Assembly: GCA_963813155.1 (NCBI GenBank) | Contig: CAWEYG010000005.1 | Span: forward strand, 160,001-224,000 | Direction of reading: 5' to 3' | DNA from: an uncultured Acidobacteriota bacterium | GTDB taxonomy: Bacteria > Acidobacteriota > Thermoanaerobaculia > UBA5066 > DATFVB01 | DNA: 64,000 nt | Part shown: piece by piece, positions 1 through 64,000 of the stretch | Layout of the letters: every line of letters starts with the position of its first letter | Position numbering within the stretch: position 1 is the stretch's first letter | Translations under genes and position numbers: made by a program | The notes under the pieces: generated by a model | Told to the model about the DNA's origin: nothing | The model's database searches: none | What the model saw: only the letters and a program-made list of their open reading frames with translations

Positions 1-662
1 CCGGCTCCCGAAACGTCCGCCTCGGGATGCAGGAACGTCGTGATCCTCTGCCTCTGGTAGTCCTTCAGGAGAAACCACCCGACGGTGCAGGCGAAGAGGC
101 CGGCGAGCAGCAGCGCGGTCCAGTATTGCCAGCGCATCCGTCCGAAGTACATCCCGACGAGAAGCATCGGCAGGAACGTCAGCGCGAGACCGAGATCCGG
201 CTGAAGAAAAACGAGCAGGAACGGGGTCAGGACGATCGCGAAGAGCTTGAACAACGCGGCCGGGCGCAGCCGCCGGTCCTGTTCGTTTTCGAAAAGGTAG
301 GCGACGAGCAGCGCGGTCGCGACCTTGGCGAGCTCGCCCGGCTGAAACTGGTAGCCCCCGACCCGGATCCAGGAGCGCACGTGGGCGATTTTCCGGCCGA
401 AAGTCAGCAGGTAGACGAGGGGAATGAGCGAAAGAAGGTAGATCGGAAACGAGAATTTGAGGAGGACCCGGTAATCGAGCGCGAGCATGATGAGCAGGAG
501 CGCGAGCCCGACCCCCATCCAGATCGCCTGGCGGGCGGTGAGGTCCGCGTTTCGTCCCCCGAGGGTCGAGGAGGCGACGAGAAGGAGACCGATCGAGAGG
601 AGCGCGAGGACGGCGAGAAACAGGGTCATGTCGAGGCGCCGCCGCTGGAAGATCCCTCTCAT
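1..662 (-). CDS. rodA: Rod shape-determining protein RodA (SEDS family), 3' end outside window
   Basis: Read manually: ATG at 662 overlaps the mrdA stop (ATGA). Translation MRGIFQRRRLDMTLFLAVLAL... is hydrophobic, with SEDS motifs FQPGELAK and QPDLG; follows mrdA. Confidence 0.88.
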   Translation of the reverse strand, partial: MRGIFQRRRLDMTLFLAVLALLSIGLLLVASSTLGGRNADLTARQAIWMGVGLALLLIMLALDYRVLLKFSFPIYLLSLIPLVYLLTFGRKIAHVRSWIRVGGYQFQPGELAKVATALLVAYLFENEQDRRLRPAALFKLFAIVLTPFLLVFLQPDLGLALTFLPMLLVGMYFGRMRWQYWTALLLAGLFACTVGWFLLKDYQRQRITTFLHPEADVSGA

Positions 663-2536
663 CGCGCCTCGGCTCTTTCGCCGGAGGGCCGGGCGGAGGC
701 GACCTGCTGCGGTGCGGACGTTGTCTCCGGGATGGGAATGCCGAAGTAGGTGGCGATCAGTTGCCGGGCGAGAGGCGCGGCCGCGGAAGCGCCGTGCTGG
801 CCGTGTTCGACGAAGACCGCGACGACGATCTTCGGATCGGTCTTCGGCGCGAACCCGATGAACCACGCGTGGTCCCTCTTTTCGAACGGGAGCGAGCCTT
901 CCTTTTTCGTGTCCTTCTGCCCGACGACCTGCACCGACCCGGTCTTGCCGCACATTTCGAGGCCGGGGATGCGGGCGGCGGTCGCCGTGCCGCCCGGTTC
1001 GTTGACGACGGCGGACATCGCGTCTTCGATCTGCTTGCGGATCTCGTCGGGAATCGTGAGGCGGCGCTCGCTCTGGTCGACGTATTCGTAGCGCGAGCCG
1101 CTCTGCGGGTCCTCGGCCGAAAGAAAGAGGTGCGGTCGCGGAAAGACGCCTCCCTCGAGGAGGCCCGAGAGCCCCCGCGCGAGCTGCACGGCGGAAACGA
1201 GCAGGGGCCCCTGCCCGATCGCGACGGAGATCGTTTCGGAGGGGTACCAGTGCGCCTTGCGAACCTTGCGGCTCCACTCTTCCGACGGGACGAGGCCGCC
1301 CTTCTCGTTGGGGAGATCGAGGCCCGTGGGCTCGCCGAAGCCGAAGAGGCGGCCCGTTTCGGCGATCTTGTCGATGCCCATCCTTCGGCCGAGCGTGTAG
1401 AAGTAGACGTCGCACGAGCCGCGGATCGCGTCATGGAGATTTACCCAGCCGTGCCCCTCCTTCTTGTGGCAGCGAAAGGTCCGACCGTAGAACGTCGCGT
1501 ATCCGGGACAGAAGACTTTCGTGTCGGGCGTCACGTATCCGCCGGCGAGCCCCGCCTCGGCGAGGAAGACCTTGAAGACCGAGCCGGGCGAATAGACGTT
1601 CTGGATCGCGCGATTCTGGAGCGGGCGATACGGATTCTCGATGAGCTCCGACCACTGCGAGGACGTCATCCGCCGCGAAAAGACGTTCGGATCGTACGAG
1701 GGCGCGGAGACGATCGCGAGAATCTGGCCGGTCTTTGGATCCATCGCGACCGCCGAGCCGACGCGGTCCTTGAAGTATTCCTCGGCGACGTGCTGCAGCC
1801 GCCCGTCGATCGTGAGAGTCAGGTTTCTTCCGGGAATCGGATCTTCGCGGCTCTCTTCGGCGGTTTCGTGCCCGAATGAGTCGACGATGATCCGCCTCTC
1901 GCCGTCGCGCCCGGCGAGCATCTCCTGGTAAGCGCTCTCGACTCCCCGCTGGCCGATCGAGTTGCCCGGGCGGTATCGATCGGGCTGGGCGGCGATCTGC
2001 TCCGGCGTCGCTTCGGAGAGATAGCCGAGCGATTGCGCGGCGAAGGGGCCCTTCGTGTAGAGGCGGCGCTGTCCGACTCCGACCGCGAACTCCGGGTGTT
2101 CCGCGGCGCGCGCCTCGATCGAGGCGACCTCGCCGATCGTGAGGTTTTCGGCGAGGGCGATCGGAACGAAGTCGAAATACATGCGGTACCGGGCGACGCG
2201 CCGTTCGACGTCGTCCCGCGGAAGGTTGAGAAGCGAAATCGCGGTTTCCAGCGATTGCTTCAGATCTTTTGTTTCGCGGCGGTAGAGAAAAAGGCTGTAG
2301 GAGGGCTCGTTCTCGACGAGAACCTGGCCCTGCCGCTCGTAGATCACTCCCCGGGCGGCCGTGACCGCGACGGATCGAAGCCGGTTGTTTTCGGAGAGCT
2401 TGAAGTAATAGTCGCCCCGCACGATCTGGACGTACCAGTACGAGACCGCCATCACCCCGAAAAGACAGGCGGCGGCGACGAAGAGGATCTCGACGAGCCG
2501 TTGGAACGACTCCCGGTCTTCGGAGACGCTACCCAT
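659..2536 (-). CDS. mrdA: Penicillin-binding protein 2
   Basis: N-terminal TM helix, ENNR..RG dimerization domain, PGSVFK (SxxK), SCD (SxN-like), KTG motifs; in mre operon. Confidence 0.95.
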   Translation of the reverse strand: MGSVSEDRESFQRLVEILFVAAACLFGVMAVSYWYVQIVRGDYYFKLSENNRLRSVAVTAARGVIYERQGQVLVENEPSYSLFLYRRETKDLKQSLETAISLLNLPRDDVERRVARYRMYFDFVPIALAENLTIGEVASIEARAAEHPEFAVGVGQRRLYTKGPFAAQSLGYLSEATPEQIAAQPDRYRPGNSIGQRGVESAYQEMLAGRDGERRIIVDSFGHETAEESREDPIPGRNLTLTIDGRLQHVAEEYFKDRVGSAVAMDPKTGQILAIVSAPSYDPNVFSRRMTSSQWSELIENPYRPLQNRAIQNVYSPGSVFKVFLAEAGLAGGYVTPDTKVFCPGYATFYGRTFRCHKKEGHGWVNLHDAIRGSCDVYFYTLGRRMGIDKIAETGRLFGFGEPTGLDLPNEKGGLVPSEEWSRKVRKAHWYPSETISVAIGQGPLLVSAVQLARGLSGLLEGGVFPRPHLFLSAEDPQSGSRYEYVDQSERRLTIPDEIRKQIEDAMSAVVNEPGGTATAARIPGLEMCGKTGSVQVVGQKDTKKEGSLPFEKRDHAWFIGFAPKTDPKIVVAVFVEHGQHGASAAAPLARQLIATYFGIPIPETTSAPQQVASARPSGERAEAR

Positions 2537-2548
2537 GACCCGTCGCCC

Positions 2549-3049
2549 TCATCGGAGCCTCCGATGCCGTCTTCGACGCCACCATTCCTTCCAGGGGAAC
2601 CTCCACGCCCAATAGAATATGCCCCCCGCGCCTCCCGTGAGCGCGCAGCGGCCCAGGTCGGAGAATTCCAGCAGAAAGGGCGTGCCGAGCAGGACGCGCC
2701 CGAGGACCGCCACGATCACCGTGTTGAGCAGCTCGGCGACGGCGAGAGTGGAGGCGACCACGAGCGCTCCGCCGAAAACGACGCGCAGGGAGACGACCGT
2801 CAGGAGGTAGCCGAGGAGCGCCTTCGCGAACGCGTTGGCGCCCTTGAGGGGATGTAGCAGAACGTCCTCGAGGAGCCCGACGGCAGCTCCTCCGAGCGTC
2901 GCCGCCGCGAAACTGCCGGACGCCGCCTGGTAGGCGACCGCGAGAAGAAACCAGTCGATCGCCGCCAGCCCCGGTATACGCGAGGTTCCGAAGAGCCAGG
3001 TGAGGGCCGCCGCGGCGCCCGTGGAGAACAGGAAGCGGACCGACTTCAA
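2549..3049 (-). CDS. mreD: Rod shape-determining protein MreD
   Basis: 166-aa hydrophobic protein with GLLEDVL motif between mreC and mrdA. Confidence 0.85.
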   Translation of the reverse strand: MKSVRFLFSTGAAAALTWLFGTSRIPGLAAIDWFLLAVAYQAASGSFAAATLGGAAVGLLEDVLLHPLKGANAFAKALLGYLLTVVSLRVVFGGALVVASTLAVAELLNTVIVAVLGRVLLGTPFLLEFSDLGRCALTGGAGGIFYWAWRFPWKEWWRRRRHRRLR

Positions 3050-3900
3050 GGGGCCTCATCCGCGACGACCGGCGAGGGGTCCAGCACGAGCACGTCGGAG
3101 AGCCGCGACACGGGAGCCGCCGGCGCGATCTGCACTTTCAGGAAGAGGGATTTTCCGCCGGAGATTCCGGTGACCCGTCCGACCGCGATTCCCCGGGGGA
3201 AAATCCCGTCGATCCCCGCGGTTTCGATGACGTCGCCGGCAACGACGCGCGACAGCGTGCTGAGGTACTCCATCCGGAGGCTCTCCCCTTCGCCTCGCAC
3301 GACTCCCTGGTCGCCCGTCCGGACGACCCTCCCGCCGACCGCGCAGTCGGCATCTCCGATCAAGATGACCTTCGAGAGGTGCGGAGTGACCGTGACGACG
3401 CGGCCCACGAGACCCTCGGGGACGGCGAGGGGCGAGCCGGGCCGGACGCCGTCGGCAGAGCCGGCGGCCAGGAGGGCGCGGCGATAGCCGCCCCGAACTT
3501 CGATCGAGACGATCGGCGCTGCGAGCCGGACCGACGGCAGGAACGGCTGGATCTTGAGCAGCTCGCGCAGCCGCACGGAGTCCTGAGCCCCGGCCCGGAG
3601 CAGGAAGACCTCGCGGTGAAGGCTCGCGATCTCGGTGCGGAGCCGGCGATTTTCGGTCCGCGCTCCGAAATACGACGCGAGAGTCTCCGCGACGCTTTTT
3701 TTCGCCCGGACGGCCTCCTCGGCCCCGCGCACGGCCGGCGACGCGATGGCGAGCCCGAGACGCTCGAGCAGCGAGGGGCCCTTTCCCCCCTCTCTCGCCT
3801 GGGAGGACATGAACAGGAGGCAGGCGGCGAGGGTGCCGGCCAGCAGGAATTTTTCGGACCGGGTCGACGAGTTCGACGAAAAGATTCGGGGCTCAGGCAA
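3046..3900 (-). CDS. mreC: Rod shape-determining protein MreC
   Basis: TM helix, coiled coil (ENRRLR), GLVGRV and [12 protein letters not shown] motifs. Confidence 0.92.
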
Positions 3901-4918
3901 TCGAGATCTTTTTCAACAATCCGAAATCGGTCAGCATGGCCCCGGTGCCGAGAGCGACCGAAGCGAGCGGATCTTCCGCGTACGAGATGGGGAGTCCGGT
4001 TTCCTCGCGCAGCCGGCGGTCGAGATTCTTGAGGAGGGAGCCTCCCCCGGTAATCACGATGCCGCGATCCATGATGTCGGCCGAGAGCTCGGGAGGTGTT
4101 CGCTCGAGAGCCACGCGGACCGTCTCGACGATCGCGGCGACGACTTCCGAGAGCGCTTCGCGAATCTCCTCGTCGGAAAGGAGCAGGGTCTTGGGCACGC
4201 CTTCGACGAGGTCTCTTCCCTTGACTTCCATGGAGATGGGCTCGTCGAGCGGATGGGCGGAACCGATCTCGATCTTGATCTGCTCGGCCGTTCGTTCGCC
4301 CACGAGCAGGTTGTACTTTCGCTTGATGTACTGGACGATGGCTTCGTCCATCTCGTTGGAGGCGATGCGGACGCTTCGGGAATACACGATTCCGGCGAGC
4401 GAGATCACGGCCACGTCCGTGGTTCCTCCGCCGATGTCGACGATCATGTTTCCCGCAGGCTCGGTGATCGGCAATCCTGAACCGATCGCGGCGGCCATGG
4501 CCTGTTCGATGATGTAGACCTCCGAGGCTCCTGCCCTCATCGCGGAGTCCTGCACGGCCCGCTTCTCGACCTGGGTGATGTCGGAGGGCACTGAAATGAC
4601 GATTCGCGGCCTCACGAACAGCGAGCGTCCGTGGGCCTTCTTGATGAAATAGTCGAGCATCTTTTCGGTCACTTCGAAGTCGGCGATGACGCCGTCCTTC
4701 ATCGGCCGGATCGCGACGATGTTTCCGGGCGTCCGGCCCAGCATGTCCTTGGCCTCTTTGCCGACGGCTTCGACGCGGTTCGTGAGCTTGTTGATCGCGA
4801 CGATCGACGGCTCTCGAAGGATGATGCCGCGGTTCAAGGCGAAGACGAGCGTATTGGCGGTGCCGAGATCGATCGCCAGATCGGACGAGAACAGCGAGAA
4901 CAGCGATTTCCAGCCCAT
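3893..4918 (-). CDS. mreB: Actin-like rod shape-determining protein MreB
   Basis: DLGTANT, DIGGGTT, TGGGSLL motifs. Start placed at ATG 4918 after an AAGGAG SD. Confidence 0.97.
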
Positions 4919-4938
4919 GGATCTCCTTACTCGGGACG

Positions 4939-6387
4939 CTAGTAGAGTTCCACGAAAACGCGGATCCGTTTGACGGTCTCGCGGCCCGCGGCATCGGCAG
5001 CCTTGACGACGATCTGCGATTCTCCCTCGGTTTCCACCGTAACGGTCGTCTTGAAGGATCCATTGGGCTCCACGTCGGCCCGTTTTCCATTCACCGAAAC
5101 GGAAGCCGACGGGTCTGTCTGACCGAAAATCAGGAAGAGATTTCCCATCTGCTGGGGCGCCTGCAGGGTGAGGGGAGGAGGGGCGCCGCTGGGCGCTCCC
5201 GCCTTCGCGGCGTCGGTCACGATGCGGAATCGCCGGTAGGGGCTCCAGTCCGACGACACGCCGGTTCGGGTGACTCCCGCGACTCTCCAGTAGTAGGACC
5301 CTTCTTCGTGGGGCCGGATCGAGGCCGAGACGCCGGTGCGGTTGGGCAGGTCCAGCGGCGTCGCGTCGGGAATGAACAGTCGGGAGCGAGAGACCTGCAG
5401 CCGGTAGCGGGCGATGTCCTTGACCGCGGTCCAGCGGAGAAGGATGTCGGCGTTGTTCTTGAGGTCGAAAATCCGGTTGTCCGCCGGATCGATGAGCGCG
5501 GGCGAGTCGGGAAGAACGACTTTCGACCCCAGGCTCTGGGTCGACACGTCGGCGCGGACCTTCTCCCGTTCGGAGAGGACGACGCTCTCCTTTCCCGTCC
5601 GCAGCACGGCCTGCCCCCGAAAGTTCGACACGTCGGTATTCTGGTTGACGGGATCGATCGAGAGGCCGACCTGCGAATCGCGCTGGATTTCCGTGTTCAC
5701 CGCCTTCGTCCTGACGGTGGACGACGCGTTGGACGTATAGACCTGAATGGAGCCCGACACCATCTCCACGGCGCTCGATTTCTCCGACTCCCGGTGCTGA
5801 CCGGTTTTCACCTCGAAGAGCGAATCCGGCCGAAGCTGGTACAGCGTGCCGTCGAAGAACATGATTTCCGCCGAGCCGGCCCTCGAGGTCTTGACGAAAT
5901 CGCCGTCGTAGAGCGATTGCCGCAGCTTGCACTCTTCCCATGTGCCCCGGCCGGCGCGCTGGAGGGTGACCTCGCCGTCGAGAGCGACGAACGTCGCGTC
6001 GCCGATCTCGGACCGGCCGGCGCGGCCGAGAGCCCTGCGAGAGAGCGATTCCGACTCGACCGCGAGCGAATAGGCCTGTTCGTATTTGGGCGCGACGTAC
6101 GCCTCGTGCGCTTCGTTCAGGCGGTCTTTCGCCTGGGAGAGAGTCACCGCAAAACGGGAGGAGTCCTGGCTCGATTGGGCGTTCTTGAGCGCGGCCTCTG
6201 CCTGTTCGATCTGGTGTTGCGCGCGGACCTGGGGCGACTGGTGATTGCGCTGGTAGAGATAGACGCCCCAGACGACACCGGCTGCGGCCAGCAGCAGGAT
6301 CAGCAGCCAGCGACGGATGCTCTTGTAGGAGAAAACGATCCAGTCGATCTCTCCCTGGCTCGTCTTCCGTTTTTCCGTTTGTGCCAT
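4939..6387 (-). CDS. Membrane-anchored FecR-domain protein with helical, Fn3-like and Ig-like domains
   Basis: TM helix, helical region, FecR-like segment ([24 protein letters not shown]), Fn3-like segment (YRLQVSR..YYWRVA), C-terminal Ig-like segment ([13 protein letters not shown]). Confidence 0.7.
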
Positions 6388-6532
6388 AAAATGAAGAATA
6401 TCCGGGATTTAGTGTCGGTGCCTTATAACATAGCCCGATTCTGCGGGCAAACCGACCGATTTTTGCGATGCCCCGGGCGCATTGTTAATATATCAAGTTC
6501 GCCCCGAATCTCGGGAAGGAGAGGTTACCTCG

Positions 6533-8470
6533 ATGCTCAAAATGATGCGGCAAAGCTTTCGGCACCTCAAGTGGATCCTCTGGTTCGTCGTGTTCGTCTT
6601 CGTGGCGTTCATCTTCGTGAGCTGGGGAAAGGGCGGAATCGGCAACGATCGCGCCGCCAGCGGCGAGGTCGCGACGGTCGGCGGCGACAGAATCACCGCG
6701 GTCGATTTCAGCCGCCAGTACCAGCAAACCCAGGAGCGGTACCGCCAGATGTACAAGGACAACTGGACGCCGGCGCTCGCGAAGGCGCTCGACCTCCCGA
6801 ATCAGGTCCTGAACGGAATGATCGAACGGCGGATGTTGATCGACGCGGCGCGTCGAAGCGGCGTGCGGGTGAGCGACACGGAGCTCTCCGAGAAGATCCA
6901 GTCGCTTTCGGCCCTCCAGCGCAACGGCCAGTTCATCGGCGCCCGGGAGTATTCCAGTCTTCTGGCGGCCAACGGCATGACGCCGGACCAGTTCGAGCGC
7001 GATTTCCGCGACGACATGTTGATCGAGAAATACAATCGTCTCGTCGCCGCGAGCCTGATCGTGCCCGATTCCGAGGTCGAGAACCAGTTTGCACGCCAGA
7101 GCGAAAAGGCGAAAATCGACTACGTGTTGATTTCGCCCGACCACTTCGACGCGAACGCGGCTCCGACGGAAGCCGAGCTCCTGGCCGCCTTCGAGAAGAA
7201 CAAAGAACGGTATCGCCAGCCGGAAAGGCGCAAGCTCAAATACCTGCTCGTCGACGAAACCCGGCTGCGGGAAAAGATCCGGCCGACCCCGGCGCAGCTG
7301 CGCGCCTATTACGACTCCCACCCGAACGACTTTCCGGTGTCGGACCGCGTTCACGCCGCGCACATCCTCATCAAGATCGACCGGGATGCGAAGCCCGACG
7401 TCGACGCCGCCGCGAAGAAGAAGGCAGAAGATCTCGCGGCCCGGGCCCGAAAAGGAGAGGACTTCGCGAAACTCGCGGAAAAATACTCGGAAGACCCGGG
7501 GTCGAAAGATCGCGGGGGCGACCTGGGGCCGTTTGCGCGCGGCGCGATGGTGAAGATCTTCGAGGACACCGCCTTCTCCATGACCCCGGGACAAATCAGC
7601 GATCCGGTGAAGTCGCCGTTCGGGTATCACGTGATCAAGCTCATCGAGAAGCTTCCCCCCGGGAAACAGACATTCGAGGAGGCGGCTCCCAAGATCATCG
7701 CCTCTCTCCAGCAGAGCTCCGTGAAAGCGGAGGAGACGCGCCGCAGCGAAGCCCTCGAGAAGGCCGTCAACCGCAAGTCGAGCGACGAGGACCTCCGCAA
7801 GCTCGCCGACGACGTCGTCTCTTTCGACGCGACCGACTGGGTGACCGCGCAGTCCGTCGTGCCGGGCGTCGGGTACGCTCCCGGGTTCTCGAAGGCGGCC
7901 TTCGAGCTCAAGAACGGAGAGGTCTCGCCGCACGCGATCTCGACCCCTCGCGGTCCCGCCCTCGTGAAGGTCGCGGACGTGAAGGCTCCGGGGATACCCG
8001 ATTTCGCGGAAGTGAAGTCGAGGGTCGCGGCGGATGTGAAGGGCGAGCGGACGCAGCAGAAGGCCCTCGACGCCGCTCGGCCGATCGAGGCCGAGCTCCA
8101 GGGCGGGTCGACGCTCGAGGCGGTTGCAAAGAAATTCGGCGTGACGGTCCAGTCTTCCCCGGAATTCGCGAAGGGAGCGCCGGTCCCGGCACTCGGGAAC
8201 TCGGCGGCGCTCTCCGAGGAGGTCTTCCGGACCGCCGTCGGAAAACCGGGCGGTCCCGTGTGGGTCGGGCCGCAGGGTGTCGTGCTCTTCCGGGTCGCGT
8301 CGAAGAACGAGTTCGACCCGGCGGCATTCGAACGCCAGAAGGGAACAATTCGGGAGTCGATCCGGCAGCAGGAAGCGCAGAAGCTGATCCAGGCGGATCT
8401 CGCGCGGCGGCGCGCCGGGGAGAAGATCGTCGTCAACGACGAGCTCCTCGGGCGCTACAACGCGGGTTGA
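6533..8470 (+). CDS. ppiD: PpiD-like periplasmic chaperone (SurA N-terminal domain + parvulin PPIase)
   Basis: MLKMMR N-terminus with TM helix; parvulin motifs HILIK, FAKLAEKYSEDPGS..GGDLG, FGYHVIK. GAGG SD before ATG 6533. Confidence 0.85.
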   Translation: MLKMMRQSFRHLKWILWFVVFVFVAFIFVSWGKGGIGNDRAASGEVATVGGDRITAVDFSRQYQQTQERYRQMYKDNWTPALAKALDLPNQVLNGMIERRMLIDAARRSGVRVSDTELSEKIQSLSALQRNGQFIGAREYSSLLAANGMTPDQFERDFRDDMLIEKYNRLVAASLIVPDSEVENQFARQSEKAKIDYVLISPDHFDANAAPTEAELLAAFEKNKERYRQPERRKLKYLLVDETRLREKIRPTPAQLRAYYDSHPNDFPVSDRVHAAHILIKIDRDAKPDVDAAAKKKAEDLAARARKGEDFAKLAEKYSEDPGSKDRGGDLGPFARGAMVKIFEDTAFSMTPGQISDPVKSPFGYHVIKLIEKLPPGKQTFEEAAPKIIASLQQSSVKAEETRRSEALEKAVNRKSSDEDLRKLADDVVSFDATDWVTAQSVVPGVGYAPGFSKAAFELKNGEVSPHAISTPRGPALVKVADVKAPGIPDFAEVKSRVAADVKGERTQQKALDAARPIEAELQGGSTLEAVAKKFGVTVQSSPEFAKGAPVPALGNSAALSEEVFRTAVGKPGGPVWVGPQGVVLFRVASKNEFDPAAFERQKGTIRESIRQQEAQKLIQADLARRRAGEKIVVNDELLGRYNAG

Positions 8471-8477
8471 TTCGCCG

Positions 8478-9062
8478 ATGATCGCCCGGCTCGCCGGGAT
8501 CGTTCTCGAAAAGCAGCCGGACCGCGTCGTTCTCGACGTTCGGGGAGTGGGCTACCTGGTTTCGATCTCGTTTCAAACCTACCAGGAGCTGCCGGCCGCC
8601 GCGGCGGAAGCGGCCCTCTGGATTCATACGCATGTCCGGGAGGATGCCCTCTCCCTTTTCGGTTTCGCGACGGAAAAGGAGCGGCGGCTCTTCGAGATGC
8701 TGATCGGCGTCTCCGGCGTGGGGCCGAAACTCGCCCTGACGCTGCTTTCCGGCATTCCGGCCGCCGAGCTCGTCGCGGCGCTCGCGCGCGGCGACGCGAA
8801 GCGGCTCACTTCGGTGCCCGGAATCGGGCGCAAGACGGCGGACCGGCTCGCGCTCGAGCTGCGGGAAAAGGCGGAGAAGCTCCACACGCCGACGGACCCG
8901 CTCTCGGGCATCGATCCCGAGGACGTCGTGTCCGCTCTCGTCAACTTCGGCTACAAGAAGTCCGAGGCGGACCGGGCCGTCGAGGGCATCTCCCGCCGGG
9001 GAGCCCCGCCGGAATTCGCCGACTTCCTGAAAGAGGCGCTTTCGGCGCTGTCGGGTTCCTGA
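8478..9062 (+). CDS. ruvA: Holliday junction branch migration protein RuvA
   Basis: MIARLAG, GVGY, HVRED..LFGF, HhH motifs GVGPKLA and [10 protein letters not shown]. Confidence 0.96.
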
Positions 9063-9063
9063 C

Positions 9064-10101
9064 GTGGCCGAGCCCGTCTCGCCGGAGCATTCGTCCCTTC
9101 TCTCGCCCGCGGCGCTGGCGGAAGAAGCCGCTGTCGAGCCGAAGCTCCGGCCGCAAAAGCTCGCGGAGTACATCGGGCAGAACAAGGTCCGCGAGAACCT
9201 CGACGTGTTTCTCAAGGCGGCCCGCGCCCGCGGAGAGTCGCTCGATCACGTTCTCCTGACGGGGCCGCCCGGCCTCGGCAAGACGACTCTCGCGCACATC
9301 ATCGCGCGGGAAATGGGCGTGGGCCTTCGCGTGACGGCCGGCCCCATGATCGCCCGCGCGGGGGACCTCGCCGCGATCCTCACGAACCTGCAGCCGGCCG
9401 ACGTGTTTTTCATCGACGAGATCCACCGCCTTCCCACGGCGGTCGAAGAGGTCCTCTACTCCGCCATGGAGGACTTCGTGCTCGACGTCGTGATCGGCGA
9501 AGGCCCGTCCGCCCGCACGCACCGGATCGACCTGAAACCGTTCACCCTCGTCGGCGCGACGACGCGCCCCGGGCTTCTGTCGCAGCCTCTCCACGCGCGA
9601 TTCGGAATCCACCACCGCCTGGACTTCTACGACCCGGAGGCGCTCGCGACCATCATCGACCGGTCGGCCCGAATCCTCTCCGTCCCGATCGAGCCCGACG
9701 CGGCCCAGGAGATCGCCCGGCGCAGCCGCGGGACCCCGCGGATCGCGAATCGCCTCCTTCGGCGGGTGCGCGATTTCGCGCAGGTCGCGGGACACCCCCG
9801 GCTCGATCTCGAGGCCGCGCGCGAGGCGCTCGGCAAGCTGGAGGTCGACCAGTACGGGCTGGACGAGCTTGACCTTCGAATCCTCACGGTTCTGATCGAG
9901 AAATTCGGCGGCGGTCCGGCGGGGATCTCTTCTCTCGCGTCTTCGCTCGGCGAGGATCGCGGAACTCTCGAAGATCTCTACGAGCCCTTCCTGCTGCAGG
10001 CCGGGTTTCTCCAGAGAACTCCGCGCGGAAGGGTCGCGACCGCCCGCGCCTACAAACGGCTGGGGGTCGCGCCTGGCCGCAACGAAAACTCGCTCTTCTG
10101 A
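9064..10101 (+). CDS. ruvB: Holliday junction DNA helicase RuvB
   Basis: LRPQKL..YIGQ, Walker [33 protein letters not shown]. Confidence 0.98.
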
Positions 10102-10102
10102 A

Positions 10103-10990
10103 ATGAAGAAGGGCGTGCTCATCTACAACCCCACCGCCGGCCAGAAGGATCGGCGGGGGGCGATGAGCAGCCTGATCGACTCGCTGCGGGGCGAGGGCCT
10201 CGAGCTCGCGAACGCGCCGACGCACGGCCCCGGGCACGCGACGAGGATCGTCCGCGATTTTCTTCCGGCGAATCCGTCGGTCATCGCCGTGTGCGGCGGA
10301 GACGGGACGATCTCGGAAGCCGCCGCCGCGCTGCTCGGGACCGACGTCCCGCTCGCGATCCTTCCGGCCGGAACGTCTAACGTGCTCGCGCTGGAGCTCG
10401 GAATCCCGTTCGAGCTGACGGAGGCCAGGAGACTGATCTTCGACGGGGAGCCGAAAGTCGTTCGGGCCGGAATCGCGAACGAGCGCCCGTTCCTGCTGAT
10501 GGCGGGCGTCGGGTTTGACGCGCGCGTCATGGGGAAGATGAGCCTTTTCCTGAAACGGTGGCTCGGTCGCGCCGGGATCGGGTTCACCGTCGCGCCGGAA
10601 TTCCTGCGCTACGAGTTTCCCAAGCTCGATGTCGAAGTCGACGGCCAGCACCATCCCGCCACTTTTGCGGTCGTCTGCAACTCGAAGCACTATGCCGGCG
10701 ACTGGATCGCGGCGCCGGACGCCTCCGTGGAAGACGACGCGCTCGACACGGTCATTTTCAACTCGCGGAGCCGGCGAGACTTCTCGAAGTTCTTCCTCGG
10801 CATGAAGGCCCGGGACGGCCAGCACTTGCGGGACGGCTACGCGAAGGTCGTGCGCGGCAGCAGCGTGAAGATCACGTCGCTCGAGCCGTACCAGGTCGAG
10901 ACGCAGGTGGACGGCGACTGCGTTCTCGAGACGCCGGTCGAGTGCCGAATCTCGCAGCGCACGCTGAAAGTGCTGGCCCCGCGTGGGTAG
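10103..10990 (+). CDS. Diacylglycerol/lipid kinase family protein (YegS/DagK-like)
   Basis: NPTAG, GGDGTISE, PAGTSN, GVGFDA, QVDGD motifs. Confidence 0.9.
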   Translation: MKKGVLIYNPTAGQKDRRGAMSSLIDSLRGEGLELANAPTHGPGHATRIVRDFLPANPSVIAVCGGDGTISEAAAALLGTDVPLAILPAGTSNVLALELGIPFELTEARRLIFDGEPKVVRAGIANERPFLLMAGVGFDARVMGKMSLFLKRWLGRAGIGFTVAPEFLRYEFPKLDVEVDGQHHPATFAVVCNSKHYAGDWIAAPDASVEDDALDTVIFNSRSRRDFSKFFLGMKARDGQHLRDGYAKVVRGSSVKITSLEPYQVETQVDGDCVLETPVECRISQRTLKVLAPRG

Positions 10991-10999
10991 GTTTCCTCG

Positions 11000-11098
11000 C
11001 CTCTCCCCTTGAGGGAGAGGCCGCCGCGAAGCGGCGGGTGAGGGGGCGCGCCCGGGGCCACCCCTCACCCCAACCCTCTCCCACAGGGGGAGAGGGAG
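11000..11098. repeat. Composite palindromic REP-like element between convergent genes
   Basis: Stem-loops CCTCTCCCcttgaGGGAGAGG, CCGCcgcgaaGCGG and CCCTCTCCCacaggGGGAGAGGG, plus the complementary pair GGGTGAGGGG/CCCCTCACCC. Confidence 0.7.
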
Positions 11099-11102
11099 AA
11101 GA

Positions 11103-12686
11103 TTACCGGCTCGCGACGACAGGCGGCGCGGGCGGGGGCTTCTGGAAGACGGGGTCCTTGAGGTAGAGGAACATCACGGCCATCGAGTCCTGATTTTCCT
11201 TCGACGTGTTGTTGTACGTCGAAATCAGCTCGTAGTGGTGGTCGTGGTAGATCGGCACTCCGGCCTCGCTCGAGAAGGTGTCCACGCGGTCGAGGCCGAT
11301 CCGGTCCACGGGGTTCTTCGCCGTGCTCTTCCACACGCTCTTGTTCGCCGTCTTGTCGTACAGCTCGAGCGATTCGGCGAAGGGGTGCAGGTGCACGGCG
11401 ATGTAATGAATCGTCGTGTCCTGCGAGAGGCGCAGCATCGCGTCGACGGGCGTCCGGTTGACCTCGCGGCCGGGCCCCACGACCCAGTGGCCGGTGAAGG
11501 TCCGGTTGTAGGCGTCGTGGTACTCGTACGACGCGGCGTTCTGCCCGGGCAGGCAGCTCGCCATGTCGTGGCCCTCGTGCGAGGCCGGGTCGATTCCGTA
11601 GCGTCCGTCGGTGGCGGAGAGGACCTTGAGGCCGTAAACCGCGTCTTCGAAAAGCGGAGTCATGGCAAACGGCAGGTCGGCGTCGCGGACGTAACGGATC
11701 CTCGTGCGGTGCCGCACGTTCAGGCCGCAGTCCGCATAGTTGAGGTTCAGGACCTGCGTCGTCAGCGAGAGCTTCTCGTCCGACAGCATCGGGACTCCGA
11801 ACCCGGCCGGGAAGTCGATGTTCATCTGGCCCTGGGAAAGCGTGAACAGACGCGGGTTGACGTCGTGGGAGATCTGCAGCCGGCGCAGATGCTCGCCCGG
11901 ATCGAGGTCCAGGTTGCTGTGGCACATGAACTGGTCGAGGCCGCTCGGGTCGCCGGCGTCGCCCACGACATCGGCCGAGTAGCCGACGATCCAGAGGAGC
12001 TCCGGTGCGCCGGGCTCGAGCGAAACCTGCCTCGTGCTCTGGGGCCCGGTCATCGACCGGTACACTTTGTCGATGTTGTAGTACTCGGAGAGGTCCTCGA
12101 ACGTGCGTTCCCTGGCGGCGATCACCGCGCGCCGGTCGGGCTCGCGCTCGACGCGGGCCTGGACGATCGCGGCGGAAGGCTTCGGAGTTTCCGCGATCTT
12201 TCCGACGGTCTCCATCCCCGAGACGACGCGCCCGAAGACCGTGTACCCGTAGTGCGCGGGGTCGTCGCCCGTGTGGTCCAGATGAGCGTTGTCCTTCAAG
12301 TTCACGTAGAAGTAATTCGCGCCGCTCGCGAGATCGCTTTCTCGCGCAAGCCCGACCGTGCCGGCGAGGTTCTTGAGGCCGTTGGCGGCTTCCGAGGGAA
12401 TCGGCGGAAAAGAGGCGCGGATGCTGCCGTCGGCCCCGCGGCCTCCCGCTTCGATCAGGAAATTCGGCTCGACCCGGTCGAACACGATCCCGTCGTAGTA
12501 GCCGGACCGGACGTACTGAAGGAAATTCTCCACGGTCCGGGGAGCCTCGGAGGCGTACAGCTCGATCTGGATCTTCCCGCGGTCGGTTTCGAGCGAGACG
12601 AGGGGATTCGGGGCGCTTGCGGCCGAGGCCAGGACCGGAAGTGAGAGAAGAAGCAGGACGAAAAGCTGTTTCCGAACGACACACAT
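11103..12686 (-). CDS. Secreted cyclophilin-type PPIase domain fused to a putative copper type II monooxygenase-like (PHM-fold) domain
   Basis: Signal peptide, then cyclophilin (APRTVENF..YYDGIVFDRV..GYTVFGRVVSGMETV), then ~330 aa with MCHSN, FPAGFG, HLHP and DSM. Start codon uncertain. Confidence 0.7.
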   Translation of the reverse strand: MCVVRKQLFVLLLLSLPVLASAASAPNPLVSLETDRGKIQIELYASEAPRTVENFLQYVRSGYYDGIVFDRVEPNFLIEAGGRGADGSIRASFPPIPSEAANGLKNLAGTVGLARESDLASGANYFYVNLKDNAHLDHTGDDPAHYGYTVFGRVVSGMETVGKIAETPKPSAAIVQARVEREPDRRAVIAARERTFEDLSEYYNIDKVYRSMTGPQSTRQVSLEPGAPELLWIVGYSADVVGDAGDPSGLDQFMCHSNLDLDPGEHLRRLQISHDVNPRLFTLSQGQMNIDFPAGFGVPMLSDEKLSLTTQVLNLNYADCGLNVRHRTRIRYVRDADLPFAMTPLFEDAVYGLKVLSATDGRYGIDPASHEGHDMASCLPGQNAASYEYHDAYNRTFTGHWVVGPGREVNRTPVDAMLRLSQDTTIHYIAVHLHPFAESLELYDKTANKSVWKSTAKNPVDRIGLDRVDTFSSEAGVPIYHDHHYELISTYNNTSKENQDSMAVMFLYLKDPVFQKPPPAPPVVASR

Positions 12687-12703
12687 GGCAGAGCTCCCAA
12701 AAA

Positions 12704-13813
12704 TCATGTTATACCCAACAGCGCCCCCAGGATCCCCATTCCCCCGAAAAACACGAAATTGACGGCCGTGAAACGTCGAAAGAACACCGGATCGGGGCCC
12801 GACTCGCGGCGATAGATCTGCCACCCGAGGAGGTTCGCGAGCGAGGCGACGATCGTTCCGCATCCTCCCGCGTTGACGGCGTACAGGAGCGTTCGAAATC
12901 TCCCGCCCGCGAGGGGAGCGAGAAGAACGGCGGCCGGAACGTTGGATATCGCCTGCGGAAAGAGAGCTCCCGCGAGGTAGAGCTTGAGCCCGGGGCTGCC
13001 CGGCAGCCGGGCATACGCCCCCGAGAAATTCCCGGAGTGGAGCGCCGCGATGTCGATGAAGACGAAGAAGAAGAGAGCGACGATCGAAAAGTCGGTCCGA
13101 AGGACGCGGGCACCGAGCACGATCAGCGCGGCAAGCAGCGCAAACGCGACCGGGAACCATTGCGGGACGAGCCCGCCGATCTCGAGCACGACGAGGCTCA
13201 CTCCGAGGGATCCGAGGAAGGCGCCCGGCAGCCCGACTTCCGGCACGGGGGACTCGGCCGGCTGGATCGCGCGGCGCGGTTCCATGACGAAGAGAGCGAG
13301 AAGGAGAAGCGCCGCGGAGGCCGCGACGAACGGGGCCATCTCGGCGATGAATCGCGCCGAGCTCATCCCGGCGAGCCGAAAGAGAAACAGATTTTGCGGG
13401 TTGCCGATCGGAGTGAGGCAGCCAAGCAGGTTCGCGGCGATCACTTCCAGGATCACGGCGTTGCGAACGCGAAAATTCGAGTGCCGCCCCGCCGCGACCG
13501 TGATCGGGATCACGACGAAAAGCGCCACGTCGTTTGTCACCGCCGCCGCGAGACCGCCGGACAGGACGATGAGCGCGAAGCCGAGCGACCGGGCGCGAAC
13601 GAACCGCGAGACGGCCTTTCGGACCAGCGCGTCGAGCAGCCGGGAATCGCGCACCATCTCGACCGAAAGGAGAAGCGCGAAGAGCGTCGAGAGGAGGCGC
13701 CAGTCCTCGAGGGACGAGATTCGCCCGGCGGGGACGCGGCCCGAACCGACCGCGGCAACGGCGAGAATCGCCGCGGCGGCGAGAAAGGCGTGCCGGCGAA
13801 GCGCTTCGAGCAC
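12704..13813 (-). CDS. SLC13/ArsB-NhaD-like anion permease
   Basis: TNDVALF..P, AANLLGCLTPIGNPQNL, ISNVPAA, ASLANL motifs; GTG start at 13813. Confidence 0.85.
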   Translation of the reverse strand: MLEALRRHAFLAAAAILAVAAVGSGRVPAGRISSLEDWRLLSTLFALLLSVEMVRDSRLLDALVRKAVSRFVRARSLGFALIVLSGGLAAAVTNDVALFVVIPITVAAGRHSNFRVRNAVILEVIAANLLGCLTPIGNPQNLFLFRLAGMSSARFIAEMAPFVAASAALLLLALFVMEPRRAIQPAESPVPEVGLPGAFLGSLGVSLVVLEIGGLVPQWFPVAFALLAALIVLGARVLRTDFSIVALFFFVFIDIAALHSGNFSGAYARLPGSPGLKLYLAGALFPQAISNVPAAVLLAPLAGGRFRTLLYAVNAGGCGTIVASLANLLGWQIYRRESGPDPVFFRRFTAVNFVFFGGMGILGALLGIT

Positions 13814-13837
13814 GCGCGAATGGTAGGATGCCTGACG

Positions 13838-15979
13838 TTGGCGCGCCACAGGAACGCGGAATCGACCGGACCCCGCGGCCTCGACGCCGTGTTCCGGCCC
13901 CGGTCGGTCGCGGTCGTGGGGGCATCGACGCGCGCCCACTCGATCGGGGGAAATCTCCTCTCGAACCTGTTCCGCTCCGGTTTCACGGGAAAGATCTTTC
14001 CGATCAACCCGCACGCCGAGGTCCTCCATTCGGTGAAGTGCTACGCCTCGGTTCGGTCGGTGCCGGACGAAATCGACTGCGCGATCGTGTCCGTTCCGAA
14101 AGAACGAGTCCTCGAAGTCGTTTCCGAGTGCGGCCGCAAGGGAGTGCGCGGGCTCGTCGTCATCACGGCCGGCTTCAAAGAGATCGGTTCTGCGGGCGCG
14201 GCGCTTGAGGAGCGGCTGAAGAAGCTCGTCGCGCGGCACGGGATGCGGATGATCGGACCCAACTGCATGGGCGTCATCAACGCGGAGCCGGAATATTCGA
14301 TGGACGCGACGTTTTCTCCCACGCCCGCTTCGTTCGGCCCGCTCGCGTTCGCTTCCCAGTCGGGCGCGCTGGGGGTCGCGATCCTGAACGTCGCGGAGGC
14401 GCTGAAGCTCGGCTTCACGCAGTTCGTGTCGATGGGGAACAAGGCGAACGTGTCCTCCAACGACATGCTCGAATACTGGGAGAACGATCCGCGCACGAAG
14501 ATCATCGCGCTCTACCTCGAGTCGTTCGGCAACCCGCGGCGGTTCGTCGAGATTACGCGGCGCATCTCGAAGAAGAAGCCGATCCTCGTCGTCAAGTCCG
14601 GCCGGACGGTCGCGGGCGCCCGCGCCGCGTCTTCCCACACGGGCGCGCTCGCCGGCTCCGAAGTCGCCATCGACGCCATTCTCGAGAGCTGCGGCGTGAC
14701 CCGGTCCGAGACCATCGAGGACCTCTTCGATCTCGCGGCCGCTCTCGCTTCGCAGCCCCTTCCGAAAGGGGACCGGGTCGCGATTCTCACGAACGCCGGC
14801 GGGCCCGCCATCATGGCGACCGACGCCGCCGTCCAGTACGGGCTGCGGCTCTCGGAGCTCTCCGCCCGGACCCGGAAGCGCCTTTCGTCTTTTCTGCCGC
14901 CCGAAGCCTCCGTCGCGAACCCGGTCGACATGATCGCTTCGGCGACCGACGTGAACTACGGGAGGGCGGCTTCGATTCTTCTCGAAGATCCCAACGTGGA
15001 CGGCCTTCTCGTGATCAACGTCACGCCCGTGCTCTACGGGCCAAGGTCCGTCTGGGACGCGCTTCTCGCCTCGACGCGCGGCGCGAAGAAGCCCGTTCTT
15101 TCCGTGTTCATGGCGAACGAGGAGTTCTACGACGAGGCCCGCTCGATGCCCGCTCATCCCCCGATCTACCGGTTTCCCGAGCCGGCCGCCCGCGTGCTGT
15201 CGGAGATGTGGAAGATCGGAAAATGGCAGAAAAAACCGCGGGGCGTCGCGCCCCGCTTCGCGATCCGGAAGGCCGCGATCCGCCGGATCCTCGACCGCCG
15301 CAGGCGCCGGGGGGGCGGGTATCTCGATCCCGACGCGGCGTTCTCGGTGCTCGAGGCGGCGGGCATCCCGGCCGCGCGGCCCGCCTTCGTGCGGCGCGAG
15401 TCGCAGTTGATAGCCCGGGCGGCCGAGGTCGGCTACCCGCTCGTCCTGAAAGCCGCCGGCGAAAAGATCGTGCACAAGTCCGACGTCGGCGGAGTCGCGA
15501 CGGGGCTGCGCAACGCAAAGGACCTGGCCGCCGCGCTCGCCCGGATGAAGAAGGATCTCGAACGCCACGGCGCGGCCGACGAGCTCGAGGGGTTCATCCT
15601 CCAGCGCGAGGCGCGCGGACGCGAGCTCGTCGTCGGGGCGACGAACGACCCGCGGATCGGGCCGCTCGTTATGTTCGGCCTCGGAGGGCGCTACGTCGAG
15701 GTCTTCAAGGACGTGAAGTTCCTGCTCCCGCCGGTCACCCGCGAGGACGTCCTCGAGGCCCTTTCGCAGTTGAAGGCGGGCAAGCTCCTCGGGGGCGTTC
15801 GCGGGGAGCGGCCGGGCGACACTGCATTTCTCGTCGAGACGGTGCTTCGCGTCTGCCGGCTTGCCTTCGAGTTCCCGGAGATCGCCGAGATGGACATCAA
15901 TCCCCTGTTCGTCGCGGACCGCGGCCGCCGCGGCGTCGCTGTCGACACGAGGATCCGCGTCGCCGGCCCGGGAGCCTGA
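13838..15979 (+). CDS. Acetate/acyl-CoA ligase (ADP-forming), CoA-binding + ATP-grasp
   Basis: FRPRSVAVVGAS, IGPNCMG, SQSGA, SHTGALAG (phospho-His), HKSDVGGV, EMDINP. Confidence 0.9.
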   Translation: MARHRNAESTGPRGLDAVFRPRSVAVVGASTRAHSIGGNLLSNLFRSGFTGKIFPINPHAEVLHSVKCYASVRSVPDEIDCAIVSVPKERVLEVVSECGRKGVRGLVVITAGFKEIGSAGAALEERLKKLVARHGMRMIGPNCMGVINAEPEYSMDATFSPTPASFGPLAFASQSGALGVAILNVAEALKLGFTQFVSMGNKANVSSNDMLEYWENDPRTKIIALYLESFGNPRRFVEITRRISKKKPILVVKSGRTVAGARAASSHTGALAGSEVAIDAILESCGVTRSETIEDLFDLAAALASQPLPKGDRVAILTNAGGPAIMATDAAVQYGLRLSELSARTRKRLSSFLPPEASVANPVDMIASATDVNYGRAASILLEDPNVDGLLVINVTPVLYGPRSVWDALLASTRGAKKPVLSVFMANEEFYDEARSMPAHPPIYRFPEPAARVLSEMWKIGKWQKKPRGVAPRFAIRKAAIRRILDRRRRRGGGYLDPDAAFSVLEAAGIPAARPAFVRRESQLIARAAEVGYPLVLKAAGEKIVHKSDVGGVATGLRNAKDLAAALARMKKDLERHGAADELEGFILQREARGRELVVGATNDPRIGPLVMFGLGGRYVEVFKDVKFLLPPVTREDVLEALSQLKAGKLLGGVRGERPGDTAFLVETVLRVCRLAFEFPEIAEMDINPLFVADRGRRGVAVDTRIRVAGPGA

Positions 15980-16023
15980 AAGCTCGATTGGATAAGCCGG
16001 CCCCGGCGGCCGTAGAACCGGCA

Positions 16024-17448
16024 GTGGTGAGAGTTTCACCGAGAGTCTGGGCGGCGATCGCGCTTCTCGCGGCCGCGGTTCGCGTCTATCGCCTCGACCA
16101 CTTTTCCTACTGGCTCGACGAGGTCCTTCAGGCCTACGCGATTCACGATTCCTGGCGCGGGCTGTGGGCCTCTCTCCGGTGGCAGGGGCTCCAGGCGCCG
16201 CTGGACTACGTCGTTGGAAAACTGGTCGACGGCGCCGGTCCTTCGGATGCCGTTCGAAGGCTCCCGGCCGTGCTGTGGGGCACCGGTACCGTGGTCGCGA
16301 TGGGCCAGCTCGTCGCGCGGCGGGCGGGGCACGTGGCGGGCATCGTCACGGCCGCGCTCCTGGCTCTCTCGCCCTTCCACGTTCACTATTCGCAGGAGCT
16401 GCGCCCGTATTCGCTCGGGCTCTTTCTGCTCGCGCTCTCGCTCCTCTCGCTCGATCGTTATCTCGCCGTGCCCGATCCGGGGCGCCTCGCGGCTCTCTAT
16501 CTTTCGTGTCTCGCGACGGCGTACGCGCTCTACGTGTCGGCCTCGGTTCTCGCTGTCGCCGCGGGAGCGCTCGTCGTCGAAGACGTCTTCGCGTCCGAGG
16601 TCTGCCGGCGCCGAGCGGCGCGCCGATTCCTGAGAATGAGCCCGCTGTTCGCCGCGGCCCTCTGGCTCGGATACCTTCCGTGGTGGCGCACCTTCCTGAT
16701 CGGGTTGAGAAGCCCGGCGGTCGGCACTGTCCCGGCGTTTTCCGCGGCGCGAGTCGTTCGGTTTTTCTCTTTCTTCGGTTTCGGCCATTCCGATTGGCAG
16801 CCGCTCGGGGTCCCCGGCTTTCTGTTCCTCGGGGGCACGATCCTCGGGGCGGCGCTCGCCGGTCGAAAAGAGGGCGCCCGCTTCCTCCTCGCCTGGTCCG
16901 CCGGTGGGCTCGGTTTGATCGAGGCGATGGAGCATCGGCACCCGGTTTTCGATTCGATCTTCCACTACCTTCCGGCGGGGGTCTCCCTGGTCGTGCTCTT
17001 TTCGATCGCTCTCGCGTGGCTCTTGAGCCGGCCGAGATGGCTCGGTGCCGGCGTGGCGTTGCTGCTGCTCTCTTTCTCGTTCGAGATCGCTTCGCTCTCG
17101 GCGTACTTTCGAAGCGGCCGGCCGGACTGGAGGCCGGCGGCGGCGTTCCTGCTCGCGCATCACGGGAACGACCGCATCGTCACGGACAGCCAGTGGACGC
17201 AGCTGTGCGTGGCGTATTACGTCTTCGGGCCCGGATGGCTGTGTTGCGGGGGCGGTCATGGGATCGTCTCTCTCGCAGGCGACCCGGCGCCGATCGCGTG
17301 GCTTCAGGAGCCGGGAAAAAGTCTCTGGCTCGTGACCTCGAACGCGGCGGGAAACTCCGCGCGGCTGACCCGGCTCGCGGAAAGCCTCGCCGTGGCCCGT
17401 TTCCCCCGCGCGGAAGACGCGATCGTCGCGAGAATTCCTTCGCGGTGA
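16024..17448 (+). CDS. Glycosyltransferase family 39 / PMT-like membrane protein
   Basis: SYWLDE, RLPAVLWG, SPFHVHYSQELRPYS, RPDWR motifs; many TM segments. Confidence 0.8.
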   Translation: MVRVSPRVWAAIALLAAAVRVYRLDHFSYWLDEVLQAYAIHDSWRGLWASLRWQGLQAPLDYVVGKLVDGAGPSDAVRRLPAVLWGTGTVVAMGQLVARRAGHVAGIVTAALLALSPFHVHYSQELRPYSLGLFLLALSLLSLDRYLAVPDPGRLAALYLSCLATAYALYVSASVLAVAAGALVVEDVFASEVCRRRAARRFLRMSPLFAAALWLGYLPWWRTFLIGLRSPAVGTVPAFSAARVVRFFSFFGFGHSDWQPLGVPGFLFLGGTILGAALAGRKEGARFLLAWSAGGLGLIEAMEHRHPVFDSIFHYLPAGVSLVVLFSIALAWLLSRPRWLGAGVALLLLSFSFEIASLSAYFRSGRPDWRPAAAFLLAHHGNDRIVTDSQWTQLCVAYYVFGPGWLCCGGGHGIVSLAGDPAPIAWLQEPGKSLWLVTSNAAGNSARLTRLAESLAVARFPRAEDAIVARIPSR

Positions 17449-17464
17449 CGAAGCGGAGAACCGT

Positions 17465-19384
17465 TCAGGCGCTGCGGAGTTTCCAATAGACCGCGTACCG
17501 CTCGTCGAAGATCGAGGCGAGCGGCGAGAGGCGAATCTCTTGCTTCTTGCCGGCGGCGAGCCCTTCCGCCCGGAACTCGAGCGGCTTCCCGGCTGAGTGC
17601 ATCGAGGTGGCCGGGTCGCCCGGCCCGAGAGACAGCTCCGGCGCGGACACGGCGTCGACCCTGTACTCCGGAACGGTGCGGGGTTTCGTCGGCTCGGCGC
17701 GAAGGGTCGCAGAAGTGAGCCCTTCGGTTCCGAGCCGTCCGGCGAGCACGATCGGCCCGTACATCGCCGCGGCGGTCGCCGGGTCGTCGGGCGCTCGCTC
17801 GATCCGAAGCGCCATCGGCAGCCGGAGCTCGACGCGGTCCCCGTTGCTCCAGATCCGGTCGAGAACGAAGGAACCGCCGGGCGCGGCAAAGCCGTCCAGA
17901 GCCCGGCCGTTGAGCCGGACCCCGGCCCCCTTTTCCGTCCAGGAAGGAACTCGCACGCGGACCTCGGCCCGAACCGGGCGGAGCGTTCGAAACGTGAAGG
18001 ACGTGGAGGATTCCTCGGGGAACCGCGTTTCCTGGACGACCCGGAGTCCCTTCTCCTTCCAGTCGAGCTCCGACGAGACGAACTGGTCCACCATCAAAGC
18101 GTCGCCCGCATGAAAGTAGACGCCCTCCCCGAGCTTCGCGAACGACTCGCTGCCAGTGCCCGTGCAGCACCAGAAGTCGTGGAGAGGCGTCCCAAAGAGC
18201 TTCCAGTAGCCGGACGCGAGCGGCACGTAGTAGAGCTTCGAGCCGTCGGCCGGGTGCTGCGTCCCGAGAATGCCGTTCCACATCGCCCGTTCGGTGTACT
18301 CGGCGCAGGCGGGGTCTCCCGTCCACGCGCGAACGTGCCGCGCGAGCTTCAGCAGGTTGTAGGTCACGCAGCACTCCTGCGTGTAGCCGGACAGCTCGGA
18401 GGCGACGGCGCCCGGCTCGGCGTTCCAGCTCTCGCCGTTGCTCGTTCCTCCGGTGCAGTACGCGCGGCGGCTGACGACCTCGCGCCAGAAGTATTCGGCG
18501 ATCCGGCGATCCCGCGCGTCGCCGATCAGCTCGTAGCGGCGCGCCGCGCCGAGGATCTTCGGGATCGTCGTGTTCGCGTGAAGGCCTTTCAGCTCGTCGC
18601 GCCCTTCGGCGAGGGGGGCGAAGATCCTCTCGTGGTCGAACCGGTGCGCGAGCTCCCGGTGGGCCTCGTCTCCCGTGATCACCGACAGGTTGTACAGCGC
18701 CTCGTTCATTCCCCCGTACTCGCGCTCGAGCACTCGCGCCATTGCCGCGTCCCCGAGCGGCTGTGTCCAGCGCGAGATCCAGGATGTCAACCCGGCGGCC
18801 ACTTCGAGCGCCCGGGCGTTTCCCGCCAACGTGTGCATGTCGAGAAGTCCCGCGAGAATCTTGTGGAGCGTGTAGAACGGCGCCCAGACGCGCTGGTCCG
18901 CCCGGAGACGGTCGAAGAGTTCTTCCGGAAAAGCCGAGAGATAGCCGTTCCCGTGCTCTTTCTGGCAATGCGCGAGCTCCTCGACGATCCGGTCTCCGCG
19001 CACTTTCGCTTCGTCGTCGGCGAAGCCCGCGGCGCGCATCGCGCAGGCCGAAAGGTAATGTCCCGTGAAGTGGCCGCGCAGCTCGTTGTCCGGCGCCTCC
19101 CACCCTCCGAGCGGGGCGGCGTCGGAGCCCAGACCGGCGGTTACGCGGAACATGTGGAGCAGCCGGCTGGGTTCGAGATTCATCAGGAAGCGTCGGTTCA
19201 CTTCCGCCGCGTCGAGGAACGGCCCGGGCAGGAGCCGCACGCGGGACAGGCCGAAGGGAGAAAAGGGAACGCGGCTTTCCGGTCCCGCCGCCGGGATCGC
19301 CGCGGCGATCCGGGAGAGCGGCAGGGCGGCGACCGCCGCCGCGGCCGAGCCGACGAATTCCCGGCGAGTGAGGCCCCTCTTCAC
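17465..19384 (-). CDS. Tat-exported glycoside hydrolase, GH127/GH146 beta-L-arabinofuranosidase family
   Basis: TRREF twin-arginine signal; GGWE..LRGHFTGHYLSA, EYGGMNE, HANTTIPK, ECCVTYN, FWCCTGTGSE. Confidence 0.9.
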   Translation of the reverse strand: MKRGLTRREFVGSAAAAVAALPLSRIAAAIPAAGPESRVPFSPFGLSRVRLLPGPFLDAAEVNRRFLMNLEPSRLLHMFRVTAGLGSDAAPLGGWEAPDNELRGHFTGHYLSACAMRAAGFADDEAKVRGDRIVEELAHCQKEHGNGYLSAFPEELFDRLRADQRVWAPFYTLHKILAGLLDMHTLAGNARALEVAAGLTSWISRWTQPLGDAAMARVLEREYGGMNEALYNLSVITGDEAHRELAHRFDHERIFAPLAEGRDELKGLHANTTIPKILGAARRYELIGDARDRRIAEYFWREVVSRRAYCTGGTSNGESWNAEPGAVASELSGYTQECCVTYNLLKLARHVRAWTGDPACAEYTERAMWNGILGTQHPADGSKLYYVPLASGYWKLFGTPLHDFWCCTGTGSESFAKLGEGVYFHAGDALMVDQFVSSELDWKEKGLRVVQETRFPEESSTSFTFRTLRPVRAEVRVRVPSWTEKGAGVRLNGRALDGFAAPGGSFVLDRIWSNGDRVELRLPMALRIERAPDDPATAAAMYGPIVLAGRLGTEGLTSATLRAEPTKPRTVPEYRVDAVSAPELSLGPGDPATSMHSAGKPLEFRAEGLAAGKKQEIRLSPLASIFDERYAVYWKLRSA

Positions 19385-19418
19385 GAAGGGAGTCTACGCC
19401 GGCCGGGGGAGAGGTCTG

Positions 19419-20327
19419 CTAGGGCTTGCCCGTCGCGGGCAGGGTCTCGTAGACGGTCCGAACGAAAGCGTCGGCCTTGACGAAGCCGTTTGCCCATTTC
19501 GCGTCCAGCGAAGCCGTTGGCCGGGCGGCCACGACGTCTTCCTCCGAATCTCCCTGCGCCTTCATGCGGGCGATCCGTTCCCGCGCCTGCTTCAACATCT
19601 CTCCGAACGCCGCGAGCTCGCCGCGGGTGCCGAGGATGCCGTGTCCCGGCACGATCTTTGTCGCGGGGCCGGCCAGGTTCAATCCTTCTTCGACCGCCGC
19701 GATGTAGCCGTCGATCGTCCCGCCCGTTCCCGTGTCGAGGATCGGATACATACCGTTGAAGAAGCAGTCGCCCATGTGGAGAACGTCGGCCTGGAGGAAG
19801 TGGACGAGCACATCGCCGTCGGTGTGCGCGTTTTTCACGTGGATCAGGTGGATCGTCTCGCCGTTCAAGTGCAGCGTCGCCCGGTCGTTGAACGTCACGA
19901 CGGGCAGCGCCCCTTTCGGCGAGGCGGGGACCGTCCGGTTCAGGTGCTTGATGAACTGTTCCGTGCTCATCCGCTGGTACACGTTGTCCTGCGCGACGAC
20001 GACCGCGCCGTCGGCCGCGAACTTGAGGTTCCCGCCCGTGTGATCGCCGTGCCAGTGCGTGTTGAGCACGAAGCGAAGAGGACGGTCGGAGAGCTTCGCG
20101 ATCGCGGCCTTGATCTTGTCGTGGAGCGGCTCGAACTGGTCGTCCACGAGGATGACGCCGTCGTCGCCCGCGGACACGACGACGTTGCCGCCCGCGCCGG
20201 CGAGCATCGCGAGGCCGTGGCCGAGCGGGGTCGTCACGACCTGGACCTTTTCGAAATCGGTCTGCGCGAACGAATATCCCGCGAGGACGAAGAAGGCGGC
20301 AAGAGAACCGGCGAGCGTCCTTTTCAC
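19419..20327 (-). CDS. Secreted MBL-fold metallo-hydrolase (cyclase-like)
   Basis: Signal peptide; THWHGDHTGGN, AHTDGD, HMGD, PGHG motifs. Confidence 0.88.
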   Translation of the reverse strand: MKRTLAGSLAAFFVLAGYSFAQTDFEKVQVVTTPLGHGLAMLAGAGGNVVVSAGDDGVILVDDQFEPLHDKIKAAIAKLSDRPLRFVLNTHWHGDHTGGNLKFAADGAVVVAQDNVYQRMSTEQFIKHLNRTVPASPKGALPVVTFNDRATLHLNGETIHLIHVKNAHTDGDVLVHFLQADVLHMGDCFFNGMYPILDTGTGGTIDGYIAAVEEGLNLAGPATKIVPGHGILGTRGELAAFGEMLKQARERIARMKAQGDSEEDVVAARPTASLDAKWANGFVKADAFVRTVYETLPATGKP

Positions 20328-20335
20328 GCTGCGGC

Positions 20336-22444
20336 TCAGAACTTCGCGACTTTGTCGATCGCGGCCTCGATGTCCTCGATCTGGGGAAGGATGAACTTCT
20401 CGAGCGGTGGAGCGTAGCCGACAAAAGTATCCGTCGCCGAGACGCGCTCGACCGGCGCGTCGAGCCACGCGAACAGTTCGTTGCCGATTCGCGCCGCGAT
20501 CTCCGAGGCGTATCCCCAGGAAATCGGGTCTTCGGAGCAGACGACGACCCGGTTCGTCTTCTTCACCGATTCGGAAATGGCCTCCCAGTCGTACGGCGAG
20601 AGCGACCGCAGGTCGAGGATCTCGGTCGAAACGTTCGATTTTTCGGCGATCCTCGCGGCCGCGACGATCGACCGCTGCACCTGAGCGCCGTAGCAGATCA
20701 GCGTCACGCCGGTTCCCGCCTGCACGAGCCGCGCTTTCCCGAACGGGATGCTGTAGTCCGGGCCCGGGTAGAGCCCCTTGTTGTAGGTCTGGCGGTAGAG
20801 GTGCTTGTGCTCGAGAAACATCACCGGGTCGTCGCAGCGGATGGCCGTGCGCAGGAGGCCGTTGGCGTCCTGCGCGTTGGAGGGAAGGACGACGCGCAGG
20901 CCCGGGATGTGCGTGAACATGGTGGGATCGCACTGCGAGTGGTAGAGAGCGCCCGCGATGTAGCCGCCGACGGGAACGCGCACGACGAGGGGGGCGGAGA
21001 ACGTCCCCCCGGAACGCCACCGCATCGTGGCGAGCTCGTTTCGCAGCTGCATGTACGCCGGCCAGATGTAGTCGAAGAACTGGATCTCGACGACCGGCTT
21101 CAATCCGCGCACCGCCATCCCGACCGCGCGGCCGATGATGTTCGCTTCCGCGAGCGGCGAGTTGAAAACGCGGTTGTGGCCGTAGAGCCGCTGCAGGTTG
21201 TGCGTGACCTTGAAGACGCCCCCTTTTCCCTTGACCTCCCCGAGCACGGCCTCGCGGGAGGCGTCCGCGACGTCTTCGCCGAACATCACGATGCGGGGGT
21301 CCCGCGCCATCTCGTCGCGCATGCAGGCGTTGAGCAGGTCGACCATCGTCTGCGGGCCGCCCTCCTCCTTCTTCGGCGTGTCGAACGAGGGAGACGTCGG
21401 GTCGATCGTCTCGGAATAGACCCAGCGAAGCGCGCTCTCCGGTTCGGGCAGGGGGGCCGCCACGGCGCGATCGGCGTCCTCGTCGATCTGCTTTTCGATT
21501 TCCTTGTGGATCGCCGCCAGGTCCGCCTCGGTCGCGATCCCTTCGGCGACGAGGAACTTCGGAAAGGTCGTCAGCGGGTCGCGAGCGAGGTCCTTCTCGC
21601 GCTCGAGCGCGGGGCGGTAGCTCTTTTCGTCGTCGGAGCCGGAGTGCGAGTAGGGGCGGATGACGTGGGCATGGACGAGCGCGGGTCCCTTGCGCTGGCG
21701 GCAGTATTCCGCCGCGAACCGGAGCGCGTCGTACGATTCGAGAAAATCACACCCGTCCACTTCCGTGATGAACAGGTTGGGAAAACCGCGGACGAGCTTC
21801 GAGATCGAGCCGCCCGCCGTCGTGACCTCGACGGGAACCGAAATCGCATAGCCGTTGTCCTCGATGAGGTACAGGACCGGGAGCCTCAGGTTGCAGGCGG
21901 TGTTGAGGGACTCCCAGAATTCGCCTTCGGCGATCTGCCCATCCCCTCCGGAGACGTACACGATCTCGTCTTTGTGGAACTCCCCGTGCGTTTCGACCGT
22001 CGGGAGCTTGGCCATCCGCATGCCCGCTTCCGCGAGGCCCACGGCGTTGAGGAACTGCATTCCGGTGCAGGAGGATTTCGACACGAGATTGAGTTTCTTG
22101 TGTCCCCAGTGGGCCGGCATCTGGCGGCCCCCGGACGCGGGATCATCCTTGGAGCCCGTCCCCTGGAGGAACATCTCGTAGGGAGTCATTCCGAGCGCGA
22201 GGCACAGCGCGCGGTCGCGGTAATACGCGATGAACCAGTCATGGGCGGGGCGCAGGACCATGGCGGCCGCCGTCAGAACCGCTTCGTGCCCGACGCCGTT
22301 GATCTGAAAGTACGTCTTGTTCTGGCGCTTGAGCTGAATTTCCTTGTCGTCGACCTTCCGCGAGAGGTACATGTTCCGGTACGCGGACAGAAGGGCGGAG
22401 GCCTCCAGGCCGTGGTATTTTTCCACCTGCGTTTCAGACGCCAT
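20336..22444 (-). CDS. 2-oxoacid (probably branched-chain) dehydrogenase E1, fused alpha/beta subunits
   Basis: GHEA, YYRD, TPP-binding [20 protein letters not shown]; beta part GEDV, PLAE, EIQFFDY, EHK. Confidence 0.92.
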
Positions 22445-22498
22445 CAGGAGCCCTCCGTTGGCGCATTCTAACAAAAGGTGAGGGCTCTCGACCCGCTT

Positions 22499-23563
22499 CT
22501 ACTTCCCTTCCGCACCCTCCGCGTTGATGGAGTCCTGCACCTCGGTCTTCTCGGAGAAGTCGTGCGCCGCGGCCATCGCCTTGTCGAACTCCTCCTTCGC
22601 CCGGGCGTGATCCCCTTTCGCGACGTACGCGTCGCCCAGCCCAGCGTGGACGCGCCAGAGCTCTTTGCTCTCGGGGTGCTTCGCCGCGAAGTCCGACAGG
22701 TACGCGACGGCCTCGTCGTATTTCTTTGCCGCCATCAGGGGCGCGACCGTGACGTTGATCGTCTCGGCCTCATTCGCGACGAGCGCGGCGCGCTTCCGGA
22801 GCTCCGCCGCGCCTTTCGCGTCGCCGTTCTTCTCGAGCACGGCGGCCTTCGTCCGCAGCGCCGTAAACGACGAGCCGATCGCGAGCCCGTGATCCGCGTA
22901 CTCCAGCGCCGTCTTCGCGTCGCCGGCGCGAAGCTCCCAGCGCGCGGCAGCCGCCCACGCGTCGGAGCTCCAGTGCTTGCCCCCGCGCAATTCCTCGCGG
23001 ATCGACGCGCGGATCGTCGCGGGCAGGTCCACGTCGATCCGGAACGGAACGCGCAGCTTCTCCCATCGCAGGGAAGCGACGGCGGAGGCGTCCGCCAGGT
23101 CGTCGAACGTGTAGAGGAGGCGCTCCTCCGCTTCGGCGAGCGGGCGGGGAGAAACGGGCACGCGGAGGGCGTCCTCCGACGGCTCGTAGTTGTAGGTTCC
23201 CCAGTCTCCCGTGAACCTGCTGAGAACGAGAGTCCACTGGGAAGGGCCGGGAATCATGTAGAGCGCGTAGGTCCCCGCCGCGACCGGTTTTCCCTCCACC
23301 TGGACGGGAGTCGAAAAGGAAATCGTCGTGTTCTCGTTCGCGCCCGCCCGCCAGAGGACCCCGTACGGCACGAGGCCGTCCCAGATCTTCCGCTTGCTCA
23401 CGGCCGGGCGGTGATAGCGGATCTCGACGTCGGTGACGCCAATCGTCTCTCCCGCGGAGGCGGTCGGGCTCGGCCGCGGAAGCCGAATGGCGGATTGCGC
23501 GAACGCGACAGCAGGCGCGAACGCCCCGACAAACAGGGCCAGACGGGTGAATTTCGATCGCAT
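22499..23563 (-). CDS. DUF2911 domain protein with C-terminal TPR-like repeats
   Basis: Signal peptide; PRPSP, YHRP..KRKIWDGLVPYG..WRAGANENT; helical TPR-like tail. Confidence 0.85.
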   Translation of the reverse strand: MRSKFTRLALFVGAFAPAVAFAQSAIRLPRPSPTASAGETIGVTDVEIRYHRPAVSKRKIWDGLVPYGVLWRAGANENTTISFSTPVQVEGKPVAAGTYALYMIPGPSQWTLVLSRFTGDWGTYNYEPSEDALRVPVSPRPLAEAEERLLYTFDDLADASAVASLRWEKLRVPFRIDVDLPATIRASIREELRGGKHWSSDAWAAAARWELRAGDAKTALEYADHGLAIGSSFTALRTKAAVLEKNGDAKGAAELRKRAALVANEAETINVTVAPLMAAKKYDEAVAYLSDFAAKHPESKELWRVHAGLGDAYVAKGDHARAKEEFDKAMAAAHDFSEKTEVQDSINAEGAEGK

Positions 23564-23686
23564 GAGACAAACCTCCCCGCGGTTCGGTACGAACCGGTTT
23601 GGGCATTGTTTCACGCCAGGTCGGGCGCGGGCGGTGTTTCAGGATCGTGAAACGGGCGTGCGAGGCCTTACGGACAAAAGCCTTCC

Positions 23687-24538
23687 CTAGGGGTTGAACC
23701 CGGAGTACGTACTGACCGCCCCGGAGCTGTTCACGCAGTACAGCTGACCCCACAGAGCCGCGCCCCCTGCATCCTGGGTGACGTCCAGGACACCGTCTGA
23801 TAGTGACACGCCGCCGAGCTGGCCGCCGATATCGGGGACAAAGAGATTCGCACACCCTTCGGAGAGAAATGGTGCGCTCTCAGTGAAAAGGCAATCACCG
23901 CTCAAGGTGGAGACCGTCGTCGAGCCGAGTACTTGACCCGCTGGATTTCGGAGCTTCACCGTGGCCGTGAGGTTGGTTACGCTGAAGTTGGAATTGATGC
24001 TCGTTAGGACGAGGTTGCAATGCTCACCTTCATTTTTTGATATTCCCGGGAACGTGAGTTGCGTTGGCCGGGAACGCGAGAGAATCGCCGGCACGCTCAG
24101 TGCCGGGAATTCAGTTTGTGCGTTCGACGCGCGATTGACCGCGTGCACATGGACGACCGGCAGCAGCGCGGGCGATCCGGCGCATGACGCACAGGACGCG
24201 ATGAAGAGAGTAAAGACGTGGTCCTGGGCGAGCGCGGCGATCTGAGCGATGTTGTCCGGATTGATAACGCCGTTCGGGATGCTGAGCGTTTGGCTGCCAT
24301 GTGGAGGAAGTGTCACACTCGTCGTGTTGCAGCCAAAATCGCAGCCACCGATAGCGTTGAAGGCGAATTCCGAGATCACCACAACCATCGGCTCGTCGAA
24401 GGGGTTCGCAAGTTCCACCTGGCTGTCCCACAGCCCGAGTGATCCAACGCCTGCGGCAACGAGCGCGTTTTGGGCGCGTGCCGACGTCGCCACCAGAAAC
24501 CCGATGGACAGTAAGGCCAGCAAACTGTTCTTCCTCAT
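23687..24538 (-). CDS. Secreted Cys-rich hypothetical protein
   Basis: Signal peptide MRKNSLLALL..ARAQ; GGAGG SD; several paired cysteines. Confidence 0.7.
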   Translation of the reverse strand: MRKNSLLALLSIGFLVATSARAQNALVAAGVGSLGLWDSQVELANPFDEPMVVVISEFAFNAIGGCDFGCNTTSVTLPPHGSQTLSIPNGVINPDNIAQIAALAQDHVFTLFIASCASCAGSPALLPVVHVHAVNRASNAQTEFPALSVPAILSRSRPTQLTFPGISKNEGEHCNLVLTSINSNFSVTNLTATVKLRNPAGQVLGSTTVSTLSGDCLFTESAPFLSEGCANLFVPDIGGQLGGVSLSDGVLDVTQDAGGAALWGQLYCVNSSGAVSTYSGFNP

Positions 24539-24573
24539 CGACGCCTCCCTCACGGACCCCAACGATCTTAGAC

Positions 24574-26556
24574 TTATGGCAGCCTTCCCGAGACCGGAAC
24601 TGCGTTCGGAGGCTTGACAGGGGAGATGGGGCGATCGACGTGGATGTCCGAGAGCGCCAACCGCTGGACTCCGTTGCCAAGGAAAAAAGCATAGAGCGAG
24701 TCCCCGGTGGCCTGCAGCCCGAGCGGGTAATCGCTCAGGATCCCGCCCAGAAGCGCCTGCCAGTTGCCGCCAGAGAGCGGCTTCGCGAACACGCTGCTGC
24801 CGAGGCCGGGCCCGAGTCCGAAGAGGAAATGATCACTCGACGCCTCCACCGCTCCAACCTCGGCCGCCGCAGATGCCGTCGGGCGCCAGGTCTGTCCGAG
24901 GTCATCGGTCTGAAGCAGGCCTCCGCCAGTCGCGACATAGAGCATTCCACCCACGCCATAGACCTTCCAGGCGCCGCTGTCCGGCTGGAGAACCGCTGAC
25001 CACGAGGCGCCGCCGTCGGTCGATCGGAAGACCGAGTAGTTGTCGGCGACGAAAAGCGCGTTGGCGACGACTGCGATCGCACACGTGGAGCTGGCCGGGA
25101 CCGCGACGGTCACCCAGTCGGCGGGACCGGACTTTCGATAGAGGCGCGGGCTTCCGCCGAAGGTGCCTGCATAAACGACCCCGTCCCCGGAATAGAGAGC
25201 GCAGATCTCGGGATAGGGTCGCTCGATTCCGGAACTGAAGGCGGCCCAGGTGGCGCCCTGGTCGGTGCTTCGAAAGATCCCGTCCGTCTGAGTTCCCAGG
25301 AGGAGCGACCCATCCGGATGATGCAACAGGGAAGCAGGCGAGTCGCCCGGTGTTGGGAAACCTGCCCAGGTCGAGCCGCGATCGTGGCTCGCGAAAAAAT
25401 TTCTTCCGAGATATCCGTAGACCGAGTCTCCTTCGGCAACCGCCGGGCTGAGAGTCCCGATCGGTCCTGAGTTGCTGGGTTCCCAATTCAAGCCGCCGTC
25501 CTCCGTCGCGAAGACCCCCGCGTAGATGCTGCCTGCCAGAAATCGGTCTCCGACCGAGAGAAAGGCGTTGGGAGCGTCAAGACGCAGGCCAGAGGGAGTC
25601 GCCGGAGGAGCCGGCGACCAGTTCGCCCCGCCGTTCACGGTGGAATACAGCCGCGTACAGGGAGGATCCGGGCAAGGTCCTCCGTAACCGGTCACCTCGA
25701 AGAAGGTATTTCCTGAGCCGTAGACAACTTGAGCCTCCCGGTCTGGAACCGTGGGAATAGGGGACCATGAATGACCTCGATCGAGGCTCCGGTAGAAACC
25801 GCCGGGCGTGCGCGCATACAGGGCATCCGTCCAGAGGAGCGAAAAAACGTACTGGCCCGTCAGGCCCGCGGGCTGGAAAGTTACGCCGCCGTCGTCGGAG
25901 CGCACCACTCCATTGTCGGTTCCTGCGAAGAGGGCTCCGTTGGCCCAGAGCAGGGAGTAGGGGATCCCCAGATCGGCTGGTTGTCGTGCCCATGTCGCTC
26001 CCCGGTCGGTCGACCGGTAGACGCCGCTCGTGTCTCCGCAAGGACCCGTCGGGCAGCCCGGTGGCGGAGTCGCCACCCAAATCGTCGTCGGCGAAGCGGC
26101 GACTGCGTTGATCTCGGAACTCGGGCCCTGAGACTTCGTCCACGTCGAGGAGCCGTCGAAGCTCGCGTAGAGAGTTCCAAAGACATCGGCGAAGACGACG
26201 GTGTCGCCCGAGGCAGCGAGGAGCGGCCCGGCGTAGTTCTCGGAGGGAATCTGGCCTCGCGACACTGGTGTCCATGTCCGTGCTCCATCGGTGCTTTTGA
26301 AGACGCCGGCCTCCAACAGATAGACGTAAACGGCGTTCCCCGAAGCTGCAAAGGCCATAGCGTCCCCGCCGGGTGGACTCAGAGGCGGGCCCCAGGTTTG
26401 GCCAGACGTGGCGACCGTCACGAGCAGGAAGACCGCGAGGAGACAGCAGCGAGTCGTCCTCGATGGCACCGCCGGAAATGCTGAACGGGGAGCAGCCTTC
26501 TGGGAATTGCCGAGGAGAGCAGGGATCAAACGGTCTCGTGATCGATACGGGCTCAC
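24574..26556 (-). CDS. Secreted BNR/VPS10-type beta-propeller repeat protein
   Basis: More than ten Asp-box repeats (S/TxDxGxxW). Hydrophobic signal-like segment lies ~35 aa in, so the true start is uncertain. Confidence 0.8.
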   Translation of the reverse strand: MSPYRSRDRLIPALLGNSQKAAPRSAFPAVPSRTTRCCLLAVFLLVTVATSGQTWGPPLSPPGGDAMAFAASGNAVYVYLLEAGVFKSTDGARTWTPVSRGQIPSENYAGPLLAASGDTVVFADVFGTLYASFDGSSTWTKSQGPSSEINAVAASPTTIWVATPPPGCPTGPCGDTSGVYRSTDRGATWARQPADLGIPYSLLWANGALFAGTDNGVVRSDDGGVTFQPAGLTGQYVFSLLWTDALYARTPGGFYRSLDRGHSWSPIPTVPDREAQVVYGSGNTFFEVTGYGGPCPDPPCTRLYSTVNGGANWSPAPPATPSGLRLDAPNAFLSVGDRFLAGSIYAGVFATEDGGLNWEPSNSGPIGTLSPAVAEGDSVYGYLGRNFFASHDRGSTWAGFPTPGDSPASLLHHPDGSLLLGTQTDGIFRSTDQGATWAAFSSGIERPYPEICALYSGDGVVYAGTFGGSPRLYRKSGPADWVTVAVPASSTCAIAVVANALFVADNYSVFRSTDGGASWSAVLQPDSGAWKVYGVGGMLYVATGGGLLQTDDLGQTWRPTASAAAEVGAVEASSDHFLFGLGPGLGSSVFAKPLSGGNWQALLGGILSDYPLGLQATGDSLYAFFLGNGVQRLALSDIHVDRPISPVKPPNAVPVSGRLP

Positions 26557-26605
26557 GATGCGTCGATCATACCCTTCCCCGCCTTATCGCCCCGCCCATC
26601 GCGAG

Positions 26606-26711
26606 TTGGGAGCAGGAGGTCCCCGGTTCGCATTCAGGAAGACCCCCAGAGAAAGTTCCCGCCCTGAATTGCAAGCCTCGACGCAGGCGAGGTGAAGCGC
26701 AATCCGGGCGC
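26606..26711 (+). repeat. tRNA-Pro 3'-half copy 1, split in the T-loop by a 71-nt insert
   Basis: TTGGGAGCAGGAGGTCCCCGGTTC matches the tRNA, then insert 26630-26700, then AATCCGGGCGC matches the tRNA again. Confidence 0.9.
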
Positions 26712-26729
26712 ATGCCATAATCGCGATCA

Positions 26730-26806
26730 CGGGGCGTAGCGCAGTCCGGTAGCGCTCCTGCTTTGGGAGCAGGAGGTCCCCGGTTCAAATCCGGGCGCCC
26801 CGACCA
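26730..26806 (+). tRNA. tRNA-Pro (TGG)
   Basis: 77-nt cloverleaf CGGGGCG...CGCCCCG-ACCA; anticodon arm CCTGC-TTTGGGA-GCAGG; T-arm GGTTCAAATCC; TGcCATAAT extended -10 just upstream. Confidence 0.97.
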
Positions 26807-26941
26807 ACCTTTTCTTTCGTTTAGCCTCGCGTAGCGCGAGGACCATTTCTGACGAGTTCAAAAATGAGTTCAGAGCGTCTCGATTTCAAATCGCTTTCGG
26901 GAGCACAGCGTTCTTAGCGAAGACGGAGACGTGCCGCTGAG

Positions 26942-28063
26942 TTACCGCTCCCGGGCACGCATTATCGATACGACACGAGCTGGCACGACGGGAGAGATGC
27001 ACCTACGTGACGGAGGGCAGCCCAGATCGATTACGAAAACACCGGCGTTCGTCGCGGCGAGCAGACGCCTATCGGCGGCATCAATAGTCAGTTGAACGTA
27101 TTTAAGATCCACGGGCATGCCGCCCTCGAAGAGAGACCACGTCTTCGCGCCGTCCTCGCTGCGAAGGATATGCATAACGTCCGTGGCTGGATCAAAGCTC
27201 ACCGCGTACATGACGCCCGTGCGAGCAGGATCAGCGAGCAGAGAGATCATCCGTAGGGTGCCGAACCCATTGCTCAAGGGAACCCGGTTTGCGGATGTCG
27301 TGTCGGTCCGCCACACGGCGTCGGGCGTTACGGCGTAGAGACCGGTGGAATCCCAATCGCTCTCGCACAGCGAAGAGATCCCATGAAGCGGGCCGGTCGA
27401 TGAATTGTTGAAGAGATGCCACGTCGTTCCCCCATCGATGCTTCGGGACATGTCGGTTCCTCCCGCATAGACAATTGCGGGATCACTTCGATCAACAAGA
27501 ATGGCCTGCAGATAGAAGTCCGTTAAGGGAAGTTCCTTCCACGAACTCATACCTAGCGTGAACTTAAAAGTCCCATCGCAAGGCGGAGGAGTAAGGTGGA
27601 AAGATGCCACCGCCGTTCCGATGTAAATATGGCCGGGAGGCGTCGAGTCGAGCGCAAAAGCATTATTGGGGAAGCATGGAAGGGTCCCGCTGATATCAGT
27701 CCACTGGAATCCGCCATCGGTGCTCAGAAACACGGCGTCGCCGCTGACGGCGACGACAAGCGAAGGGTTGACGGAGCTTACGGTTAGGGAAAAGACCCCT
27801 TCGAAGAACTCGATGCCGTTATCAGACTCCAACCAGGTTAACCCCGAATCGGAGCTTTTGTAGATATGTTCCGACGAGGTATTCCGTACCGAAGCGTAGA
27901 GAACTGTCGGGTTGGAAGGATCGAGGGCAATCGCATCAACGTAGCTACCTTCGAATGCTAGGCTCCTCCACTGGTTGGCGGCGGAAAATGCCACGCGACC
28001 ATCTCCCAAGAATCCGAGTAAGCCGAGAGAAAGCGCGACCACACCTCTCTTCAGCTTCATCAT
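26942..28063 (-). CDS. Secreted BNR/VPS10-type beta-propeller protein
   Basis: Signal peptide (MMKLKRGVVALSL..), Asp-box repeats (SSDSGLTW, STDGGFQW, SIDGGTTW, SEDGAKTW); codon usage atypical for the window. Confidence 0.8.
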   Translation of the reverse strand: MMKLKRGVVALSLGLLGFLGDGRVAFSAANQWRSLAFEGSYVDAIALDPSNPTVLYASVRNTSSEHIYKSSDSGLTWLESDNGIEFFEGVFSLTVSSVNPSLVVAVSGDAVFLSTDGGFQWTDISGTLPCFPNNAFALDSTPPGHIYIGTAVASFHLTPPPCDGTFKFTLGMSSWKELPLTDFYLQAILVDRSDPAIVYAGGTDMSRSIDGGTTWHLFNNSSTGPLHGISSLCESDWDSTGLYAVTPDAVWRTDTTSANRVPLSNGFGTLRMISLLADPARTGVMYAVSFDPATDVMHILRSEDGAKTWSLFEGGMPVDLKYVQLTIDAADRRLLAATNAGVFVIDLGCPPSRRCISPVVPARVVSIMRARER

Positions 28064-28171
28064 CAGACCTTCTGTACGGACCAGAAGGCGCGGCTGTTTG
28101 CCTTGCTGGATTCCCATGCTGGAATTGCTGAAGATAGAAGAGTTCAAAATCGAGTCCTAGGTGGGGGAATG

Positions 28172-28321
28172 TGCTTTGGGAGCAGGAGGTCCCCGGTTCG
28201 CATTCAGGAAGACCCCCAGAGAAATCCCGCCCTGAATTGCAAGCCTCGCCGCAGGCGAGGTGAAGCGCAATCCGGGCGCCCCGACCAACCTTACTTACCG
28301 CTTTAGCCTCGTGCGCGAGGA
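28172..28321 (+). repeat. tRNA-Pro 3'-half copy 2, split in the T-loop by a 69-nt insert, with CCA end and downstream flank
   Basis: TGCTTTGGGAGCAGGAGGTCCCCGGTTC, insert 28200-28268, AATCCGGGCGCCCCGACCA (to 28287). The next ~35 nt resemble the tRNA trailer (ACCTT...TTTAGCCTCG..GCGCGAGGA). Confidence 0.9.
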
Positions 28322-28397
28322 ACACTTGCGGCTGTTCCTGTGTTTGAGTTGACGACATGAGATGGCTGCCCCTCAAGCTCCGTACAAACATCAGCGC

Positions 28398-30473
28398 ATG
28401 AAATTTTTGAGACGATTGTCTTGCCTTTGGATCGCCTGTTTGATCTTACCCACGACCCTTCAGGCCGGGCGGGGACACTGGACCGGGAACGGCCCTTTCG
28501 GTGCCTGGATCACCGCAATTGCGGCGACAACGGACGGCCAGGTCATTTACGCGGGTACCGATCTCGGCGAAGTCTTTCGGAGCTCGGATGGCGGAGCGCA
28601 GTGGGATGCCGCAGATCCTAGCCTTTACGCCTATTCGTACCAAAAAATTACTTCGATCGCCATCGAGCCCGGAAACTCTTCCACGGTCTTCGTCGCTGCC
28701 GACGGGCGCGGTATCTTCAAGAGCACCGATGCAGGGAACTCCTGGATTCAGGTGAACAGCGGCTTCACTTCGCCGCCGTCGCTCTGCAGCGATATTGGGG
28801 CCTGCTCGCCGAACGTTCTTGCTGTTGATCCGTCCAACGGCAATACGGTTCTGGCGGGCACCGATAACGGCCTGTTTCGGACGACGGATGGAGGTGAGAG
28901 CTGGTCGCTTCTCGAGCCGGACGGCTACCCAAGCGACGTCGTCCAGACAATCGTTTATGACCCGGCTGACACGAACACTATCTACGTGGGCGAGTCGCTC
29001 GGGCTCTACAAGACAACCGACGGAGGAGAGACCTGGTCGGCGCAGGACGGAGGGCTGATCGAGCCCAGCGTCACAAGCCTCGCCATCGATCCTGCTGATC
29101 CCTCGGTTCTTTGGGCCGTCGATGAAGTTCGAGGTGCGTTTCGGATCAACGGAGGCGGCGCCACTTGGACCCCGATTCCGGCGCCGCTCGGTACTCGAAG
29201 GATTCTGGTCGATCCGGCGACTCCCTCGACGCTCTACGGGTTTGGCCCAAACGGTATTTTCCGCAGTGTAAACGCCGGAAATTCCTGGCGCTCGGCTGGG
29301 TACACGGCATCACCTCCCGATTCCTTCCAGGTGGTCCTCTTTGCCGGATCGCCCCCGACGCTTTTGGCGGGCACCGCGTCAGGATTCCTCGAGAGCTCGG
29401 ACCAGGGGACGACGTGGCAGGGCAGGAACCAGGGCATCAGGGAGGTGTCGGTCTCCTCGATCGCCGTCGGGCCAATCGCTCAGCCATCGATCTTTGCGGC
29501 GGTCTCCACGGGCTCCCTGGAAACGATGGGCGCCGGTTGGATCGCCGGCAGCCCCGTCAATGCGAACGACTGGTCGGCGTTGTCCGGTACGGTTGACGGT
29601 CTTGCAACGTCGGTTGTGATCGACCCAGTTAGCCCGATGAACGTCTATGCCGTCGTGGGTCTCAATTTTCTCAGGAGCACCGATGGCGGCCGGACTTGGG
29701 AGCTGATTTCCAACGGCAACTTCTCTTTCGGCTGGCTAGCCGTTGGGCCGACCAACCCGGTGACGATCTACAGCGCCATCAGGGTTGCCACGCGTATTGA
29801 CCCAATCGTCCGCTCGACCGACGGAGGGAACACATGGGTTAGTCTCAACTTTCCTTTCGACAACAGTCGCGGTCCTTTACTGCCGGCTGTCAATAGTGGG
29901 GTCGTCGTCGACCCGAACCGCGCCGGCAGGGTCTATGTTGCCGGAGACTTCGGCATTGCGCGAACGACCGACGACGGTGGAACCTGGGTGAAGTTGAGCA
30001 ACGGATACCCGAATGCTTCAGCGCTGGCGATCGCCATCGATCCGAAGCAGACCTTGACGCTGTACGCAGGGACTCTCATTGGTGTTTTCAAAACCGTCGA
30101 TGGCGGTGATCATTGGGTGAAGGTCAACGGAAATTCCCAACTAATCTTTGTCCAATCGCTCGCGGTAGATCCTGCGGACTCGCGCATTGTTTATGCAGGG
30201 ACGCAGACGGGAATCCAGGTCAGCCGCGACGGAGGAGACACATGGTCGGACCTGAGTTTGGGTCTCCCGCACCCGACGATGGTTTTCAGCCTTGCGGTCG
30301 ATCCGGCCGGCGAACGTGTTTTTGCAGGGACCGACCGCGGCGTCTACGAGTTCACGATGTCGCCGGATCTTAGCCCTGTTCCTTCTCCCGTTATTCAATC
30401 CATTCCGGGTCACTGGCGGGCGAGCGCTACCATCCATGGGCCGCGAAGACAATCCACGGAAAAACCGCGATAG
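28398..30473 (+). CDS. Secreted BNR/VPS10-type beta-propeller repeat protein
   Basis: Signal peptide MKFLRRLSCLWIACLIL..; many Asp-box and 'LAIDPxxP..YAGT' repeats. Confidence 0.85.
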   Translation: MKFLRRLSCLWIACLILPTTLQAGRGHWTGNGPFGAWITAIAATTDGQVIYAGTDLGEVFRSSDGGAQWDAADPSLYAYSYQKITSIAIEPGNSSTVFVAADGRGIFKSTDAGNSWIQVNSGFTSPPSLCSDIGACSPNVLAVDPSNGNTVLAGTDNGLFRTTDGGESWSLLEPDGYPSDVVQTIVYDPADTNTIYVGESLGLYKTTDGGETWSAQDGGLIEPSVTSLAIDPADPSVLWAVDEVRGAFRINGGGATWTPIPAPLGTRRILVDPATPSTLYGFGPNGIFRSVNAGNSWRSAGYTASPPDSFQVVLFAGSPPTLLAGTASGFLESSDQGTTWQGRNQGIREVSVSSIAVGPIAQPSIFAAVSTGSLETMGAGWIAGSPVNANDWSALSGTVDGLATSVVIDPVSPMNVYAVVGLNFLRSTDGGRTWELISNGNFSFGWLAVGPTNPVTIYSAIRVATRIDPIVRSTDGGNTWVSLNFPFDNSRGPLLPAVNSGVVVDPNRAGRVYVAGDFGIARTTDDGGTWVKLSNGYPNASALAIAIDPKQTLTLYAGTLIGVFKTVDGGDHWVKVNGNSQLIFVQSLAVDPADSRIVYAGTQTGIQVSRDGGDTWSDLSLGLPHPTMVFSLAVDPAGERVFAGTDRGVYEFTMSPDLSPVPSPVIQSIPGHWRASATIHGPRRQSTEKPR

Positions 30474-30482
30474 GCTCCAGGG

Positions 30483-30908
30483 ATGAAAAACCCGGCCCGG
30501 CTTGGCGCCCGGCGTATGCGCTCGGCCGCCTTCGCCCTTTTCGTGGCGTCACTCTTCCTCTCCGGCGGCTGCGCGAGCGTCGCGCAGGTGACGAACATTT
30601 CGGAGGACGCTTGCCACCGGAGCTTTCAGAACGCGCTCGCGTCGATTCTGACCGCCGAAGGCGAAAAGCCCGAAGTCGCCGAGAAGCTCGTCTCGCACGC
30701 GCTCTCGATTCTTTCGACCGGAATCGTCGGCCCGCGGCCCTTCCTCGTGTCGTCGCCGTCGGGCGCCGACTACGAGCTGTTCGTCCAGGCGAAGAAGCCG
30801 GGATGCCTCCTGCGGCTCTACGCGCGGCAAAAGGGGTTCGTCCGGTACACGAACAACATGACCTACCTCCAGACGCGGCCGCTCCCGGCGTGCGCCTGCG
30901 CGGAGTGA
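30483..30908 (+). CDS. Putative lipoprotein
   Basis: Lipobox-like LSGGC; C-terminal CAC; genome-typical codon usage. Confidence 0.6.
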   Translation: MKNPARLGARRMRSAAFALFVASLFLSGGCASVAQVTNISEDACHRSFQNALASILTAEGEKPEVAEKLVSHALSILSTGIVGPRPFLVSSPSGADYELFVQAKKPGCLLRLYARQKGFVRYTNNMTYLQTRPLPACACAE

Positions 30909-30929
30909 ATTTCTTCCGGTCGTAACTCC

Positions 30930-31575
30930 TCAGGAAAGATAGCCGGCCTTGACGGCCTGCAGGACGGCGCGCGTGCGGTCGCGCACGCCGAGCTTCGAGA
31001 GGATGCTCGACACGTGGTTCTTCACCGTGCCCTCGGCGACGCCGAGCGCCCGGGCGATCTCACGGTTGCTGTAGCCGCCGGTCATCAGGCGCAGCACGTC
31101 GACTTCACGCTCCGTCAGGGGATCGGGGGGATCGAGGTGGGGAAAGCTGCTGTTCGTCGCTTCGAGGCCTCGGATCACGCGCTCAGATACGACCGGTTGA
31201 ATGGCGGTCCCGCCCGATGCGACGACCCGGATCGCCTGGACCAGCTCCTCGAGGGAGATGTCCTTGAGCAGGTAGCCGCGAGCGCCGGCGCGCACGCCTT
31301 CCAGGACCGCGGCTTCGTCGTCGAACGTCGTGAGGATGATGACGGGCGGGAGACATCCCGCTTCTCCGAGCCTCCGGAGCACGTCGAGGCCGGAGAGCCG
31401 CGGCAAGCCTCAAGTCCAGGAGCACGACGTCCGCTGCCGATCGAGGAATCGCCGCGAGCGCTTCCTCGCCGTCCGATGCCGTGCCGACAACCGCGATTTC
31501 CGCGTCGAGCGCGAGGAGGTTCCGGATTCCCTCGCGGACGAGCGCCTGGTCTTCGACGAGAAAGACGCGGATCAC
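30930..31575 (-). CDS. NarL/LuxR-family response regulator (frameshifted near 31407)
   Basis: VIRVFLVEDQALVREG..VLLDLR in one frame continues as PRLSGLDV..LTTFD..LTERE..GTVKNHVSSILSKL in another. One extra base explains the split. Confidence 0.85.
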
Positions 31576-32726
31576 GGCGCCGTGCCGGGGATCGGAAGAA
31601 TCGCCGTCAGCGAAAACCCCCGGCCGGGCGCCGTTTCGACGGAGAAGCCCCCGCCTCGCTGCTCGACCCGGTCCCGCATTCCGGAGAGGCCGCCTCCCGC
31701 GTGAACGGCGCCGGCCCCGCGGCCGTCGTCGCGCGCGCGGATCTCGACGTCGTCGGCCCTCCTCACGACTCCGATCCACAGGTTCTCGGCCTGGGCGTGT
31801 CGGACGGTGTTCGTGACGATCTCCTGGGCGCACCGCAGAACGACCTCTCCGATGGCGGGATCGTCGAGAGTGAAGCCGGGCACGACGTCGACGTGAATGC
31901 GGAGGCGGGGAATTCCGTCCGCGAGCTTCTGGAGCGCCGCCGAAAGGTCGAGGCCCCTTTCCTGGCGCAGCGCCCCGACGACCGCGCGCACGTCGCCGAG
32001 CAGCAGCCTTGTCACGGACTGCGCGGTTTCGACGCGGGCGAGCGCGTCGCCGTCCGTGAGGTGGCTCGCGACTTCCAGATTCAGGGAAAGGGCGGTCAGG
32101 TGGTGGCCCAGGACGTCGTGCAGATCTCGCGCGATTCGCGCGCGCTCGGCGATCCGAGTGCTCTGCGCGAGCAGCTCGCGCGTGGCCTCGAGCTGGGCAT
32201 TGGCGGCGGTCAGCCGCTCTCGCGCGGCCGATTCTTTGACGAGAAGCCGAGCCGCGGCGTCGGCGACGAGCTGGAACGACAGGTACGCAAAGACGAGGAC
32301 GACGGCCCAGTGCCACCCCCACTGCACCCACATGATCGCGCCCAATCCGGCGCTCTGGGCCGCGATCCACGCGGCGGCAGCGCGCCTGGTCAAGAGTCCT
32401 CCGAGCTCGAGGGCGACGAGCACGAGAAGGGCGGCCTCGAGGCCGAAGCAGGTGGGGAGCGCCAGCAGGGAAAGCACGGCCGCCGTCTGGCCGGCGACGA
32501 GAACGATCGCTCCGGCGCGGTCCGGATTTCGGCGACGCGGCCGGCTCGCCAGCCCGTAGGCGAGGCCGAAGAGAAGGAACGAGGCAGCCCACGCGAGAAG
32601 AGAGGTCCAGTCCCGCCCGCGAGCGGGAGCCAGGGCCTCTCCGATCAGGACCGGAGCGCCGACGGCGAGCCAGATCGCGAGACCGCCGGAGCGCAGGAGG
32701 CGCCGGGAATCGTCCGGATCTCTCAT
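31572..32726 (-). CDS. Membrane sensor histidine kinase (HisKA_3, DesK/NarX-like)
   Basis: TM region; ERARIARDLHDVLGHHL, QEIVTNTVRHA, DDGRG, GGGLSGMRDRV. Confidence 0.92.
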   Translation of the reverse strand: MRDPDDSRRLLRSGGLAIWLAVGAPVLIGEALAPARGRDWTSLLAWAASFLLFGLAYGLASRPRRRNPDRAGAIVLVAGQTAAVLSLLALPTCFGLEAALLVLVALELGGLLTRRAAAAWIAAQSAGLGAIMWVQWGWHWAVVLVFAYLSFQLVADAAARLLVKESAARERLTAANAQLEATRELLAQSTRIAERARIARDLHDVLGHHLTALSLNLEVASHLTDGDALARVETAQSVTRLLLGDVRAVVGALRQERGLDLSAALQKLADGIPRLRIHVDVVPGFTLDDPAIGEVVLRCAQEIVTNTVRHAQAENLWIGVVRRADDVEIRARDDGRGAGAVHAGGGLSGMRDRVEQRGGGFSVETAPGRGFSLTAILPIPGTAP

Positions 32727-32769
32727 GGTTGCAATCCGAGTATAGGCGCGGGCGGCCCGGCCCCGCCCC

Positions 32770-32818
32770 TGCCGGAAGTCATGGTCGCGGAAATCTTCGG
32801 CAGGCGTGACCTTCGGCA
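32770..32818. promoter_or_regulatory. Candidate response-regulator binding site in divergent intergenic region
   Basis: Imperfect inverted repeat TGCCGGAAGTCAT ... GTGACCTTCGGCA, with a third half-site (CTTCGGCA) between the arms. Confidence 0.5.
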
Positions 32819-32868
32819 CACGCAACGCTTCGTTCCTTTCCGTAGCCTGAGACGTGAAAGGAGAGTTC

Positions 32869-33246
32869 ATGAAAAAGTTTCTGCTCCCGGTTCTGGTCTC
32901 GCTCTTCGTGCTCGCGCTCGCGGAGGGAGTTCGCCTCTGCGCGGAGGAAATCCCCGCGGACGTCACGCTCAAGGGCACGATCGTCGACATGCATTGCTAC
33001 GTCACGCACGGCATTCACGACGCCGGGCACACGGCGTGCTCCAACGCCTGCATCGCGCGGGGCGTGCCGGCGGGCCTCCTCGCGGAAGACGGCACGCTCT
33101 ACGTCCTGTTCGAACAGAAGCCCTTCTCCGTGAAGGAAAAGGTGGCGGGACTCGCCGACGTTCCCGTGACGGTGACGGGCACTCCCGTCGTTCGCAGCGG
33201 CATCAAGGGACTGCAGATCAAGACGATCGAGAAAGAGGTGAAGTGA
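32869..33246 (+). CDS. Small secreted Cys/His-motif protein (DUF5818-like)
   Basis: Signal peptide; GTIVDMHC..H..CSNACIARG; AAAGGAG SD. Confidence 0.7.
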   Translation: MKKFLLPVLVSLFVLALAEGVRLCAEEIPADVTLKGTIVDMHCYVTHGIHDAGHTACSNACIARGVPAGLLAEDGTLYVLFEQKPFSVKEKVAGLADVPVTVTGTPVVRSGIKGLQIKTIEKEVK

Positions 33247-33599
33247 TGGCGAGCGTTGCTTCGAAGATCCTCGCGGCGGCAATGATCGTCCTCGCGGTCG
33301 GGATTGCAGCGGCGGCCGAGGTCGAGCAATCGTGGAAAGGGCGTATCGGCGACAGCATGTGCGGTGTTTCGCACATGACCTCCGGCGACCCGTCGGCAAA
33401 GACGCCGACAGACGGGGATTGCGTCCGGTCCTGCGTCAAGGACGGCAGCGCGTACGTTTTCGTCAGCGACGGAAAAGTCTTCGCGATCGAGGACCAGGCC
33501 TTCGCCGACCTCGACAAGAACGCGGGCCGCGACGTGACGGTGTACGGAAAGATGAATAAGGACTCGATCCGGATCTCCCGGATTACACCGAACGATTGA
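33246..33599 (+). CDS. Small secreted Cys/His-motif protein (DUF5818-like)
   Basis: Coupled start (TGATG); signal peptide; GRIGDSMCGVSH..CVRSCVKDG..YVFV..VTVYG. Confidence 0.72.
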   Translation: MASVASKILAAAMIVLAVGIAAAAEVEQSWKGRIGDSMCGVSHMTSGDPSAKTPTDGDCVRSCVKDGSAYVFVSDGKVFAIEDQAFADLDKNAGRDVTVYGKMNKDSIRISRITPND

Positions 33600-33637
33600 C
33601 CGTTCGCGGGGGGGGGTAGACATTCTTCACCCATGGG

Positions 33638-33652
33638 TGTAGATTGTCTACA
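33638..33652. promoter_or_regulatory. Palindromic operator overlapping -10 and start of PadR gene
   Basis: TGTAGA-ttg-TCTACA palindrome; second imperfect site GTAGACATTCTTCAC at 33616-33630. Confidence 0.55.
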
Positions 33653-34014
33653 TGGTTGAGGGGGACGCCCCGGTCTCGCGGATCGAGCTGCTGCAGGGCA
33701 CTCTCGACCTCATCGTCCTTCAGACGCTCTGCTGGGGGCCGCGCCACGGATACGGCATCGCGCAGATGATCCGAGCCGGCTCGCGCGACCTGCTGCAGGT
33801 CGACACCGGCTCCCTCTACCCGGCGCTTCATCGTCTCGAGCGCCAGAAGGCGATCTCGGCGGAATGGGCCGTGTCGGAGAACCGACAGCGCGTCCGCCTC
33901 TATCGCCTGACTCCCGCGGGCCGCAAACGGCTTGCCGCCGAACGGTCGAAGTGGGAGCAGCTCTCCGGCATCATCGAGGGAATCCTGTCGCTGCCCGCGG
34001 AGAGCGAGGCGTGA
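33652..34014 (+). CDS. PadR-family transcriptional regulator (acidobacterial type)
   Basis: LLQGTLDLIVL..HGYGIAQ..GSLYPALHRLE..SENRQR. Confidence 0.92.
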   Translation: MVEGDAPVSRIELLQGTLDLIVLQTLCWGPRHGYGIAQMIRAGSRDLLQVDTGSLYPALHRLERQKAISAEWAVSENRQRVRLYRLTPAGRKRLAAERSKWEQLSGIIEGILSLPAESEA

Positions 34015-36653
34015 GGCTGCCCCGGCTCTTTCCCCGCAGCCGGGCGCGCCGCGAGCAGGAGCTGGACGCCGAGATCCTCGCCCATCTCCAGATGGCCGTC
34101 GATGAGCGGATCGCCCGCGGCGAGTCTCCGGAGGACGCGGCCGCCGCCGCGCGGCGCGAATTCGGCAACGTCGGGCACGTCAAGGAGACTTCGCGCGACA
34201 TGTGGGGCGGTCTCTGGCTCGAGCGGCTGGGGCAGGACCTTCGATTCGGATTCCGGATGCTCCGCCGCAGCCCCGGCTTTTCCCTTCTCGCGATCCTCTG
34301 CCTGACTCTCGGTATCGGCGCCAACGCCGCCGTGTTCAGCTGGATCGAGGGGATCCTGCTGCGGCCTTTTCCGGCCGTCGCCCATCAGGAAAGGCTCGTC
34401 GCCCTCAAAGGGACCGACCGCGGGTCGGACAATCCCGACATCTCGTGGCCCGATTTCCAGGACTACCGGAGAAACAGCGCGCTCTTCGAGTCGTTCATCG
34501 GAGACAAGATCACGGGGACGACGCTGACCATCGGCGACCGGGCGGAGCGCGCGAGCGGAAGCATCGTCTCGGCGAACTATTTCGACGCGCTCGGGGTCCG
34601 CCCGTTCCTCGGGCGCGGATTCCAGCCGGGCGAAGACGCCGGACGAAACGCGCATCCGGTCACGGTGATCAGCTACCAGACCTGGAAGGATCGCTACCGC
34701 GGCGATCCGGCGATCATCGGCAAGACGCAGCGCCTGAGCGGCGTGCTCTTCACGATCGTCGGCGTCGCGCCGCCGGGATTCGCGGGCACGTTCGTCGGAT
34801 ACGGGATGCAGTTCTGGGTGCCGGCGTCGATGGAAGAGACGTTCGAAAACGGCGGATACAAGCTGGACGACCGGGGGGCCCGATGGGTCGAGGGTTTCGC
34901 GAAATTGAAGCCCGGAGTCGGTTTGAGGCAGGCGCAGGATCAGATTTCCGCGGTCGCGAAGCGGCTCGAGCTGGCCTACCCGGAGACCAATCGCGGCCAT
35001 GGACTCCAGATCCTCCCGCTCTCGGAGACCCCGTTCAACAAGGCGAGCGAAATGCGGCCGACGCTCGGAATCCTCTTTGCGGTGGTGATCGGCGTCCTCC
35101 TGATCGCCTGCGCGAACGTCGGAAACCTGCTGCTCGTTCGCGCTTTTTCCCGGCGAAAGGAGATGACGGTCCGGCTCGCGCTCGGCTCCGGGCGCGGCCG
35201 CCTGATCGGGCAGCTCCTCACGGAGGGGCTCGTCCTGTCGGCCTTCGCCGCGGGGGGTGGGCTCCTGATCGCCCTCTGGGCGCACAACGGGCTTACGCCG
35301 TTTTTTCCGGCGCCGGCAGGAATCGTCATGAATCTGGGAGGGCAGCTCGACTGGCGTGTGCTCGGCGCGAGCGCGGTCGTCTGCCTCGTGTCGACCCTGC
35401 TCGCGGGCCTCGCGCCGGCGCTCCAGACGAGCCGGATCGATCTCGCGGCCACGCTGAATTCCGAGGCGGGCGGCGTCGTCGGGGGGCGCGGGAGGTCGCG
35501 GATCCGGTCCGCCCTGGTCCTGATCCAGGTCTCGCTCAGCTTCGTGCTGCTCGTCGGCGCCGGCCTGCTCATCCGGAGCCTTCGGGCCATGCAGACCGCC
35601 AACCCGGGGTTCTCGACGGGGGTGCTTGCGACGGGAGTGGACCTCTCGTCCGCGGGGTACGACGCGCCGCGCGCGCGAATCTTCCAGGACGAGCTGATCG
35701 ACCGGGTGAAGGCGCTTCCGGGCGTCCAATCGGCCGCGTTCGCGCGCGTGCGCCCTTTTACGTTCCTTCCGTACACGTCCGCCCCGATCGCGGTGGACGG
35801 CTACCAGCCCGCTCCCGACGAGCAGCCGACGGCAGACTCCGACGAGGTCGGGCCCGCCTTCCTCGCGACGATGGGAATTCCGCTCGTCAGCGGCCGCGAA
35901 TTCACGAGCGCCGACGACGAAAACGCTCAGCCCGTCGCGGTCGTCAACGAAACGATGGCGGCGCGCTACTTCCACGGTGCGAACCCGGTCGGACGACGGC
36001 TTCGCGTCAAGGACCGCTGGCTGGAGATCGTCGGTCTTGCGCGGGATTCGAAATACGGCTCGATGATGGAAAAACCGAAACCGCTTTTCTACGTGCCGCT
36101 TCGCCAGAAACCTTCGATCGCGGCAAGCCTCCTCGTCCGATCCTCGCTTTCGCCGGGCGCCATGAGGGCGGTTCTCGTGCGCGAGGTCCATGCGTTGGAT
36201 TCCGGCCTCGCGCCCGCCGAGGTGATCACCCTGCGGGAGCAGATCGACCGCATGTCGTCCGCGCAGAAGATCGGGGTGACGTTGCTCGGTATCTTCGGGG
36301 GGCTCGCGCTGCTCCTCGCCGCGATCGGCCTCTACGCGGTGATGTCGTACGCCGTTTCGCAGAGCTCGCGCGAGATTGGGCTCCGCATGGCCCTCGGCGC
36401 GAGCGGTTCGAACCTTCTGCGGCTCGTGATGTCGCGCGGGCTTTCGCTCGCCGCGGGGGGAGTCGTCCTGGGCGCGCTGGCGGCGCTCGCGCTCACGCGG
36501 CTCGTCGGCTACCTCCTGTACAAGGTCAGCCCGCGCGATCCCGTCGCGTTCGGGTTCGCGTTCGCGGTCCTCGCGGTCGTGTCGCTGGCCGCGTGCTTCT
36601 TCCCCGCCCGCCGCGCGACCCGGACGGATCCCGCCCGGGCGCTGCGGCAGTAG
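34011..36653 (+). CDS. ABC transporter permease, ADOP/MacB-FtsX duplicated type
   Basis: [56 protein letters not shown]; GTG start overlaps the PadR stop. Confidence 0.92.
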   Translation: MRLPRLFPRSRARREQELDAEILAHLQMAVDERIARGESPEDAAAAARREFGNVGHVKETSRDMWGGLWLERLGQDLRFGFRMLRRSPGFSLLAILCLTLGIGANAAVFSWIEGILLRPFPAVAHQERLVALKGTDRGSDNPDISWPDFQDYRRNSALFESFIGDKITGTTLTIGDRAERASGSIVSANYFDALGVRPFLGRGFQPGEDAGRNAHPVTVISYQTWKDRYRGDPAIIGKTQRLSGVLFTIVGVAPPGFAGTFVGYGMQFWVPASMEETFENGGYKLDDRGARWVEGFAKLKPGVGLRQAQDQISAVAKRLELAYPETNRGHGLQILPLSETPFNKASEMRPTLGILFAVVIGVLLIACANVGNLLLVRAFSRRKEMTVRLALGSGRGRLIGQLLTEGLVLSAFAAGGGLLIALWAHNGLTPFFPAPAGIVMNLGGQLDWRVLGASAVVCLVSTLLAGLAPALQTSRIDLAATLNSEAGGVVGGRGRSRIRSALVLIQVSLSFVLLVGAGLLIRSLRAMQTANPGFSTGVLATGVDLSSAGYDAPRARIFQDELIDRVKALPGVQSAAFARVRPFTFLPYTSAPIAVDGYQPAPDEQPTADSDEVGPAFLATMGIPLVSGREFTSADDENAQPVAVVNETMAARYFHGANPVGRRLRVKDRWLEIVGLARDSKYGSMMEKPKPLFYVPLRQKPSIAASLLVRSSLSPGAMRAVLVREVHALDSGLAPAEVITLREQIDRMSSAQKIGVTLLGIFGGLALLLAAIGLYAVMSYAVSQSSREIGLRMALGASGSNLLRLVMSRGLSLAAGGVVLGALAALALTRLVGYLLYKVSPRDPVAFGFAFAVLAVVSLAACFFPARRATRTDPARALRQ

Positions 36654-36702
36654 CCGCGGGCACGAATGGTAGAGTCTCCCTCAGAAAGCAGGGAGACCAG
36701 TC

Positions 36703-37614
36703 ATGAATTCCGGAAACGTGATCGATCTCGACGCGCTCAAGCGCCTCCGCGAGAGAGCCCGATGGATTCCGCTCGCCATCGCCGTTCTGGCCGCCGGGAT
36801 CTTCGTCGCAAACTGTATGGTCTATATCCGTCCCGGCTCGGTGGGCGTACTGATCCACCGGAGCGGCGGCGGCGTCGACCGCACGCCGCTCGACGTCGGG
36901 TTTCATTTCAAATGGCCCGTGCTTCAGGAAGTCGTCGAGTACCCGATCTACATGCAGACCCTCGTGCTGACGCGATCCGACCGCGAAGGAAATGCGTACA
37001 ACGAAGAGATCAACGTCAACTCGGTCGAGGGCCAGCCGATCAGCTGCGACGTCTCGCTTTCCTTCGAGCTCGATCCGACCCGGGTTCCCTTCTTGTACAG
37101 CTCGTTCCGGACGACGATCGGAATGATCACTCATGGCTTCGTGAAACAGAGCATTCGTCAGGCTCTGCAGGAAGTCGTCGGGCGTACCGAGATCGTGAAT
37201 TTCCTCGGCAAAGACAAAGCGCTCGTCGTCAACCAAACGCAGGCCGATCTCCAGAAGCATCTCGGCGAGTATGGATTCGTTGTCAAGCAGTTCACGTTGA
37301 ATGAGGTTCGTGCGCCGGATTCGATCGTCAAGGCGATCGAAGCGAAGAACACGATGGCTCAGGAGGCTCTTCGCGCGCAGAACGAGATGCAAAAGAAACA
37401 GTTCGAGGCGCAGCAGAAGATCATCGAAGCGGAGGGGGACGCGAAATCGACGCTCACGCGAGCGAAGGCTCAGGCGGAATCGAATCAACTCCTGTCGTCT
37501 TCCCTCACCGCCCAACTTGTCGAATACCGCAAGATCGACAAATGGAACGGCCAGCTGCCGCAGGTTTCGGGCGGCGCAACACCGTTCATCACCCTGCAAA
37601 AGCCCGAGCGCTAG
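36703..37614 (+). CDS. SPFH/prohibitin (Band 7) family protein
   Basis: TM helix, PGSVGV, SIVKAIEAK coiled coil, KWNGQLPQV tail. Confidence 0.88.
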   Translation: MNSGNVIDLDALKRLRERARWIPLAIAVLAAGIFVANCMVYIRPGSVGVLIHRSGGGVDRTPLDVGFHFKWPVLQEVVEYPIYMQTLVLTRSDREGNAYNEEINVNSVEGQPISCDVSLSFELDPTRVPFLYSSFRTTIGMITHGFVKQSIRQALQEVVGRTEIVNFLGKDKALVVNQTQADLQKHLGEYGFVVKQFTLNEVRAPDSIVKAIEAKNTMAQEALRAQNEMQKKQFEAQQKIIEAEGDAKSTLTRAKAQAESNQLLSSSLTAQLVEYRKIDKWNGQLPQVSGGATPFITLQKPER

Positions 37615-37626
37615 AGCAAGTTCGGA

Positions 37627-38082
37627 CTACCCTCGCGCCGAGCGCTGCTCGCGCCGGGGGGCCATTTCGACAGGGGGCTGCTCGCGGCGTTCGAGGCTCG
37701 CGTCCACGCTCGCGGCCCATGGCCGCGGGATCGCCGAGAGCATCAGCGCCGATCCGAGCAGGGCGATGTTCTTCGTGAAGTTCACCATGTCGTTGATCTG
37801 CTCGGTGCCCGTCTCGCTCCAGAACGGGTGCATGTAGATCGTCACCGGGGCGAGAAAGAGCACGATCGCCCCGATTCCGACGGACGGTTTCCACCCGAGC
37901 AACAGACTCAATCCTCCGACGAGAAGGAACGCGCCGGCGACGGGAACGGCGACCTCCGGAAAGGGAACGCCCTTCGCGGCCGCGTACACCGCCGTCTTCG
38001 CGCTGTGCAGGAGCAGGTTCGCTCCGCTGAAGAGGTAGAACCCGGCCACGACGAGGCGGCCGGTCAGGAATGCGGTTTTCAC
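37627..38082 (-). CDS. DoxX family membrane protein
   Basis: GRLVVAGFYLFSG..YAAAKGVP..MHPFW..NFTKNIALLG; GGAGG SD. Confidence 0.85.
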   Translation of the reverse strand: MKTAFLTGRLVVAGFYLFSGANLLLHSAKTAVYAAAKGVPFPEVAVPVAGAFLLVGGLSLLLGWKPSVGIGAIVLFLAPVTIYMHPFWSETGTEQINDMVNFTKNIALLGSALMLSAIPRPWAASVDASLERREQPPVEMAPRREQRSARG

Positions 38083-38172
38083 AGGACCTCCTTTCTGTCC
38101 GGAAAAAGGTCTGATGCAAGAATCGTGAAACTCCGCGAAGTGCCTCGGAACGGATGGGTTAGACTCCCCGGG

Positions 38173-39021
38173 ATGCGGGTCTTCGACGTCCACATTCACG
38201 TTCAGCCTCACTCGGAGTTCAACGCGGTTTCGCGCGAGTTCCTCGAGCGTGGGCGCCGAGATCTCGAGCGGTACGCGAAGATCGAGGGCTCTCCCCGCGA
38301 GCTGCTTCGCTTCCTCGACGAACAGGAGATCGAACGCGCCTGCCTGATCAACTACTCCGCGCCCGACACCCTGGGCCTTTCCGAAAACGTCTTCGAGTGG
38401 GTGCTCCGCTACTGCCGGGAGGACCCGAGGAGGCTGCTCGCAACCGGGTCGGTGCATCCCCGGCTCGCGAAGCCCGGGGAGCACGCCGCGCGGCGCCTCT
38501 TCGAGAGCGGGATCCGGATGCTCAAGCTCCATCCCCCTCACCAGCTCTTTTCGCCCAACGACCACCTTTTCGGAAATGCGGTGCTGGCCGAGATCTACGC
38601 CGACGCGCAGGAGGCTGGACGGCCGGTGATGATCCACACGGGCACGTCGGTTTTTCCGTCGGCGCGGAACCGGTTCGCGGACCCGATGCCGGTCGACGAC
38701 GTCGCGGTCGATTTCCCGAAGTTGAAGATCGTCCTCGCGCACTGCGGGCGGCCGCTGTTCTACGAGACGGCGTTTTTTCTCGCGCGCCGGCACGAGAACG
38801 TCTACCTGGAGCTGTCCGGAATCCCGCCGAAAAAGCTCCTCCAGGCCCTCCCGCGGCTCGAGGACGTCGCGCACAAGACCCTGTGGGGGACCGACTGGCC
38901 CTCGCCCGGCATTTCCTCGCCGGCGGAGAACGTGGCCGCGTTCCGCGCGCTGTCGCTCTCGGAGGGGGCGAAGCAGAAGATCCTGTACGACAACGCGCAG
39001 GCACTGTTCCCCGAGAACTGA
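38173..39021 (+). CDS. Amidohydrolase family protein (amidohydro_2)
   Basis: DVHIH, KLHP, HTG, LAHCG, WGTDWP, ILYDNA. Confidence 0.88.
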   Translation: MRVFDVHIHVQPHSEFNAVSREFLERGRRDLERYAKIEGSPRELLRFLDEQEIERACLINYSAPDTLGLSENVFEWVLRYCREDPRRLLATGSVHPRLAKPGEHAARRLFESGIRMLKLHPPHQLFSPNDHLFGNAVLAEIYADAQEAGRPVMIHTGTSVFPSARNRFADPMPVDDVAVDFPKLKIVLAHCGRPLFYETAFFLARRHENVYLELSGIPPKKLLQALPRLEDVAHKTLWGTDWPSPGISSPAENVAAFRALSLSEGAKQKILYDNAQALFPEN

Positions 39022-39208
39022 CCGGGCGGGAGCGGGTCTTCGAGGTCTCTCGTCGGCGCGGCCGGGGCCAACGCGCCAGCGCAGGCTGGTCTCTGAGATC
39101 CCGAGGGAAAGCGAATTGCGGCCGAGGGTCGAAGAGACTTGCCGAGCGGGTGCTGGGGCTGGCCGCGCCGACGGGCCGAGGTTTGACGGAACGTATAATC
39201 GAATCCGG

Positions 39209-40120
39209 ATGACCGCCTCGCACCCGCACGCGATCCGAACGGTCCTCATCGTGGGCTCCGGGACGATGGGCCGGGGAATCGCCTCGGTCACTGCGATTCG
39301 CGGCTTCGAGACGCTCCTCTTCGACGCCGACCCGCGCTCCCTCGGGGCCGCCCACGAGCTCATCGGGGCGTCGTGGGACAAAGCGGTTTCCCGCCAGAAG
39401 CTCTCCGCGGAGGACGTTCGCGCCGCTCGCCTGCGCCTCCGCTGCCTCTCGCGGCTGGCGGACGGGGCTCCTGCGGACGCTGCGATCGAGGCCGTTCCGG
39501 AGAGCCTCGATCTGAAACGTTCGATCTTTTCGGAGCTCGATGCGATTTGCGCCGAGAGCGCGCTTCTCGCCTCGAACACCTCGTCCCTGTCGATCTCGAA
39601 GATCGCGACGGCGACCCGCCGGCCGGCTCGCGTGATCGGGCTCCATTTCTTCAACCCGGTGGCCGTCAAGACGCTCGTCGAGATCGTCGCGGGGGCGGAG
39701 ACCTCGGCGGAGACCGTCGCCCGCGCCCGAACGTTCGTGGAAGCCCTCGGCAAGGAGCCGATCTCCGTCCGGGATTCGCCGGGGTTCGCGACGTCGAGGC
39801 TCGGCGTCGCGCTCGGGCTCGAGGCGGCGCGCATGCTGGAAGAGGGCGTCGCCTCCGCGGCCGACATCGACCGGGCGATGGAAGCGGGCTACGGCCATGC
39901 CATGGGCCCCCTGAAGACGTCCGACCTCGTAGGCCTCGACGTGCGACTGTCGATCGCGAACAGCCTGTCCGAAGAGCTTTCGGAAGAGCGGTTCCGCCCG
40001 CCGGAGATTCTGCGGCGGCTCGTGGCGGAGGGAAAGACGGGCCGGAAGGCGGGCGAGGGATTCTACCGGTGGGACGGCGACACGCCGGTGCCGGCCGGGC
40101 GCAAGCCGGGCAAGAGCTGA
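39209..40120 (+). CDS. 3-hydroxyacyl/3-hydroxybutyryl-CoA dehydrogenase
   Basis: GSGTMGRGIA, EAVPE..K, ASNTSSLSI, GLHFFNP, MGPLKTSDLVGLDV. Confidence 0.92.
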   Translation: MTASHPHAIRTVLIVGSGTMGRGIASVTAIRGFETLLFDADPRSLGAAHELIGASWDKAVSRQKLSAEDVRAARLRLRCLSRLADGAPADAAIEAVPESLDLKRSIFSELDAICAESALLASNTSSLSISKIATATRRPARVIGLHFFNPVAVKTLVEIVAGAETSAETVARARTFVEALGKEPISVRDSPGFATSRLGVALGLEAARMLEEGVASAADIDRAMEAGYGHAMGPLKTSDLVGLDVRLSIANSLSEELSEERFRPPEILRRLVAEGKTGRKAGEGFYRWDGDTPVPAGRKPGKS

Positions 40121-40127
40121 CCTCCGG

Positions 40128-40970
40128 TCAGGCGGCGTCTTCTCCCGCGAACTCGATTCGAACGTCCCGAACGAGGCCCGCCCGGGCCGCGCGCCCGAGG
40201 AAGGTCTCGATCGCGAGCCGGCCCCGTTCGCCGTAGCCGCGCGTCCAGTCGTTGACGTACATCGCAACGAAGCGATCCGCCTTTTCGCGGTCGAGGTCGC
40301 GGGCGAACTGCATGGCATAGTCGAGCGCGTCCTTCCGGTGGTCCAGCGCGTACTCGATCGAATCCCCGAGCGCGCCCGACACTCTTCGAATCGTGTCCGC
40401 TCCAAGGTCCTTCCGGATGACGTTTCCCCCGAGCGGCAGCGGTAGTCCGGTCTCCTGCTTCCACCAGGCCCCGAGGTCGACGACCCGAAACAGTCCTTCC
40501 GTCTCGTAAGTCAACTGGCCCTCGTGGATGAGCACGCCCGCGTCCACCTCCTGGGACTGCACGGCCGCAAGGATCGCGTCGAAGGGGAGGGTCGTCGTGG
40601 CGGTCCCGGGCCTCCAGAGCTGGAGCGCGAGGGCGGCGGAGGTCTTCGCCCCGGGGATCGCGACGCGGATTCCCTCCAGGTCGTGCTTCGAGAGAGGGCG
40701 CGAGGAAACGACGACCGGGCCGTAGCCGTCTCCGAACGAGGCGCCGTGCGGGAGCAGCGCGTAGTGCTCCGCGACGCCGGGATAGGCGTGGAACGAAATG
40801 GCGGAGACGTCGAGCTCGCGGTTTTCCGTCCGGCGGTTGAGCGTCTCGATGTCCGACAGCTGGTGGACGAACTCGATTCCGCGGTCGTCGATCTTTTTTT
40901 CGGCGAGCGCGTAGAACATGAATGCGTCGTCGGAATCCGGGGAATGAGCGACCGAGATCGTCTTTCTCAC
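40128..40970 (-). CDS. mqnD: MqnA/MqnD family menaquinone (futalosine pathway) protein, probably MqnD
   Basis: AHSPDSDDAFMFYAL, DIETLN, SFGDGYGP, LIHEGQLTY, LPLPLGGN, MYVN. Confidence 0.85.
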   Translation of the reverse strand: MRKTISVAHSPDSDDAFMFYALAEKKIDDRGIEFVHQLSDIETLNRRTENRELDVSAISFHAYPGVAEHYALLPHGASFGDGYGPVVVSSRPLSKHDLEGIRVAIPGAKTSAALALQLWRPGTATTTLPFDAILAAVQSQEVDAGVLIHEGQLTYETEGLFRVVDLGAWWKQETGLPLPLGGNVIRKDLGADTIRRVSGALGDSIEYALDHRKDALDYAMQFARDLDREKADRFVAMYVNDWTRGYGERGRLAIETFLGRAARAGLVRDVRIEFAGEDAA

Positions 40971-41015
40971 AGGGACACCCCGCCAAAAAAAAGTTTGAAA
41001 ATCAAGAAATATTTC

Positions 41016-41043
41016 TTGCGTCTCGTCGAAAAACACTTAAAAT
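41016..41043 (+). promoter_or_regulatory. Sigma70-type promoter with AT-rich upstream element
   Basis: TTGCGT-N16-TAAAAT preceded by A/T tracts (40985-41015) that are rare in this GC-rich DNA. Confidence 0.6.
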
Positions 41044-41044
41044 G

Positions 41045-41192
41045 AAATCGCCGAAGGGAATCAAGCCCTCCGGCGATTTAGGAGCGAATGTTCCTACAAA
41101 CTAACGGTAGTGACAGTCCGCAGGTGTTACGCCCCTTCCCAATCAGGGGGGTCAACATAGCACCGGCCCAACGGTCTGTCAATCGACTACCG
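41045..41192 (+). ncRNA. Structured 5' leader or ncRNA of unknown family
   Basis: Hairpins 41045-41079 and 41079-41096, then an ~88-nt rod 41105-41192 (CGGTAGT/ACTACCG, GACAG/CTGTC, GGTGTTA/TAGCACC, CCCCT/AGGGG). Confidence 0.5.
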
Positions 41193-41208
41193 GGAGGGAG
41201 GTGACGAA

Positions 41209-41271
41209 ATGGCCACCAAAAAGAAAGCTGCCAAGAAGAAGACCGCGAAGAAATCCACCAAGAAGAAGTAA
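41209..41271 (+). CDS. 20-aa lysine-rich micro-protein MATKKKAAKKKTAKKSTKKK (histone H1-like repeat)
   Basis: GGAGGT SD at 41197-41202, ATG..TAA, followed by an intrinsic terminator. Below the ORF-track size cutoff. Confidence 0.75.
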   Translation: MATKKKAAKKKTAKKSTKKK

Positions 41272-41293
41272 CTCAACTCTGTCTAGGGTTTGA

Positions 41294-41320
41294 CGGGGCC
41301 TTCGGGCCCCGCTTTTTTTT
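41294..41320 (+). terminator. Rho-independent terminator
   Basis: CGGGGCC-TTCG-GGCCCCG followed by T8. Confidence 0.9.
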
Positions 41321-41385
41321 GTCCTTTTTCGCGGACGGGGCCGTCCATCGGCTCTTCAGCTATATCTGAGATGATATAGTTGGCC

Positions 41386-41883
41386 GTGTCGCTCGAACAC
41401 GTTCTCCTCGCCCTCCTCTCCGATCAACCCGCGTCCGGCTACGAGCTCAAGAAGCGAATCGAGAGCGAGCTCGACCCGCTGTGGAGAGCGGAGGTCTCCC
41501 AGATCTATCCCTCGCTGGACAGGCTGCGTCGGGCGGGATTTGTGGCGATGAAGGTCGTCGGGCCCGGGCGGGGCCCGCGGAGCAACCGCCACCGGATCAC
41601 CCCCCGCGGACGCCGCGAGCTGGAGCGCTGGTGGAAGGAGCCTCTCCGGCCTCCGGATCTCCGGGACGAGTCCTTGCTGCGCGTTCTCGCGTCGGAGGCG
41701 GGCGGCAGCCGGGCGTTTGCCGATTCTCTTCGGGTCTACGACCGGGCGCTGTCGGACGAGATGGCGAGGCTTCGGAAGAAGACCGCCGCGACCGTGATCG
41801 CCGAGGCGGTCCGGCAGGCCGCGCTGTCCCGGCTGGAGGCGGCGAGGCGCTGGGCGCGCGCCCGGTACCCTACTTCTTCTTGA
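41386..41883 (+). CDS. PadR-family transcriptional regulator
   Basis: [33 protein letters not shown]. Confidence 0.85.
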
Positions 41884-42454
41884 GCTCGAGCAGGACGAGC
41901 TTCGCGATCGCCTTGAGCGTCTCGAAGACTCCGATTCCCTGGGGAGCGACGGCCTCGAAAGTCGGCTCTCCCTTGACGTTCAGGTGCTGGTACATCTCGT
42001 CGGCCGGCATGGCCGTCGGCAAGTCGCGCTTGTTGAACTGGAGGACGTAGGGGATCGTCGCGAGGTCGTACCCCTGCTCCTTGAGGTTCTTGTCCAGGTT
42101 CCGGAGCGACTCGACGTTGGCCTCCGCGCGCGCCCGCTGGGAATCCGAGACGAAGACCACTCCGTCCACCCCTTTGAGGATGAGCTTGCGCGAAGCGTCG
42201 TAAAAGACCTGCCCCGGCACGGTGTAGAGGTGGAAACGCGTGCGGAACCCCCGCACGGTCCCCAGGTCCAGGGGAAGAAAGTCGAAAAAGAGCGTCCGGT
42301 CGGTCTCGGTCGCGAGGGAGATCAATTTGCCTTTGGAGTTCGAATTCGTCCGGTCGTAGACGTACTGGAGATTCGTCGTCTTTCCGCCGAGGCCCGGCCC
42401 GTAGAAAACGATCTTGCAGTTGATCTCGCGGGCGGCGTAGTTAATGAACGTCAT
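41870..42454 (-). CDS. mglA: MglA small Ras-like GTPase
   Basis: [37 protein letters not shown]. Confidence 0.95.
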
Positions 42455-42477
42455 GGGCGTGTCGCGGCGGTCGGAGG

Positions 42478-42975
42478 CTACTCGGAAAACAGATTGTCGA
42501 TGTCTTCGTCCGTGATTTCCGCGAACGGGGATTCGAATCCCCCGACGCTGCTCTTCTCGACCTCGACCTTCTTGAGGAGATCCGCAAAGACCTTTTCGAG
42601 CTCCAGGGAGGCTTTTCGGACCCGAAGACGAACGAGTCCCAGCGACGAACGATCGTCGAAGATGACCACGAGGATCACGCGTTGCCCGACAATCGAGATG
42701 TGGATGTTGTCCTTTTCCCCCTCGTGGAACAGGATCGAGAATTCCTTTTCTCCGATGAGGCGCGCGAGGCCGTCGGTCGCGGCGACGTTTCCGGCCGTCA
42801 GCGACGCAAGGGACGTGGTATCGACGGACTCCAGATCCCCGTTCGCGGCGATCTGCTGGCCGTTCTTATCCACAAGGAAGACAATTTTCGCGTTCGCTTC
42901 GACCCGAAGGCGCGAAATGATCTCCTTGATCAGCTGGAATTCCTCATCGTACATGATGAGGTCGGGAGAGGCCAT
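42478..42975 (-). CDS. mglB: MglB roadblock/LC7 GTPase-activating protein
   Basis: [41 protein letters not shown]; directly upstream of mglA. Confidence 0.93.
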
Positions 42976-43022
42976 GGAAGCTCTTCTACACCTTTCTCAG
43001 AATAAGGGTTTTATACCATATT

Positions 43023-43619
43023 CTAGATTTCCCGCCGGTTCAACAGCGAACGCGCCATGGTGACCTCGTCGGCATACTCCAGGTCGCCTCCCACCGGGAG
43101 GCCGAAGGCGATCCGCGTGACGGCGACGTTCTTCGGCTTGAGCAGCCGGGCCAGGTAAAGCGCCGTGGCTTCTCCTTCCACGTTCGGGTCGGTCGCGACC
43201 ACGACTTCCCGGACCCCGCCGTCGAGGCGGGGGAGCAGGCTGGAAATCTCGATCTCCTCGGGTCCGACGCCCTTCAGCGGGGAGAGCGCCCCCCACAGCA
43301 CGTGGTAGCGGCCGCGAAACTCCCTCGTTCGCTCCACGACGGAGACGTCCGCGGGGTCTTCCACGACGCACAGGATCGACGGGTCGCGCGCCGGGTCGGA
43401 ACAGATCTCGCAGGGGTCTTCTTCGGTGAGCATGTTGCACGTGCCGCATCGGCGCACGGCTTCCCTCGCGGAAAGGATCGCCGCGGCGAGCGCTTCCGAT
43501 TCGGCCGCGGATCCGCGCAGAAGGTGGTAGGCGATTCGGGCCGCGCCCTTCGCCCCGATGCCCGGCAGCCGCTCGAAGGCCGCCGACAGTTTCTCGAAGG
43601 ATTTCGGAAGAACCGACAT
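43023..43619 (-). CDS. recR: Recombination mediator RecR
   Basis: LPGIGAKGAARIA, C4 zinc finger, Toprim (VEGEATALY), GGDLEYAD. Confidence 0.96.
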   Translation of the reverse strand: MSVLPKSFEKLSAAFERLPGIGAKGAARIAYHLLRGSAAESEALAAAILSAREAVRRCGTCNMLTEEDPCEICSDPARDPSILCVVEDPADVSVVERTREFRGRYHVLWGALSPLKGVGPEEIEISSLLPRLDGGVREVVVATDPNVEGEATALYLARLLKPKNVAVTRIAFGLPVGGDLEYADEVTMARSLLNRREI

Positions 43620-43628
43620 TCGGTGGCC

Positions 43629-43922
43629 CTAGAAACCGGGGACCATGCCCCCCAGCATCCGAGAGGTCCGGGCCTGCACTTCCTCGTCGACCTTCCTGCC
43701 GGCCTCTCGCGCCGCCACGACAATGAGGTCCTGGAGCATTTCGAGATCCGACGGATCGACGAGAGTCTTTTCGATCCGGCAGGACAGGATCTCCTTCGTG
43801 CCGGACATCGTGATCGAGACGGCGCCCCCCCCGGCGGTTCCTTCGACGGCGACAGCCGCGAGCTCGGTCTGGACCTTGTCCTGCATGGCCTGCGCCTGCT
43901 TCATCATCTGCCGGATGTTCAT
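43629..43922 (-). CDS. ybaB: YbaB/EbfC nucleoid-associated protein
   Basis: MMKQAQAMQ, GTAGGGAV, DLEMLQDLIVVA; between dnaX and recR. Confidence 0.95.
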   Translation of the reverse strand: MNIRQMMKQAQAMQDKVQTELAAVAVEGTAGGGAVSITMSGTKEILSCRIEKTLVDPSDLEMLQDLIVVAAREAGRKVDEEVQARTSRMLGGMVPGF

Positions 43923-45540
43923 TTCTTCTCCTTGATGTCGACGACTTCTCCCCGGAAAAGGGCCATCGCCTTCTGGACCATCGGGTCCTCCTGGGCGCGG
44001 CTGGACGCCCGCTCGCGGGAGAGAACCTGGGGCGAGACGCTGCGGGCGGCTTCGGTCAGGTTGCCGTCCGCCGGAGGTCCGCTGACGAGGCGGATCGCCA
44101 GGTCGCGGCCATAGGCCTCGCGAGCCGCTTCCGAGAGAAGCTTCGCGGCCTCGGGCCGGGAGAGCGCGTCCTTCGCCGTGGCCTTGTCGATCGGGAATTC
44201 GAGGACGAGCTCGCCGTCCTTCTCTTCGATCCGGTTCGCGAGCGACGCGTATGTCCCGATGAGCATCCGACGGGTCTCGACAATCTTCAGAAACCTTCGA
44301 GCGGGGTCTTCGGCGGACGGGGCGCGGGGCGGCGGTTCCGCTTCGGGGGCCGGAACGAGCGAAACGAAACGGGGCTCTCCCCGAAGAGAAGCGGGCGCTC
44401 TGCCGCCGCCTCCCGCCGGAGCGGCGAGGAAGAGGAAGAGGAAGACGATGCCGAGATCATGTCCTCGATCGCCCGAAGCCGCGGAAGCTCCGCCATTTTC
44501 AGCAGGGCCATTTCCCAGACGATCCAGGGGTCGGCCGCGCGCGGGAACTCCCTCTCGGTCTCGAGCTCGAGGGCGACGGCGCGAAGCAGCGTCTCGTACG
44601 GCGCGAGCCCGGCAAGCTTGGCAAGCCGATCGTCTTTCGACGGAGGATTGGCCGAAGCCATCAGCACCTCGCGGAGAAACGACAGGAACTCGCGCGATCC
44701 GTGCCGGGGGTCGAGGCCCTCTTCCCGGGCGCGGGACAGGATTCCGACGAGGGCGGCGCGGTCTCCCGCGACGACGGCTCCGAAGAGCGCCTCGAGAGTC
44801 GACCGGTCGACGAACGCGAAAATCTCCGCGCAGCGCTGTTCGTCGATTTTTCCTTCGGAGAGCGTCGCCGCCTGGTCGAGAAGCGACAGGGCGTCGCGAA
44901 GCGATCCGTCCGAGGCCCGGGAGATCGCCGCCAGGGCGCCGTCGGTGGCGGTGAGCGATTCCTTCTGCGCGACTTCGCGAAGGCGTTCCTCGATTTCCGG
45001 CTCCGTGAGCCGGCGAAAGGAGAACCGCTGGCAGCGAGAGATGATCGTCGCGGGGATCTTGTGCAGCTCCGTGGAGGCGAGGATGAAGATCGCGTGGGGA
45101 GGAGGCTCCTCGATCGTTTTCAGCAGCGCGTTGAACGCCGCCTTCGACAGCATGTGGACTTCGTCGAGAATCAGGATCCGGTACCGGTCGCGCTGCGGCG
45201 CGTAGCGCAGGATTTCGATCAGCTCGCGGGCGTCCTCGACGCTGTTGTTGGATGCGGCGTCGAGCTCGATCGTGTCGAGAGACTCGCCGCGCGCGGCGAT
45301 CTCGACACAGGAGGCGCACTTGCCGCACGGCGTGACCGTCGGCCCCTTCTCGCAGTTGAGGCTCGCGGCCAGCAGCCGGGCCGTCGTTGTCTTGCCGACT
45401 CCGCGGGGACCCGTGAAAAGGTACGCGTGGTTGACCCGGCCCGACTCGAGGGCGTGCGAAAGCGTGCGCGAAACGGCGTCCTGTCCGACGAGCGCGTCGA
45501 AGGTCTGGGGGCGCCATTTTCGGGGAAGGGCAAGTTGCAT
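43919..45540 (-). CDS. dnaX: DNA polymerase III subunit gamma/tau (split across two frames near 44420-44450)
   Basis: RKWRPQTF, GPRGVGKTT, DEVHML, SRCQ in the 0 frame (stop at 44287). The tau-like C-terminus (..DPMVQKAMALFRGEVVDI) is in the -1 frame and ends at 43919. Confidence 0.9.
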
Positions 45541-45561
45541 CGTCTAGCCTATAAGTCGAGA

Positions 45562-45692
45562 GCCGAGGCCGACGATGAGTTCAGGCACCCCTGCGGCGCA
45601 CGGTGGCATCTCCTGATCGCTGCTTCCTTCCGGACCTGACGAGGTTCGGAGACTTCCGTCGCACAGGACCCGAACTCATCCTCGGCCCCGGC
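45562..45692 (-). ncRNA. ffs: Signal recognition particle RNA
   Basis: Minus strand holds the domain IV core TCAGGTCCGGAAGGAAGCAGC inside a long hairpin; classic position upstream of dnaX. Ends approximate. Confidence 0.92.
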
Positions 45693-45704
45693 AGGGAGAT
45701 TCTC

Positions 45705-45938
45705 TCACACTTCGCGGTTTGCCCGGGGATCGCGCCGGAGGGCCCACCGGGCCACGACCGCGCAGAGCGCGAACCCGGCCGCCAGGTCGAAATCGCGTCC
45801 GAAATGGGGCGGCAGGTCCGGCCACCCGGGGCCGAAGTCGATCCAGCTGAACACCGCCGCGAACGCGACGGTGAAGAGGAGCGAGGCGAAGACGATGCGG
45901 GTCGCGAAATGACCATCGGAAGTGAGATTTTTCATCAA
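45705..45938 (-). CDS. Small hypothetical membrane protein
   Basis: 77 aa with two hydrophobic segments between tRNA-Ser and ffs; weak support. Confidence 0.4.
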   Translation of the reverse strand: MMKNLTSDGHFATRIVFASLLFTVAFAAVFSWIDFGPGWPDLPPHFGRDFDLAAGFALCAVVARWALRRDPRANREV

Positions 45939-45940
45939 AA

Positions 45941-46030
45941 TGGCGGAGAGTCAGGGATTCGAACCCTGGGTACGGTTTCCCGCACACACGCTTTCCAAGC
46001 GTGCTCCTTAAGCCACTCGGACAACTCTCC
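45941..46030 (-). tRNA. tRNA-Ser (GGA)
   Basis: 90-nt GGAGAGT...CTCTCCGCCA; anticodon arm CACGC-TTGGAAA-GCGTG; long variable arm; GGTTCGAATCC. Confidence 0.97.
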
Positions 46031-46074
46031 GCGAGCGGCAGGAGGGGCAGTATAGCCGAAGGGATCGGCGACCT

Positions 46075-47409
<1,335 letters not shown>

Positions 47410-47419
47410 GCTCCCTCCT

Positions 47420-47740
47420 TCAGGCGGTCAGGGTCTGTTCGCCGAGTTTCCGGAGATATTCGAAGGAATAGATCCCGTCGTTGTGGCCGTCCTGCCAGAA
47501 GATCTGGATCGCGTAGCTCCCGATTTTTTGCCAGCCGTGCATCAGGAACGCGCCGAGGCCGTACGGCCGATCGGGGCCCTTGTAGACGTTGCCGAAGAGG
47601 TCCTGTTCCCCCCGGCACATCGCGCAGGGGCAGTTGCGGCGGAGCGTTTCGAGGGAGAGATAGTCCTCGCGGCCGTCGGCCCAGGCGACGGCGAGCTCCT
47701 TGCCGATCTGTTGAATGGACGCTGGCGCGGCGGATCCCAC
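47420..47740 (-). CDS. DUF971 (gamma-butyrobetaine hydroxylase N-terminal-like) protein
   Basis: LRRNCPCAMC, GSYAIQIFWQDGHNDGIYSFEYL. Confidence 0.88.
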   Translation of the reverse strand: MGSAAPASIQQIGKELAVAWADGREDYLSLETLRRNCPCAMCRGEQDLFGNVYKGPDRPYGLGAFLMHGWQKIGSYAIQIFWQDGHNDGIYSFEYLRKLGEQTLTA

Positions 47741-47766
47741 CGCCGAATTCTATCCCGGGCGGGTTT

Positions 47767-48744
47767 CTACGATTTCTCTTTCAGCTCTTTGAGCGCGGCC
47801 GCGTCACCCGCCGCGAGGTCCTTGTCGAAAATCTTCACGTAGGCGGACTTGCGCAGATCGGCGAGATACTCCGCGAATTTCTTGTCGTAGATCTCTTCCG
47901 ACATTTTCTTCCGGATGTCCTCTTTGACTTCGTCGAACGGGCGAAATCCAGCCGGCTGCCGGCTCGCGACCGCAAGCAGCGCATAGCCGCCGCGGACCGA
48001 CACCGGCGAGGATAGGTCTCCGCCGAAGATGGCCGAATCGAGTTCCTGAGTGAGATCACCCTTCGCGACGAGCCCGAGATCCCCGCCTCGATCCCGGGCG
48101 GGACCTTGCGAAATCTCCCGCGCGACGTCGGCGAACGCCGCCCCCGCCTTGATCCGTTTCTGCGCCTCTTCGATCTTCGCCCGGGCGGCCTCCTGCGAGG
48201 CCGGGTCGTTCGGCGCGAACCGGACGAGGATCTCGGAGACTTTCGCCTTCTCGGGCACGGCGTAGAGCTTGTCCTTGGTTCGCTCGTATTCGGTTCGGAC
48301 GGCGTCTTCGTTGAGGTTGATCGGCACCTCGCGCGCTAGCAGTTTGTTCGTGAGGAGCGACTCCCGGAGCTGCGTCCGGAGCAGTTCCTTCGTGAGTCCC
48401 TGCGCGGCGAGCGCGCGGTCGAACTCCTCGTCGGTCTTCATCCCGTACTGGTTCTTGACCCGCTCGACGGCTTCCGCGATCTCGTCTTCCGACATGCTCA
48501 GGCTCAGGGCCGCCGCCTTGTCTTCGACGAGCTTCTGGCGAATCATCTGCTCGAGCACGATGAGCCGGAGCCGGTTCGCGTCCGGCGGAGCTGCCGGATC
48601 CTGCCGGGCCCGCTCGACGTGGCTGTCGAGATCGCTTTGCGAGATCATCGCATCACCGACGCGCGCCACGACGCGGTCGACAAGGTCCGCCCCGCCGAGC
48701 GCGAGCGGCAGGCCGAGGAACACAAGGCAGGCAAGTGTTTTCAT
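47767..48744 (-). CDS. SurA-like peptidyl-prolyl isomerase
   Basis: VDRVVARV N-domain; FADVAREISQGP..GGDLG parvulin motif. Confidence 0.85.
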   Translation of the reverse strand: MKTLACLVFLGLPLALGGADLVDRVVARVGDAMISQSDLDSHVERARQDPAAPPDANRLRLIVLEQMIRQKLVEDKAAALSLSMSEDEIAEAVERVKNQYGMKTDEEFDRALAAQGLTKELLRTQLRESLLTNKLLAREVPINLNEDAVRTEYERTKDKLYAVPEKAKVSEILVRFAPNDPASQEAARAKIEEAQKRIKAGAAFADVAREISQGPARDRGGDLGLVAKGDLTQELDSAIFGGDLSSPVSVRGGYALLAVASRQPAGFRPFDEVKEDIRKKMSEEIYDKKFAEYLADLRKSAYVKIFDKDLAAGDAAALKELKEKS

Positions 48745-49589
48745 GATTCCCTTCCTGGCGGGAGAAACTCTCCCGTGTAAACGAACGGCAACCGGTCCGG
48801 AAAGACGCGGACGCCCCTGTCGCGCCGCGCGTCCTCGACGAGCGATTGAAGATAGCGGTCGGCCTTCTCCCGCAACAGGCGCCGCCGGATCTCCGGCCCG
48901 GCCTGTTCGATCGTCAGCTCCCGCGCCGCCAACCTCTCTTCTGCCTTGAAGATCAAATACCCTTCTTCCGCCGCGATCACAGGCGACATCTCTCCCGCTC
49001 TCAAACGAAAAATCGCTCCTTCGAATTCCGAAGGAAGGTCTCCGCGTTCGACCCAGCCCAGCTGTCCCCCCGACGCGGCGTCGGGAGAACGGGAGGCCGA
49101 CTGCGCGACCTTCGCGAAATCCTCGCCTCTCGAGATTCTCAGGCGCGCCGAGTCGGCTTCGTCCCGCTGTTTCGTGAAGATCCTCTCGACTCTCACCTGC
49201 TCGGGCTTCCGATATCTCTCGCGGTGCAGATCATATTCCCTCTGAACGTCCTCCGCCGTCGGGAGGACGGCCGATCCGGCGCGGGAAAGCAGCAGGGAGG
49301 GGGCGTTGAGGCGATCGGCGTCGTCGTCGCTGCCGGACAGCTTCGCGGCCGCCCTCCAGATTTCCTCCCGCAGGAACTGGTCGAACAGCCCCGACACGAC
49401 TTTCGGGGAAGATTCGGCGATCGGCCTTCCAGAGTTCGCTTCGAAGTACGCGCGAAAAGCCCGAAGGGACACCGGCCGCCCTGCGACGAGCGCGGCGGTG
49501 TCGACGGAAACCGGGCGCGCCCGCCTCACGCAGGCGGAAAAGGCCGCGCTCGCGAGAAGGGCGAGTCCGGCCGCGGCCGGCCTTCTCAC
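48741..49589 (-). CDS. Parvulin-type peptidyl-prolyl isomerase (lipoprotein)
   Basis: Lipobox-like FSAC; FAKVAQSASRSPDAASGGQLG; downstream of mfd. Confidence 0.82.
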   Translation of the reverse strand: MRRPAAAGLALLASAAFSACVRRARPVSVDTAALVAGRPVSLRAFRAYFEANSGRPIAESSPKVVSGLFDQFLREEIWRAAAKLSGSDDDADRLNAPSLLLSRAGSAVLPTAEDVQREYDLHRERYRKPEQVRVERIFTKQRDEADSARLRISRGEDFAKVAQSASRSPDAASGGQLGWVERGDLPSEFEGAIFRLRAGEMSPVIAAEEGYLIFKAEERLAARELTIEQAGPEIRRRLLREKADRYLQSLVEDARRDRGVRVFPDRLPFVYTGEFLPPGRES

Positions 49590-52500
49590 GCGGCCTCCGG
49601 CAGGAGGAGACGGTCGAGGAGGTCGATGACGGTCGGGATGGGCGTTTCCCCGGGGAGCGTCACGATCCCCGGCGGAGTCAGGGCGGCCCCCGAGACCCGC
49701 CCGATCGCGCGCACGAGGCGGGCGGGGTCGACGCGGGCGCTCTCCTCGAAGACGATTCGGTACGAGCTTCCGCGCTTCTCCACCGAACGGATCTCGAGCT
49801 GCTCGGCCCGCCGGCGCAGCCGTCCGTATTCGAGAAGCCGGGCGACGGATTCGGGAGGTGCCCCGAACCGGTCCTCGGTCTCCCTCGCGATCTCGAAGAT
49901 CTCGGAGTCGTCCCGGGCGCGGGCGATTCGCTTGTAGAGCGCGAGGCGCAGGCTTTCCTCGGGCAGGTAGGAAGGCGGGATCGAGAGCTCGTGCCCGAGG
50001 GAGATCGTGACGGTGCGTTCCTCCCGCACCTCTTCGCCGCGCAGCTCGCGCATCGCCTCGTCCAGGAGGTCGAGGTACATCTCGAGGCCGACGGCGTTGA
50101 TGTGACCCGACTGCTCGGCGCCGAGAAAGTTTCCGGCCCCCCGGATCTCGAGATCCTTCGCGGCGATTCGGAAGCCGGCTCCGAGATCGCAGAACTCGCG
50201 GATCGTCGCGAGGCGCGCCCGGGCGGTTTCCGTCAACGCCGCGTCCGGCTCCACGACGAGATAGCAGTACGCGGCCTTATCGCTTCGCCCCACGCGGCCC
50301 CGGAGCTGGTAGAGCTGAGAGAGACCGAACGTGTCGGCCCGGTCGATGAGGATCGTGTTGACGGAGGGGATGTCGATTCCGTTTTCGAGGATCGTTGTCG
50401 CCAGGAGGATGTCCGATTTTCGCGAGACGAAATCGAGCATCGTTTTCTCGAGCTGCCCCTCGCCCATCTGTCCGTGCCCGATCGCGATGCGAGCCTCCGG
50501 AAGCACCTCTTCGAGGAACCTCTTCTCGGCCGCGATCGAGTCGACGCGGTTGTGGATGTAGAACACCTGGCCGCCCCGCGCCAGCTCGAACGCGATCGAC
50601 TCCCGAACCACGTCGGCGCTCTTCGGAATGATCTGGGTCTCGATCGCGAGCCGGTCGCGCGGCGGCGTCTCGATGATCGACAGGTCCCGCAGTCCCGACA
50701 GGGAGAGGTTGAGAGATCGCGGGATCGGCGTCGCCGACATCGATAGCACGTCGATCGAGGCCTTCCACTCCTTGATCTTTTCCTTCTGCGCAACGCCGAA
50801 ACGCTGTTCCTCGTCGATCACAAGCAGGCCCAGGTCGCGGAACCGGATGTCCTTCGAAAGAAGTCGGTGCGTCGCGATGAGGATGTCGACCGTGCCTTCC
50901 GCGAGCTTCTCGGCGACCTTCTTCTGCTCCGAGCGGTCCCGAAAGCGGGAGAGCAGCTCGATCGTCACCGGAAACGACGAAAAGCGCCGCGTGAACGTGC
51001 GGAAGTGCTGGTCCGCGAGGATCGTCGTCGGGGCGAGGACAGCGACCTGCTTGCCGTCCAGGACAGCCTTGAACGCGGCGCGCATGGCGACTTCCGTCTT
51101 TCCGTAGCCGACGTCGCCGCACAGGAGCCGGTCCATGGGAACGGGCCTCTCCATGTCGCGCTTGACGTCCGTGATCGCCTGGGCCTGGTCGGGGGTCTCG
51201 ACGTATTCGAAAGCGTCTTCGAACTCCTTCTGCCACGGGGAGTCCTTCGAGTACGCGAAGCCCTGCGCCTGCGCGCGCCGCGCGTAGACCCGCAGGAGGT
51301 CCTGCGACAGGTCGCGAACGGCCTTGCGGACGGCCGACTTCTTTCTCGACCACGACGCGCCTCCGAGGCGGTCGAGCTTCGGCTCCGCGCCCTCCGCGCC
51401 GGAGTATTTCTGGATCCGGTCGAGCCGCTCCACGGGGAGCAGCAGCGTCTTCTCCTCGCCGTAGGAGATCTCGACGAACTCGCGCTCTTCCGCGTCGACC
51501 GAAAACCGTTTCAACCCCAGGAACTTCCCGACGCCGTAGTCGAGGTGCACGACGAAATCCCCCGGCTTCAGGTCGCGCAGGTCCGACAGGAACGCGTCGG
51601 CCGCCCGCTTCCGGGTCGGCGAGGCCGTTCGATCGGCTCCGAAGATCTGCTCTTCCGAAAAGAGCGAGAAACCGCTGCGACGCAGGCGGAACCCGGCCGA
51701 GATCTCGCCGGCGAAAATTTCGAGGGAATCGAGCCCGTATTCCCGCGCGACGCGCTGCAGCTTTTCCGTTCCTCCCCGCGGATGGACGGCCGCACCGACC
51801 CGGCCGCCGGAATCGAGGGCGATTCGGATCTGCGCAACGGCGTCGGGCAGCCTCCCTTCGAAGGACGGGAGCTCTTCTCCCGAGAGCTTCACCGGGACTC
51901 CCGGCGAGAGTCCGAGGCGGTCGAAAAGAAGACCGGCGCGGCCGGCGACTGCCGATTCGACGTCCGAAGCCGCGTGGAGGATTTCCTCGGGCAGGATCGC
52001 GGCGACATCCGGGTCGTAGTCCTGGCGAACCCGTTCCTCCCACTCTTCGAGGGCGGCCGCGACAGACGCCGGCTCGAGCACCGCGACCATGGCGTCCGGC
52101 GCGTGATCGAAAATCGTCGCGGCGCTTCCGGCGACCGCCGCCGAGAACAGGGTCCGCTCCGCCGCGCTCGGGGGATGGCCGAGGCGCCGCTCGAGACGAA
52201 CGTCCGCCTCGCGCGATTCGGAGACCGCCGAGAGAGGAGCGATGACGACGCGCTCGAGCCTCGCCTCGGAGCGCTGCGTGTCGGGATCGAACGTGCGGAG
52301 GGACGCGACGTCGTCTCCGTCGAGCTCGATCCGGAAAGGCCGCGGAGAGTCGGCCGGGAAGACGTCCACGAGGCCGCCCCGCGCCGCGAAGTCTCCCATC
52401 TCGAGGACGAGATCGGATCGGGTGTATCCCTCGCGCACGAGAAACGCGAGGAGCTCTTCCCGCGAAAGGGGGCTTCCCGCCGCGATCGCGAGCTGCCGCG

Positions 52501-52864
52501 AAGAAAACGACTCCCGGGAAGGAAGGCGCGACCCGAGGAAACGGGCGGGAATGGCCGCGAGACGGCACGTTCCGTTCGCGAGCCCGGACAGGAGCGAGAA
52601 CTCCGATTTCCGGTATTTCAGGGACGGGAGCACTTTCTGGTACGGCGTCAGGGAGGGCTCCGGCGCGACGCTGACCCCGGAGAGGCCGAACGCGGCGGCA
52701 TCGGCGGCGACGGCCGCGGCGGAGTCTTCGTCGGGCGTGACGAGGAGGATCGTCTTTCCCTGGACCCGGGAGAGCTCGGCGAGGACGAGCCCCGGAAGAG
52801 CGCCAACGGCGCCGGAAAGGACGTGGGGAGGGCGCACCTCCGCGCGACAGAGCTGCTTGAGCAA
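49586..52864 (-). CDS. mfd: Transcription-repair coupling factor
   Basis: UvrB-like region (RGGLVDVFP), RID (VVHLDYGVG), GDVGYGKTEVA, DEEQRFGV, QLRGRVGRS, TRCF domain. Confidence 0.97.
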   Translation of the reverse strand: MLKQLCRAEVRPPHVLSGAVGALPGLVLAELSRVQGKTILLVTPDEDSAAAVAADAAAFGLSGVSVAPEPSLTPYQKVLPSLKYRKSEFSLLSGLANGTCRLAAIPARFLGSRLPSRESFSSRQLAIAAGSPLSREELLAFLVREGYTRSDLVLEMGDFAARGGLVDVFPADSPRPFRIELDGDDVASLRTFDPDTQRSEARLERVVIAPLSAVSESREADVRLERRLGHPPSAAERTLFSAAVAGSAATIFDHAPDAMVAVLEPASVAAALEEWEERVRQDYDPDVAAILPEEILHAASDVESAVAGRAGLLFDRLGLSPGVPVKLSGEELPSFEGRLPDAVAQIRIALDSGGRVGAAVHPRGGTEKLQRVAREYGLDSLEIFAGEISAGFRLRRSGFSLFSEEQIFGADRTASPTRKRAADAFLSDLRDLKPGDFVVHLDYGVGKFLGLKRFSVDAEEREFVEISYGEEKTLLLPVERLDRIQKYSGAEGAEPKLDRLGGASWSRKKSAVRKAVRDLSQDLLRVYARRAQAQGFAYSKDSPWQKEFEDAFEYVETPDQAQAITDVKRDMERPVPMDRLLCGDVGYGKTEVAMRAAFKAVLDGKQVAVLAPTTILADQHFRTFTRRFSSFPVTIELLSRFRDRSEQKKVAEKLAEGTVDILIATHRLLSKDIRFRDLGLLVIDEEQRFGVAQKEKIKEWKASIDVLSMSATPIPRSLNLSLSGLRDLSIIETPPRDRLAIETQIIPKSADVVRESIAFELARGGQVFYIHNRVDSIAAEKRFLEEVLPEARIAIGHGQMGEGQLEKTMLDFVSRKSDILLATTILENGIDIPSVNTILIDRADTFGLSQLYQLRGRVGRSDKAAYCYLVVEPDAALTETARARLATIREFCDLGAGFRIAAKDLEIRGAGNFLGAEQSGHINAVGLEMYLDLLDEAMRELRGEEVREERTVTISLGHELSIPPSYLPEESLRLALYKRIARARDDSEIFEIARETEDRFGAPPESVARLLEYGRLRRRAEQLEIRSVEKRGSSYRIVFEESARVDPARLVRAIGRVSGAALTPPGIVTLPGETPIPTVIDLLDRLLLPEAA

Positions 52865-52990
52865 CTCCTCGATTTCGGGGATTTCCCCGGCGAGGCGGGA
52901 CAGGCTATCGGGCGATCTTCCCCCAGGTCTCCATGCGGAGATCCAACGGTTTCCGCAGGCGAATCATTTCACAGATCCGCCGGAAGGGCC

Positions 52991-54151
52991 CTATCCCGCG
53001 GCTTCCTTCGTGATCGCCCGGCCGATGACGAGGCGCTGGATCTGGTTGGTGCCCTCGTAGATCTGGGTGATCTTCGCGTCGCGCATGAACTTCTCGATCG
53101 GGTAGTCCTTGCAGTAGCCGTAGCCGCCGAAGAGCTGCACGGCGTTGGTCGTCACTTCCATCGCGACGTCGGTGCCGAACACCTTGCACATCGCGGAGTA
53201 TTTCGTGAAGTTCTTGACTCCCGCGTCGATCGCGGAAGCCGCCGCGTAGATGAGCTGCCGCGCCGCCTCGATGCGCGTCGCCATGTCCGCGAGCATCCAC
53301 TGGACGCCCTGGAACGACGCGACGGACTGGCCGAACTGCTGCCGGTCGCGCGTGTACCGGATCGCGAGGTCGAGCGCTCCCTGGGCGAGGCCAAGCGCCT
53401 GCGCGGCGACGGCGGGGCGAGCCCGGTCGAGCGTCATCATCGCGTTGCCGAAGCCGCTTCCTTCCTTGCCGCCGAGGACCTGCGCCGCCGGAATCGAGCA
53501 GTTCTCGAAGTGCAGCTCGTGGACCGGGACGCACCGGATCCCCATCAGGTCTTCTTTCTTTCCGATGCGAAATCCCGGGTGGCCCTTCTCCACGAGGAAA
53601 GCCGTGATGCCGCGCGAGCCGCGCTCGGGGTTCGTCGACGCATAGACGGTGTAGATCGTCGCGGCGTTTCCGTTCGTGTTCCACTTCTTGTCGCCGTTGA
53701 CGAGAAACGAGCCGTCCGCCTGCTTCTCCGCGAGGCAGGAAAGGGACCCGGCGTCCGAGCCGGACTTCTTCTCCGAGAGGCCGAACGCGATGAGATTTTC
53801 GCCCGACGCGATTTTCGGGAGCCACTTCTGTTTCTGCTCGTCGGTGCCGCCGAGGATGATCGGAAACGAGCCGAGCGAGTTGACGGCGTAGAGCACGCCG
53901 AAGCCGCCGCAGACCTTCGAGAGCTCCTCGACGACGAGGCAGAGGTTCAGGACCCCGCCTCCGGCGCCGCCGTATTCCTTCGGAATCCAGACCTTGAAGA
54001 GGTCGAACTTCTTCAACCCTTCGACGGCCGACCAGGGATATTCGGCCGTACGGTCCCATTCGGCGGCGTGGGGTGCGACGTACTTCTCCGCGCACTCTTT
54101 CGCTCGGGCGATCCAGTCCTGATTTTCGGCGGACAGCATTTCGCGAATCAT
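52991..54151 (-). CDS. Acyl-CoA dehydrogenase
   Basis: FGLSE..GSDA, NGDKKWNTN, RQQFG, GGYGY..RDAKITQIYEGTNQIQR. Confidence 0.95.
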   Translation of the reverse strand: MIREMLSAENQDWIARAKECAEKYVAPHAAEWDRTAEYPWSAVEGLKKFDLFKVWIPKEYGGAGGGVLNLCLVVEELSKVCGGFGVLYAVNSLGSFPIILGGTDEQKQKWLPKIASGENLIAFGLSEKKSGSDAGSLSCLAEKQADGSFLVNGDKKWNTNGNAATIYTVYASTNPERGSRGITAFLVEKGHPGFRIGKKEDLMGIRCVPVHELHFENCSIPAAQVLGGKEGSGFGNAMMTLDRARPAVAAQALGLAQGALDLAIRYTRDRQQFGQSVASFQGVQWMLADMATRIEAARQLIYAAASAIDAGVKNFTKYSAMCKVFGTDVAMEVTTNAVQLFGGYGYCKDYPIEKFMRDAKITQIYEGTNQIQRLVIGRAITKEAAG

Positions 54152-54232
54152 CGGATTTCTCCTCGTTTGAGCCGCGGTAGGATACCCGAAAATCCGGTCC
54201 CGCGCCGGAACCGGGGAAGGCAGGAGGCCGCG

Positions 54233-54421
54233 TTGACAGCTCTCGTTTTCGGTCAGACGACCGGTTGCATCGGGTTGTTCATCCTGATCGTCGACATCCT
54301 CTGCATCATCCAGATCGCGGAGGCGAGGAAGTCGACGCTGAAGAAGGCACTCTGGATCGCCTTCGTCGTTCTCTTCCCCGTCCTGGGGGCGCTGATCTGG
54401 CTGCTGCTCGGAAAGAAGTGA
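54233..54421 (+). CDS. Small membrane protein, PLDc N-terminal domain family
   Basis: KALWIAFVVLFPVLGALIWLLLG motif; GGAGG SD before TTG. Confidence 0.75.
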   Translation: MTALVFGQTTGCIGLFILIVDILCIIQIAEARKSTLKKALWIAFVVLFPVLGALIWLLLGKK

Positions 54422-54436
54422 CGGGCGGGTCGCCCG

Positions 54437-55447
54437 TCATTCCCGCGAACGCGGGGAGGTGGATTCACATTTGAAGTGCAACAGATGAGAGAAGACCTCG
54501 GCCGGGGTTTGGAAGTCAAGGCATTTCCTAGGTGTGTGATTGTAGAGTTGGGCAAGGCGGAGGATTTGGCTCGTGGGAAGGACTGCCAGGTCGGTTTTTC
54601 GGGGGAGGAAGCGACGAAGCCGGCCGATGGCATTTTCGACTCCGCCCTTCTGCCAAGGAGACCGTGGATCGCAAAAGAATGTTTCGACTCCGAGGGTTTT
54701 CCCCAGGCGGTGATGGAAAGCGAACTCGGTTCCGTTGTCGAAGGTCACGGTGCGGCGCAGGGACGGGGGAAGAGGTCGCAGAAGATTTTCGATGGTAGAG
54801 ACAAGAGGTGCGGCGGCCTTGCTTTGTTGACGCAGGATAACCGTCAGTCGAGAAGTACGTTCGTGAAGGGCCAAGACGGCCTGCCCATAGGTGGCAAAGA
54901 GCATGAGATCGGCCTCCCAATGGCCAGGGTTGGTTCGGTCACTGGCTTCTGGGGGTCGCAGAGCAATGGGGACACGGTTTTGGATGTGCACGGTCGAGTT
55001 GCCGTGTTTTGGGGAGCGTCGGCCGCGCTTGCTCTTGCCGCGGGGGAGGTAGAGCCGCCAGGAGTAATCCTTGGTGCGAGCGATCTGAGCGGCGATGAAG
55101 CGATAAATGGTTTCATGACTGACAACCGGCCGGCCTTCTTCGCGCGCGAGCCTGCCGGCGACCTCCTGCGGCGACCATCCCTGACTGAGGCGGTCCAAGA
55201 CCAGAGCCTGGAGGTCGGGCCGACGCAACAGTTTGCTGCCGGTCCAGCGCCGTGCCTTGGCCTGTTGACCGGCGTAAACGGGCTGATACCCGCCCGACGT
55301 CGTGCTGTTGCGCTTCAGCTCCCGAGCAACGCTCGATGGCGCGCGATCCAGACCTGCCGCGATTTGCCGGATCGATTGCCCGGCGCAGCGACGCCGGGCA
55401 ATCTCACACCGTTCCTGGATCCCAAGCTGCCCGTATTGGCGCCCCAT
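54437..55447 (-). CDS. IS30 family DDE transposase
   Basis: HTH (SIRQIAAGLDRAPSSVARELKRN), WSPQEVAG, SHETIYR, GHWEADL, TFDNGTEF, PWQKGGVEN, N..PRKCL. Confidence 0.95.
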   Translation of the reverse strand: MGRQYGQLGIQERCEIARRRCAGQSIRQIAAGLDRAPSSVARELKRNSTTSGGYQPVYAGQQAKARRWTGSKLLRRPDLQALVLDRLSQGWSPQEVAGRLAREEGRPVVSHETIYRFIAAQIARTKDYSWRLYLPRGKSKRGRRSPKHGNSTVHIQNRVPIALRPPEASDRTNPGHWEADLMLFATYGQAVLALHERTSRLTVILRQQSKAAAPLVSTIENLLRPLPPSLRRTVTFDNGTEFAFHHRLGKTLGVETFFCDPRSPWQKGGVENAIGRLRRFLPRKTDLAVLPTSQILRLAQLYNHTPRKCLDFQTPAEVFSHLLHFKCESTSPRSRE

Positions 55448-55494
55448 CGCAGCACCCCCATCAGAAGGTGTTGCACTTCGTTTGTGAAATCAAA
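54458..55494 (-). mobile_element. IS30 family insertion sequence
   Basis: Imperfect terminal IRs GGATTCACATTTGAAGTGCAACA (54461) and TGTTGCACTTCGTTTGTGAAATC (to 55491); apparent 3-bp target duplication GGA at 54455-54457 and 55495-55497. Confidence 0.88.
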
Positions 55495-55592
55495 GGATCC
55501 CTCTCGTATCGACTTCGGAAAAAAACCACCTGAGCGATCCCCGCTTTCGCGGGGATGACGACGTCGTCGTCTGGGGGATGACGACTTCGTCG

Positions 55593-56360
55593 TCAGAACG
55601 AGTGGCTGACGCCGAGCAGGCCGCGGTAGCGGATTCGCGTGCGCTCGCCCGCAACCTCGGAAAGCATCCCGGCGTAAAAGACCGACTGCATCCCGATCCT
55701 GCGCTTCACGCCGATCTCGACTCCCACCGTCGGCTTGCCGCCGGTCTCGACACTCTGGCGGACGTAAGCGTCCATCATTCCCAGCGTGTCGGTGTTCCAG
55801 CCGCCGCCCGGCGGCGAATCGAAACCGATGGCCGCGTAGAGGCGGTTGCGCCGTTCTTCCGGCCGCGTGCTGCCGATGTACATCGAGCCGAAGTTTCCGT
55901 GGACCCGAAAACCGTCGAACGATTTCGAGAGCAGAAGCTCGGGGACGAAATTCGTTCCGTGGGAGGCGAAGCCCGTGGCGAGCAGGGCATCGAACCTCAC
56001 CCCGATTCCCGGGCGGTCTCCGGTTTCGGTGACGACTTGCGCCAGGACGTGCAGGTCGAGATCTCCCGAGCCGATCCCGCGGCGGGCATTCAGCCGCGGG
56101 TTCGTCAGGAGGCGAGTCTCGCCGCCGATTTCGAAGTTCGGCGCGAAACCGTAGACGAGCGCCAGGGCCGGACCCGCATAGTCGACGTGATCGAGCCGCA
56201 CGGCGTAGGCGTAGTCGAACGAGCCCGAGTACGTCCCCGGGGAAATCGGGACCGAGTCTTCGATCGTGATCGGCCGCCCCGCCTCCAGGTTCGAGACCTC
56301 CTGTGCCCGCGCGCCCGCGGCGGGCAGAAGGGCGAGCAGGAGAAAAAGCGCCCTCCTCAT
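55593..56360 (-). CDS. Putative outer-membrane beta-barrel protein
   Basis: Signal peptide (..AGARAQ), amphipathic strands, GSGDLDL, C-terminal Phe (VSHSF). Confidence 0.65.
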   Translation of the reverse strand: MRRALFLLLALLPAAGARAQEVSNLEAGRPITIEDSVPISPGTYSGSFDYAYAVRLDHVDYAGPALALVYGFAPNFEIGGETRLLTNPRLNARRGIGSGDLDLHVLAQVVTETGDRPGIGVRFDALLATGFASHGTNFVPELLLSKSFDGFRVHGNFGSMYIGSTRPEERRNRLYAAIGFDSPPGGGWNTDTLGMMDAYVRQSVETGGKPTVGVEIGVKRRIGMQSVFYAGMLSEVAGERTRIRYRGLLGVSHSF

Positions 56361-57190
56361 CGGAGACCGTATCTCTTCTCGGCCGCCCGGAGGCCGGCGC
56401 GGCGCGCGGCGGCGTCGGAAGACGAGAGCGCCTCGAAGAGCTCGATCCGAAAGTGCGTCGCGCGGTCGAGCACGGCGGCGACGAGCGGATAAGACTCCGT
56501 GAAGGCGGGCGCGAATCGCGTGTACCAGGAAGCCTCGATCGAATCCGGCGGCTGCTCGATCTCGCGGTCGTACCGATCGACGCTGGCTTTGACCTTCCAG
56601 CGCTGCTCGCGAAAGCTCGCGGCGGCGAGGTCGTCCGCCGACTGGGCGAAAAGCCAATCGCCTTCGAGCAGCAGCCTGGCCGTTCGGAATTCGCCAAACC
56701 TCGCGTCGACCCCGGCCGGCGCCGGCTCGGAGAGCGCGTACTGTGCGCGCCGATACTCCGTCAGACTTCGCTCGATTCGCACCTTCGTGTTGATGCCCAG
56801 CGCGTCGGTCGCGGCGAGAGCGTCGGCGACCTGGCGTTCGAGCCGGTCGGCTTCCAGGATCGCGCCGAAAGCGCGGGAAGCTTCGCGCGAAAAGCGGGGA
56901 GCGCAGAGACGGGCGTCGGGCGGAAAGTTCGGAAGGCGATGGATCGCCGCGAGGACCGATTCTTCGAGCGTTTCGTCGAGCTCGCGGCCGATCCCCCGGG
57001 TCCACGCGTTCTCGAGAGCCCTCCAGCGGCCGTACCGGATCGCGTTCTCTCGCGCATCGAGATCGGGAAAGAAGCGGTGAACGGAGTGAGAGGAGAGACC
57101 CTGAAAGGGAAGCCGGAGGGACGTTTGCCCGGAACAACCGATCCCGAGGAGGAGCGGCAGAAGCGCCAGTCGCAGCATCAACTCCTTCAT
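56357..57190 (-). CDS. Hypothetical lipoprotein (in frame with the upstream symporter)
   Basis: MKELMLRLALLPLLLGIGC lipobox-like signal; TAAAAT box 10 nt upstream. Confidence 0.5.
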   Translation of the reverse strand: MKELMLRLALLPLLLGIGCSGQTSLRLPFQGLSSHSVHRFFPDLDARENAIRYGRWRALENAWTRGIGRELDETLEESVLAAIHRLPNFPPDARLCAPRFSREASRAFGAILEADRLERQVADALAATDALGINTKVRIERSLTEYRRAQYALSEPAPAGVDARFGEFRTARLLLEGDWLFAQSADDLAAASFREQRWKVKASVDRYDREIEQPPDSIEASWYTRFAPAFTESYPLVAAVLDRATHFRIELFEALSSSDAAARRAGLRAAEKRYGLR

Positions 57191-57203
57191 GGATCGGAGA
57201 ATT

Positions 57204-58576
57204 TTAACCCGTAATCCCCCGGGCACCGTCCCCTTCAGGCGAGTGCGCGCCATTCCGAGGAGGAGGATCGCGAGGTTGATCGCGGATCCCGCGATGACCG
57301 GGTCGACGTGAAAGAGCAGTCCGGGGAAAAATCGTCCGAGCAGCGCGGCCGAGCCGCCGGCGACCATCGCCGCGATCGCGTCCCGCGGCGGAACCCAGAG
57401 AACCGGGAAGAAGCCGAAGAGAATCGGAAGGATCATCCCCGCCGCGAAGATCGAATATCCGAGCTTCAGGGTCTCCACGATTTCCCGCATTCCGAGCGCG
57501 ACGAGCAGGCCGAGCGCCCCGTAGACGGGCACGAGGAGTCGGGCCGCGCGGAAATCCAGCGCCCGGCCCGCGAGCGGCGCCACGTCGCGGGCCGTCGCGG
57601 AGGCCGCCGTCAGGAGCACCGAGTCCGCGGAAGACTGCATGGTTGCGAGCAGGGCAACGGTCGCGAAGGAGGCGAGAACAGCGGGAGGGAAAGTCGCGAG
57701 CGCCGCCGGCAGCGCCTCGGAAGGATTCGCGCGGGCCAGTCCCGCCGCGCGCGCGCCGAGGGCGATCGCGGCGACCGCGCCTCCGAAGACGACCTTCGAC
57801 GCGGCCGCGCCGAAAGCCGAGAGGCGGGCCGAGCGCTCGTCGCGGCAGGAGAGCAGCTTCGAGTAAATGTCGCCGCCGACCAGGTGGGGAAGCCCGATCA
57901 GCACGAGCCAGCCCGCGACCTCCTTCCAGCCGAGCGACGGCGACACCGGAAACGTGCCTGCCGCCCGGGGGAGCGCGGCGCGGAAATGCGGCGCGCTCGC
58001 GATCGTTCCGACGAGCAGGATACCGGCCACCATCAGCGCGTACTGGACGAGATCGGTCGCGACGACCGCGTACTGTCCCCCGATCGCCGTGTACGCAATG
58101 AAGACGGCCGCCGACACGAGGAGCGCCGCGGTCGGGGGCACGCCGAGGGCGGCCGTGAGCACGATTTGAGAAGCCTCCGTCAGCAGGGCGAACCACGCGA
58201 TCTCGGCGACGACCACGAGCACTCCCGCCGCGGCCCGCGCCGACGGCCCGTAGAAACGGCCGGCGATTTCCGGGAGCGTGAAAGCTCCCGTGCGGCGCAC
58301 CTTTCCCGCGAGAAAGGCGCCGAGCAGGAAGAGACCGAGGGCGCCCGAGAGGTCGAGCCAGACGCCGGCGAGGCCGTGGCGATACACGAGGGCGGCGCAG
58401 ACGATCGTCGCCGACCCGCCGGTCGTCGTGGACGCGAGCGCGGCAAACCCCCGCCAGGGACCGTACGAACGGTCCGCGACGTAGAAGGACCGCTCGCCCG
58501 CGGAGGCCTTGCGCCGCGTGGCGAGGCCGATCGCGAGCATCGCCGCGAGGTAAACCGCGAGAAAAGCGACGGTCAT
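57204..58576 (-). CDS. Sodium:solute symporter family protein (no in-frame stop before the next gene)
   Basis: FYVADR, FTLPEIAGRFYG, YTAIGGQYAVVATDLVQY, ATMQSSADS. The frame stays open to 56357; nearest alternative-frame stop is at 57204. Confidence 0.82.
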
Positions 58577-58583
58577 GGGCCGG

Positions 58584-59766
58584 TCAAGCGCCGGTCAAAC
58601 TGTCGCCGACGGTTCGTGCGGAGGCTTCGAGGACGAGCGTTCCGATCGCGAGAGCCCTCTCGTCGAAATCGAAGACGGGGGAGTGGTGGGGCCGGTGCGG
58701 GCCCTCGAGGGCGGACCCGACGAAGAAGAAACAACCCGGGACCCGGTCGAGGTAGACCGACATGTCCTCTCCCCCCATCGTCCGGGTCTCGACGATCGAA
58801 CCGGGCCCGAGGACGCGCTCGACGGACTCCGCGACGAGAGCGGCGATGCCGGAATCGTTGACGGTCGCGCGGTTGATGCGCCGGTAGTCCACGCGGCACG
58901 AGAGGCCGTGCGCGGACGCGACGCCGTTCGCGATGCGCGCGATCTTCTCCGGGATCGCAGCGGAAGGCATCCTCGGAAAAGGAGCGCGCCGTCCCGAGGA
59001 GGCGGACTTCTTTCGGAATGATGTTGAAGGCGGAGCCGCCGTGGACGGACCCGATCGTGACGACGGCCGGGTCGAACGGCGAAATTTCCCGGGCGACGAT
59101 GCCCTGAAGCGCGTCGATCAGTCGCGCGGACGCGACGATCGGGTCGAACGTCTCGTGCGGCGCGGCCCCGTGCCCCCCGGGGCCGGAAAGGACGATCTCG
59201 AACTCGTCGACGGCGGCCATCTGCGGGCCTGCGACGAGACCGATCTTTCCGACGGGAAGCTGGTTCCAGAGGTGGATGCCGAGCGCCGCGCCGACCCCTT
59301 CGAGAACGCCGTCCGCGGCCATCGCTTCCGCCCCTCCTCCGCCTTCTTCCGCCGGCTGAAAGAGCGAGCGGATCGCGGCCCGGGAGGGAGCCGCGAACAG
59401 GCGCCGCGCCACCGCGAGGCCGATCGCGACGTGTCCGTCGTGGCCGCAGGCGTGCATGCGGCCGGTCTCTTCCGAGGCGTAGGGAACGTCGTTCTCCTCC
59501 TTCAAGGGCAGCGCGTCCATGTCGGCGCGGATCATCAGCCTCGGCGTTCCGGCCGGCCCGAAGTCGCACGTGACGCCGGTTCTCCCGATCCCCTCGCGGG
59601 GCGACAGGCCGATCGAGCGAATTTCCCGGCAGACGACCGACGCCGTTCGGGTTTCCGAAAACGCGAGCTCGGGATGCCGGTGGAGATCTCTCCGGATCGC
59701 GACGAGCGAGGCGAGCTCCGGCTCGGGAAAGGATTCCGGCGCCGTTCCGGGCATGCGGGCGATCAT
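58584..59766 (-). CDS. M20 family amidohydrolase (frameshifted near 58960)
   Basis: RRDLHRHPELAF, RADMDALP, MHACGHDGH, FQPAEE, GGHGAAPH. The C-terminus (GGEDM..HHSPVFDFDE) is in the adjacent frame. Confidence 0.88.
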
Positions 59767-60155
59767 AGCTCTCCCTCGAGCCGCTCGATCTTGCCGCGCA
59801 GCTCCTCGGAAAACGGCCTCTTCGCGCCGGCATTCCAGTCCCACAGGACCTGCGTGCTGCGGGCTTCGGCGACGAGCTCGCCGCCGCGCGTGAGCCGGTA
59901 GGAAAAATCGAAGGACGTCTTCCCGATGCGCGTGCAGCGGATCTCGACCTCGAGGAGATCGCCCATGTACGCCGGCCGGCGGTACTCGATCGAAGCGCTC
60001 GCCATGATGAACCCGATGTCGAGGATGCTCCGCAGACCGATGAGGCGGTCCCAGTACTTCTGCCGCGCGTACTCGCAGTAGCTGAAGTAGACGGCGTTGT
60101 TGAGGTGCCCCATGGCATCGATGTCGCGGTAGGGAACTTCGACAGAGACTTTCAA
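59763..60155 (-). CDS. Acyl-CoA thioesterase (4HBT/YbgC family)
   Basis: YRDIDAMGHLNNAVYFSYCEYAR, IGKTSF. Confidence 0.9.
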   Translation of the reverse strand: MKVSVEVPYRDIDAMGHLNNAVYFSYCEYARQKYWDRLIGLRSILDIGFIMASASIEYRRPAYMGDLLEVEIRCTRIGKTSFDFSYRLTRGGELVAEARSTQVLWDWNAGAKRPFSEELRGKIERLEGEL

Positions 60156-61315
60156 ATGCTCTCCTGCGCGGCCGGTTTTGCGGAGACGGCCCAGACCGCG
60201 AGCGCGCCCGCCGACGCCGCGACGAGCGCCCCCGTCCACTGCGGACCCTTCGGCCCGAAGCGGAAATACGCGTACTCGCCCCAGAGGGGGCCGAGGATTC
60301 TTCCCAGCGACGACATCGACTGGTAGGCGCCCAGGACCGTTCCGCGCTCCCGGCTCCCGGAGAGCCGGGAAATGAAGGACGAGAGCGCCGGGTTCGCGGC
60401 GCCGATTCCGAGCGTCAGGGGGACGAGCACGAAGCGCAGAGCGCCCGGCGTTCCCGAGAGCGGCATCAGGAAAAGCCCGAGCGCGACGAACAGAATGCCC
60501 GCGACGGCGAGCACGGGTTCGCCGAAGCGCCGGGAGAGGGGGCGAATCGCGCCGCCCTGCACGAGCGAGATCAACACGCCGATGTACACGAAGAAAAACG
60601 CGACAGCCGTCGGCGTCGCTCCTATCCGGTCGTGCAGGAACTGCGAAAACGTCGCCTCGAAGTTCGAAAACGCGAACGTCACGAGGAAAAAGACCGCGAG
60701 GACGAGAAGAATCCGGCGATCGCGGATCGCCTGGAAAATGCCGCGGCGGCTTGCCCGCGCGGGGCCCGAGTGCTCGGGCTCGCGGAGAAAGAACGCGGTT
60801 GCGAGCAGCGCGCAGGCCGATAGGGCCGCGGCCGCGAGGCCGGGGGCCGCGGGTCCCCACAGGACCGTCACGCCCGCGATCGCGGGGCCGAAGATGAATC
60901 CCAGGCCGAACGCGGCTCCCACCACCCCCATTCCCTTCGCGCGATCCTCCGGCTTCGTCACGTCGGCGACGTAGGCCTGCGCCGTCGAGATGTTGCCGCC
61001 GGAGATTCCGTCGATGATTCGCGCGGCGAAGAGGGCGGCGAGCGAGCCGGCGAAAGCGAACAGCACGTAGCCCGCGACCGAGCCCGCGAGAGAGACGAGC
61101 AACACCGGTTTTCGGCCGAACCGGTCGGACAGGCGTCCGAGGACGGGAGCGAACAGAAACTGCATGGCGGAAAACGACGAAAGCAGGAGCCCGAACTCGA
61201 GCGCCGAGGGGTGGTACCTCTCGGCATAGAGGGGAAGGAGCGGAATCACGATCCCGAACCCCAGCAGGTCGATGAAGACGATCGCGAAGATCGTCGCGAG
61301 GGGGCGGGATTTCAC
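60152..61315 (-). CDS. MFS transporter (TetA/DHA1-like)
   Basis: DLLGFGIVIPLLP, GRLSDRFGRKPVL, AQAYVADVT, GLGFIFGPAI. Confidence 0.92.
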   Translation of the reverse strand: MKSRPLATIFAIVFIDLLGFGIVIPLLPLYAERYHPSALEFGLLLSSFSAMQFLFAPVLGRLSDRFGRKPVLLVSLAGSVAGYVLFAFAGSLAALFAARIIDGISGGNISTAQAYVADVTKPEDRAKGMGVVGAAFGLGFIFGPAIAGVTVLWGPAAPGLAAAALSACALLATAFFLREPEHSGPARASRRGIFQAIRDRRILLVLAVFFLVTFAFSNFEATFSQFLHDRIGATPTAVAFFFVYIGVLISLVQGGAIRPLSRRFGEPVLAVAGILFVALGLFLMPLSGTPGALRFVLVPLTLGIGAANPALSSFISRLSGSRERGTVLGAYQSMSSLGRILGPLWGEYAYFRFGPKGPQWTGALVAASAGALAVWAVSAKPAAQESI

Positions 61316-61387
61316 GCGTTCAATCTACCGGAGAGGGGAGAGGTTGGCAAAGCGGGGATAAGATCACCGCTTCAGAAGGGGGTTCCC

Positions 61388-61636
61388 ATGGAAGATTTCT
61401 TGGATCCCGAAATTCCCGCCGGCGCGGCGAATGCCCCCGGCGAAGACTCGTCGCTCTGGGAAGAGGCGAAGTCGCGAAGCCGGATGGCGGGCGAGCGGAT
61501 CGGCCAGGAATGGGAGCGTCTGTCCGAGGGCGCTCAGGAATACGCGGACGAGCACTCCGTGGGCGTCGCGTTCGGCTCGTTCGGCGTCGGAATCGCCCTC
61601 GGGGTCCTGATCGGGATTCTCGTCGCCCGGGATTAG
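61388..61636 (+). CDS. ElaB/YqjD (DUF883)-like tail-anchored small protein
   Basis: Acidic helical region followed by a Gly-rich C-terminal TM helix (GVGIALGVLIGILVARD). Confidence 0.6.
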   Translation: MEDFLDPEIPAGAANAPGEDSSLWEEAKSRSRMAGERIGQEWERLSEGAQEYADEHSVGVAFGSFGVGIALGVLIGILVARD

Positions 61637-61980
61637 CGAACCGGCTCGATTTTCACGAGCCGGATCTTCCCCGATTCCTTCTCCAGCGTTCCCAGGATCC
61701 GGACGAGACGATTCGCGAAACGGCGAGCCGCCTTCTGATCGTCGATCTGGTAGACGTCTCCGGTCGTGTGGTCGGCGAGGACGTATTCCTGCTTGTATTT
61801 TTCGCAGCACTCCCGCGTGCACACGAGGTCGTTGGGAAGATGGTGCTGCTTCTTCATGCGCGCGTGGTCGAGGCCGCATTCGCTGTCGGAGACGATGCCG
61901 GAAAACAGCGCCGGGGCGTCGGCCGCGCGCGCGAGCGTTGCGGACAACAACAGAACGAGGGCAGGGCGAAGAGTCCTCAC
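61633..61980 (-). CDS. Small secreted Cys/His-motif protein (DUF5818-like)
   Basis: Signal peptide; GIVSDSECGLDH..CTRECC..YVL..VYQIDDQ..VRILGT, same pattern as 33246-33599. Confidence 0.7.
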   Translation of the reverse strand: MRTLRPALVLLLSATLARAADAPALFSGIVSDSECGLDHARMKKQHHLPNDLVCTRECCEKYKQEYVLADHTTGDVYQIDDQKAARRFANRLVRILGTLEKESGKIRLVKIEPVR

Positions 61981-62402
61981 GGAACCGTCTCCCCTTCGCA
62001 CTCCGGGCAGGGCGCCCACATCTCGCCGTCGGGGGGGATCGGGTGCGCTTTCGTCTCGAGCCGGCCGAACGCGCCTCCCTTGATGTGCCACAGGTAGCAT
62101 TCGTGGCGGAAGCTCTCGAGTGGGGTCGCCGCGACCGTCCAGCCGAATAGCACGTTCTCGCAATCGGGCCCGCACCGCGCGATCAGGGCCTTGCGCAGGT
62201 CGCGCTCGTCGCGGCCCACGGATTCGCGGATTCCGCCGCGCGGCAGAACTTCCTTCAGGTAGAAGGCCCCGGGCAGCTGCGCGACGACGCAGCGGCGGAC
62301 GATCTTCTCCGCGAGCCGCTGCGCCTGGTAGATGACGACTTCTTCTTCCAGGCCGGGGAAGAGCGACGCCTGCAGAAACGGCTCGGAGACGGCCGCCTTC
62401 AA
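61977..62402 (-). CDS. Hypothetical protein with Cys motifs
   Basis: 4-nt overlaps with both neighbours; CGPDC and C-terminal CPEC. Confidence 0.55.
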   Translation of the reverse strand: MKAAVSEPFLQASLFPGLEEEVVIYQAQRLAEKIVRRCVVAQLPGAFYLKEVLPRGGIRESVGRDERDLRKALIARCGPDCENVLFGWTVAATPLESFRHECYLWHIKGGAFGRLETKAHPIPPDGEMWAPCPECEGETVP

Positions 62403-62671
62403 GGTTCGCCGACCGCGCGCAGGGCCTTTCGCCGGACCCGGCCCTCGGGAGAGAGCGCGATCGCCTCGCCGCAGCCGGCGCAGTCGAACTCCGGAGACAG
62501 GGCCAGCAGCGACGTGTCGACGCACAGGATCGCGCCGCAGTCGGGGCAGGAGACCTCGAAGAACTCGCCCAATTCCGAAAAGCGCGAGTGGGGAACCTTG
62601 TCGGCGCTCCCATGTCGCAGGGCATAGGGAGGCGCTTCGAACGGTCGGGTTCGGTTCATCGGATCCTCCAT
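62399..62671 (-). CDS. Small zinc-ribbon protein
   Basis: CPDCG...CAGCG; start uncertain (62659, 62671 or 62755). Confidence 0.55.
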   Translation of the reverse strand: MEDPMNRTRPFEAPPYALRHGSADKVPHSRFSELGEFFEVSCPDCGAILCVDTSLLALSPEFDCAGCGEAIALSPEGRVRRKALRAVGEP

Positions 62672-62789
62672 TTTCGAAAATGAGGGCTCGCCCGCAAGAT
62701 TGAGGGGAGAGCGGCTTGGAAAGATCGCCTCGAGCTCCGGGAGGTGCGGATTCATGCCGTTGATCCTCTCGAACGCGACAGCTCGTGTG

Positions 62790-64000
62790 TCAGTTCATTG
62801 TAGAACCCTCGCCGGAAAATCGCAACGAAAAACGTTCCAGGCTTGCCGACATTCGCGCCCCGAGCACGAGGAAGAGGAGGGGAACCAGAGCGATCGTCAC
62901 GCGCGCGAAAGTGAAATCGGCGAAGCGAGCCGCGTCGGTCCACGCCGAGGCCGCCGGGGCGACGGCGTAAAGGGCGATCATCGCGCCCAGGGGGACGAGG
63001 AGCGGGTCCGCGAGCGACCGGCGCGTCGCGAGGAGGACGAAAGCGACGCCGAGGATCGCCGGGAGCGCCGGAAGGACGACCGAATGCAGCAGGCCGACGG
63101 CGGTCTCCTGGAGCCGCTGAAGGAAAACGGCTCCTCCCCTTTGAGCGATCAGCGACCAGCGGAAGGCCGCTGTCGGAGGCCGCTCCCCGGATCGCCCGCA
63201 GCAAGGCCTGGTGGAGGACCGGGACCGCGGCGAATATGGCCGCGGCGGTGACGGAGCTCCGCCCCCGGTCGCGGATCCAAACCCACGCGGCCGCGGCCGC
63301 AAGGAGCAGGAGAAACACCGCGCCTTCCTTTTTGAGGCTGCAGCAGAAGAGCGCGGAGAGGAGGAGCGGCCGCGCTCTCGCCGAACCCGGCGCGTCGAGG
63401 GCGTCGAGAAGGGCAGACCCCGCCAGGACGAAGCCGAGCGCCATCGGGATGTCGGCGAGGCCGACGAGAAAGCTCTGGTACAGCGGGAAAAATCCGGCCG
63501 TCAGCACCGTGCCCGCGGCGGCCGCCGCCGGCCCGCAGCGCCGCTTCAGGAATCCCCACGTCAGGAGGAGGGTCGCGAGCTCGAAGGCGGGGTACAGAAG
63601 CGCGAGGGCCTGCGAGTCCCACCCGCCCGCGAGGGTCGACAGCGCCGAAAAGAGCAGGGACAGCAGAAACGGGTAGGACGGGTGAACGAAAGCGAGCTCG
63701 GGATCGTGGAAAAAGCGCGGCGGTAAACCTCCGGAGAGGTAGAGCATCTTCCCCTTGAGACCCCAGATGGCGACGAAGTCCCAGGCCCACATCGGCTCGG
63801 AGAGCGCGTTCACGCTGAAAAGGACGAGGCCGCCGAGAGCGAGAATCCCGGCCGCCGTCGCGATCCGGCTCGGGGCGCCGGCGGTTCGCGGCGCCTTTGG
63901 AGCGCGGTCGCGGAAGGCCAGGGCCAGGGCGGCGAGAATCGTCCAGAGCTTCCAGGGGGCTGCCCGCAGGCCGAAGAGGAGGACGATTGCCTGCGCGCCG
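62790..64000 (-). CDS. Polytopic membrane protein, GT-C/PMT-like (5' end outside window; frameshift near 63170)
   Basis: WDFVAIWGLKGK, HPSYPFL, ADIPMA, KKEG motifs; hydrophobic C-terminus continues in the adjacent frame. Confidence 0.65.

Follow-up and report, generated by a model that had tools for sequence, protein, structure and literature searches.

Two pieces of tRNA-Pro, both split in the T-loop by the same two-hairpin insert, accompany the intact tRNA-Pro gene in the window (the whole 64,000-nt stretch of DNA that was analysed). With a probability of roughly 0.55, we consider these repeats to be non-functional tRNA-Pro pieces at the right-hand junctions of DNA inserted at tRNA-Pro. In this same reading, the inserts represent protein-less, hairpin-bearing insertion modules at tRNA ends, which are stacked by accretion and one of which carries a gene.

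tRNA genes are classic landing sites of mobile DNA, and the known footprints are plain copies of tRNA ends. The footprint described here holds a hairpin module that is conserved and covaries, always at the same T-loop position, in two tRNA identities; the copy number of the module changes between close relatives, and in one case a gene is present as cargo. If the module is a working part of the insertion reaction, DNA would be added at tRNA genes without a linked integrase, and this would account for the rows of tRNA-end copies which annotation pipelines either take for tRNA genes or pass over. If it is only wreckage with REP-like hairpins, the case still documents the decay of a tRNA hot spot. 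The source genome (G000) is a 3.8-Mb MAG with an estimated contamination of 3.76%. It was compared with two congeners of genus g1, G001 and G002; several key claims rest on G002, which is an unpublished genome.

Anatomy of the split tRNA-Pro copies

The locus comprises the following features, where I denotes the insert and T and T′ the two trailers:

24574..26556 (longest ORF; likely start near 26478), minus strand: gene1, BNR/Sortilin-type propeller protein (Pfam BNR, Sortilin-Vps10)
26502..26530, no strand: 28-nt box between gene1 and copy 1, 75% identical to 28120-28148 (0 of 2000 shuffles reach the score)
26606..26629, plus strand: left tRNA-Pro part of copy 1, anticodon loop to T-loop TTC (24 nt, 100% identical to the tRNA)
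26630..26700, plus strand: insert I in copy 1, 71 nt, two hairpins (covariance model R1, 115.6 bits)
26701..26711, plus strand: right tRNA part of copy 1, AAT, T-stem 3′ strand and 3 nt; acceptor 3′ strand absent
26712..26729, plus strand: native tRNA-Pro leader, contains CATAAT; identical in G001 directly after the gene1 upstream region
26730..26806, plus strand: functional tRNA-Pro(UGG) (ARAGORN; Rfam tRNA, 68.5 bits)
26807..26850, plus strand: trailer T, hairpin 26823-26841; resembles T′ and the tRNA-Ala trailer of G001
26851..26904, plus strand: left bracket of the gene2 block, GAGTTCA-N6-GAGTTC and 35 nt; 85% identical over 54 nt to DNA after the tRNA-Ala trailer in G001
26942..28147 (likely start ATGATG at 28073), minus strand: gene2, small secreted propeller-like protein (weak Sortilin-Vps10 match)
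28120..28157, no strand: second copy of the 28-nt box, found by local alignment, overlapping the right bracket GAGTTCA-N6-GAGTCC
28172..28199, plus strand: left tRNA-Pro part of copy 2, from 3 nt before the anticodon loop to T-loop TTC (28-nt repeat of the tRNA)
28200..28268, plus strand: insert I in copy 2, 69 nt, two hairpins; the right 45 nt are similar to a CGTC-type REP unit, with partial matches to a hairpin repeat that genus g40 has in multiple copies
28269..28287, plus strand: right tRNA part of copy 2, AAT, T-stem 3′ strand, acceptor 3′ strand and CCA (the last 19 nt of the tRNA, 100% identical)
28288..28335, plus strand: trailer T′, hairpin 28305-28321 (alignment to T)
28362..30473, plus strand: gene3, BNR/Sortilin propeller protein (Pfam); not found in G001 or G002

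The initial annotation had described two same-orientation copies of the tRNA-Pro 3′ part besides the intact tRNA, and the repeat search and the sequence agree on this. Copy 1 (26606-26711) starts at the second base of the anticodon loop and stops past the T-stem 3′ strand, with the tRNA beginning 18 nt further on; copy 2 (28172-28287) extends from 3 nt ahead of the anticodon loop to the CCA end. As had been noticed, both begin at the anticodon arm and are broken at GGTTC^...^AATCC by the same insert, which leaves the T-loop short of one A; the inserts of 71 and 69 nt are near-identical, being one substitution and a 2-nt indel apart. Also borne out were the duplication of the tRNA trailer hairpin by copy 2, where the ~45 nt that follow resemble the trailer (none of 2000 shuffles was as good), and the location of each copy upstream of a minus-strand propeller gene, which Pfam assigns to the BNR/Sortilin type. 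No complete cloverleaf is obtained after removal of the insert: the 5′ half is missing from both copies, and copy 1 has no acceptor 3′ strand either. No tRNA could be made from the split copies because the acceptor strand or the whole 5′ half is absent, and neither was called as a tRNA in the window by ARAGORN or Rfam.

The flanking propeller genes are distant paralogues: the gene1 and gene2 proteins are only 23% identical, those of gene2 and gene3 26%. Between the two sites gene2 is the sole ORF. The bracket motif of its block occurs only twice in the genome, at the left bracket and at 28140; in a search of genome contigs the 19-mer of this motif was found at 17 loci, of which only that of G001 is related.

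Since the source is a MAG with some estimated contamination and short-read assemblers break at repeats, an assembly artefact had to be considered, and the initial annotation had named it as well. We regard it as practically negligible. In run X1, Logan contigs extend over 26578-26711 and 28250-28600, spanning the outer junctions of both copies; those of run X2 contain a relative with a diverged variant, a deletion form of copy 1; and the independently assembled G002 carries the same insert in the same T-loop. The copies are therefore due neither to chance nor to mis-assembly.

Variation of the locus among congeners

The initial annotation had asked whether genes between the repeats vary. The content of the tRNA-Pro neighbourhood differs in all three congeners: the DNA after tRNA-Pro is different in each of G000, G001 and G002. 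Positions 26816-30504 have no counterpart in G001 or G002, and gene2 has no DNA match in either. The direct repeat of the tRNA 3′ part at copy 2 (28 + 19 nt) bounds DNA that is lacking in the relatives. In G001, gene1 is found in the same place with 91% identical DNA, and copy 1 is absent. Both gene1 and p291 are absent from G002, where the order is DUF2911, leader, a full-length split tRNA-Pro copy with its acceptor 3′ strand missing, leader and tRNA; a leader similar to 26712..26729 precedes each of these two tRNA copies. The proposal that a unit of gene plus split repeat occurs twice holds as far as G000 contains two such arrangements, but gene1 stays in G001 without the repeat. Judged by these differences in gene content, tRNA-Pro is an insertion hot spot with a content that varies among the three congeners.

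Coding DNA of the compared genomes is 87%, 79% and 72% identical. Differences between copy 2 and G002 are confined to the loop of hairpin 1 and one T-stem base, and by alignment the insert has changed far less than the DNA around it.

Relatives of the insert behind tRNA-fMet

Model R1, a covariance model built from the Pro-type insert only, finds a diverged relative in a 3′ fragment of tRNA-fMet in G002 (44 bits), at the identical T-loop position. This fragment lies 76 nt behind the tRNA and has the arrangement GCAAG-T[..I′..]AAT-CTTGC followed by the acceptor strand; in the Pro copies the arrangement is CCCGG-TTC[I]AAT-CCGGG. The orthologous fMet site of G000 holds a truncated copy, and no split unit was found behind tRNA-fMet in G001. 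In sister-genus genomes, tRNA-fMet is followed by tandem split units numbering from one to four or more. In the complete sister-genus genome G004 there are 4.1 units with a period of 143 nt, 98% alike, the last of which is followed by a different trailer. G003 contains at least four units; the most distal is the most decayed, a long form common to G000, G002 and G005. Behind tRNA-fMet of G005 one direct and one inverted unit were found. Each fMet unit closes with an intrinsic terminator, all units bar one lie on the strand of the tRNA, and some hold quite different hairpins in place of the insert. The split-fMet pattern occurs in 3 of 101 genomes of the order, all from family f1. The insert is not unique to this locus; uniqueness together with invariant neighbours was among the conditions under which the initial annotation would have given up its reading. 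The repeat search that it had suggested turned up relatives in G002 and in the fMet rows, and within the source genome itself only the two tRNA-Pro copies.

For the covariation analysis we used nine units and one partial row in an alignment fitted to the model. Compensatory substitutions preserve the pairing of both hairpins: both sides change in 12 of 24 pairs and 92.5% of cells are paired, values not reached by any of 500 shuffles; slid controls gave 31-38%. The family is known from six genomes only, which are kin and not independent. The comparison supports the insert as a conserved, covarying module at the same T-loop position of two tRNA identities.

Wider searches yielded few further candidates. 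Full-length matches to the insert were obtained by BLAST in 2 of 401 genomes of the class, and a two-gap pattern run over 401 genomes matched four, two of which look like chance. Exact-pattern scans of genome contigs gave a single true match (1/1 in the first scan), a record matching the G002 contig; 93 of 94 and 11 of 12 loci were coding-sequence coincidences, and a scan of metagenome contigs returned one chance match with no tRNA. Weak R1 matches (n = 27, 20-31 bits) were discarded: the eight that were read lay in coding-looking DNA, and ARAGORN found no tRNA in the five to which it was applied. With model R2, one candidate match of 20 bits was seen over 28 tRNA-Pro loci of other genomes. 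A match to any of the 58 tRNA genes as the origin of the insert was rejected, being no better than shuffles (97 of 100 as good). A full-text literature search, which was not exhaustive, found no description of T-loop-split tRNA-end repeats.

Origin of the split units

Partial tRNA copies resulting from integration are common (PMC9897764). The locus shares several traits with the attL/attR sites of integrated elements: DNA that relatives lack is bounded on its far side by a direct copy of the tRNA 3′ part, the copies are cut at the anticodon loop in the case of Pro and at the T-stem in that of fMet, and each row begins with a regenerated, working tRNA. Islands that have plain repeats but no integrase are also found in this genome: in G000, tRNA-Ala and a 45-nt repeat enclose an integrase-less island of 15.5 kb. 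In G026, which is nearby in the phylogeny, tRNA-Pro is accompanied by a plain 46-nt repeat 1.7 kb away. Elements with tyrosine integrases leave tRNA-fragment repeats as attL and attR, accrete in tandem and have integrase-less derivatives of the CIME type; a sublocation scheme for tRNA integration sites is reportedly due to Williams (2002). Unlike attL/attR, the split copies offer no contiguous block of tRNA identity: in the T-loop the conserved two-hairpin module interrupts it by 69-71 nt, at the very point expected for a conservative crossover. Also unlike such sites, some units are only ~140-165 nt long and gene-free, one copy lies upstream of the tRNA, and no integrase was found. The two junctions do not have the same overlap sequence, so the joint does not follow from classical integrase chemistry. 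The initial annotation had suggested looking for a co-occurring recombinase. The four PF00589 matches of the genome are on contigs C6, C2 and C3 (two pieces) and none is on C5, the contig of the window; Pfam searches of the ORFs between 20 and 40 kb gave no integrase, with gene2 being propeller-like, and no recombinase or transposase was linked to any copy. Any mobility would have to act in trans, because there is no recombinase nearby. At the level of contigs, neither an excised product nor an empty site was seen.

Two other tRNA-linked systems are partly similar. Behind E. coli tyrT there are 178-bp repeats, each with the last 19 nt of tRNA-Tyr, which are the source of RtT RNA. The rows described here likewise follow a tRNA gene immediately and repeat in tandem, with a copy of the tRNA 3′ end closing each unit, but the tyrT repeats have no T-loop split and no hairpin module, and Rfam gave no RtT match here. 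Archaea possess non-canonical tRNA introns and split tRNAs, some of them in the T-loop; the intervening sequence in the T-loop of a tRNA-like gene is comparable, whereas our host is bacterial and its copies have lost either the acceptor strand or the entire 5′ half.

Some REP families are located within the loops of small palindromes that serve as their targets (Di Nocera et al. 2013, PMC3733652). CGTC-tagged REPs are described there as short GC-rich hairpins with an AT-start stem, single or in head-to-head doublets, which have no dedicated transposase. The right half of the insert matches a REP-type repeat, (C/T/G)GTC-ATTGCGAG...CGAAGCAATC, which is present in three doublets in G000 and in many copies in g40: 31-38 nt are 84-88% identical to the g40 repeat, and R2 scores are 29-35 bits. 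In contrast to CGTC REPs, the insert lacks the tag, its unrelated left half forms a second hairpin with a conserved loop, and it is found only within tRNA T-arm copies, with at most two copies per genome here. The likeness to REPs appears confined to the right half of the insert, through these 31-38-nt matches. PF01797, the Y1 transposase family of REP/RAYT systems, was found in 3 of 4 genomes of the sister genus g2, 2 of 2 tested g40 genomes and 0 of 3 genomes of g1. None of four patterns, which covered REP-like units as well as T-loop words on both strands, matched within ~1.5 kb of the four Y1-type loci of g2.

As for the insertion mechanism, the order of events and present mobility, we infer the following. 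A two-hairpin module would lodge at the fixed T-loop point TTC^AAT, as part of a family-specific class at the 3′ ends of tRNA-Pro and initiator tRNA-Met copies. Each unit of a row would supply a new tRNA 3′ end with trailer and terminator and push the older end downstream (tandem accretion). The modules would act as DNA, either as the attachment site of small protein-less units or as REP-like hairpins lodged in the T-arm palindrome, and the enzyme that moves or copies them would be encoded elsewhere or have since been lost. Copy 2 would be the displaced end behind a 1.4-kb unit carrying gene2; copy 1 would be the remnant of an upstream, dead tandem copy of tRNA-Pro with its 5′ part replaced by the p291 and gene1 block. 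An ancestral tandem duplication must be added, because simple accretion does not predict split copies upstream of the working tRNA, where copy 1 and that of G002 are located. The insert may have reached copy 2 in a target that was already split, by gene conversion or by a new insertion, and the tandem rows could also arise by unequal crossing-over, for which no insertion mechanism is needed. A tentative, clearly less probable version sees the split T-arm with its two covarying hairpins as a folded attachment site, with a trans-acting recombinase, T-loop insertion, a regenerated end, stacking and occasionally a single gene. The hairpins would bring the T-arm halves into a tRNA-like core that is recognized by a recombinase encoded elsewhere, and the locus would be a tRNA-anchored, trans-mobilised cassette platform using structure-specific recombination, as integron attC sites do.

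Among the rival explanations, the split units may be structured small RNA genes or parts of transcripts, in which the T-arm stem closes a three-way junction with two hairpins and enzymes of tRNA maturation act on the product; transcription would be joint with the tRNA or next to it, and the tyrT repeats that give RtT RNA are the nearest parallel. The initial annotation had likewise offered processed RNAs that might control the adjacent genes. The covariation of both hairpins is consistent with this, as are the identity of the flanking T-stem halves and acceptor strand to the host tRNA, the shared strand of all units but one, the terminators of the fMet units and a Pro insert that is conserved between G000 and G002 as much as the tRNA itself. 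We nevertheless consider it rather unlikely. The units are dispensable and decaying (none in G001, truncated or deleted in G000 and X2, one inverted in G005), the insert is swapped for quite different hairpins in other units, and the stability of single-sequence folds is not significantly above normal (z -1.5 and -0.5). A scan of 26400-28500 gave 0 sigma-70-like sites, so that copy 1 is without an obvious own promoter, and there is no Rfam family match: cmscan of 26000-29000 with E up to 10 returned only the tRNA and a chance RAGATH-28 inside gene3, and no group I intron. Terminator-like matches on the minus strand inside the insert were weak and no more frequent than in shuffles. Improbable in our view is plain wreckage, that is, one chance insertion into a redundant tandem tRNA-Pro copy of the genus ancestor, followed by deletion, duplication and gene conversion, with the fMet units as an unrelated, coincidental occurrence of hairpin-rich DNA. 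It would fit the tandem duplication of leader and tRNA in G002 with the insert in the upstream copy, and G000, the X2 relative and G001 as a deletion series; gene conversion, given flanking identities of 28 and 19 nt, could have supplied the insert of copy 2. It is countered by the homology of the fMet insert, detected with a Pro-only model at the identical T-loop position, by hairpins that covary across units and by the gene2 block with its own unique bracketing motif. Moreover, the insert is identical outside one loop although coding DNA is 13-28% diverged, which is not what neutral decay predicts (0.87^60 ~2e-4).

The initial annotation favoured recombination sites of an integron-like array. 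In an active platform of this kind, folded sites and a dedicated recombinase would capture single promoter-carrying genes beside the tRNA. Integron attC sites are folded single-strand recombination sites in which structure is conserved over sequence; the sites here are likewise structured and covarying, they would bracket a gene, one single-gene block (gene2) lies between tRNA-derived sites, and the gene content of the site varies among congeners. The integron part of the proposal nonetheless failed and appears very unlikely: there are only two sites in the 3.8-Mb genome, built on tRNA sequence, with no integrase on the contig, no IntI, attI or Pc and no attC-like signature or organisation. 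Gene1 is kept in G001 without a site, the propeller genes are only distantly related, and the arrays of relatives hold no genes between units. What stood of the proposal is that the repeats are junctions of inserted DNA and that the structured insert is conserved and covarying.

Hairpin 2 of the insert resembles tRNA trailer hairpins: 51 of 2000 shuffles were as good, and for the trailer of one tRNA-Pro(CGG) 7 of 2000, before correction for 58 tests. The resemblance is no more than suggestive.

Split copies of tRNA-Pro in the window

Two partial copies of tRNA-Pro(UGG) lie in the window, and their coordinates and description in the initial annotation were correct:

26730-26806: tRNA-Pro(UGG), the sole such gene here (ARAGORN; Rfam tRNA 68.5 bits)
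26606-26711, same strand as tRNA-Pro: copy 1, from the second base of the anticodon loop to the end of the T-stem 3′ strand
28172-28287, same strand as tRNA-Pro: copy 2, from 3 bases 5′ of the anticodon loop to the CCA end

In both copies the T-loop is split between TTC and AAT, one A being absent, by a two-hairpin insert of 71 nt (copy 1) or 69 nt (copy 2); the two inserts are one substitution and a 2-nt indel apart. Rfam gave no match besides tRNA. Copy 1 is followed by the native 18-nt leader and then by tRNA-Pro proper, and the ∼45 nt after copy 2 are similar to the tRNA-Pro trailer with its hairpin (0 of 2000 shuffles equalled this). A weak RAGATH-28 match in the propeller-type gene gene3 (28519-28597, 16.5 bits, E 9.2) is read as chance. 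ARAGORN also calls a second tRNA-Pro(UGG) of 75 nt on the minus strand of the same contig of the source genome G000 (C5:15370-15444), outside the window; it is very different, has a poor acceptor stem and may be a pseudo-tRNA or foreign.

Mis-assembly, raised initially as a possible source of the repeats, was rejected. The unpublished genome G002, a congener and the second genome of the genus with the insert, carries it in the identical T-loop; contigs of sequencing run X1 span 26578-26711 and 28250-28600, the outer junctions of copies 1 and 2; and in run X2 a contig belonging to a relative ∼91% identical in gene1 has copy 1 with an internal deletion, retaining its first 8 nt followed by the insert's last 10 nt and the T-stem. 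A 116-nt query against the source genome itself returned the two copies and the tRNA only. Among 61 relatives the tRNA part was matched in 50 and the insert was found in G000 and G002 only; class-wide, 2 genomes out of 401 have the insert at full length. In a set of 185,579 species, each represented by one genome, and in metagenome contigs, exact-pattern scans gave the G002 contig as the only record, the other matches being coincidences in coding DNA.

The insert as a family

A covariance model built on the T-stem and insert of the three Pro copies and run on 151 genomes of the order gave one further strong match (44 bits), in G002, 76 nt 3′ of tRNA-fMet. The match is a piece of this tRNA, made up of the T-stem 5′ strand and T, an insert of 61 nt, AAT and the 3′ strands of T-stem and acceptor; the insertion point is identical to that of the Pro copies, and compensatory changes between the fMet and Pro inserts preserve both hairpins. 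The complete fMet copy of the genus rests on G002: at the orthologous site G000 has a truncated copy followed by a second trailer copy, and the congener G001 has no fMet split unit. Rows of split units stand at the tRNA-fMet locus of the sister genus. The complete genome G004 has 4.1 tandem copies, 98% alike, with a period of 143 nt; each unit comprises the tRNA's last 19 nt, the trailer and a terminator hairpin with a T-run, then a spacer in which the T-arm 5′ half is copied backwards, the T-stem 5′ strand with TTC, and a 39-nt two-hairpin insert. A different trailer follows the last unit. Just past this array (L237, 835-867) an operator-like palindrome, made of a 17-nt unit in 1.9 copies, stands before a small ORF. 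In G003 the units number at least four and their inserts are short, composite or long; the one farthest out is the most decayed and has the long form common to G000, G002 and G005. G005 has one direct and one inverted unit. Among 101 sampled genomes of the order, 3 have the split-fMet pattern (3/6 in the source family f1, 0/47 in each of families f2 and f3); the pattern misses the G002 unit, in which one base is changed.

A base-pair count took in nine units of four genomes together with a partial row: both partners differ in 12 of 24 pairs, and pairing is kept in 92.5% of cells (equalled by 0 of 500 shuffles; slid controls 31-38%). These counts lean towards structure, the sequences being related and their alignment having been fitted to the model. 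Judged from these sequences, the insert represents a family rather than an isolated case. Between copy 2 of G000 and G002 the differences are confined to the loop of hairpin 1 and one T-stem base, with leaders, trailers and genes diverging by 13-30%. Since the neutral chance of 60 identical bases at 87% identity is ∼2e-4 by simple arithmetic, the Pro insert would, on the evidence of G002, be either constrained or recently exchanged. The fMet long form changes about like its surroundings (31/34 versus ∼85%).

REP hairpins are already known. One hairpin repeat, (C/T/G)GTC-ATTGCGAG-hairpin-CGAAGCAATC, is matched by the Pro insert over its right 45 nt; the repeat is multi-copy in a genus of another family (g40), often at contig ends. 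Partial matches were found in 12 of the 34 genomes of that family, a model, R2, gives 29-35 bits, and G000 has three intergenic inverted doublets of 85-90 nt (C2:173106, C4:59425 and C11:43745). In its stems starting with AT, its head-to-head doublets and its lack of a dedicated transposase, the repeat is like the CGTC-type REPs of Di Nocera et al. 2013 (PMC3733652). The same paper places some REP families within loops of small target palindromes; the T-arm is a palindrome of this sort. Y1 (PF01797) genes were found in both g40 genomes tested, in 3 of 4 sister-genus genomes and in 0 of 3 genomes of the source genus, and a search around the sister-genus Y1-type genes with four patterns (REP-like units and T-loop words) gave nothing, so no enzyme is assignable.

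Gene content around tRNA-Pro

G001, which shares ∼92% identity with G000 over a housekeeping gene, has the order gene1, the same leader and tRNA-Pro, without copy 1. On its downstream side 26816-30504 is replaced by a different ORF of 287 codons, and 30909-37627 likewise has no counterpart. This 6.7-kb segment of the window, missing from G001 here, has genes for a PadR regulator, a MacB/FtsX permease and an SPFH/Band 7 protein as well as an ORF of 861 codons that matches nothing in Pfam. G002 (∼87% in that housekeeping gene, 72-79% in other genes) was read from joined contigs, the end of C360 overlapping the start of C238: a DUF2911 gene, ∼128 nt and a leader are followed by a tRNA-Pro copy with its entire 5′ part, the insert and a T-stem 3′ strand that lacks the acceptor strand, then by ∼32 nt including a second similar leader, then by an intact tRNA-Pro. 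On the evidence of G002, leader and tRNA were probably duplicated in tandem in the ancestor of the genus, with the insert in the upstream copy. G002 lacks gene1 and, to its left, p291 (23687-24562). In G000 and G001 this ∼3-kb p291-gene1 block takes the place of the upstream leader and the dead copy's first 33 nt, and its right junction therefore lies in the anticodon loop. The DNA 3′ of tRNA-Pro is different in all three genomes, so the site is, by comparison of their sequences, an insertion hot spot.

A single gene, gene2, lies between the tRNA-Pro trailer and copy 2. Its product is a small secreted propeller-like protein with a weak Sortilin match (Pfam), 23-26% identical to those of gene1 and gene3. 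The block is flanked by the motif GAGTTCA-N6-GAGT(T/C)C, present in the 3.8-Mb genome at these two sites only. In G001, DNA 85% identical to the left bracket (54 nt) stands directly past a tRNA-Ala trailer, the one related locus among 17 matches in a search of the species collection. Behind this tRNA-Ala (contig C14) lower-GC DNA follows the common bracket, with no tRNA-Ala end copy within 8.6 kb. The DNA immediately left of copy 1 and of copy 2 has a 28-nt box in common (0/2000 shuffles). Brackets and box would fit two related insertions, each with a right-end propeller gene beside a tRNA-derived site.

Origin of the split copies

We favor a DNA-level insertion module at tRNA ends, with a probability of roughly 0.55; the value is set by the crossing-over alternative, the lack of shared overlap at the joints and the lack of a linked enzyme. 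The simplest scheme fitting the fMet rows and copy 2 would be a two-ended insertion unit, with a replacement tRNA 3′ end and trailer at one end and the T-stem 5′ strand, TTC and the hairpin module at the other. Recombination with a resident tRNA, to the right of the module, would regenerate the tRNA and leave the old 3′ end behind the module as a split T-arm; repeated rounds would stack units with the oldest farthest off, as in G003. Applied to copy 2, the scheme would make 26788-28268 the unit, gene2 its cargo and the trailer-like 28288-28335 the older trailer. The module might have reached copy 2 by a new insertion, by gene conversion across flanks of 28 and 19 nt, or because the target was already split. 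An extra step would be required for copy 1 and the G002 copy, either the ancestral tandem duplicate or a mirror-image unit bringing leader and 5′ part.

Unequal crossing-over can produce the rows without an insertion step. A structured RNA is an unlikely explanation and plain wreckage a still less likely one. The split copies are real and more than a scar. They are not an integron, and an active integron-like platform is very improbable; the genome holds just two copies, PF00589 matches are confined to contigs C6, C2 and C3, and a Pfam scan of all large ORFs at 20-40 kb of the window found no integrase. Classical integrases leave a shared overlap at the joints, unlike the joints here. Partial tRNA copies from integration are already well known (PMC9897764). 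Our literature search found no account of a conserved covarying module that keeps one T-loop position in tRNA-end copies, stands in tandem rows and has gene cargo. The split copies are a new form of the tRNA-linked insertion footprint, so far in one family of uncultured Acidobacteriota.

Plain uninterrupted att-type fragments are present in G000 and in a phylogenetically near genome. In genome G026, a 46-nt repeat starting from the anticodon loop lies 1.7 kb from tRNA-Pro, at a locus with a C-terminal integrase-like remnant (judged by eye). In G000, tRNA-Ala(CGC) and a plain 45-nt 3′-end copy bound a 15.5-kb island (C2:355757-371342) with genes for ChrA/ChrB chromate resistance, ABC/HlyD/FtsX transport, a Ser/Thr kinase and a sigma-54 activator; an integrase is missing from it. 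When each of the 52 distinct T-arms in G000 was screened for a split version, the Pro copy was the only one returned; the screen also gave a plain T-arm-to-3′-end duplicate behind tRNA-Glu. At tRNA-Glu(UUC) on C3 (∼20912-21075, minus strand), the uninterrupted copy of T-arm and 3′ end lies ∼70 nt downstream, past a hairpin.

Follow-up and report, generated by a model that had tools for sequence, protein, structure and literature searches.

Two copies of a short hairpin-forming insert interrupt tRNA sequence in the genome of an uncultured Acidobacteriota bacterium, and the locus raises the question of whether such an insert is an intron, a mobile element or a passively carried piece of repeat DNA. 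We analysed a 64,000-nt stretch of this genome (the window; the assembly is G000). The original prediction had placed a double-hairpin element in a tRNA T-loop, and both copies lie where it put them, at 26630-26700 (71 nt) and 28200-28268 (69 nt), flanked by GGTTC and AATCC. As it also described, the only differences between them are an indel of 2 nt in the hairpin A loop and a single base change in hairpin B, and both hairpins fold. Chance is excluded, since the first 19 nt of the insert occur twice in the window against 0.03 occurrences expected; these two are the only full copies in the whole of G000. Folding of the insert beats that of shuffled sequences only modestly (copy 1: z −0.78, 40 of 200 shuffles equally good; copy 2: z −2.37, 2 of 200). 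We read it as, most likely, a repeat-like insertion at the DNA level that sits in spare tRNA copies, rather than as an intron of a new kind.

Although the T-loop position was correct, neither host proved to be a tRNA gene: both are fragments of tRNA-Pro(UGG). ARAGORN and Rfam identified a single tRNA-Pro(UGG) in the window, at 26730-26806, and this gene is uninterrupted. The host of copy 1 comprises tRNA positions 33-56 and 58-68 (24 and 11 nt shared with the intact gene), and that of copy 2 positions 29-56 and 58-76 (28 and 24 nt shared). Copy 1 is a stub upstream of the intact gene, and copy 2 the displaced 3' end of a small island without integrase (Table 1). The T-loop of the intact gene reads TTCAAAT, so A57 is the base that the insert has replaced. 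Removing the insert while keeping its first G does give the predicted canonical loop, but not the TTCAAAT loop of the intact gene. A promoter scan returned no site in the spacer 26712-26729. Elsewhere in G000, ARAGORN called a second 'tRNA-Pro(tgg)' without CCA (C5:15370-15444, outside the window), which resembles a decayed copy of a tRNA-Arg(TCG) located 3.8 kb away. An SRP RNA adjoining tRNA-Ser(GGA) in the window (45576-45675 and 45941-46030, minus strand) is ordinary.

Table 1. Features of the tRNA-Pro(UGG) locus, in window coordinates
Feature	Position	Strand	Basis or remark
BNR/sortilin-repeat gene, 660 aa, upstream	24574..26556	-	Missing between DUF2911 and the tRNA in G002
tRNA-Pro(UGG) fragment, positions 33-56, 5' side of copy 1 stub	26606..26629	+	24 nt identical to intact gene
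Insert copy 1, 71 nt, in place of A57	26630..26700	+	Sequence comparison
Unit A: AT-bounded palindrome, 7-bp stem, variable loop	26632..26669	+	Two homologues side by side in G003
Unit B: AT-bounded REP-like hairpin, 5-bp outer stem and inner hairpin	26668..26703	+	
tRNA positions 58-68	26701..26711	+	Final 5 nt also match the upstream sequence in insert-free G001
Spacer, likely extended -10 box (26713-26721) of intact tRNA	26712..26729	+	Inferred from conservation among relatives
Intact tRNA-Pro(UGG), sole canonical one of the assembly	26730..26806	+	ARAGORN/Rfam
Island arm: hairpin 26824-26841 and tandem GAGTTCAAA-type repeat 26854-26871	26807..26871	+	
Mini-island cargo ORF, 401 aa	26942..28147	-	Weak Sortilin-Vps10 match below cut-off
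Opposite island arm, second GAGTTCAAA-type repeat at 28140-28157	28140..28171	+	
tRNA-Pro fragment, positions 29-56, displaced 3' island end, attR-like	28172..28199	+	
Insert copy 2, 69 nt; unit A 28202-28237, unit B 28236-28271	28200..28268	+	
tRNA positions 58-76 including CCA	28269..28287	+	
Older island arm remnant, hairpin 28306-28320	28288..28320	+	Similar to 26807-26841
BNR/sortilin-repeat gene, 703 aa, downstream of copy 2	28362..30473	+	

The insert is built from two palindromes of 36-38 nt each (units A and B), which have AT at both ends and overlap by one AT. The terminal AAT of unit B is common to insert and T-loop: the outer 5-bp stem of hairpin B recruits this AAT, which sets the natural right-hand boundary at 26703 and 28271. 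In copy 1, unit B shares 2 nt with unit A and 3 nt with the T-loop. Across four related sequences, stem pairs were retained in 96.7% of cells. A check with a covariance model, proposed in the original prediction, gave no covariation in excess of shuffles for these four sequences (one double change; 145 of 500 shuffles as high).

The insert is not a one-off copied by local duplication, since the same T-loop site is filled in three genomes of two genera. There are two copies in G000 and one in its closest, congeneric relative G002, which together make up the copies of genus g1, and one locus in G003 of a sister genus. In G002, whose layout comes from two contigs joined through their overlap, the order is promoter, tRNA positions 1-56, insert and positions 58-68, then a diverged second copy of the upstream region and finally the intact gene. 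This insert occupies the same site and is identical to that of G000 at 68 of 71 positions, which exceeds the 79-86% identity of neighbouring genes between the two genomes and which we count in favour of transfer. On the 5' side of its insert the G002 stub has the T-stem allele of G000 and G001, and on the 3' side it has its own. This suggests that the insert may have been imported with a short 5' conversion tract, although the marker is one base and a point mutation could mimic it. G001 shares the upstream gene and the spacer but has neither stub nor insert, and G004, G005 and G006 are likewise insert-free at the tRNA-Pro locus. In G003, the host is a tRNA-Pro of full length that has decayed. 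It is split at the same site by 124 nt, which likewise start with G; A57 is missing here too, and the same island arm follows. This host differs from the intact G004 gene by eight exon substitutions, including breaks in the acceptor and anticodon stems. In its insert, unit A has two homologues in tandem (27/36 and 25/36 identical, ungapped), after which comes a hairpin collinear with B; none of 20000 shuffles reached 27 matches. The gene content between DUF2911 and the tRNA varies between G000, G001, G002 and G004, and in G006 (C1:971805) the tRNA-Pro is inverted relative to the DUF2911/dehydrogenase block when compared with G000.

Metagenome contigs carried a fragment with the insert in all four runs read, from four studies (20 holder runs are listed); these contigs are of low depth and one run is possibly the source sample. 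The copies differ at 1-5 letters, and the listed variants fall in the loop of A, apart from the private base of copy 1. Such confinement would fit stem selection as well as recent transfer. Run X2 showed the copy-2 layout, X3 and one X1 contig continued from the insert into the intact gene, and the match of pieces from X1 and X5 ended at tRNA position 68.

A search for the insert at other sites yielded the homologues in G002 and G003, but these are all at tRNA-Pro(UGG), and no other tRNA or non-tRNA site was found. Beyond the three holder genomes, there was no copy in 175 genomes of the order (BLAST and pattern) and none among 401 genomes of the class; the unpublished genomes G008 and G310 were used for tallies alone. 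With a covariance model (R1) run on 150 genomes, only the four training copies scored above 30 bits, and none of the next-best 27 loci, all of which were read, lies in a T-loop. R1 scores 26-36 bits on repeat loci, matches that are circular because these loci had been chosen by similarity. A metagenome scan with a hairpin-A pattern gave at least 118 loci, and BLAST of the insert against 226 collected loci produced full-length matches in the G000 and G002 loci only. Five viral scans (6, 43, 3, 2 and 22 loci) contained no real copy; a species-wide genome scan returned 12 loci, one of them real (L243, a Thermoanaerobaculia record that adds no new locus) and 11 due to chance. Plasmids and phages gave no meaningful match for either insert (H41 was read and judged chance). 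Searching with 53 tRNA calls of G000 revealed no other split T-loop. In the literature within our coverage, outside which most subscription papers fall, no paper on palindromes inserted into T-loops of bacterial tRNAs was found.

Could the insert nevertheless be removed from RNA, as the original prediction had allowed? A tiny intron of this kind is extremely improbable. In its favour, ARAGORN calls a tRNA-Pro at lowered threshold, in addition to the canonical T-arm obtained when the first G is kept. The site itself is not unprecedented, as group I introns occupy the tmRNA T-loop (PMC11915505, accessible part). Like these, the insert interrupts a T-loop, but it differs from them and from the introns of tRNA anticodon loops in having no catalytic core, the wrong boundaries, far too short a length and dead hosts (compared with the accessible text of PMC11915505 and 10.1101/2020.01.27.920355). 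No register brings together U(-1), G as the last base and a loop of 7 nt, the rules given in those texts, and at 69-124 nt the inserts compare with about 293 nt for group I introns of the tmRNA T-loop (PMC11915505, same part). Rfam had no match to the insert. The splicing endonuclease PF01974 was found in 0/5 genomes (4 of 14 controls match, these being archaeal), and each of the four genomic hosts is either decayed or missing its 5' half or CCA end. Joined 56/58 junctions were absent from the metagenome DNA contigs. Overall, splicing of the insert is unlikely.

The two-unit anatomy instead recalls known palindromic repeats. CGTC-tagged REPs are short palindromes with an AT opening and an AAT-C close that occur in arrays (Di Nocera et al. 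2013, PMC3733652), and NTS/Ssn-related motifs are paired with SsnA GIY-YIG nucleases (Chenal et al. 2025, PMC11893778), as described in the accessible parts of these papers. The AT opening and AAT-C close are present in unit B of all three genus-g1 copies and in unit 2 of G003. Repeats in six of the 401 genomes searched, all six from family f11, match unit B at 84-88% over 31-38 nt, with marginal per-genome E-values of 1.4e-4 to 6e-4 across the 401 genomes. These repeats have the form GTC-ATTGCGAG...CGAAGCAATC, and their two inner-stem differences from unit B are complementary. The same repeat family has seven units in G000 under a strict pattern, and related repeats flank small GIY-YIG ORFs in relatives (L328, L318, L321; G216, G438 and G006, the last from the same family as G000), which is the layout that the two papers give for the REP and Ssn motifs (available text). 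The CGTC/TGTC tag is absent 5' of unit B, where the end of unit A stands instead, and unit A carries at most a partial tag. An HMM of 25 repeat units did not find unit B; a covariance model of 16 units gave it 10.5 bits (E 1.6 in the window, model positions 4-36 only), with 12/16 invariant columns kept. A search for a tagged, dispersed unit A matched in 9/301 genomes, with no repeat family among the matches. As the tag is missing, the HMM misses the unit, E is 1.6 and no tagged unit A turned up, we describe the insert as built like a CGTC REP doublet and do not call it a member. Unlike those repeats, it is untagged, its units are fused at a shared AT without spacer, and it is not dispersed, being confined to one tRNA T-loop with at most two copies per genome. 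There is no small GIY-YIG gene at the insert loci and none that is small in G000, whose only GIY-YIG match sits in a 727-aa frame. T-loop insertions were not found in the accessible text of the CGTC REP and Ssn papers (PMC3733652, PMC11893778), and the Ssn paper has no occurrence of 'trna'. A pattern for a tagged repeat directly after a T-arm matched in 47/401 genomes with chance-like strings, and the only real tagged repeat among those matches (G034) is not in a tRNA. Rickettsia palindromic elements in tmRNA and RNase P RNA genes are likewise palindromes inside structured RNA genes, but measure 105-146 nt in hosts thought functional (PMC2229807, accessible part), whereas those described here measure 69-124 nt in dead host copies.

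In the same family of bacteria, small GIY-YIG ORFs follow a hairpin doublet at L329:1273-1740, L339, L337, L340, L341 and L330 (G001, G003, G004), directly 3' of the CCA of tRNA-Ala(GGC), tRNA-Ala(CGC), two displaced Ala ends, a duplicated tRNA-Ser end and tmRNA. Similar hairpins stand behind tRNA-Gln, two tRNA-Ala and an Arg fragment in G000, without such a GIY-YIG gene. This looks like a repeat-plus-nuclease element that targets tRNA 3' ends and is distinct from the T-loop insert.

We consider it probable, if not by a wide measure, that the insert consists of fused, protein-less REP-type palindromes that are lodged, at the DNA level, in the T-loops of spare tRNA-Pro(UGG) copies and are passively carried, exchanged by recombination and left unspliced. 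This reading builds on what was observed: the position in the T-loop, the division into two units, a homologue from a second genus, and hosts that are truncated or decayed. A REP-like doublet may have entered the T-loop at TTCR|AATCC, which resembles the AATC end of such repeats, the entry point perhaps being set by microhomology between the T-loop AATCC and the repeat end. Insertion would kill the host gene, and the insert would then survive only where a second copy supplies the tRNA, be it a tandem duplicate or an island-displaced fragment. tRNA-Pro(UGG) is required for CCA codons by the decoding rules; as it is also single-copy, only insertions in duplicates or displaced fragments would persist. 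In both G000 and G002 the hosts are fragments beside an intact gene. No intact tRNA-Pro(UGG) was found in the G003 assembly (97% complete, 370 contigs), so that it is decay that marks its copy as spare. From then on the insert would have been a passive passenger, passed along when the tRNA sequence beside it underwent homologous recombination or gene conversion, probably both within the local pair of copies and across related species.

The setting of copy 2 is that of a tRNA island. GC content is 0.57-0.64 across 23-31 kb of the window, compared with mostly 0.65-0.70 in the surroundings. A GAGTTCAAA-type tandem repeat lies directly 3' of the intact tRNA and directly 5' of copy 2, and a strict pattern for it has only those two matches in G000. 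The arm 26807..26871 is common to islands at tRNA-Pro and tRNA-Ala across the family, where matching arms follow these genes throughout; in G004 such arms bound a 9-kb island at tRNA-Ala(GGC) with a tyrosine integrase ORF. These matches make 26807-28171 a mini-island, whose displaced tRNA end is copy 2: the host is a displaced 3' tRNA fragment, as expected of an attR, with arm repeats at both island ends. No integrase is present in 26807-28171, and the four PF00589 matches of G000 are all on other contigs. Like the displaced attR fragments of tRNA islands (PMC4383910; 10.1101/2022.07.05.498093; accessible parts), copy 2 is a 3' fragment ending arm-bounded cargo, but here the fragment is split by an insert, the island lacks an integrase and copy 1 lies upstream of the gene.

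Passive carriage has to be weighed against active movement. The original prediction of a non-autonomous mini-element aimed at the T-loop agrees with the same site being used in two genera, but not with the restriction to tRNA-Pro(UGG), nor with our finding neither a mobilising enzyme for the insert nor a clean empty/filled pair. An active non-autonomous element homing to the tRNA T-loop, served in trans by a small GIY-YIG (Ssn-like) nuclease or another enzyme, is unlikely. Repair from the donor would copy the hairpins and a few flanking bases, and survivors would hold a duplicated intact tRNA. Such homing could account for the shared site, for the one-sided flanking marker in G002 with its high cross-species identity, and for the small GIY-YIG ORFs that in the family flank related repeats or lie directly 3' of tRNA/tmRNA ends. 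Against it, every copy is at one tRNA species, base-by-base reading of ten GIY-YIG loci found none of them inside a split T-loop, and the sole GIY-YIG match of G000 is part of a 727-aa frame. SsnA, moreover, cuts incoming single-stranded DNA and lowers integration, and mobilisation of repeats is not reported in the accessible text (PMC11893778); the patterns for tagged repeats after a T-arm gave no tRNA case among the matches viewed (401 genomes, viral contigs). We regard as doubtful the bolder idea of a REP-derived, protein-less element that homes to a T-loop mimicking its repeat end, spreads by short-tract conversion into spare copies and locks island cargo. That the insert is kept by selection, locking the cargo island (copy 2) and serving as a structured leader of the intact tRNA (copy 1), is quite improbable. 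Excision across the 28-nt direct repeat 5' of the insert would rebuild the sole canonical tRNA-Pro(UGG) with a broken T-loop, leaving the island locked, and stems are nearly invariant across copies and runs. However, G001, G004, G005 and G006 do without the insert at the locus, the G003 copy is decaying, the pair counts given above stay within shuffles, and the lock is possibly just a side effect of geometry.

Two further origins draw on recombination and transposition. Unit A could be the scar of an aberrant event in an integrase family that uses both tRNA-Ala and tRNA-Pro, made of permuted halves of the tRNA-Ala(GGC) anticodon arm with the REP hairpin added beside it, which is improbable. 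The first 10 nt of the insert equal this arm in G003-G005 and 9 nt do so in G000, and islands whose arms are the same are found at tRNA-Ala(GGC), their core beginning in that loop, with a tyrosine integrase ORF in one of them. Yet the 9-mer occurs 25 times in G000, so that a single match in a tRNA has an estimated chance of roughly 2%; the unit A loop is conserved between genera but unlike tRNA-Ala, and neither junction keeps the 7-nt loop that crossover by a tyrosine recombinase should leave. Insertion of a miniature IS91-family (rolling-circle) element on the 3' side of the T-loop GTTC is very improbable. A purine pentamer 6-7 nt inside both inserts presumably recalls ori ends, GTTC precedes all copies (though every T-loop has GTTC), and one of 30 Y2-transposase loci (L461) shows a similar junction in the expected orientation. 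GTTC is a known target of the family, which makes no target duplication (10.1101/2025.01.24.634351, accessible part). On the other side, the far end has no ter-type tetranucleotide and one base was lost, Y2_Tnp is found in 0/6 family genomes compared with 41/201 class genomes, and neither insert is significantly similar to the 30 Y2-transposase loci. The shared AT unit ends could represent a 2-nt target-site duplication, but the loop left after removal differs from the intact one at two bases. Y1_Tnp was present in 0/2 genus-g1 and 3/3 g2 genomes, and IS110 in 3/5. Terminal inverted repeats shared with a transposase-bearing IS, as in a TIR-type MITE, did not turn up: there was no longer parent in G000, the order, plasmids or phages.

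What the locus can tell about repeat movement depends on the reading. In the accessible text, no dedicated transposase was found for copying of CGTC-type REPs (PMC3733652), and the Ssn work found a nuclease partner and not mobilisation (PMC11893778). Because the interrupted sequence is a tRNA, the empty site and the junctions are defined exactly and a flanking marker is at hand, which makes the locus a rare testable case of REP movement. If the homing reading held, it would offer a handle on the movement of CGTC repeats, and an insert in the displaced fragment of the island would make excision lethal and lock the cargo; a scar inherited only passively would be a curiosity of one family. The arrangement also suggests a simple route by which integrase-less islands become irreversible, and split tRNA fragments of this type run the risk of being misread as introns.

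Several further features of the islands and the assembly were noted. Islands with GAGTTCAAA-type arms use tRNA-Pro(UGG) and tRNA-Ala(GGC/CGC) (L267, L282, L285, L287, L262, L308); cargo ranges from the single gene at 26807-28171 to GmrSD, methylase and ResIII genes in the G004 island. Additional displaced tRNA fragments mark islands in G000 at C2:371298, C3:187442, C3:177156, C1:858600 and C10:8295, and derive from Ala, Gly (twice) and Arg, plus a 5' fragment of Leu. Between 23687 and 30473, three BNR/sortilin-like ORFs and a 291-aa ORF without Pfam match lie on both sides of the tRNA. The 16-mer counts of G000 are dominated by other repeat families, at about 35-45 copies each. A tmRNA stands in near-identical context on each of contigs C7, C8 and C19, which suggests strain duplicates within the assembly.

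Follow-up and report, generated by a model that had tools for sequence, protein, structure and literature searches.

The window, by which we mean the whole 64,000-nucleotide stretch of DNA analysed here, contains at positions 41016-41320 of its plus strand a stand-alone expression unit that is missing from the track of open reading frames and that is conserved far in excess of chance (BLAST detects it in 33 of 41 relatives, and a covariance model in 34 of 36 members of the order). An earlier note on this DNA had described such a unit, consisting of a promoter, a structured leader, a Lys-rich micro-ORF and a terminator, and all of these elements are indeed in place; the interpretation given there is, overall, partly supported. 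The present analysis adds an element that the note had missed, a minus-strand promoter-plus-terminator unit lying within the leader, which shifts the regulatory picture from a cis-regulatory leader to a sense/antisense pair. With somewhat better than even confidence, we favor the view that the product is a translated polycationic micro-protein that would bind nucleic acid or ribosomes and would be under antisense control.

The plus-strand unit and its distribution

The unit comprises the following features:

41003-41018, strand not assigned: candidate operator, the perfect 16-nt palindrome CAAGAAATATTTCTTG, overlapping the -35 element of the plus-strand promoter (putative role)
41016-41043, plus: promoter-like elements of the sORF transcript, -35 TTGCGT (41016-41021), 16-nt spacer, -10 TAAAAT (41038-41043)
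41045-41079, both strands: hairpin H1, the 5'-terminal stem-loop of the plus-strand RNA; read on the opposite strand, it resembles a terminator, with a T-rich tail at 41044-41035
41081-41094, plus: small hairpin H2 (GGAGC GAAU GUUCC), present in the minimum-free-energy fold
41105-41192, plus: rod of 88 nt, with P1 (41105-41111/41186-41192), P2 (41112-41116/41176-41180), P3, and P4, an apical C-rich/G-rich hairpin
41192-41204, plus: Shine-Dalgarno region GGGAGGGAGGTGA, core GGAGGTGA at 41197-41204
41209-41271, plus: sORF for the 20-aa peptide MATKKKAAKKKTAKKSTKKK, TAA stop, ORF intact in all copies
41294-41320, plus: intrinsic terminator ending the sORF transcript, with a stem of 7 G-C pairs (41294-41311), a UUCG loop and then T8

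The promoter, with a predicted transcript start at about 41049, had been called strong. Its match to the consensus is modest (8 of 12 positions, under the threshold of the promoter scan), so that the designation holds on account of conservation and of RNA contigs lying on the unit rather than on account of the consensus match: a TTG followed, at equal spacing, by TAnAAT (TAAAAT, TAGAAT or TACAAT) is kept in the three families that carry the unit (f1, f3 and f2). The inverted repeat CAAGAA...TTCTTG likewise occupies the same position, at the promoter, in f1, f2 and f3. In a genome-wide regulon search, CAAGAAATATTTCTTG turned out to have a single perfect copy in its own genome, and hence the regulator could not be inferred. 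The Shine-Dalgarno site is where the earlier note had placed it, with the core GGAGGTGA located 4 nt upstream of the ATG, and is identical in 32 of 32 aligned sequences from the three families, the ATG being invariant as well. The terminator also holds up: its stem covaries among relatives (CGGGGCC/GGCCCCG vs GGGGGCC/GGCCCCC, and others) and the T-run is retained.

The unit is a single-copy, syntenic feature of one order, represented by the families f1, f2 and f3, within the class Thermoanaerobaculia, and the genome from which the window comes contains one copy. A BLAST search with 40990-41380 detects it in 6 of 6 relatives from f1, 17 of 17 from f3 and, as partial matches, 9 of 17 from f2. 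A pattern consisting of the Shine-Dalgarno site, ATG and (A/P)(T/A)KK occurs in 4 of 4 genomes of f1, 56 of 57 of f3 and 32 of 38 of f2, compared to 3 of 301 genomes of other families; these three outside matches, as well as a second match in genome G002, were set aside as unrelated, since they encode the N-terminal ends of ORFs with a length of 120 aa or more. In one of them, the pattern is followed by a ribosomal-protein-like sequence. The covariance model R2 finds the unit once per genome in 3 of 3 genomes of f1, 17 of 17 of f3 and 14 of 16 of f2, and in none of 114 further genomes of the class. Pattern matches outside the Acidobacteriota, in records titled Planctomycetaceae, Paenibacillus, Thermoplasmatota, Algoriphagus and Cryptobacteroides and at loci L121 and L136, lack the sORF and were dismissed as chance, and a full unit in a record titled Acidithiobacillales is probably a mis-binned sequence. 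The order of genes around the unit is kept in f1, f2 and f3: a menaquinone-biosynthesis (VitK2_biosynth, mqn-like) gene, divergent and starting with GTG at 40970 on the minus strand, is followed by the sORF and by a PadR-family regulator (PF03551, E = 1.7e-15), both on the plus strand, and padR has a conserved palindrome of its own right before its start.

RNA from soil matches the unit as well. Between 27 and 38% of the sampled words of 40900-41500 were recovered in six RNA runs from six studies, and in three of the four runs examined, whole contigs fall within the unit (41057-41287, 41057-41268 and 41061-41250, with 0-1 differences), bearing in mind that such contigs do not reveal strand, start or end and that RNA libraries can contain DNA. 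The fourth run, X15, yielded no contig on the unit. A discrete contig of approximately 190-230 nt comes from three soil RNA libraries, with 5' limits at 41057 or 41061 as against the predicted start at about 41049. The flanks (40600-41050 and 41300-41800) are represented solely by short pieces of 31-50 nt, with loose ends and from other organisms, the uncovered parts of the flanks being uninformative by themselves.

The micro-ORF and its predicted product

The 20-aa ORF MATKKKAAKKKTAKKSTKKK, with Lys at 11 of its 20 residues, had been claimed in the earlier note, and its conservation in relatives has now been found. It is intact, with a length of 18-28 aa, in 116 of 116 distinct copies, ending in TAA in 100 of these and in TAG in the other 16. 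Variation concentrates at third codon positions (4, 4 and 14 variable sites at positions 1, 2 and 3 in the 19-aa class; 3, 3 and 10 in the 24-aa class), and the changes in length keep the frame, the indels being repeat-like. By these patterns, the sORF behaves as a coding sequence.

The 37 distinct peptides, with 787 residues in total, consist of K 411, A 177, T 58, G 48, M 37, S 34, P 15, V 5 and R 2; in other words, they are 52% Lys with almost no Arg, and the spacers are Ala, Thr, Ser, Gly and Pro. They lack any hydrophobic stretch, the 5 Val and the initiator Met being the only hydrophobic residues among the 787. The N-terminus MATKKK and the spacing of the Lys pairs are conserved. The host genome is 65.9% G+C, yet the peptides contain 411 Lys vs 2 Arg, which, given this base composition, suggests selection for Lys over Arg. 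Among the Lys codons, 1194 of 1285 are AAG. At E up to 10, the peptide hit 0 NCBIfam families and 0 chain sequences in the PDB, and at E up to 1 it hit 0 Pfam families, all with a 20-residue, low-complexity query of little power, and an exact look-up of 8 peptide variants in a collection of 15 billion proteins found none on record.

To judge from composition only, the peptide is most likely an intrinsically disordered polycation that would act by binding polyanionic nucleic acid. It could do so as an unannotated extra micro-protein that associates with the ribosome, as bS22 and eL41 do, or as a minimal histone-H1-like nucleoid binder. Like bS22 and eL41 (and bL37 and Thx), which are very short, highly basic, often unannotated and encoded by abundant transcripts, the present peptides are very short (18-28 aa) and more than half basic (52% Lys), with contigs in three of four RNA runs, although contigs cannot rank abundance. 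Borrelia bS22 is the product of a 93-nt gene, with 61% Lys plus Arg and an abundant transcript, and was found only via cryo-EM density (PMC10618245). The micro-peptide differs from bS22 and eL41 in that it uses Lys only (2 Arg among 787 residues), has no hydrophobic anchors and varies in length through repeat-like indels; furthermore, in searches with this low-power query, it matches no family model or solved ribosomal chain. The bacterial histone-H1-like proteins (Hc1/Hc2, AlgP and the HupB tail) are built of KKAA/AKK-type repeats and prefer Lys to Arg even where the genome is G+C-rich. The peptide shares with them both this type of repeat and the Lys preference, but those tails or proteins run to tens or hundreds of residues, whereas here 18-28 residues stand free, with their own promoter, leader and terminator and with no Pfam match. 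The range of 18-28 aa and the repeat-like spacing fit a loose polycation better than a peptide seated in a defined rRNA pocket.

Could the Lys codons, rather than the peptide, be what matters? The earlier note had offered, as an alternative, a lysine-sensing leader peptide. Under such a model, ribosomes pausing on the Lys codons would determine whether transcription continues past the terminator into padR. There is, to be sure, a run of 9-13 Lys codons, the terminator lies 22 nt further on and padR is always the next gene. However, in leader-peptide attenuators the downstream genes make or import the amino acid that is sensed, and the next gene here, the PF03551 gene, is not a lysine gene but a PadR-family regulator with its own conserved palindrome. 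Moreover, the MATKKK N-terminus and the spacing of the Lys pairs are conserved beyond what codon sensing needs, and no conserved antiterminator is evident in the folds examined. This alternative is accordingly disfavored, and we regard it as very improbable.

The leader RNA and a predicted promoter on its opposite strand

The leader of the sORF, about 160 nt in length, consists of the 5' hairpin H1, the small hairpin H2 and the 88-nt rod, and these are the three stem-loops that had been proposed (41045-41079, 41081-41094 and 41105-41192). A 281-nt stretch folds at -102 kcal/mol vs -83.1 +/- 5.0 for shuffles (z = -3.78), with 0 of 200 shuffles equaling it. Compensatory changes are found in the rod: among 22 sequences, 96.9% of the cells are paired and 7 pairs are changed on both sides, compared to 1.8 +/- 1.0 in shuffles, 0 of 500 of which reach as many. 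Across the three families, 88.5% of the cells are paired and 13 of 23 pairs are changed on both sides, in an alignment that was fitted to the model; the covariance-model alignment was used here instead of MAFFT alone, which put the 5' arm of f2 out of register. When counted on the fixed consensus structure, the rod contains 36 G-U cells vs 3 A-C cells, an excess that fits the plus strand (counts based on minimum-free-energy folds are uninformative, at 340 vs 341 for the two strands), and it is more stable on the plus strand in 96 of 111 copies. H2 is retained in f1, with an inconsistent hairpin in f3 and f2. Conservation of the leader is stronger than that of most 5' UTRs.

The leader belongs to no known Rfam family, 6S RNA, the lysine riboswitch and ribosomal-protein leaders included. 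No family reaches its gathering score in 40900-41450, and the best matches in an E-value search score 9.6-17.6 bits vs cut-offs of 41-100, most of them being due to the terminator alone. Identity with 6S RNA (RF00013) was rejected, the canonical 6S RNA of this genome being located elsewhere (80.3 bits).

Such an RNA might itself be the main product, that is, an abundant regulatory or sponge dual-function sRNA in which the AAG-rich stretch and the rod bind a protein, translation being secondary or serving to stabilize the RNA. The unusual conservation of the leader and the discrete contig from soil would be natural under this reading. Triplets of the type (A-R-N)n are the binding motif of the distal face of Hfq, and the predominance of AAG among the Lys codons together with the freedom of third positions is compatible with such triplets, but the codons for Ala, Thr, Gly and Ser that separate the Lys pairs clash with them. 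Nor does a protein-binding RNA need an invariant, optimally spaced Shine-Dalgarno site, an invariant ATG and an in-frame stop immediately following the Lys run, as seen in 116 of 116 copies at 66% G+C. SgrS/SgrT and RNAIII are dual-function sRNAs. SR7/SR7P is similarly a short, abundant, structured RNA with a translated sORF; here, unlike in the dual-function sRNAs, it is the region upstream of the ORF that is structured, and a predicted antisense gene runs across it. We consider an RNA product of this kind rather unlikely and continue with the translated micro-protein under antisense control.

The antisense component involves two features:

41154-41182, minus: sigma-70-type promoter in the 3' arm of the rod, -35 TTGACA (41182-41177), 17-nt spacer containing TG (41162-41161), -10 TATGTT (41159-41154)
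41036-41147, minus: predicted antisense RNA encoded in cis, about 105 nt long, with a sequence that complements roughly the first 100 nt of the sORF leader, delimited by the promoter and a hairpin/T-run

In a scan of 40800-41500, the minus-strand promoter (10 of 12 positions plus TG; predicted start at about 41147) is the sole promoter-like site, compared to 0.2 +/- 0.4 in shuffles. All 116 of the distinct copies carry TTGACA-N17/18-TGnTAnnnT on the minus strand, a count to be read with the proviso that, for loci L039 and later, the -35 element belonged to the search pattern. The invariant bases are the two hexamers, the TG and a TT, whereas the spacer varies, covarying with the other arm of the rod. 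Downstream of this promoter, 113 of 114 distinct upstream regions contain a hairpin followed by at least 5 T out of 8, at a distance of about 100-110 nt in f1 and f3 and 110-140 nt in f2. In the window this hairpin is H1, which the terminator scan flagged as a minus-strand terminator-like site with 14 pairs; in f2, an unrelated hairpin sequence occupies its place, followed on the minus strand by 6-7 T out of 8. The mismatches of H1 also point to the minus strand: the plus strand has A-C/C-A in 5 cells and G-U in 0, and the former read as G-U on the minus strand, on which H1 is more stable in 51 of 75 copies. The conserved promoter and terminator thus predict an antisense RNA over the 5' part of the leader.

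It could be argued that there is no separate antisense RNA, and that the sORF unit stands alone: the minus-strand promoter would serve the menaquinone gene (GTG at 40970), with H1 as an attenuator, or else the invariant bases would represent a recognition site in the plus-strand leader. In f1, f2 and f3 alike, the VitK2_biosynth gene does lie further along the minus strand, inspection by eye of the 75 nt ahead of its start revealed no convincing promoter and the scan gave no match there, and the invariant bases could be an RNA or protein recognition site. However, that gene is separated from the promoter, in 113 of 114 copies, by a T-run (6-7 of 8 T in f2) and a hairpin of -20 to -28 kcal/mol, which would together stop most transcription coming from the promoter, and the invariance sits on the two hexamers, TG and TT, with the spacer free to covary with the other arm of the rod. 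Such a scenario strikes us as fairly improbable.

If the antisense RNA is accepted, the locus begins to resemble a type I toxin-antitoxin system, and one may envisage a domesticated module in which the peptide is harmful when over-made, condensing the nucleoid or ribosomes, and the antisense RNA is the antitoxin. As in TimP/TimR and the Clostridioides modules, a small ORF follows a long structured 5' UTR, and an opposing small RNA gene, here a predicted one with the better promoter, overlaps that UTR. The products, however, are of different kinds: type I toxins are small, hydrophobic, membrane-active peptides, whereas none of the 37 distinct peptides here has a hydrophobic segment (5 Val and the initiator Met among 787 residues), and the product is a hydrophilic polycation. 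Furthermore, typical type I modules are patchy and multi-copy, whereas this locus is single-copy, syntenic and vertically inherited across the order. This derivation therefore appears distinctly improbable.

A proposed sense/antisense module and its implications

The preferred reading, a nucleic acid- or ribosome-binding micro-protein under antisense control, could then be spelled out as follows. The existence of a plus-strand gene is indicated by its conservation, coding-type substitutions, RNA structure with covariation and the RNA in soil libraries. This gene would yield a stand-alone transcript of about 270 nt (approximately 41049-41320), with a 160-nt structured leader and a strong Shine-Dalgarno site, from which a peptide of 18-28 residues would be made. 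The near-consensus extended -10 promoter in the 3' arm of the rod would fire toward the 5' end of the leader, and the first hairpin, H1, would terminate an antisense RNA of about 105-140 nt. Pairing of this RNA with the 5' half of the leader may open the rod and set the stability or translation of the mRNA, for example, via cleavage of the duplex by a double-strand RNase; mutual interference of the divergent promoters is also possible. A switch based on sequestration of the Shine-Dalgarno site was considered and dropped for lack of mechanistic support: masking of the antisense-covered 5' part produced no consistent change in accessibility of the site among 37 representatives (mean unpaired probability 0.26 vs 0.25).

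Taken to its full extent, the hypothesis would depict an order-wide, vertically inherited sense/antisense module that encodes, in soil Acidobacteriota, a minimal and tunable condenser of ribosomes or the nucleoid, comparable to a protamine or to eL41, with its dose set by the antisense RNA; in this complete form, we deem it doubtful. Should the peptide be such a condenser, it would be among the smallest and purest polycations that a bacterial gene encodes, consisting effectively of Lys and Ala, and the promoter of its antisense RNA would be written into the leader helix of its own mRNA. The locus is a compact case of overlapping constraints, in which bases that must pair into an RNA helix on one strand must also make up a promoter on the opposite one, and the 109-position covariance model R2 represents a new RNA motif that can be used for annotating these genomes. 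Full-text literature searches listed no paper on the locus or on Lys-only micro-proteins in Acidobacteriota. Gene callers overlook the peptide gene, yet nearly all genomes of an uncultured soil order contain it, and RNA of the unit is abundant enough to be assembled from three soil RNA libraries. If the product is indeed a ribosomal or nucleoid component, it would constitute a new family of micro-proteins in a phylum whose cell biology is almost unknown.

Layout of the unit and its neighbours

The three stem-loops, ORF, Shine-Dalgarno (SD) sequence and terminator that the earlier note had described for the plus-strand unit are all in place, between a divergent menaquinone gene and a PadR-family regulator, as follows.

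41016-41021 and 41038-41043 (+): promoter, TTGCGT and TAAAAT with a 16-nt spacer, consensus match 8/12
41045-41079: hairpin H1, stem-loop of the leader
41081-41094: hairpin H2, stem-loop of the leader
41105-41192: 88-nt rod, leader stem-loop with helices P1-P4
41182-41177 and 41159-41154 (-): minus-strand promoter-like site, -35 TTGACA, 17-nt spacer with TG, -10 TATGTT, consensus match 10/12
41192-41204 (+): SD region GGGAGGGAGGTGA, core GGAGGTGA, ending 4 nt 5' of the ATG
41209-41271 (+): sORF encoding MATKKKAAKKKTAKKSTKKK, 11 of 20 residues Lys
41294-41311 (+): terminator stem, all G-C, followed by T8
Divergent neighbour (-): VitK2_biosynth (menaquinone) gene, PF02621, E = 1.5e-74
Downstream neighbour (+): PadR-family regulator (padR), PF03551, E = 1.7e-15

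The fold of the 281-nt stretch reaches -102 kcal/mol, compared with -83.1 ± 5.0 in dinucleotide shuffles (z = -3.78). The promoter had been called strong; its elements are present, but the consensus match is modest and the promoter scan did not list it. A perfect palindrome, CAAGAAATATTTCTTG (41003-41018), the sole perfect copy in the genome, overlaps its -35 and is a candidate operator; a CAAGAA...TTCTTG repeat at this promoter is common to all three families of the order (f1, the window's own, f3 and f2). A second palindrome, CTATATC-N6-GATATAG (41360-41388), lies directly 5' of the padR start, which is probably the GTG at 41386 (the product would then begin MSLEHVLL, like that of relatives). 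Most relatives keep this palindrome, and a near-copy occurs beyond the window at G000:C5:152541-152559 in the same genome. Because the palindrome contains TATAGT 6 nt 5' of the start codon, padR may be autoregulated and leaderless.

No Rfam family fits the leader or the unit, so that the search proposed in the earlier note, 6S RNA included, places it in no known family; the canonical 6S RNA lies elsewhere (locus L158, G000:C3:661376-661561, minus strand, RF00013, 80.3 bits). The Rfam scan also places a bacterial small SRP RNA at 45576-45675 (-; 71.1 bits) and a tRNA at 26730-26803 (+; 68.5 bits). The reading of the sORF as a lysine attenuator, which the earlier note had offered as a lysine-sensing leader peptide, is unlikely, since the gene that comes next encodes a PadR regulator and has a conserved palindrome of its own.

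Range of the family and the reading frame

BLAST with 40990-41380 finds matches in 33 of 41 related genomes (f1 6/6, f3 17/17, f2 9/17 with partial matches). The SD plus ORF-start pattern, searched in 401 genomes of the class, occurs in 4/4 genomes of f1, 56/57 of f3 and 32/38 of f2, and outside the order in 3 of 301 genomes from 20 other families; these three matches, and a second one in the relative G002, are unrelated, being N-termini of ORFs of at least 120 aa. The covariance model R2, which describes the rod together with the SD and draws on 26 sequences from all three families, matches 3/3, 17/17 and 14/16 genomes of f1, f3 and f2, once per genome, and none of 114 genomes from other families of the class. 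The unit is single-copy in its own genome, and the gene order, menaquinone gene (-), sORF (+), padR (+), is kept in all three families. Two relatives flagged as unpublished, G002 and G008, supplied loci L003 and L011 to the alignments and figure in the genome counts; every claim stands without relying on them alone.

At least 119 stretches match a separate pattern in a scan of all species genomes; among the matches listed, 108 have a complete Lys-rich sORF, four run off the end of their stretch and seven have no sORF, five of these bearing non-Acidobacteriota titles. The carriers, by the 80 titles listed, are MAGs labelled Thermoanaerobaculia, Acidobacteriota or Holophagales, with the exception of one Acidithiobacillales record. 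That record (L115) and several titled Holophagales hold a complete f2-type unit, which suggests mis-binning or loose taxonomic labels; L115 is probably mis-binned.

From the 135 units extracted with full flanks, 116 are distinct, and in all of these the ORF is intact (18-28 aa; stop codon TAA in 100, TAG in 16). They encode 37 distinct peptides, such as MATKKKAAKKAKKATKKKK, MPAKKKAAKKSTKKAKKGKK and MATKKAAKKAAKKAAKKPAAKKAKK, whose 787 residues comprise K 411, A 177, T 58, G 48, M 37, S 34, P 15, V 5 and R 2, with no acidic or aromatic residue. Variable sites number 4, 4 and 14 at codon positions 1, 2 and 3 of the 19-codon class (32 distinct sequences) and 3, 3 and 10 in the 24-codon class; every length difference keeps the frame, and SD and ATG are unchanged in 32/32 aligned sequences. 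In a genome of 65.9% G+C, a six-frame scan yields just 10 Lys-rich windows, of which the sORF alone occupies a short frame; the near-total use of Lys over Arg is therefore under selection and not compositional. Lys-rich tails begin a few longer ORFs on contigs C2, C3 and C5 of this genome (MAKKKARKAKKK, MTKKTASKKKTASAKK, MAAKKAEKKTKKSAPKK). None of eight peptide variants is among the roughly 15 billion predicted proteins of one collection, and so annotation has indeed missed this gene, as the earlier note held for ORF calling. Pfam, NCBIfam and PDB sequences give no match to the peptide, a comparison of low power for 20 low-complexity residues. A classical type I toxin is an improbable reading of a peptide that lacks any hydrophobic segment and comes from a single-copy, syntenic locus. 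In f3 and part of f2 (L008-L024, L026), a small hairpin takes in the stop together with the final Lys codons, for example GUAAGU-CAAGC-ACUUAC and GAAGUAAC-UUCG-GUUACUUC; its changes look compensatory, and no such hairpin is obvious in the family to which the window belongs.

Leader structure and a predicted antisense gene

The RNAalifold consensus of 22 representatives of f1 and f3 has 34 pairs, in H1 and rod helices P1-P4, with 96.9% of cells paired against 34-54% when partners are slid by 1-3 columns. Two-sided changes affect seven pairs, compared with 1.8 ± 1.0 in shuffles (0/500 as high). All 15 f2 sequences give full-length matches to model R1 (E 5.7e-7 to 3.5e-3). With f2 added, in an alignment made to fit the model and biased towards it, 88.5% of rod cells are paired and 13 of 23 pairs show two-sided changes, in 74 cells compared with 23 ± 4 in shuffles. 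On the fixed consensus the rod has 36 G-U/U-G and only 3 A-C/C-A cells, which identifies it as a plus-strand RNA structure; H1 has no G-U and five A-C/C-A cells, the latter being G-U on the minus strand. Separate folding of the strands agrees: the plus strand gives the more stable rod in 96/111 copies (mean -37.4 vs -33.9 kcal/mol) and the minus strand the more stable H1 in 51/75 (mean -24.3 vs -22.7 kcal/mol), counts that overstate independent support because the copies are mutually related.

The sole promoter-like site that the scan finds in 40800-41500 (shuffles 0.2 ± 0.4) is the one on the minus strand, and its bases coincide exactly with the unvarying columns in the rod 3' arm (CTGTCAA, TAGCA and AA on the plus strand). 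All 116 distinct units have TTGACA-N17 (80) or N18 (36), TG included, and then TAnnnT; the -35 formed part of the retrieval pattern for L039 and later loci, and is also found in all sequences from BLAST or model searches, which did not use it. Hexamers, TG and final TT are unchanging, with -10 variants TAATTT, TAGTTT, TAGGTT, TATGTT, TACGTT, TAGCTT and TACTTT, and the variable spacer covaries with the other rod arm. A minus-strand hairpin (-20 to -28 kcal/mol) with 5 or more T among the next 8 nt is present in 113 of 114 distinct upstream regions: 78/79 in f1/f3, about 100-110 nt downstream of the minus promoter, and 35/35 in f2, about 110-140 nt downstream and with 6-7 T of 8. Since the hairpins of f2 and of f1/f3 have unrelated sequences, what is conserved is the feature and not its sequence. 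Promoter and hairpin together predict a putative cis-antisense RNA that would match, as its complement, the sORF leader over the first ~100 nt; its predicted end coincides with the -10 of the plus promoter.

Presence in RNA libraries and possible roles

Six RNA runs, each of a different study, contain 27-38% of the words sampled from 40900-41500. Among the four mapped to 40600-41800, three give contigs entirely within the unit, X16 (41057-41287, 231 nt, 0 differences), X17 (41057-41268, 212 nt, 1 difference) and X20 (41061-41250, 190 nt, 0 differences), and X15 gives none; flanking genes have just 31-50-nt pieces with loose ends, which derive from other organisms. One contig bridges leader and ORF, and contig limits fall just inside the predicted plus-strand start and terminator. 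These contigs support expression of the unit, not decisively, as they reveal neither the strand nor where a transcript starts or ends, and DNA can be present in RNA libraries. In X16, X17 and X20, several contigs that belong to other organisms match the AAG-rich part (41218-41273) alone and run on into other Lys/Ala-rich coding sequence, so that other soil bacteria in these libraries have Lys-rich ORFs too.

The unit is a conserved, structured RNA with a coding-like frame, present in RNA libraries. Micro-protein genes that combine a structured leader with a cis-antisense RNA are an already known kind of arrangement. What appears to be new is the family itself, the Lys-only nature of its product, its conservation in single copy throughout the order, and an RNA helix overlapping a promoter on the other strand; a full-text literature search, supplements being outside its scope, returned no match to the locus.

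The product would be a disordered polycation that binds nucleic acid. About equally likely are a minimal H1-like nucleoid binder and an extra ribosome-associated micro-protein. The latter has a precedent in bS22 of Borrelia, whose 93-nt gene had escaped annotation; Lys plus Arg make up 61% of bS22, and its transcript is abundant (PMC10618245). In folding, masking the antisense-covered part has no consistent effect on SD accessibility (0.26 vs 0.25). Transcribed from the promoter that lies within the rod, the putative antisense RNA would pair with the 5' half of the leader and set the fate of the mRNA.
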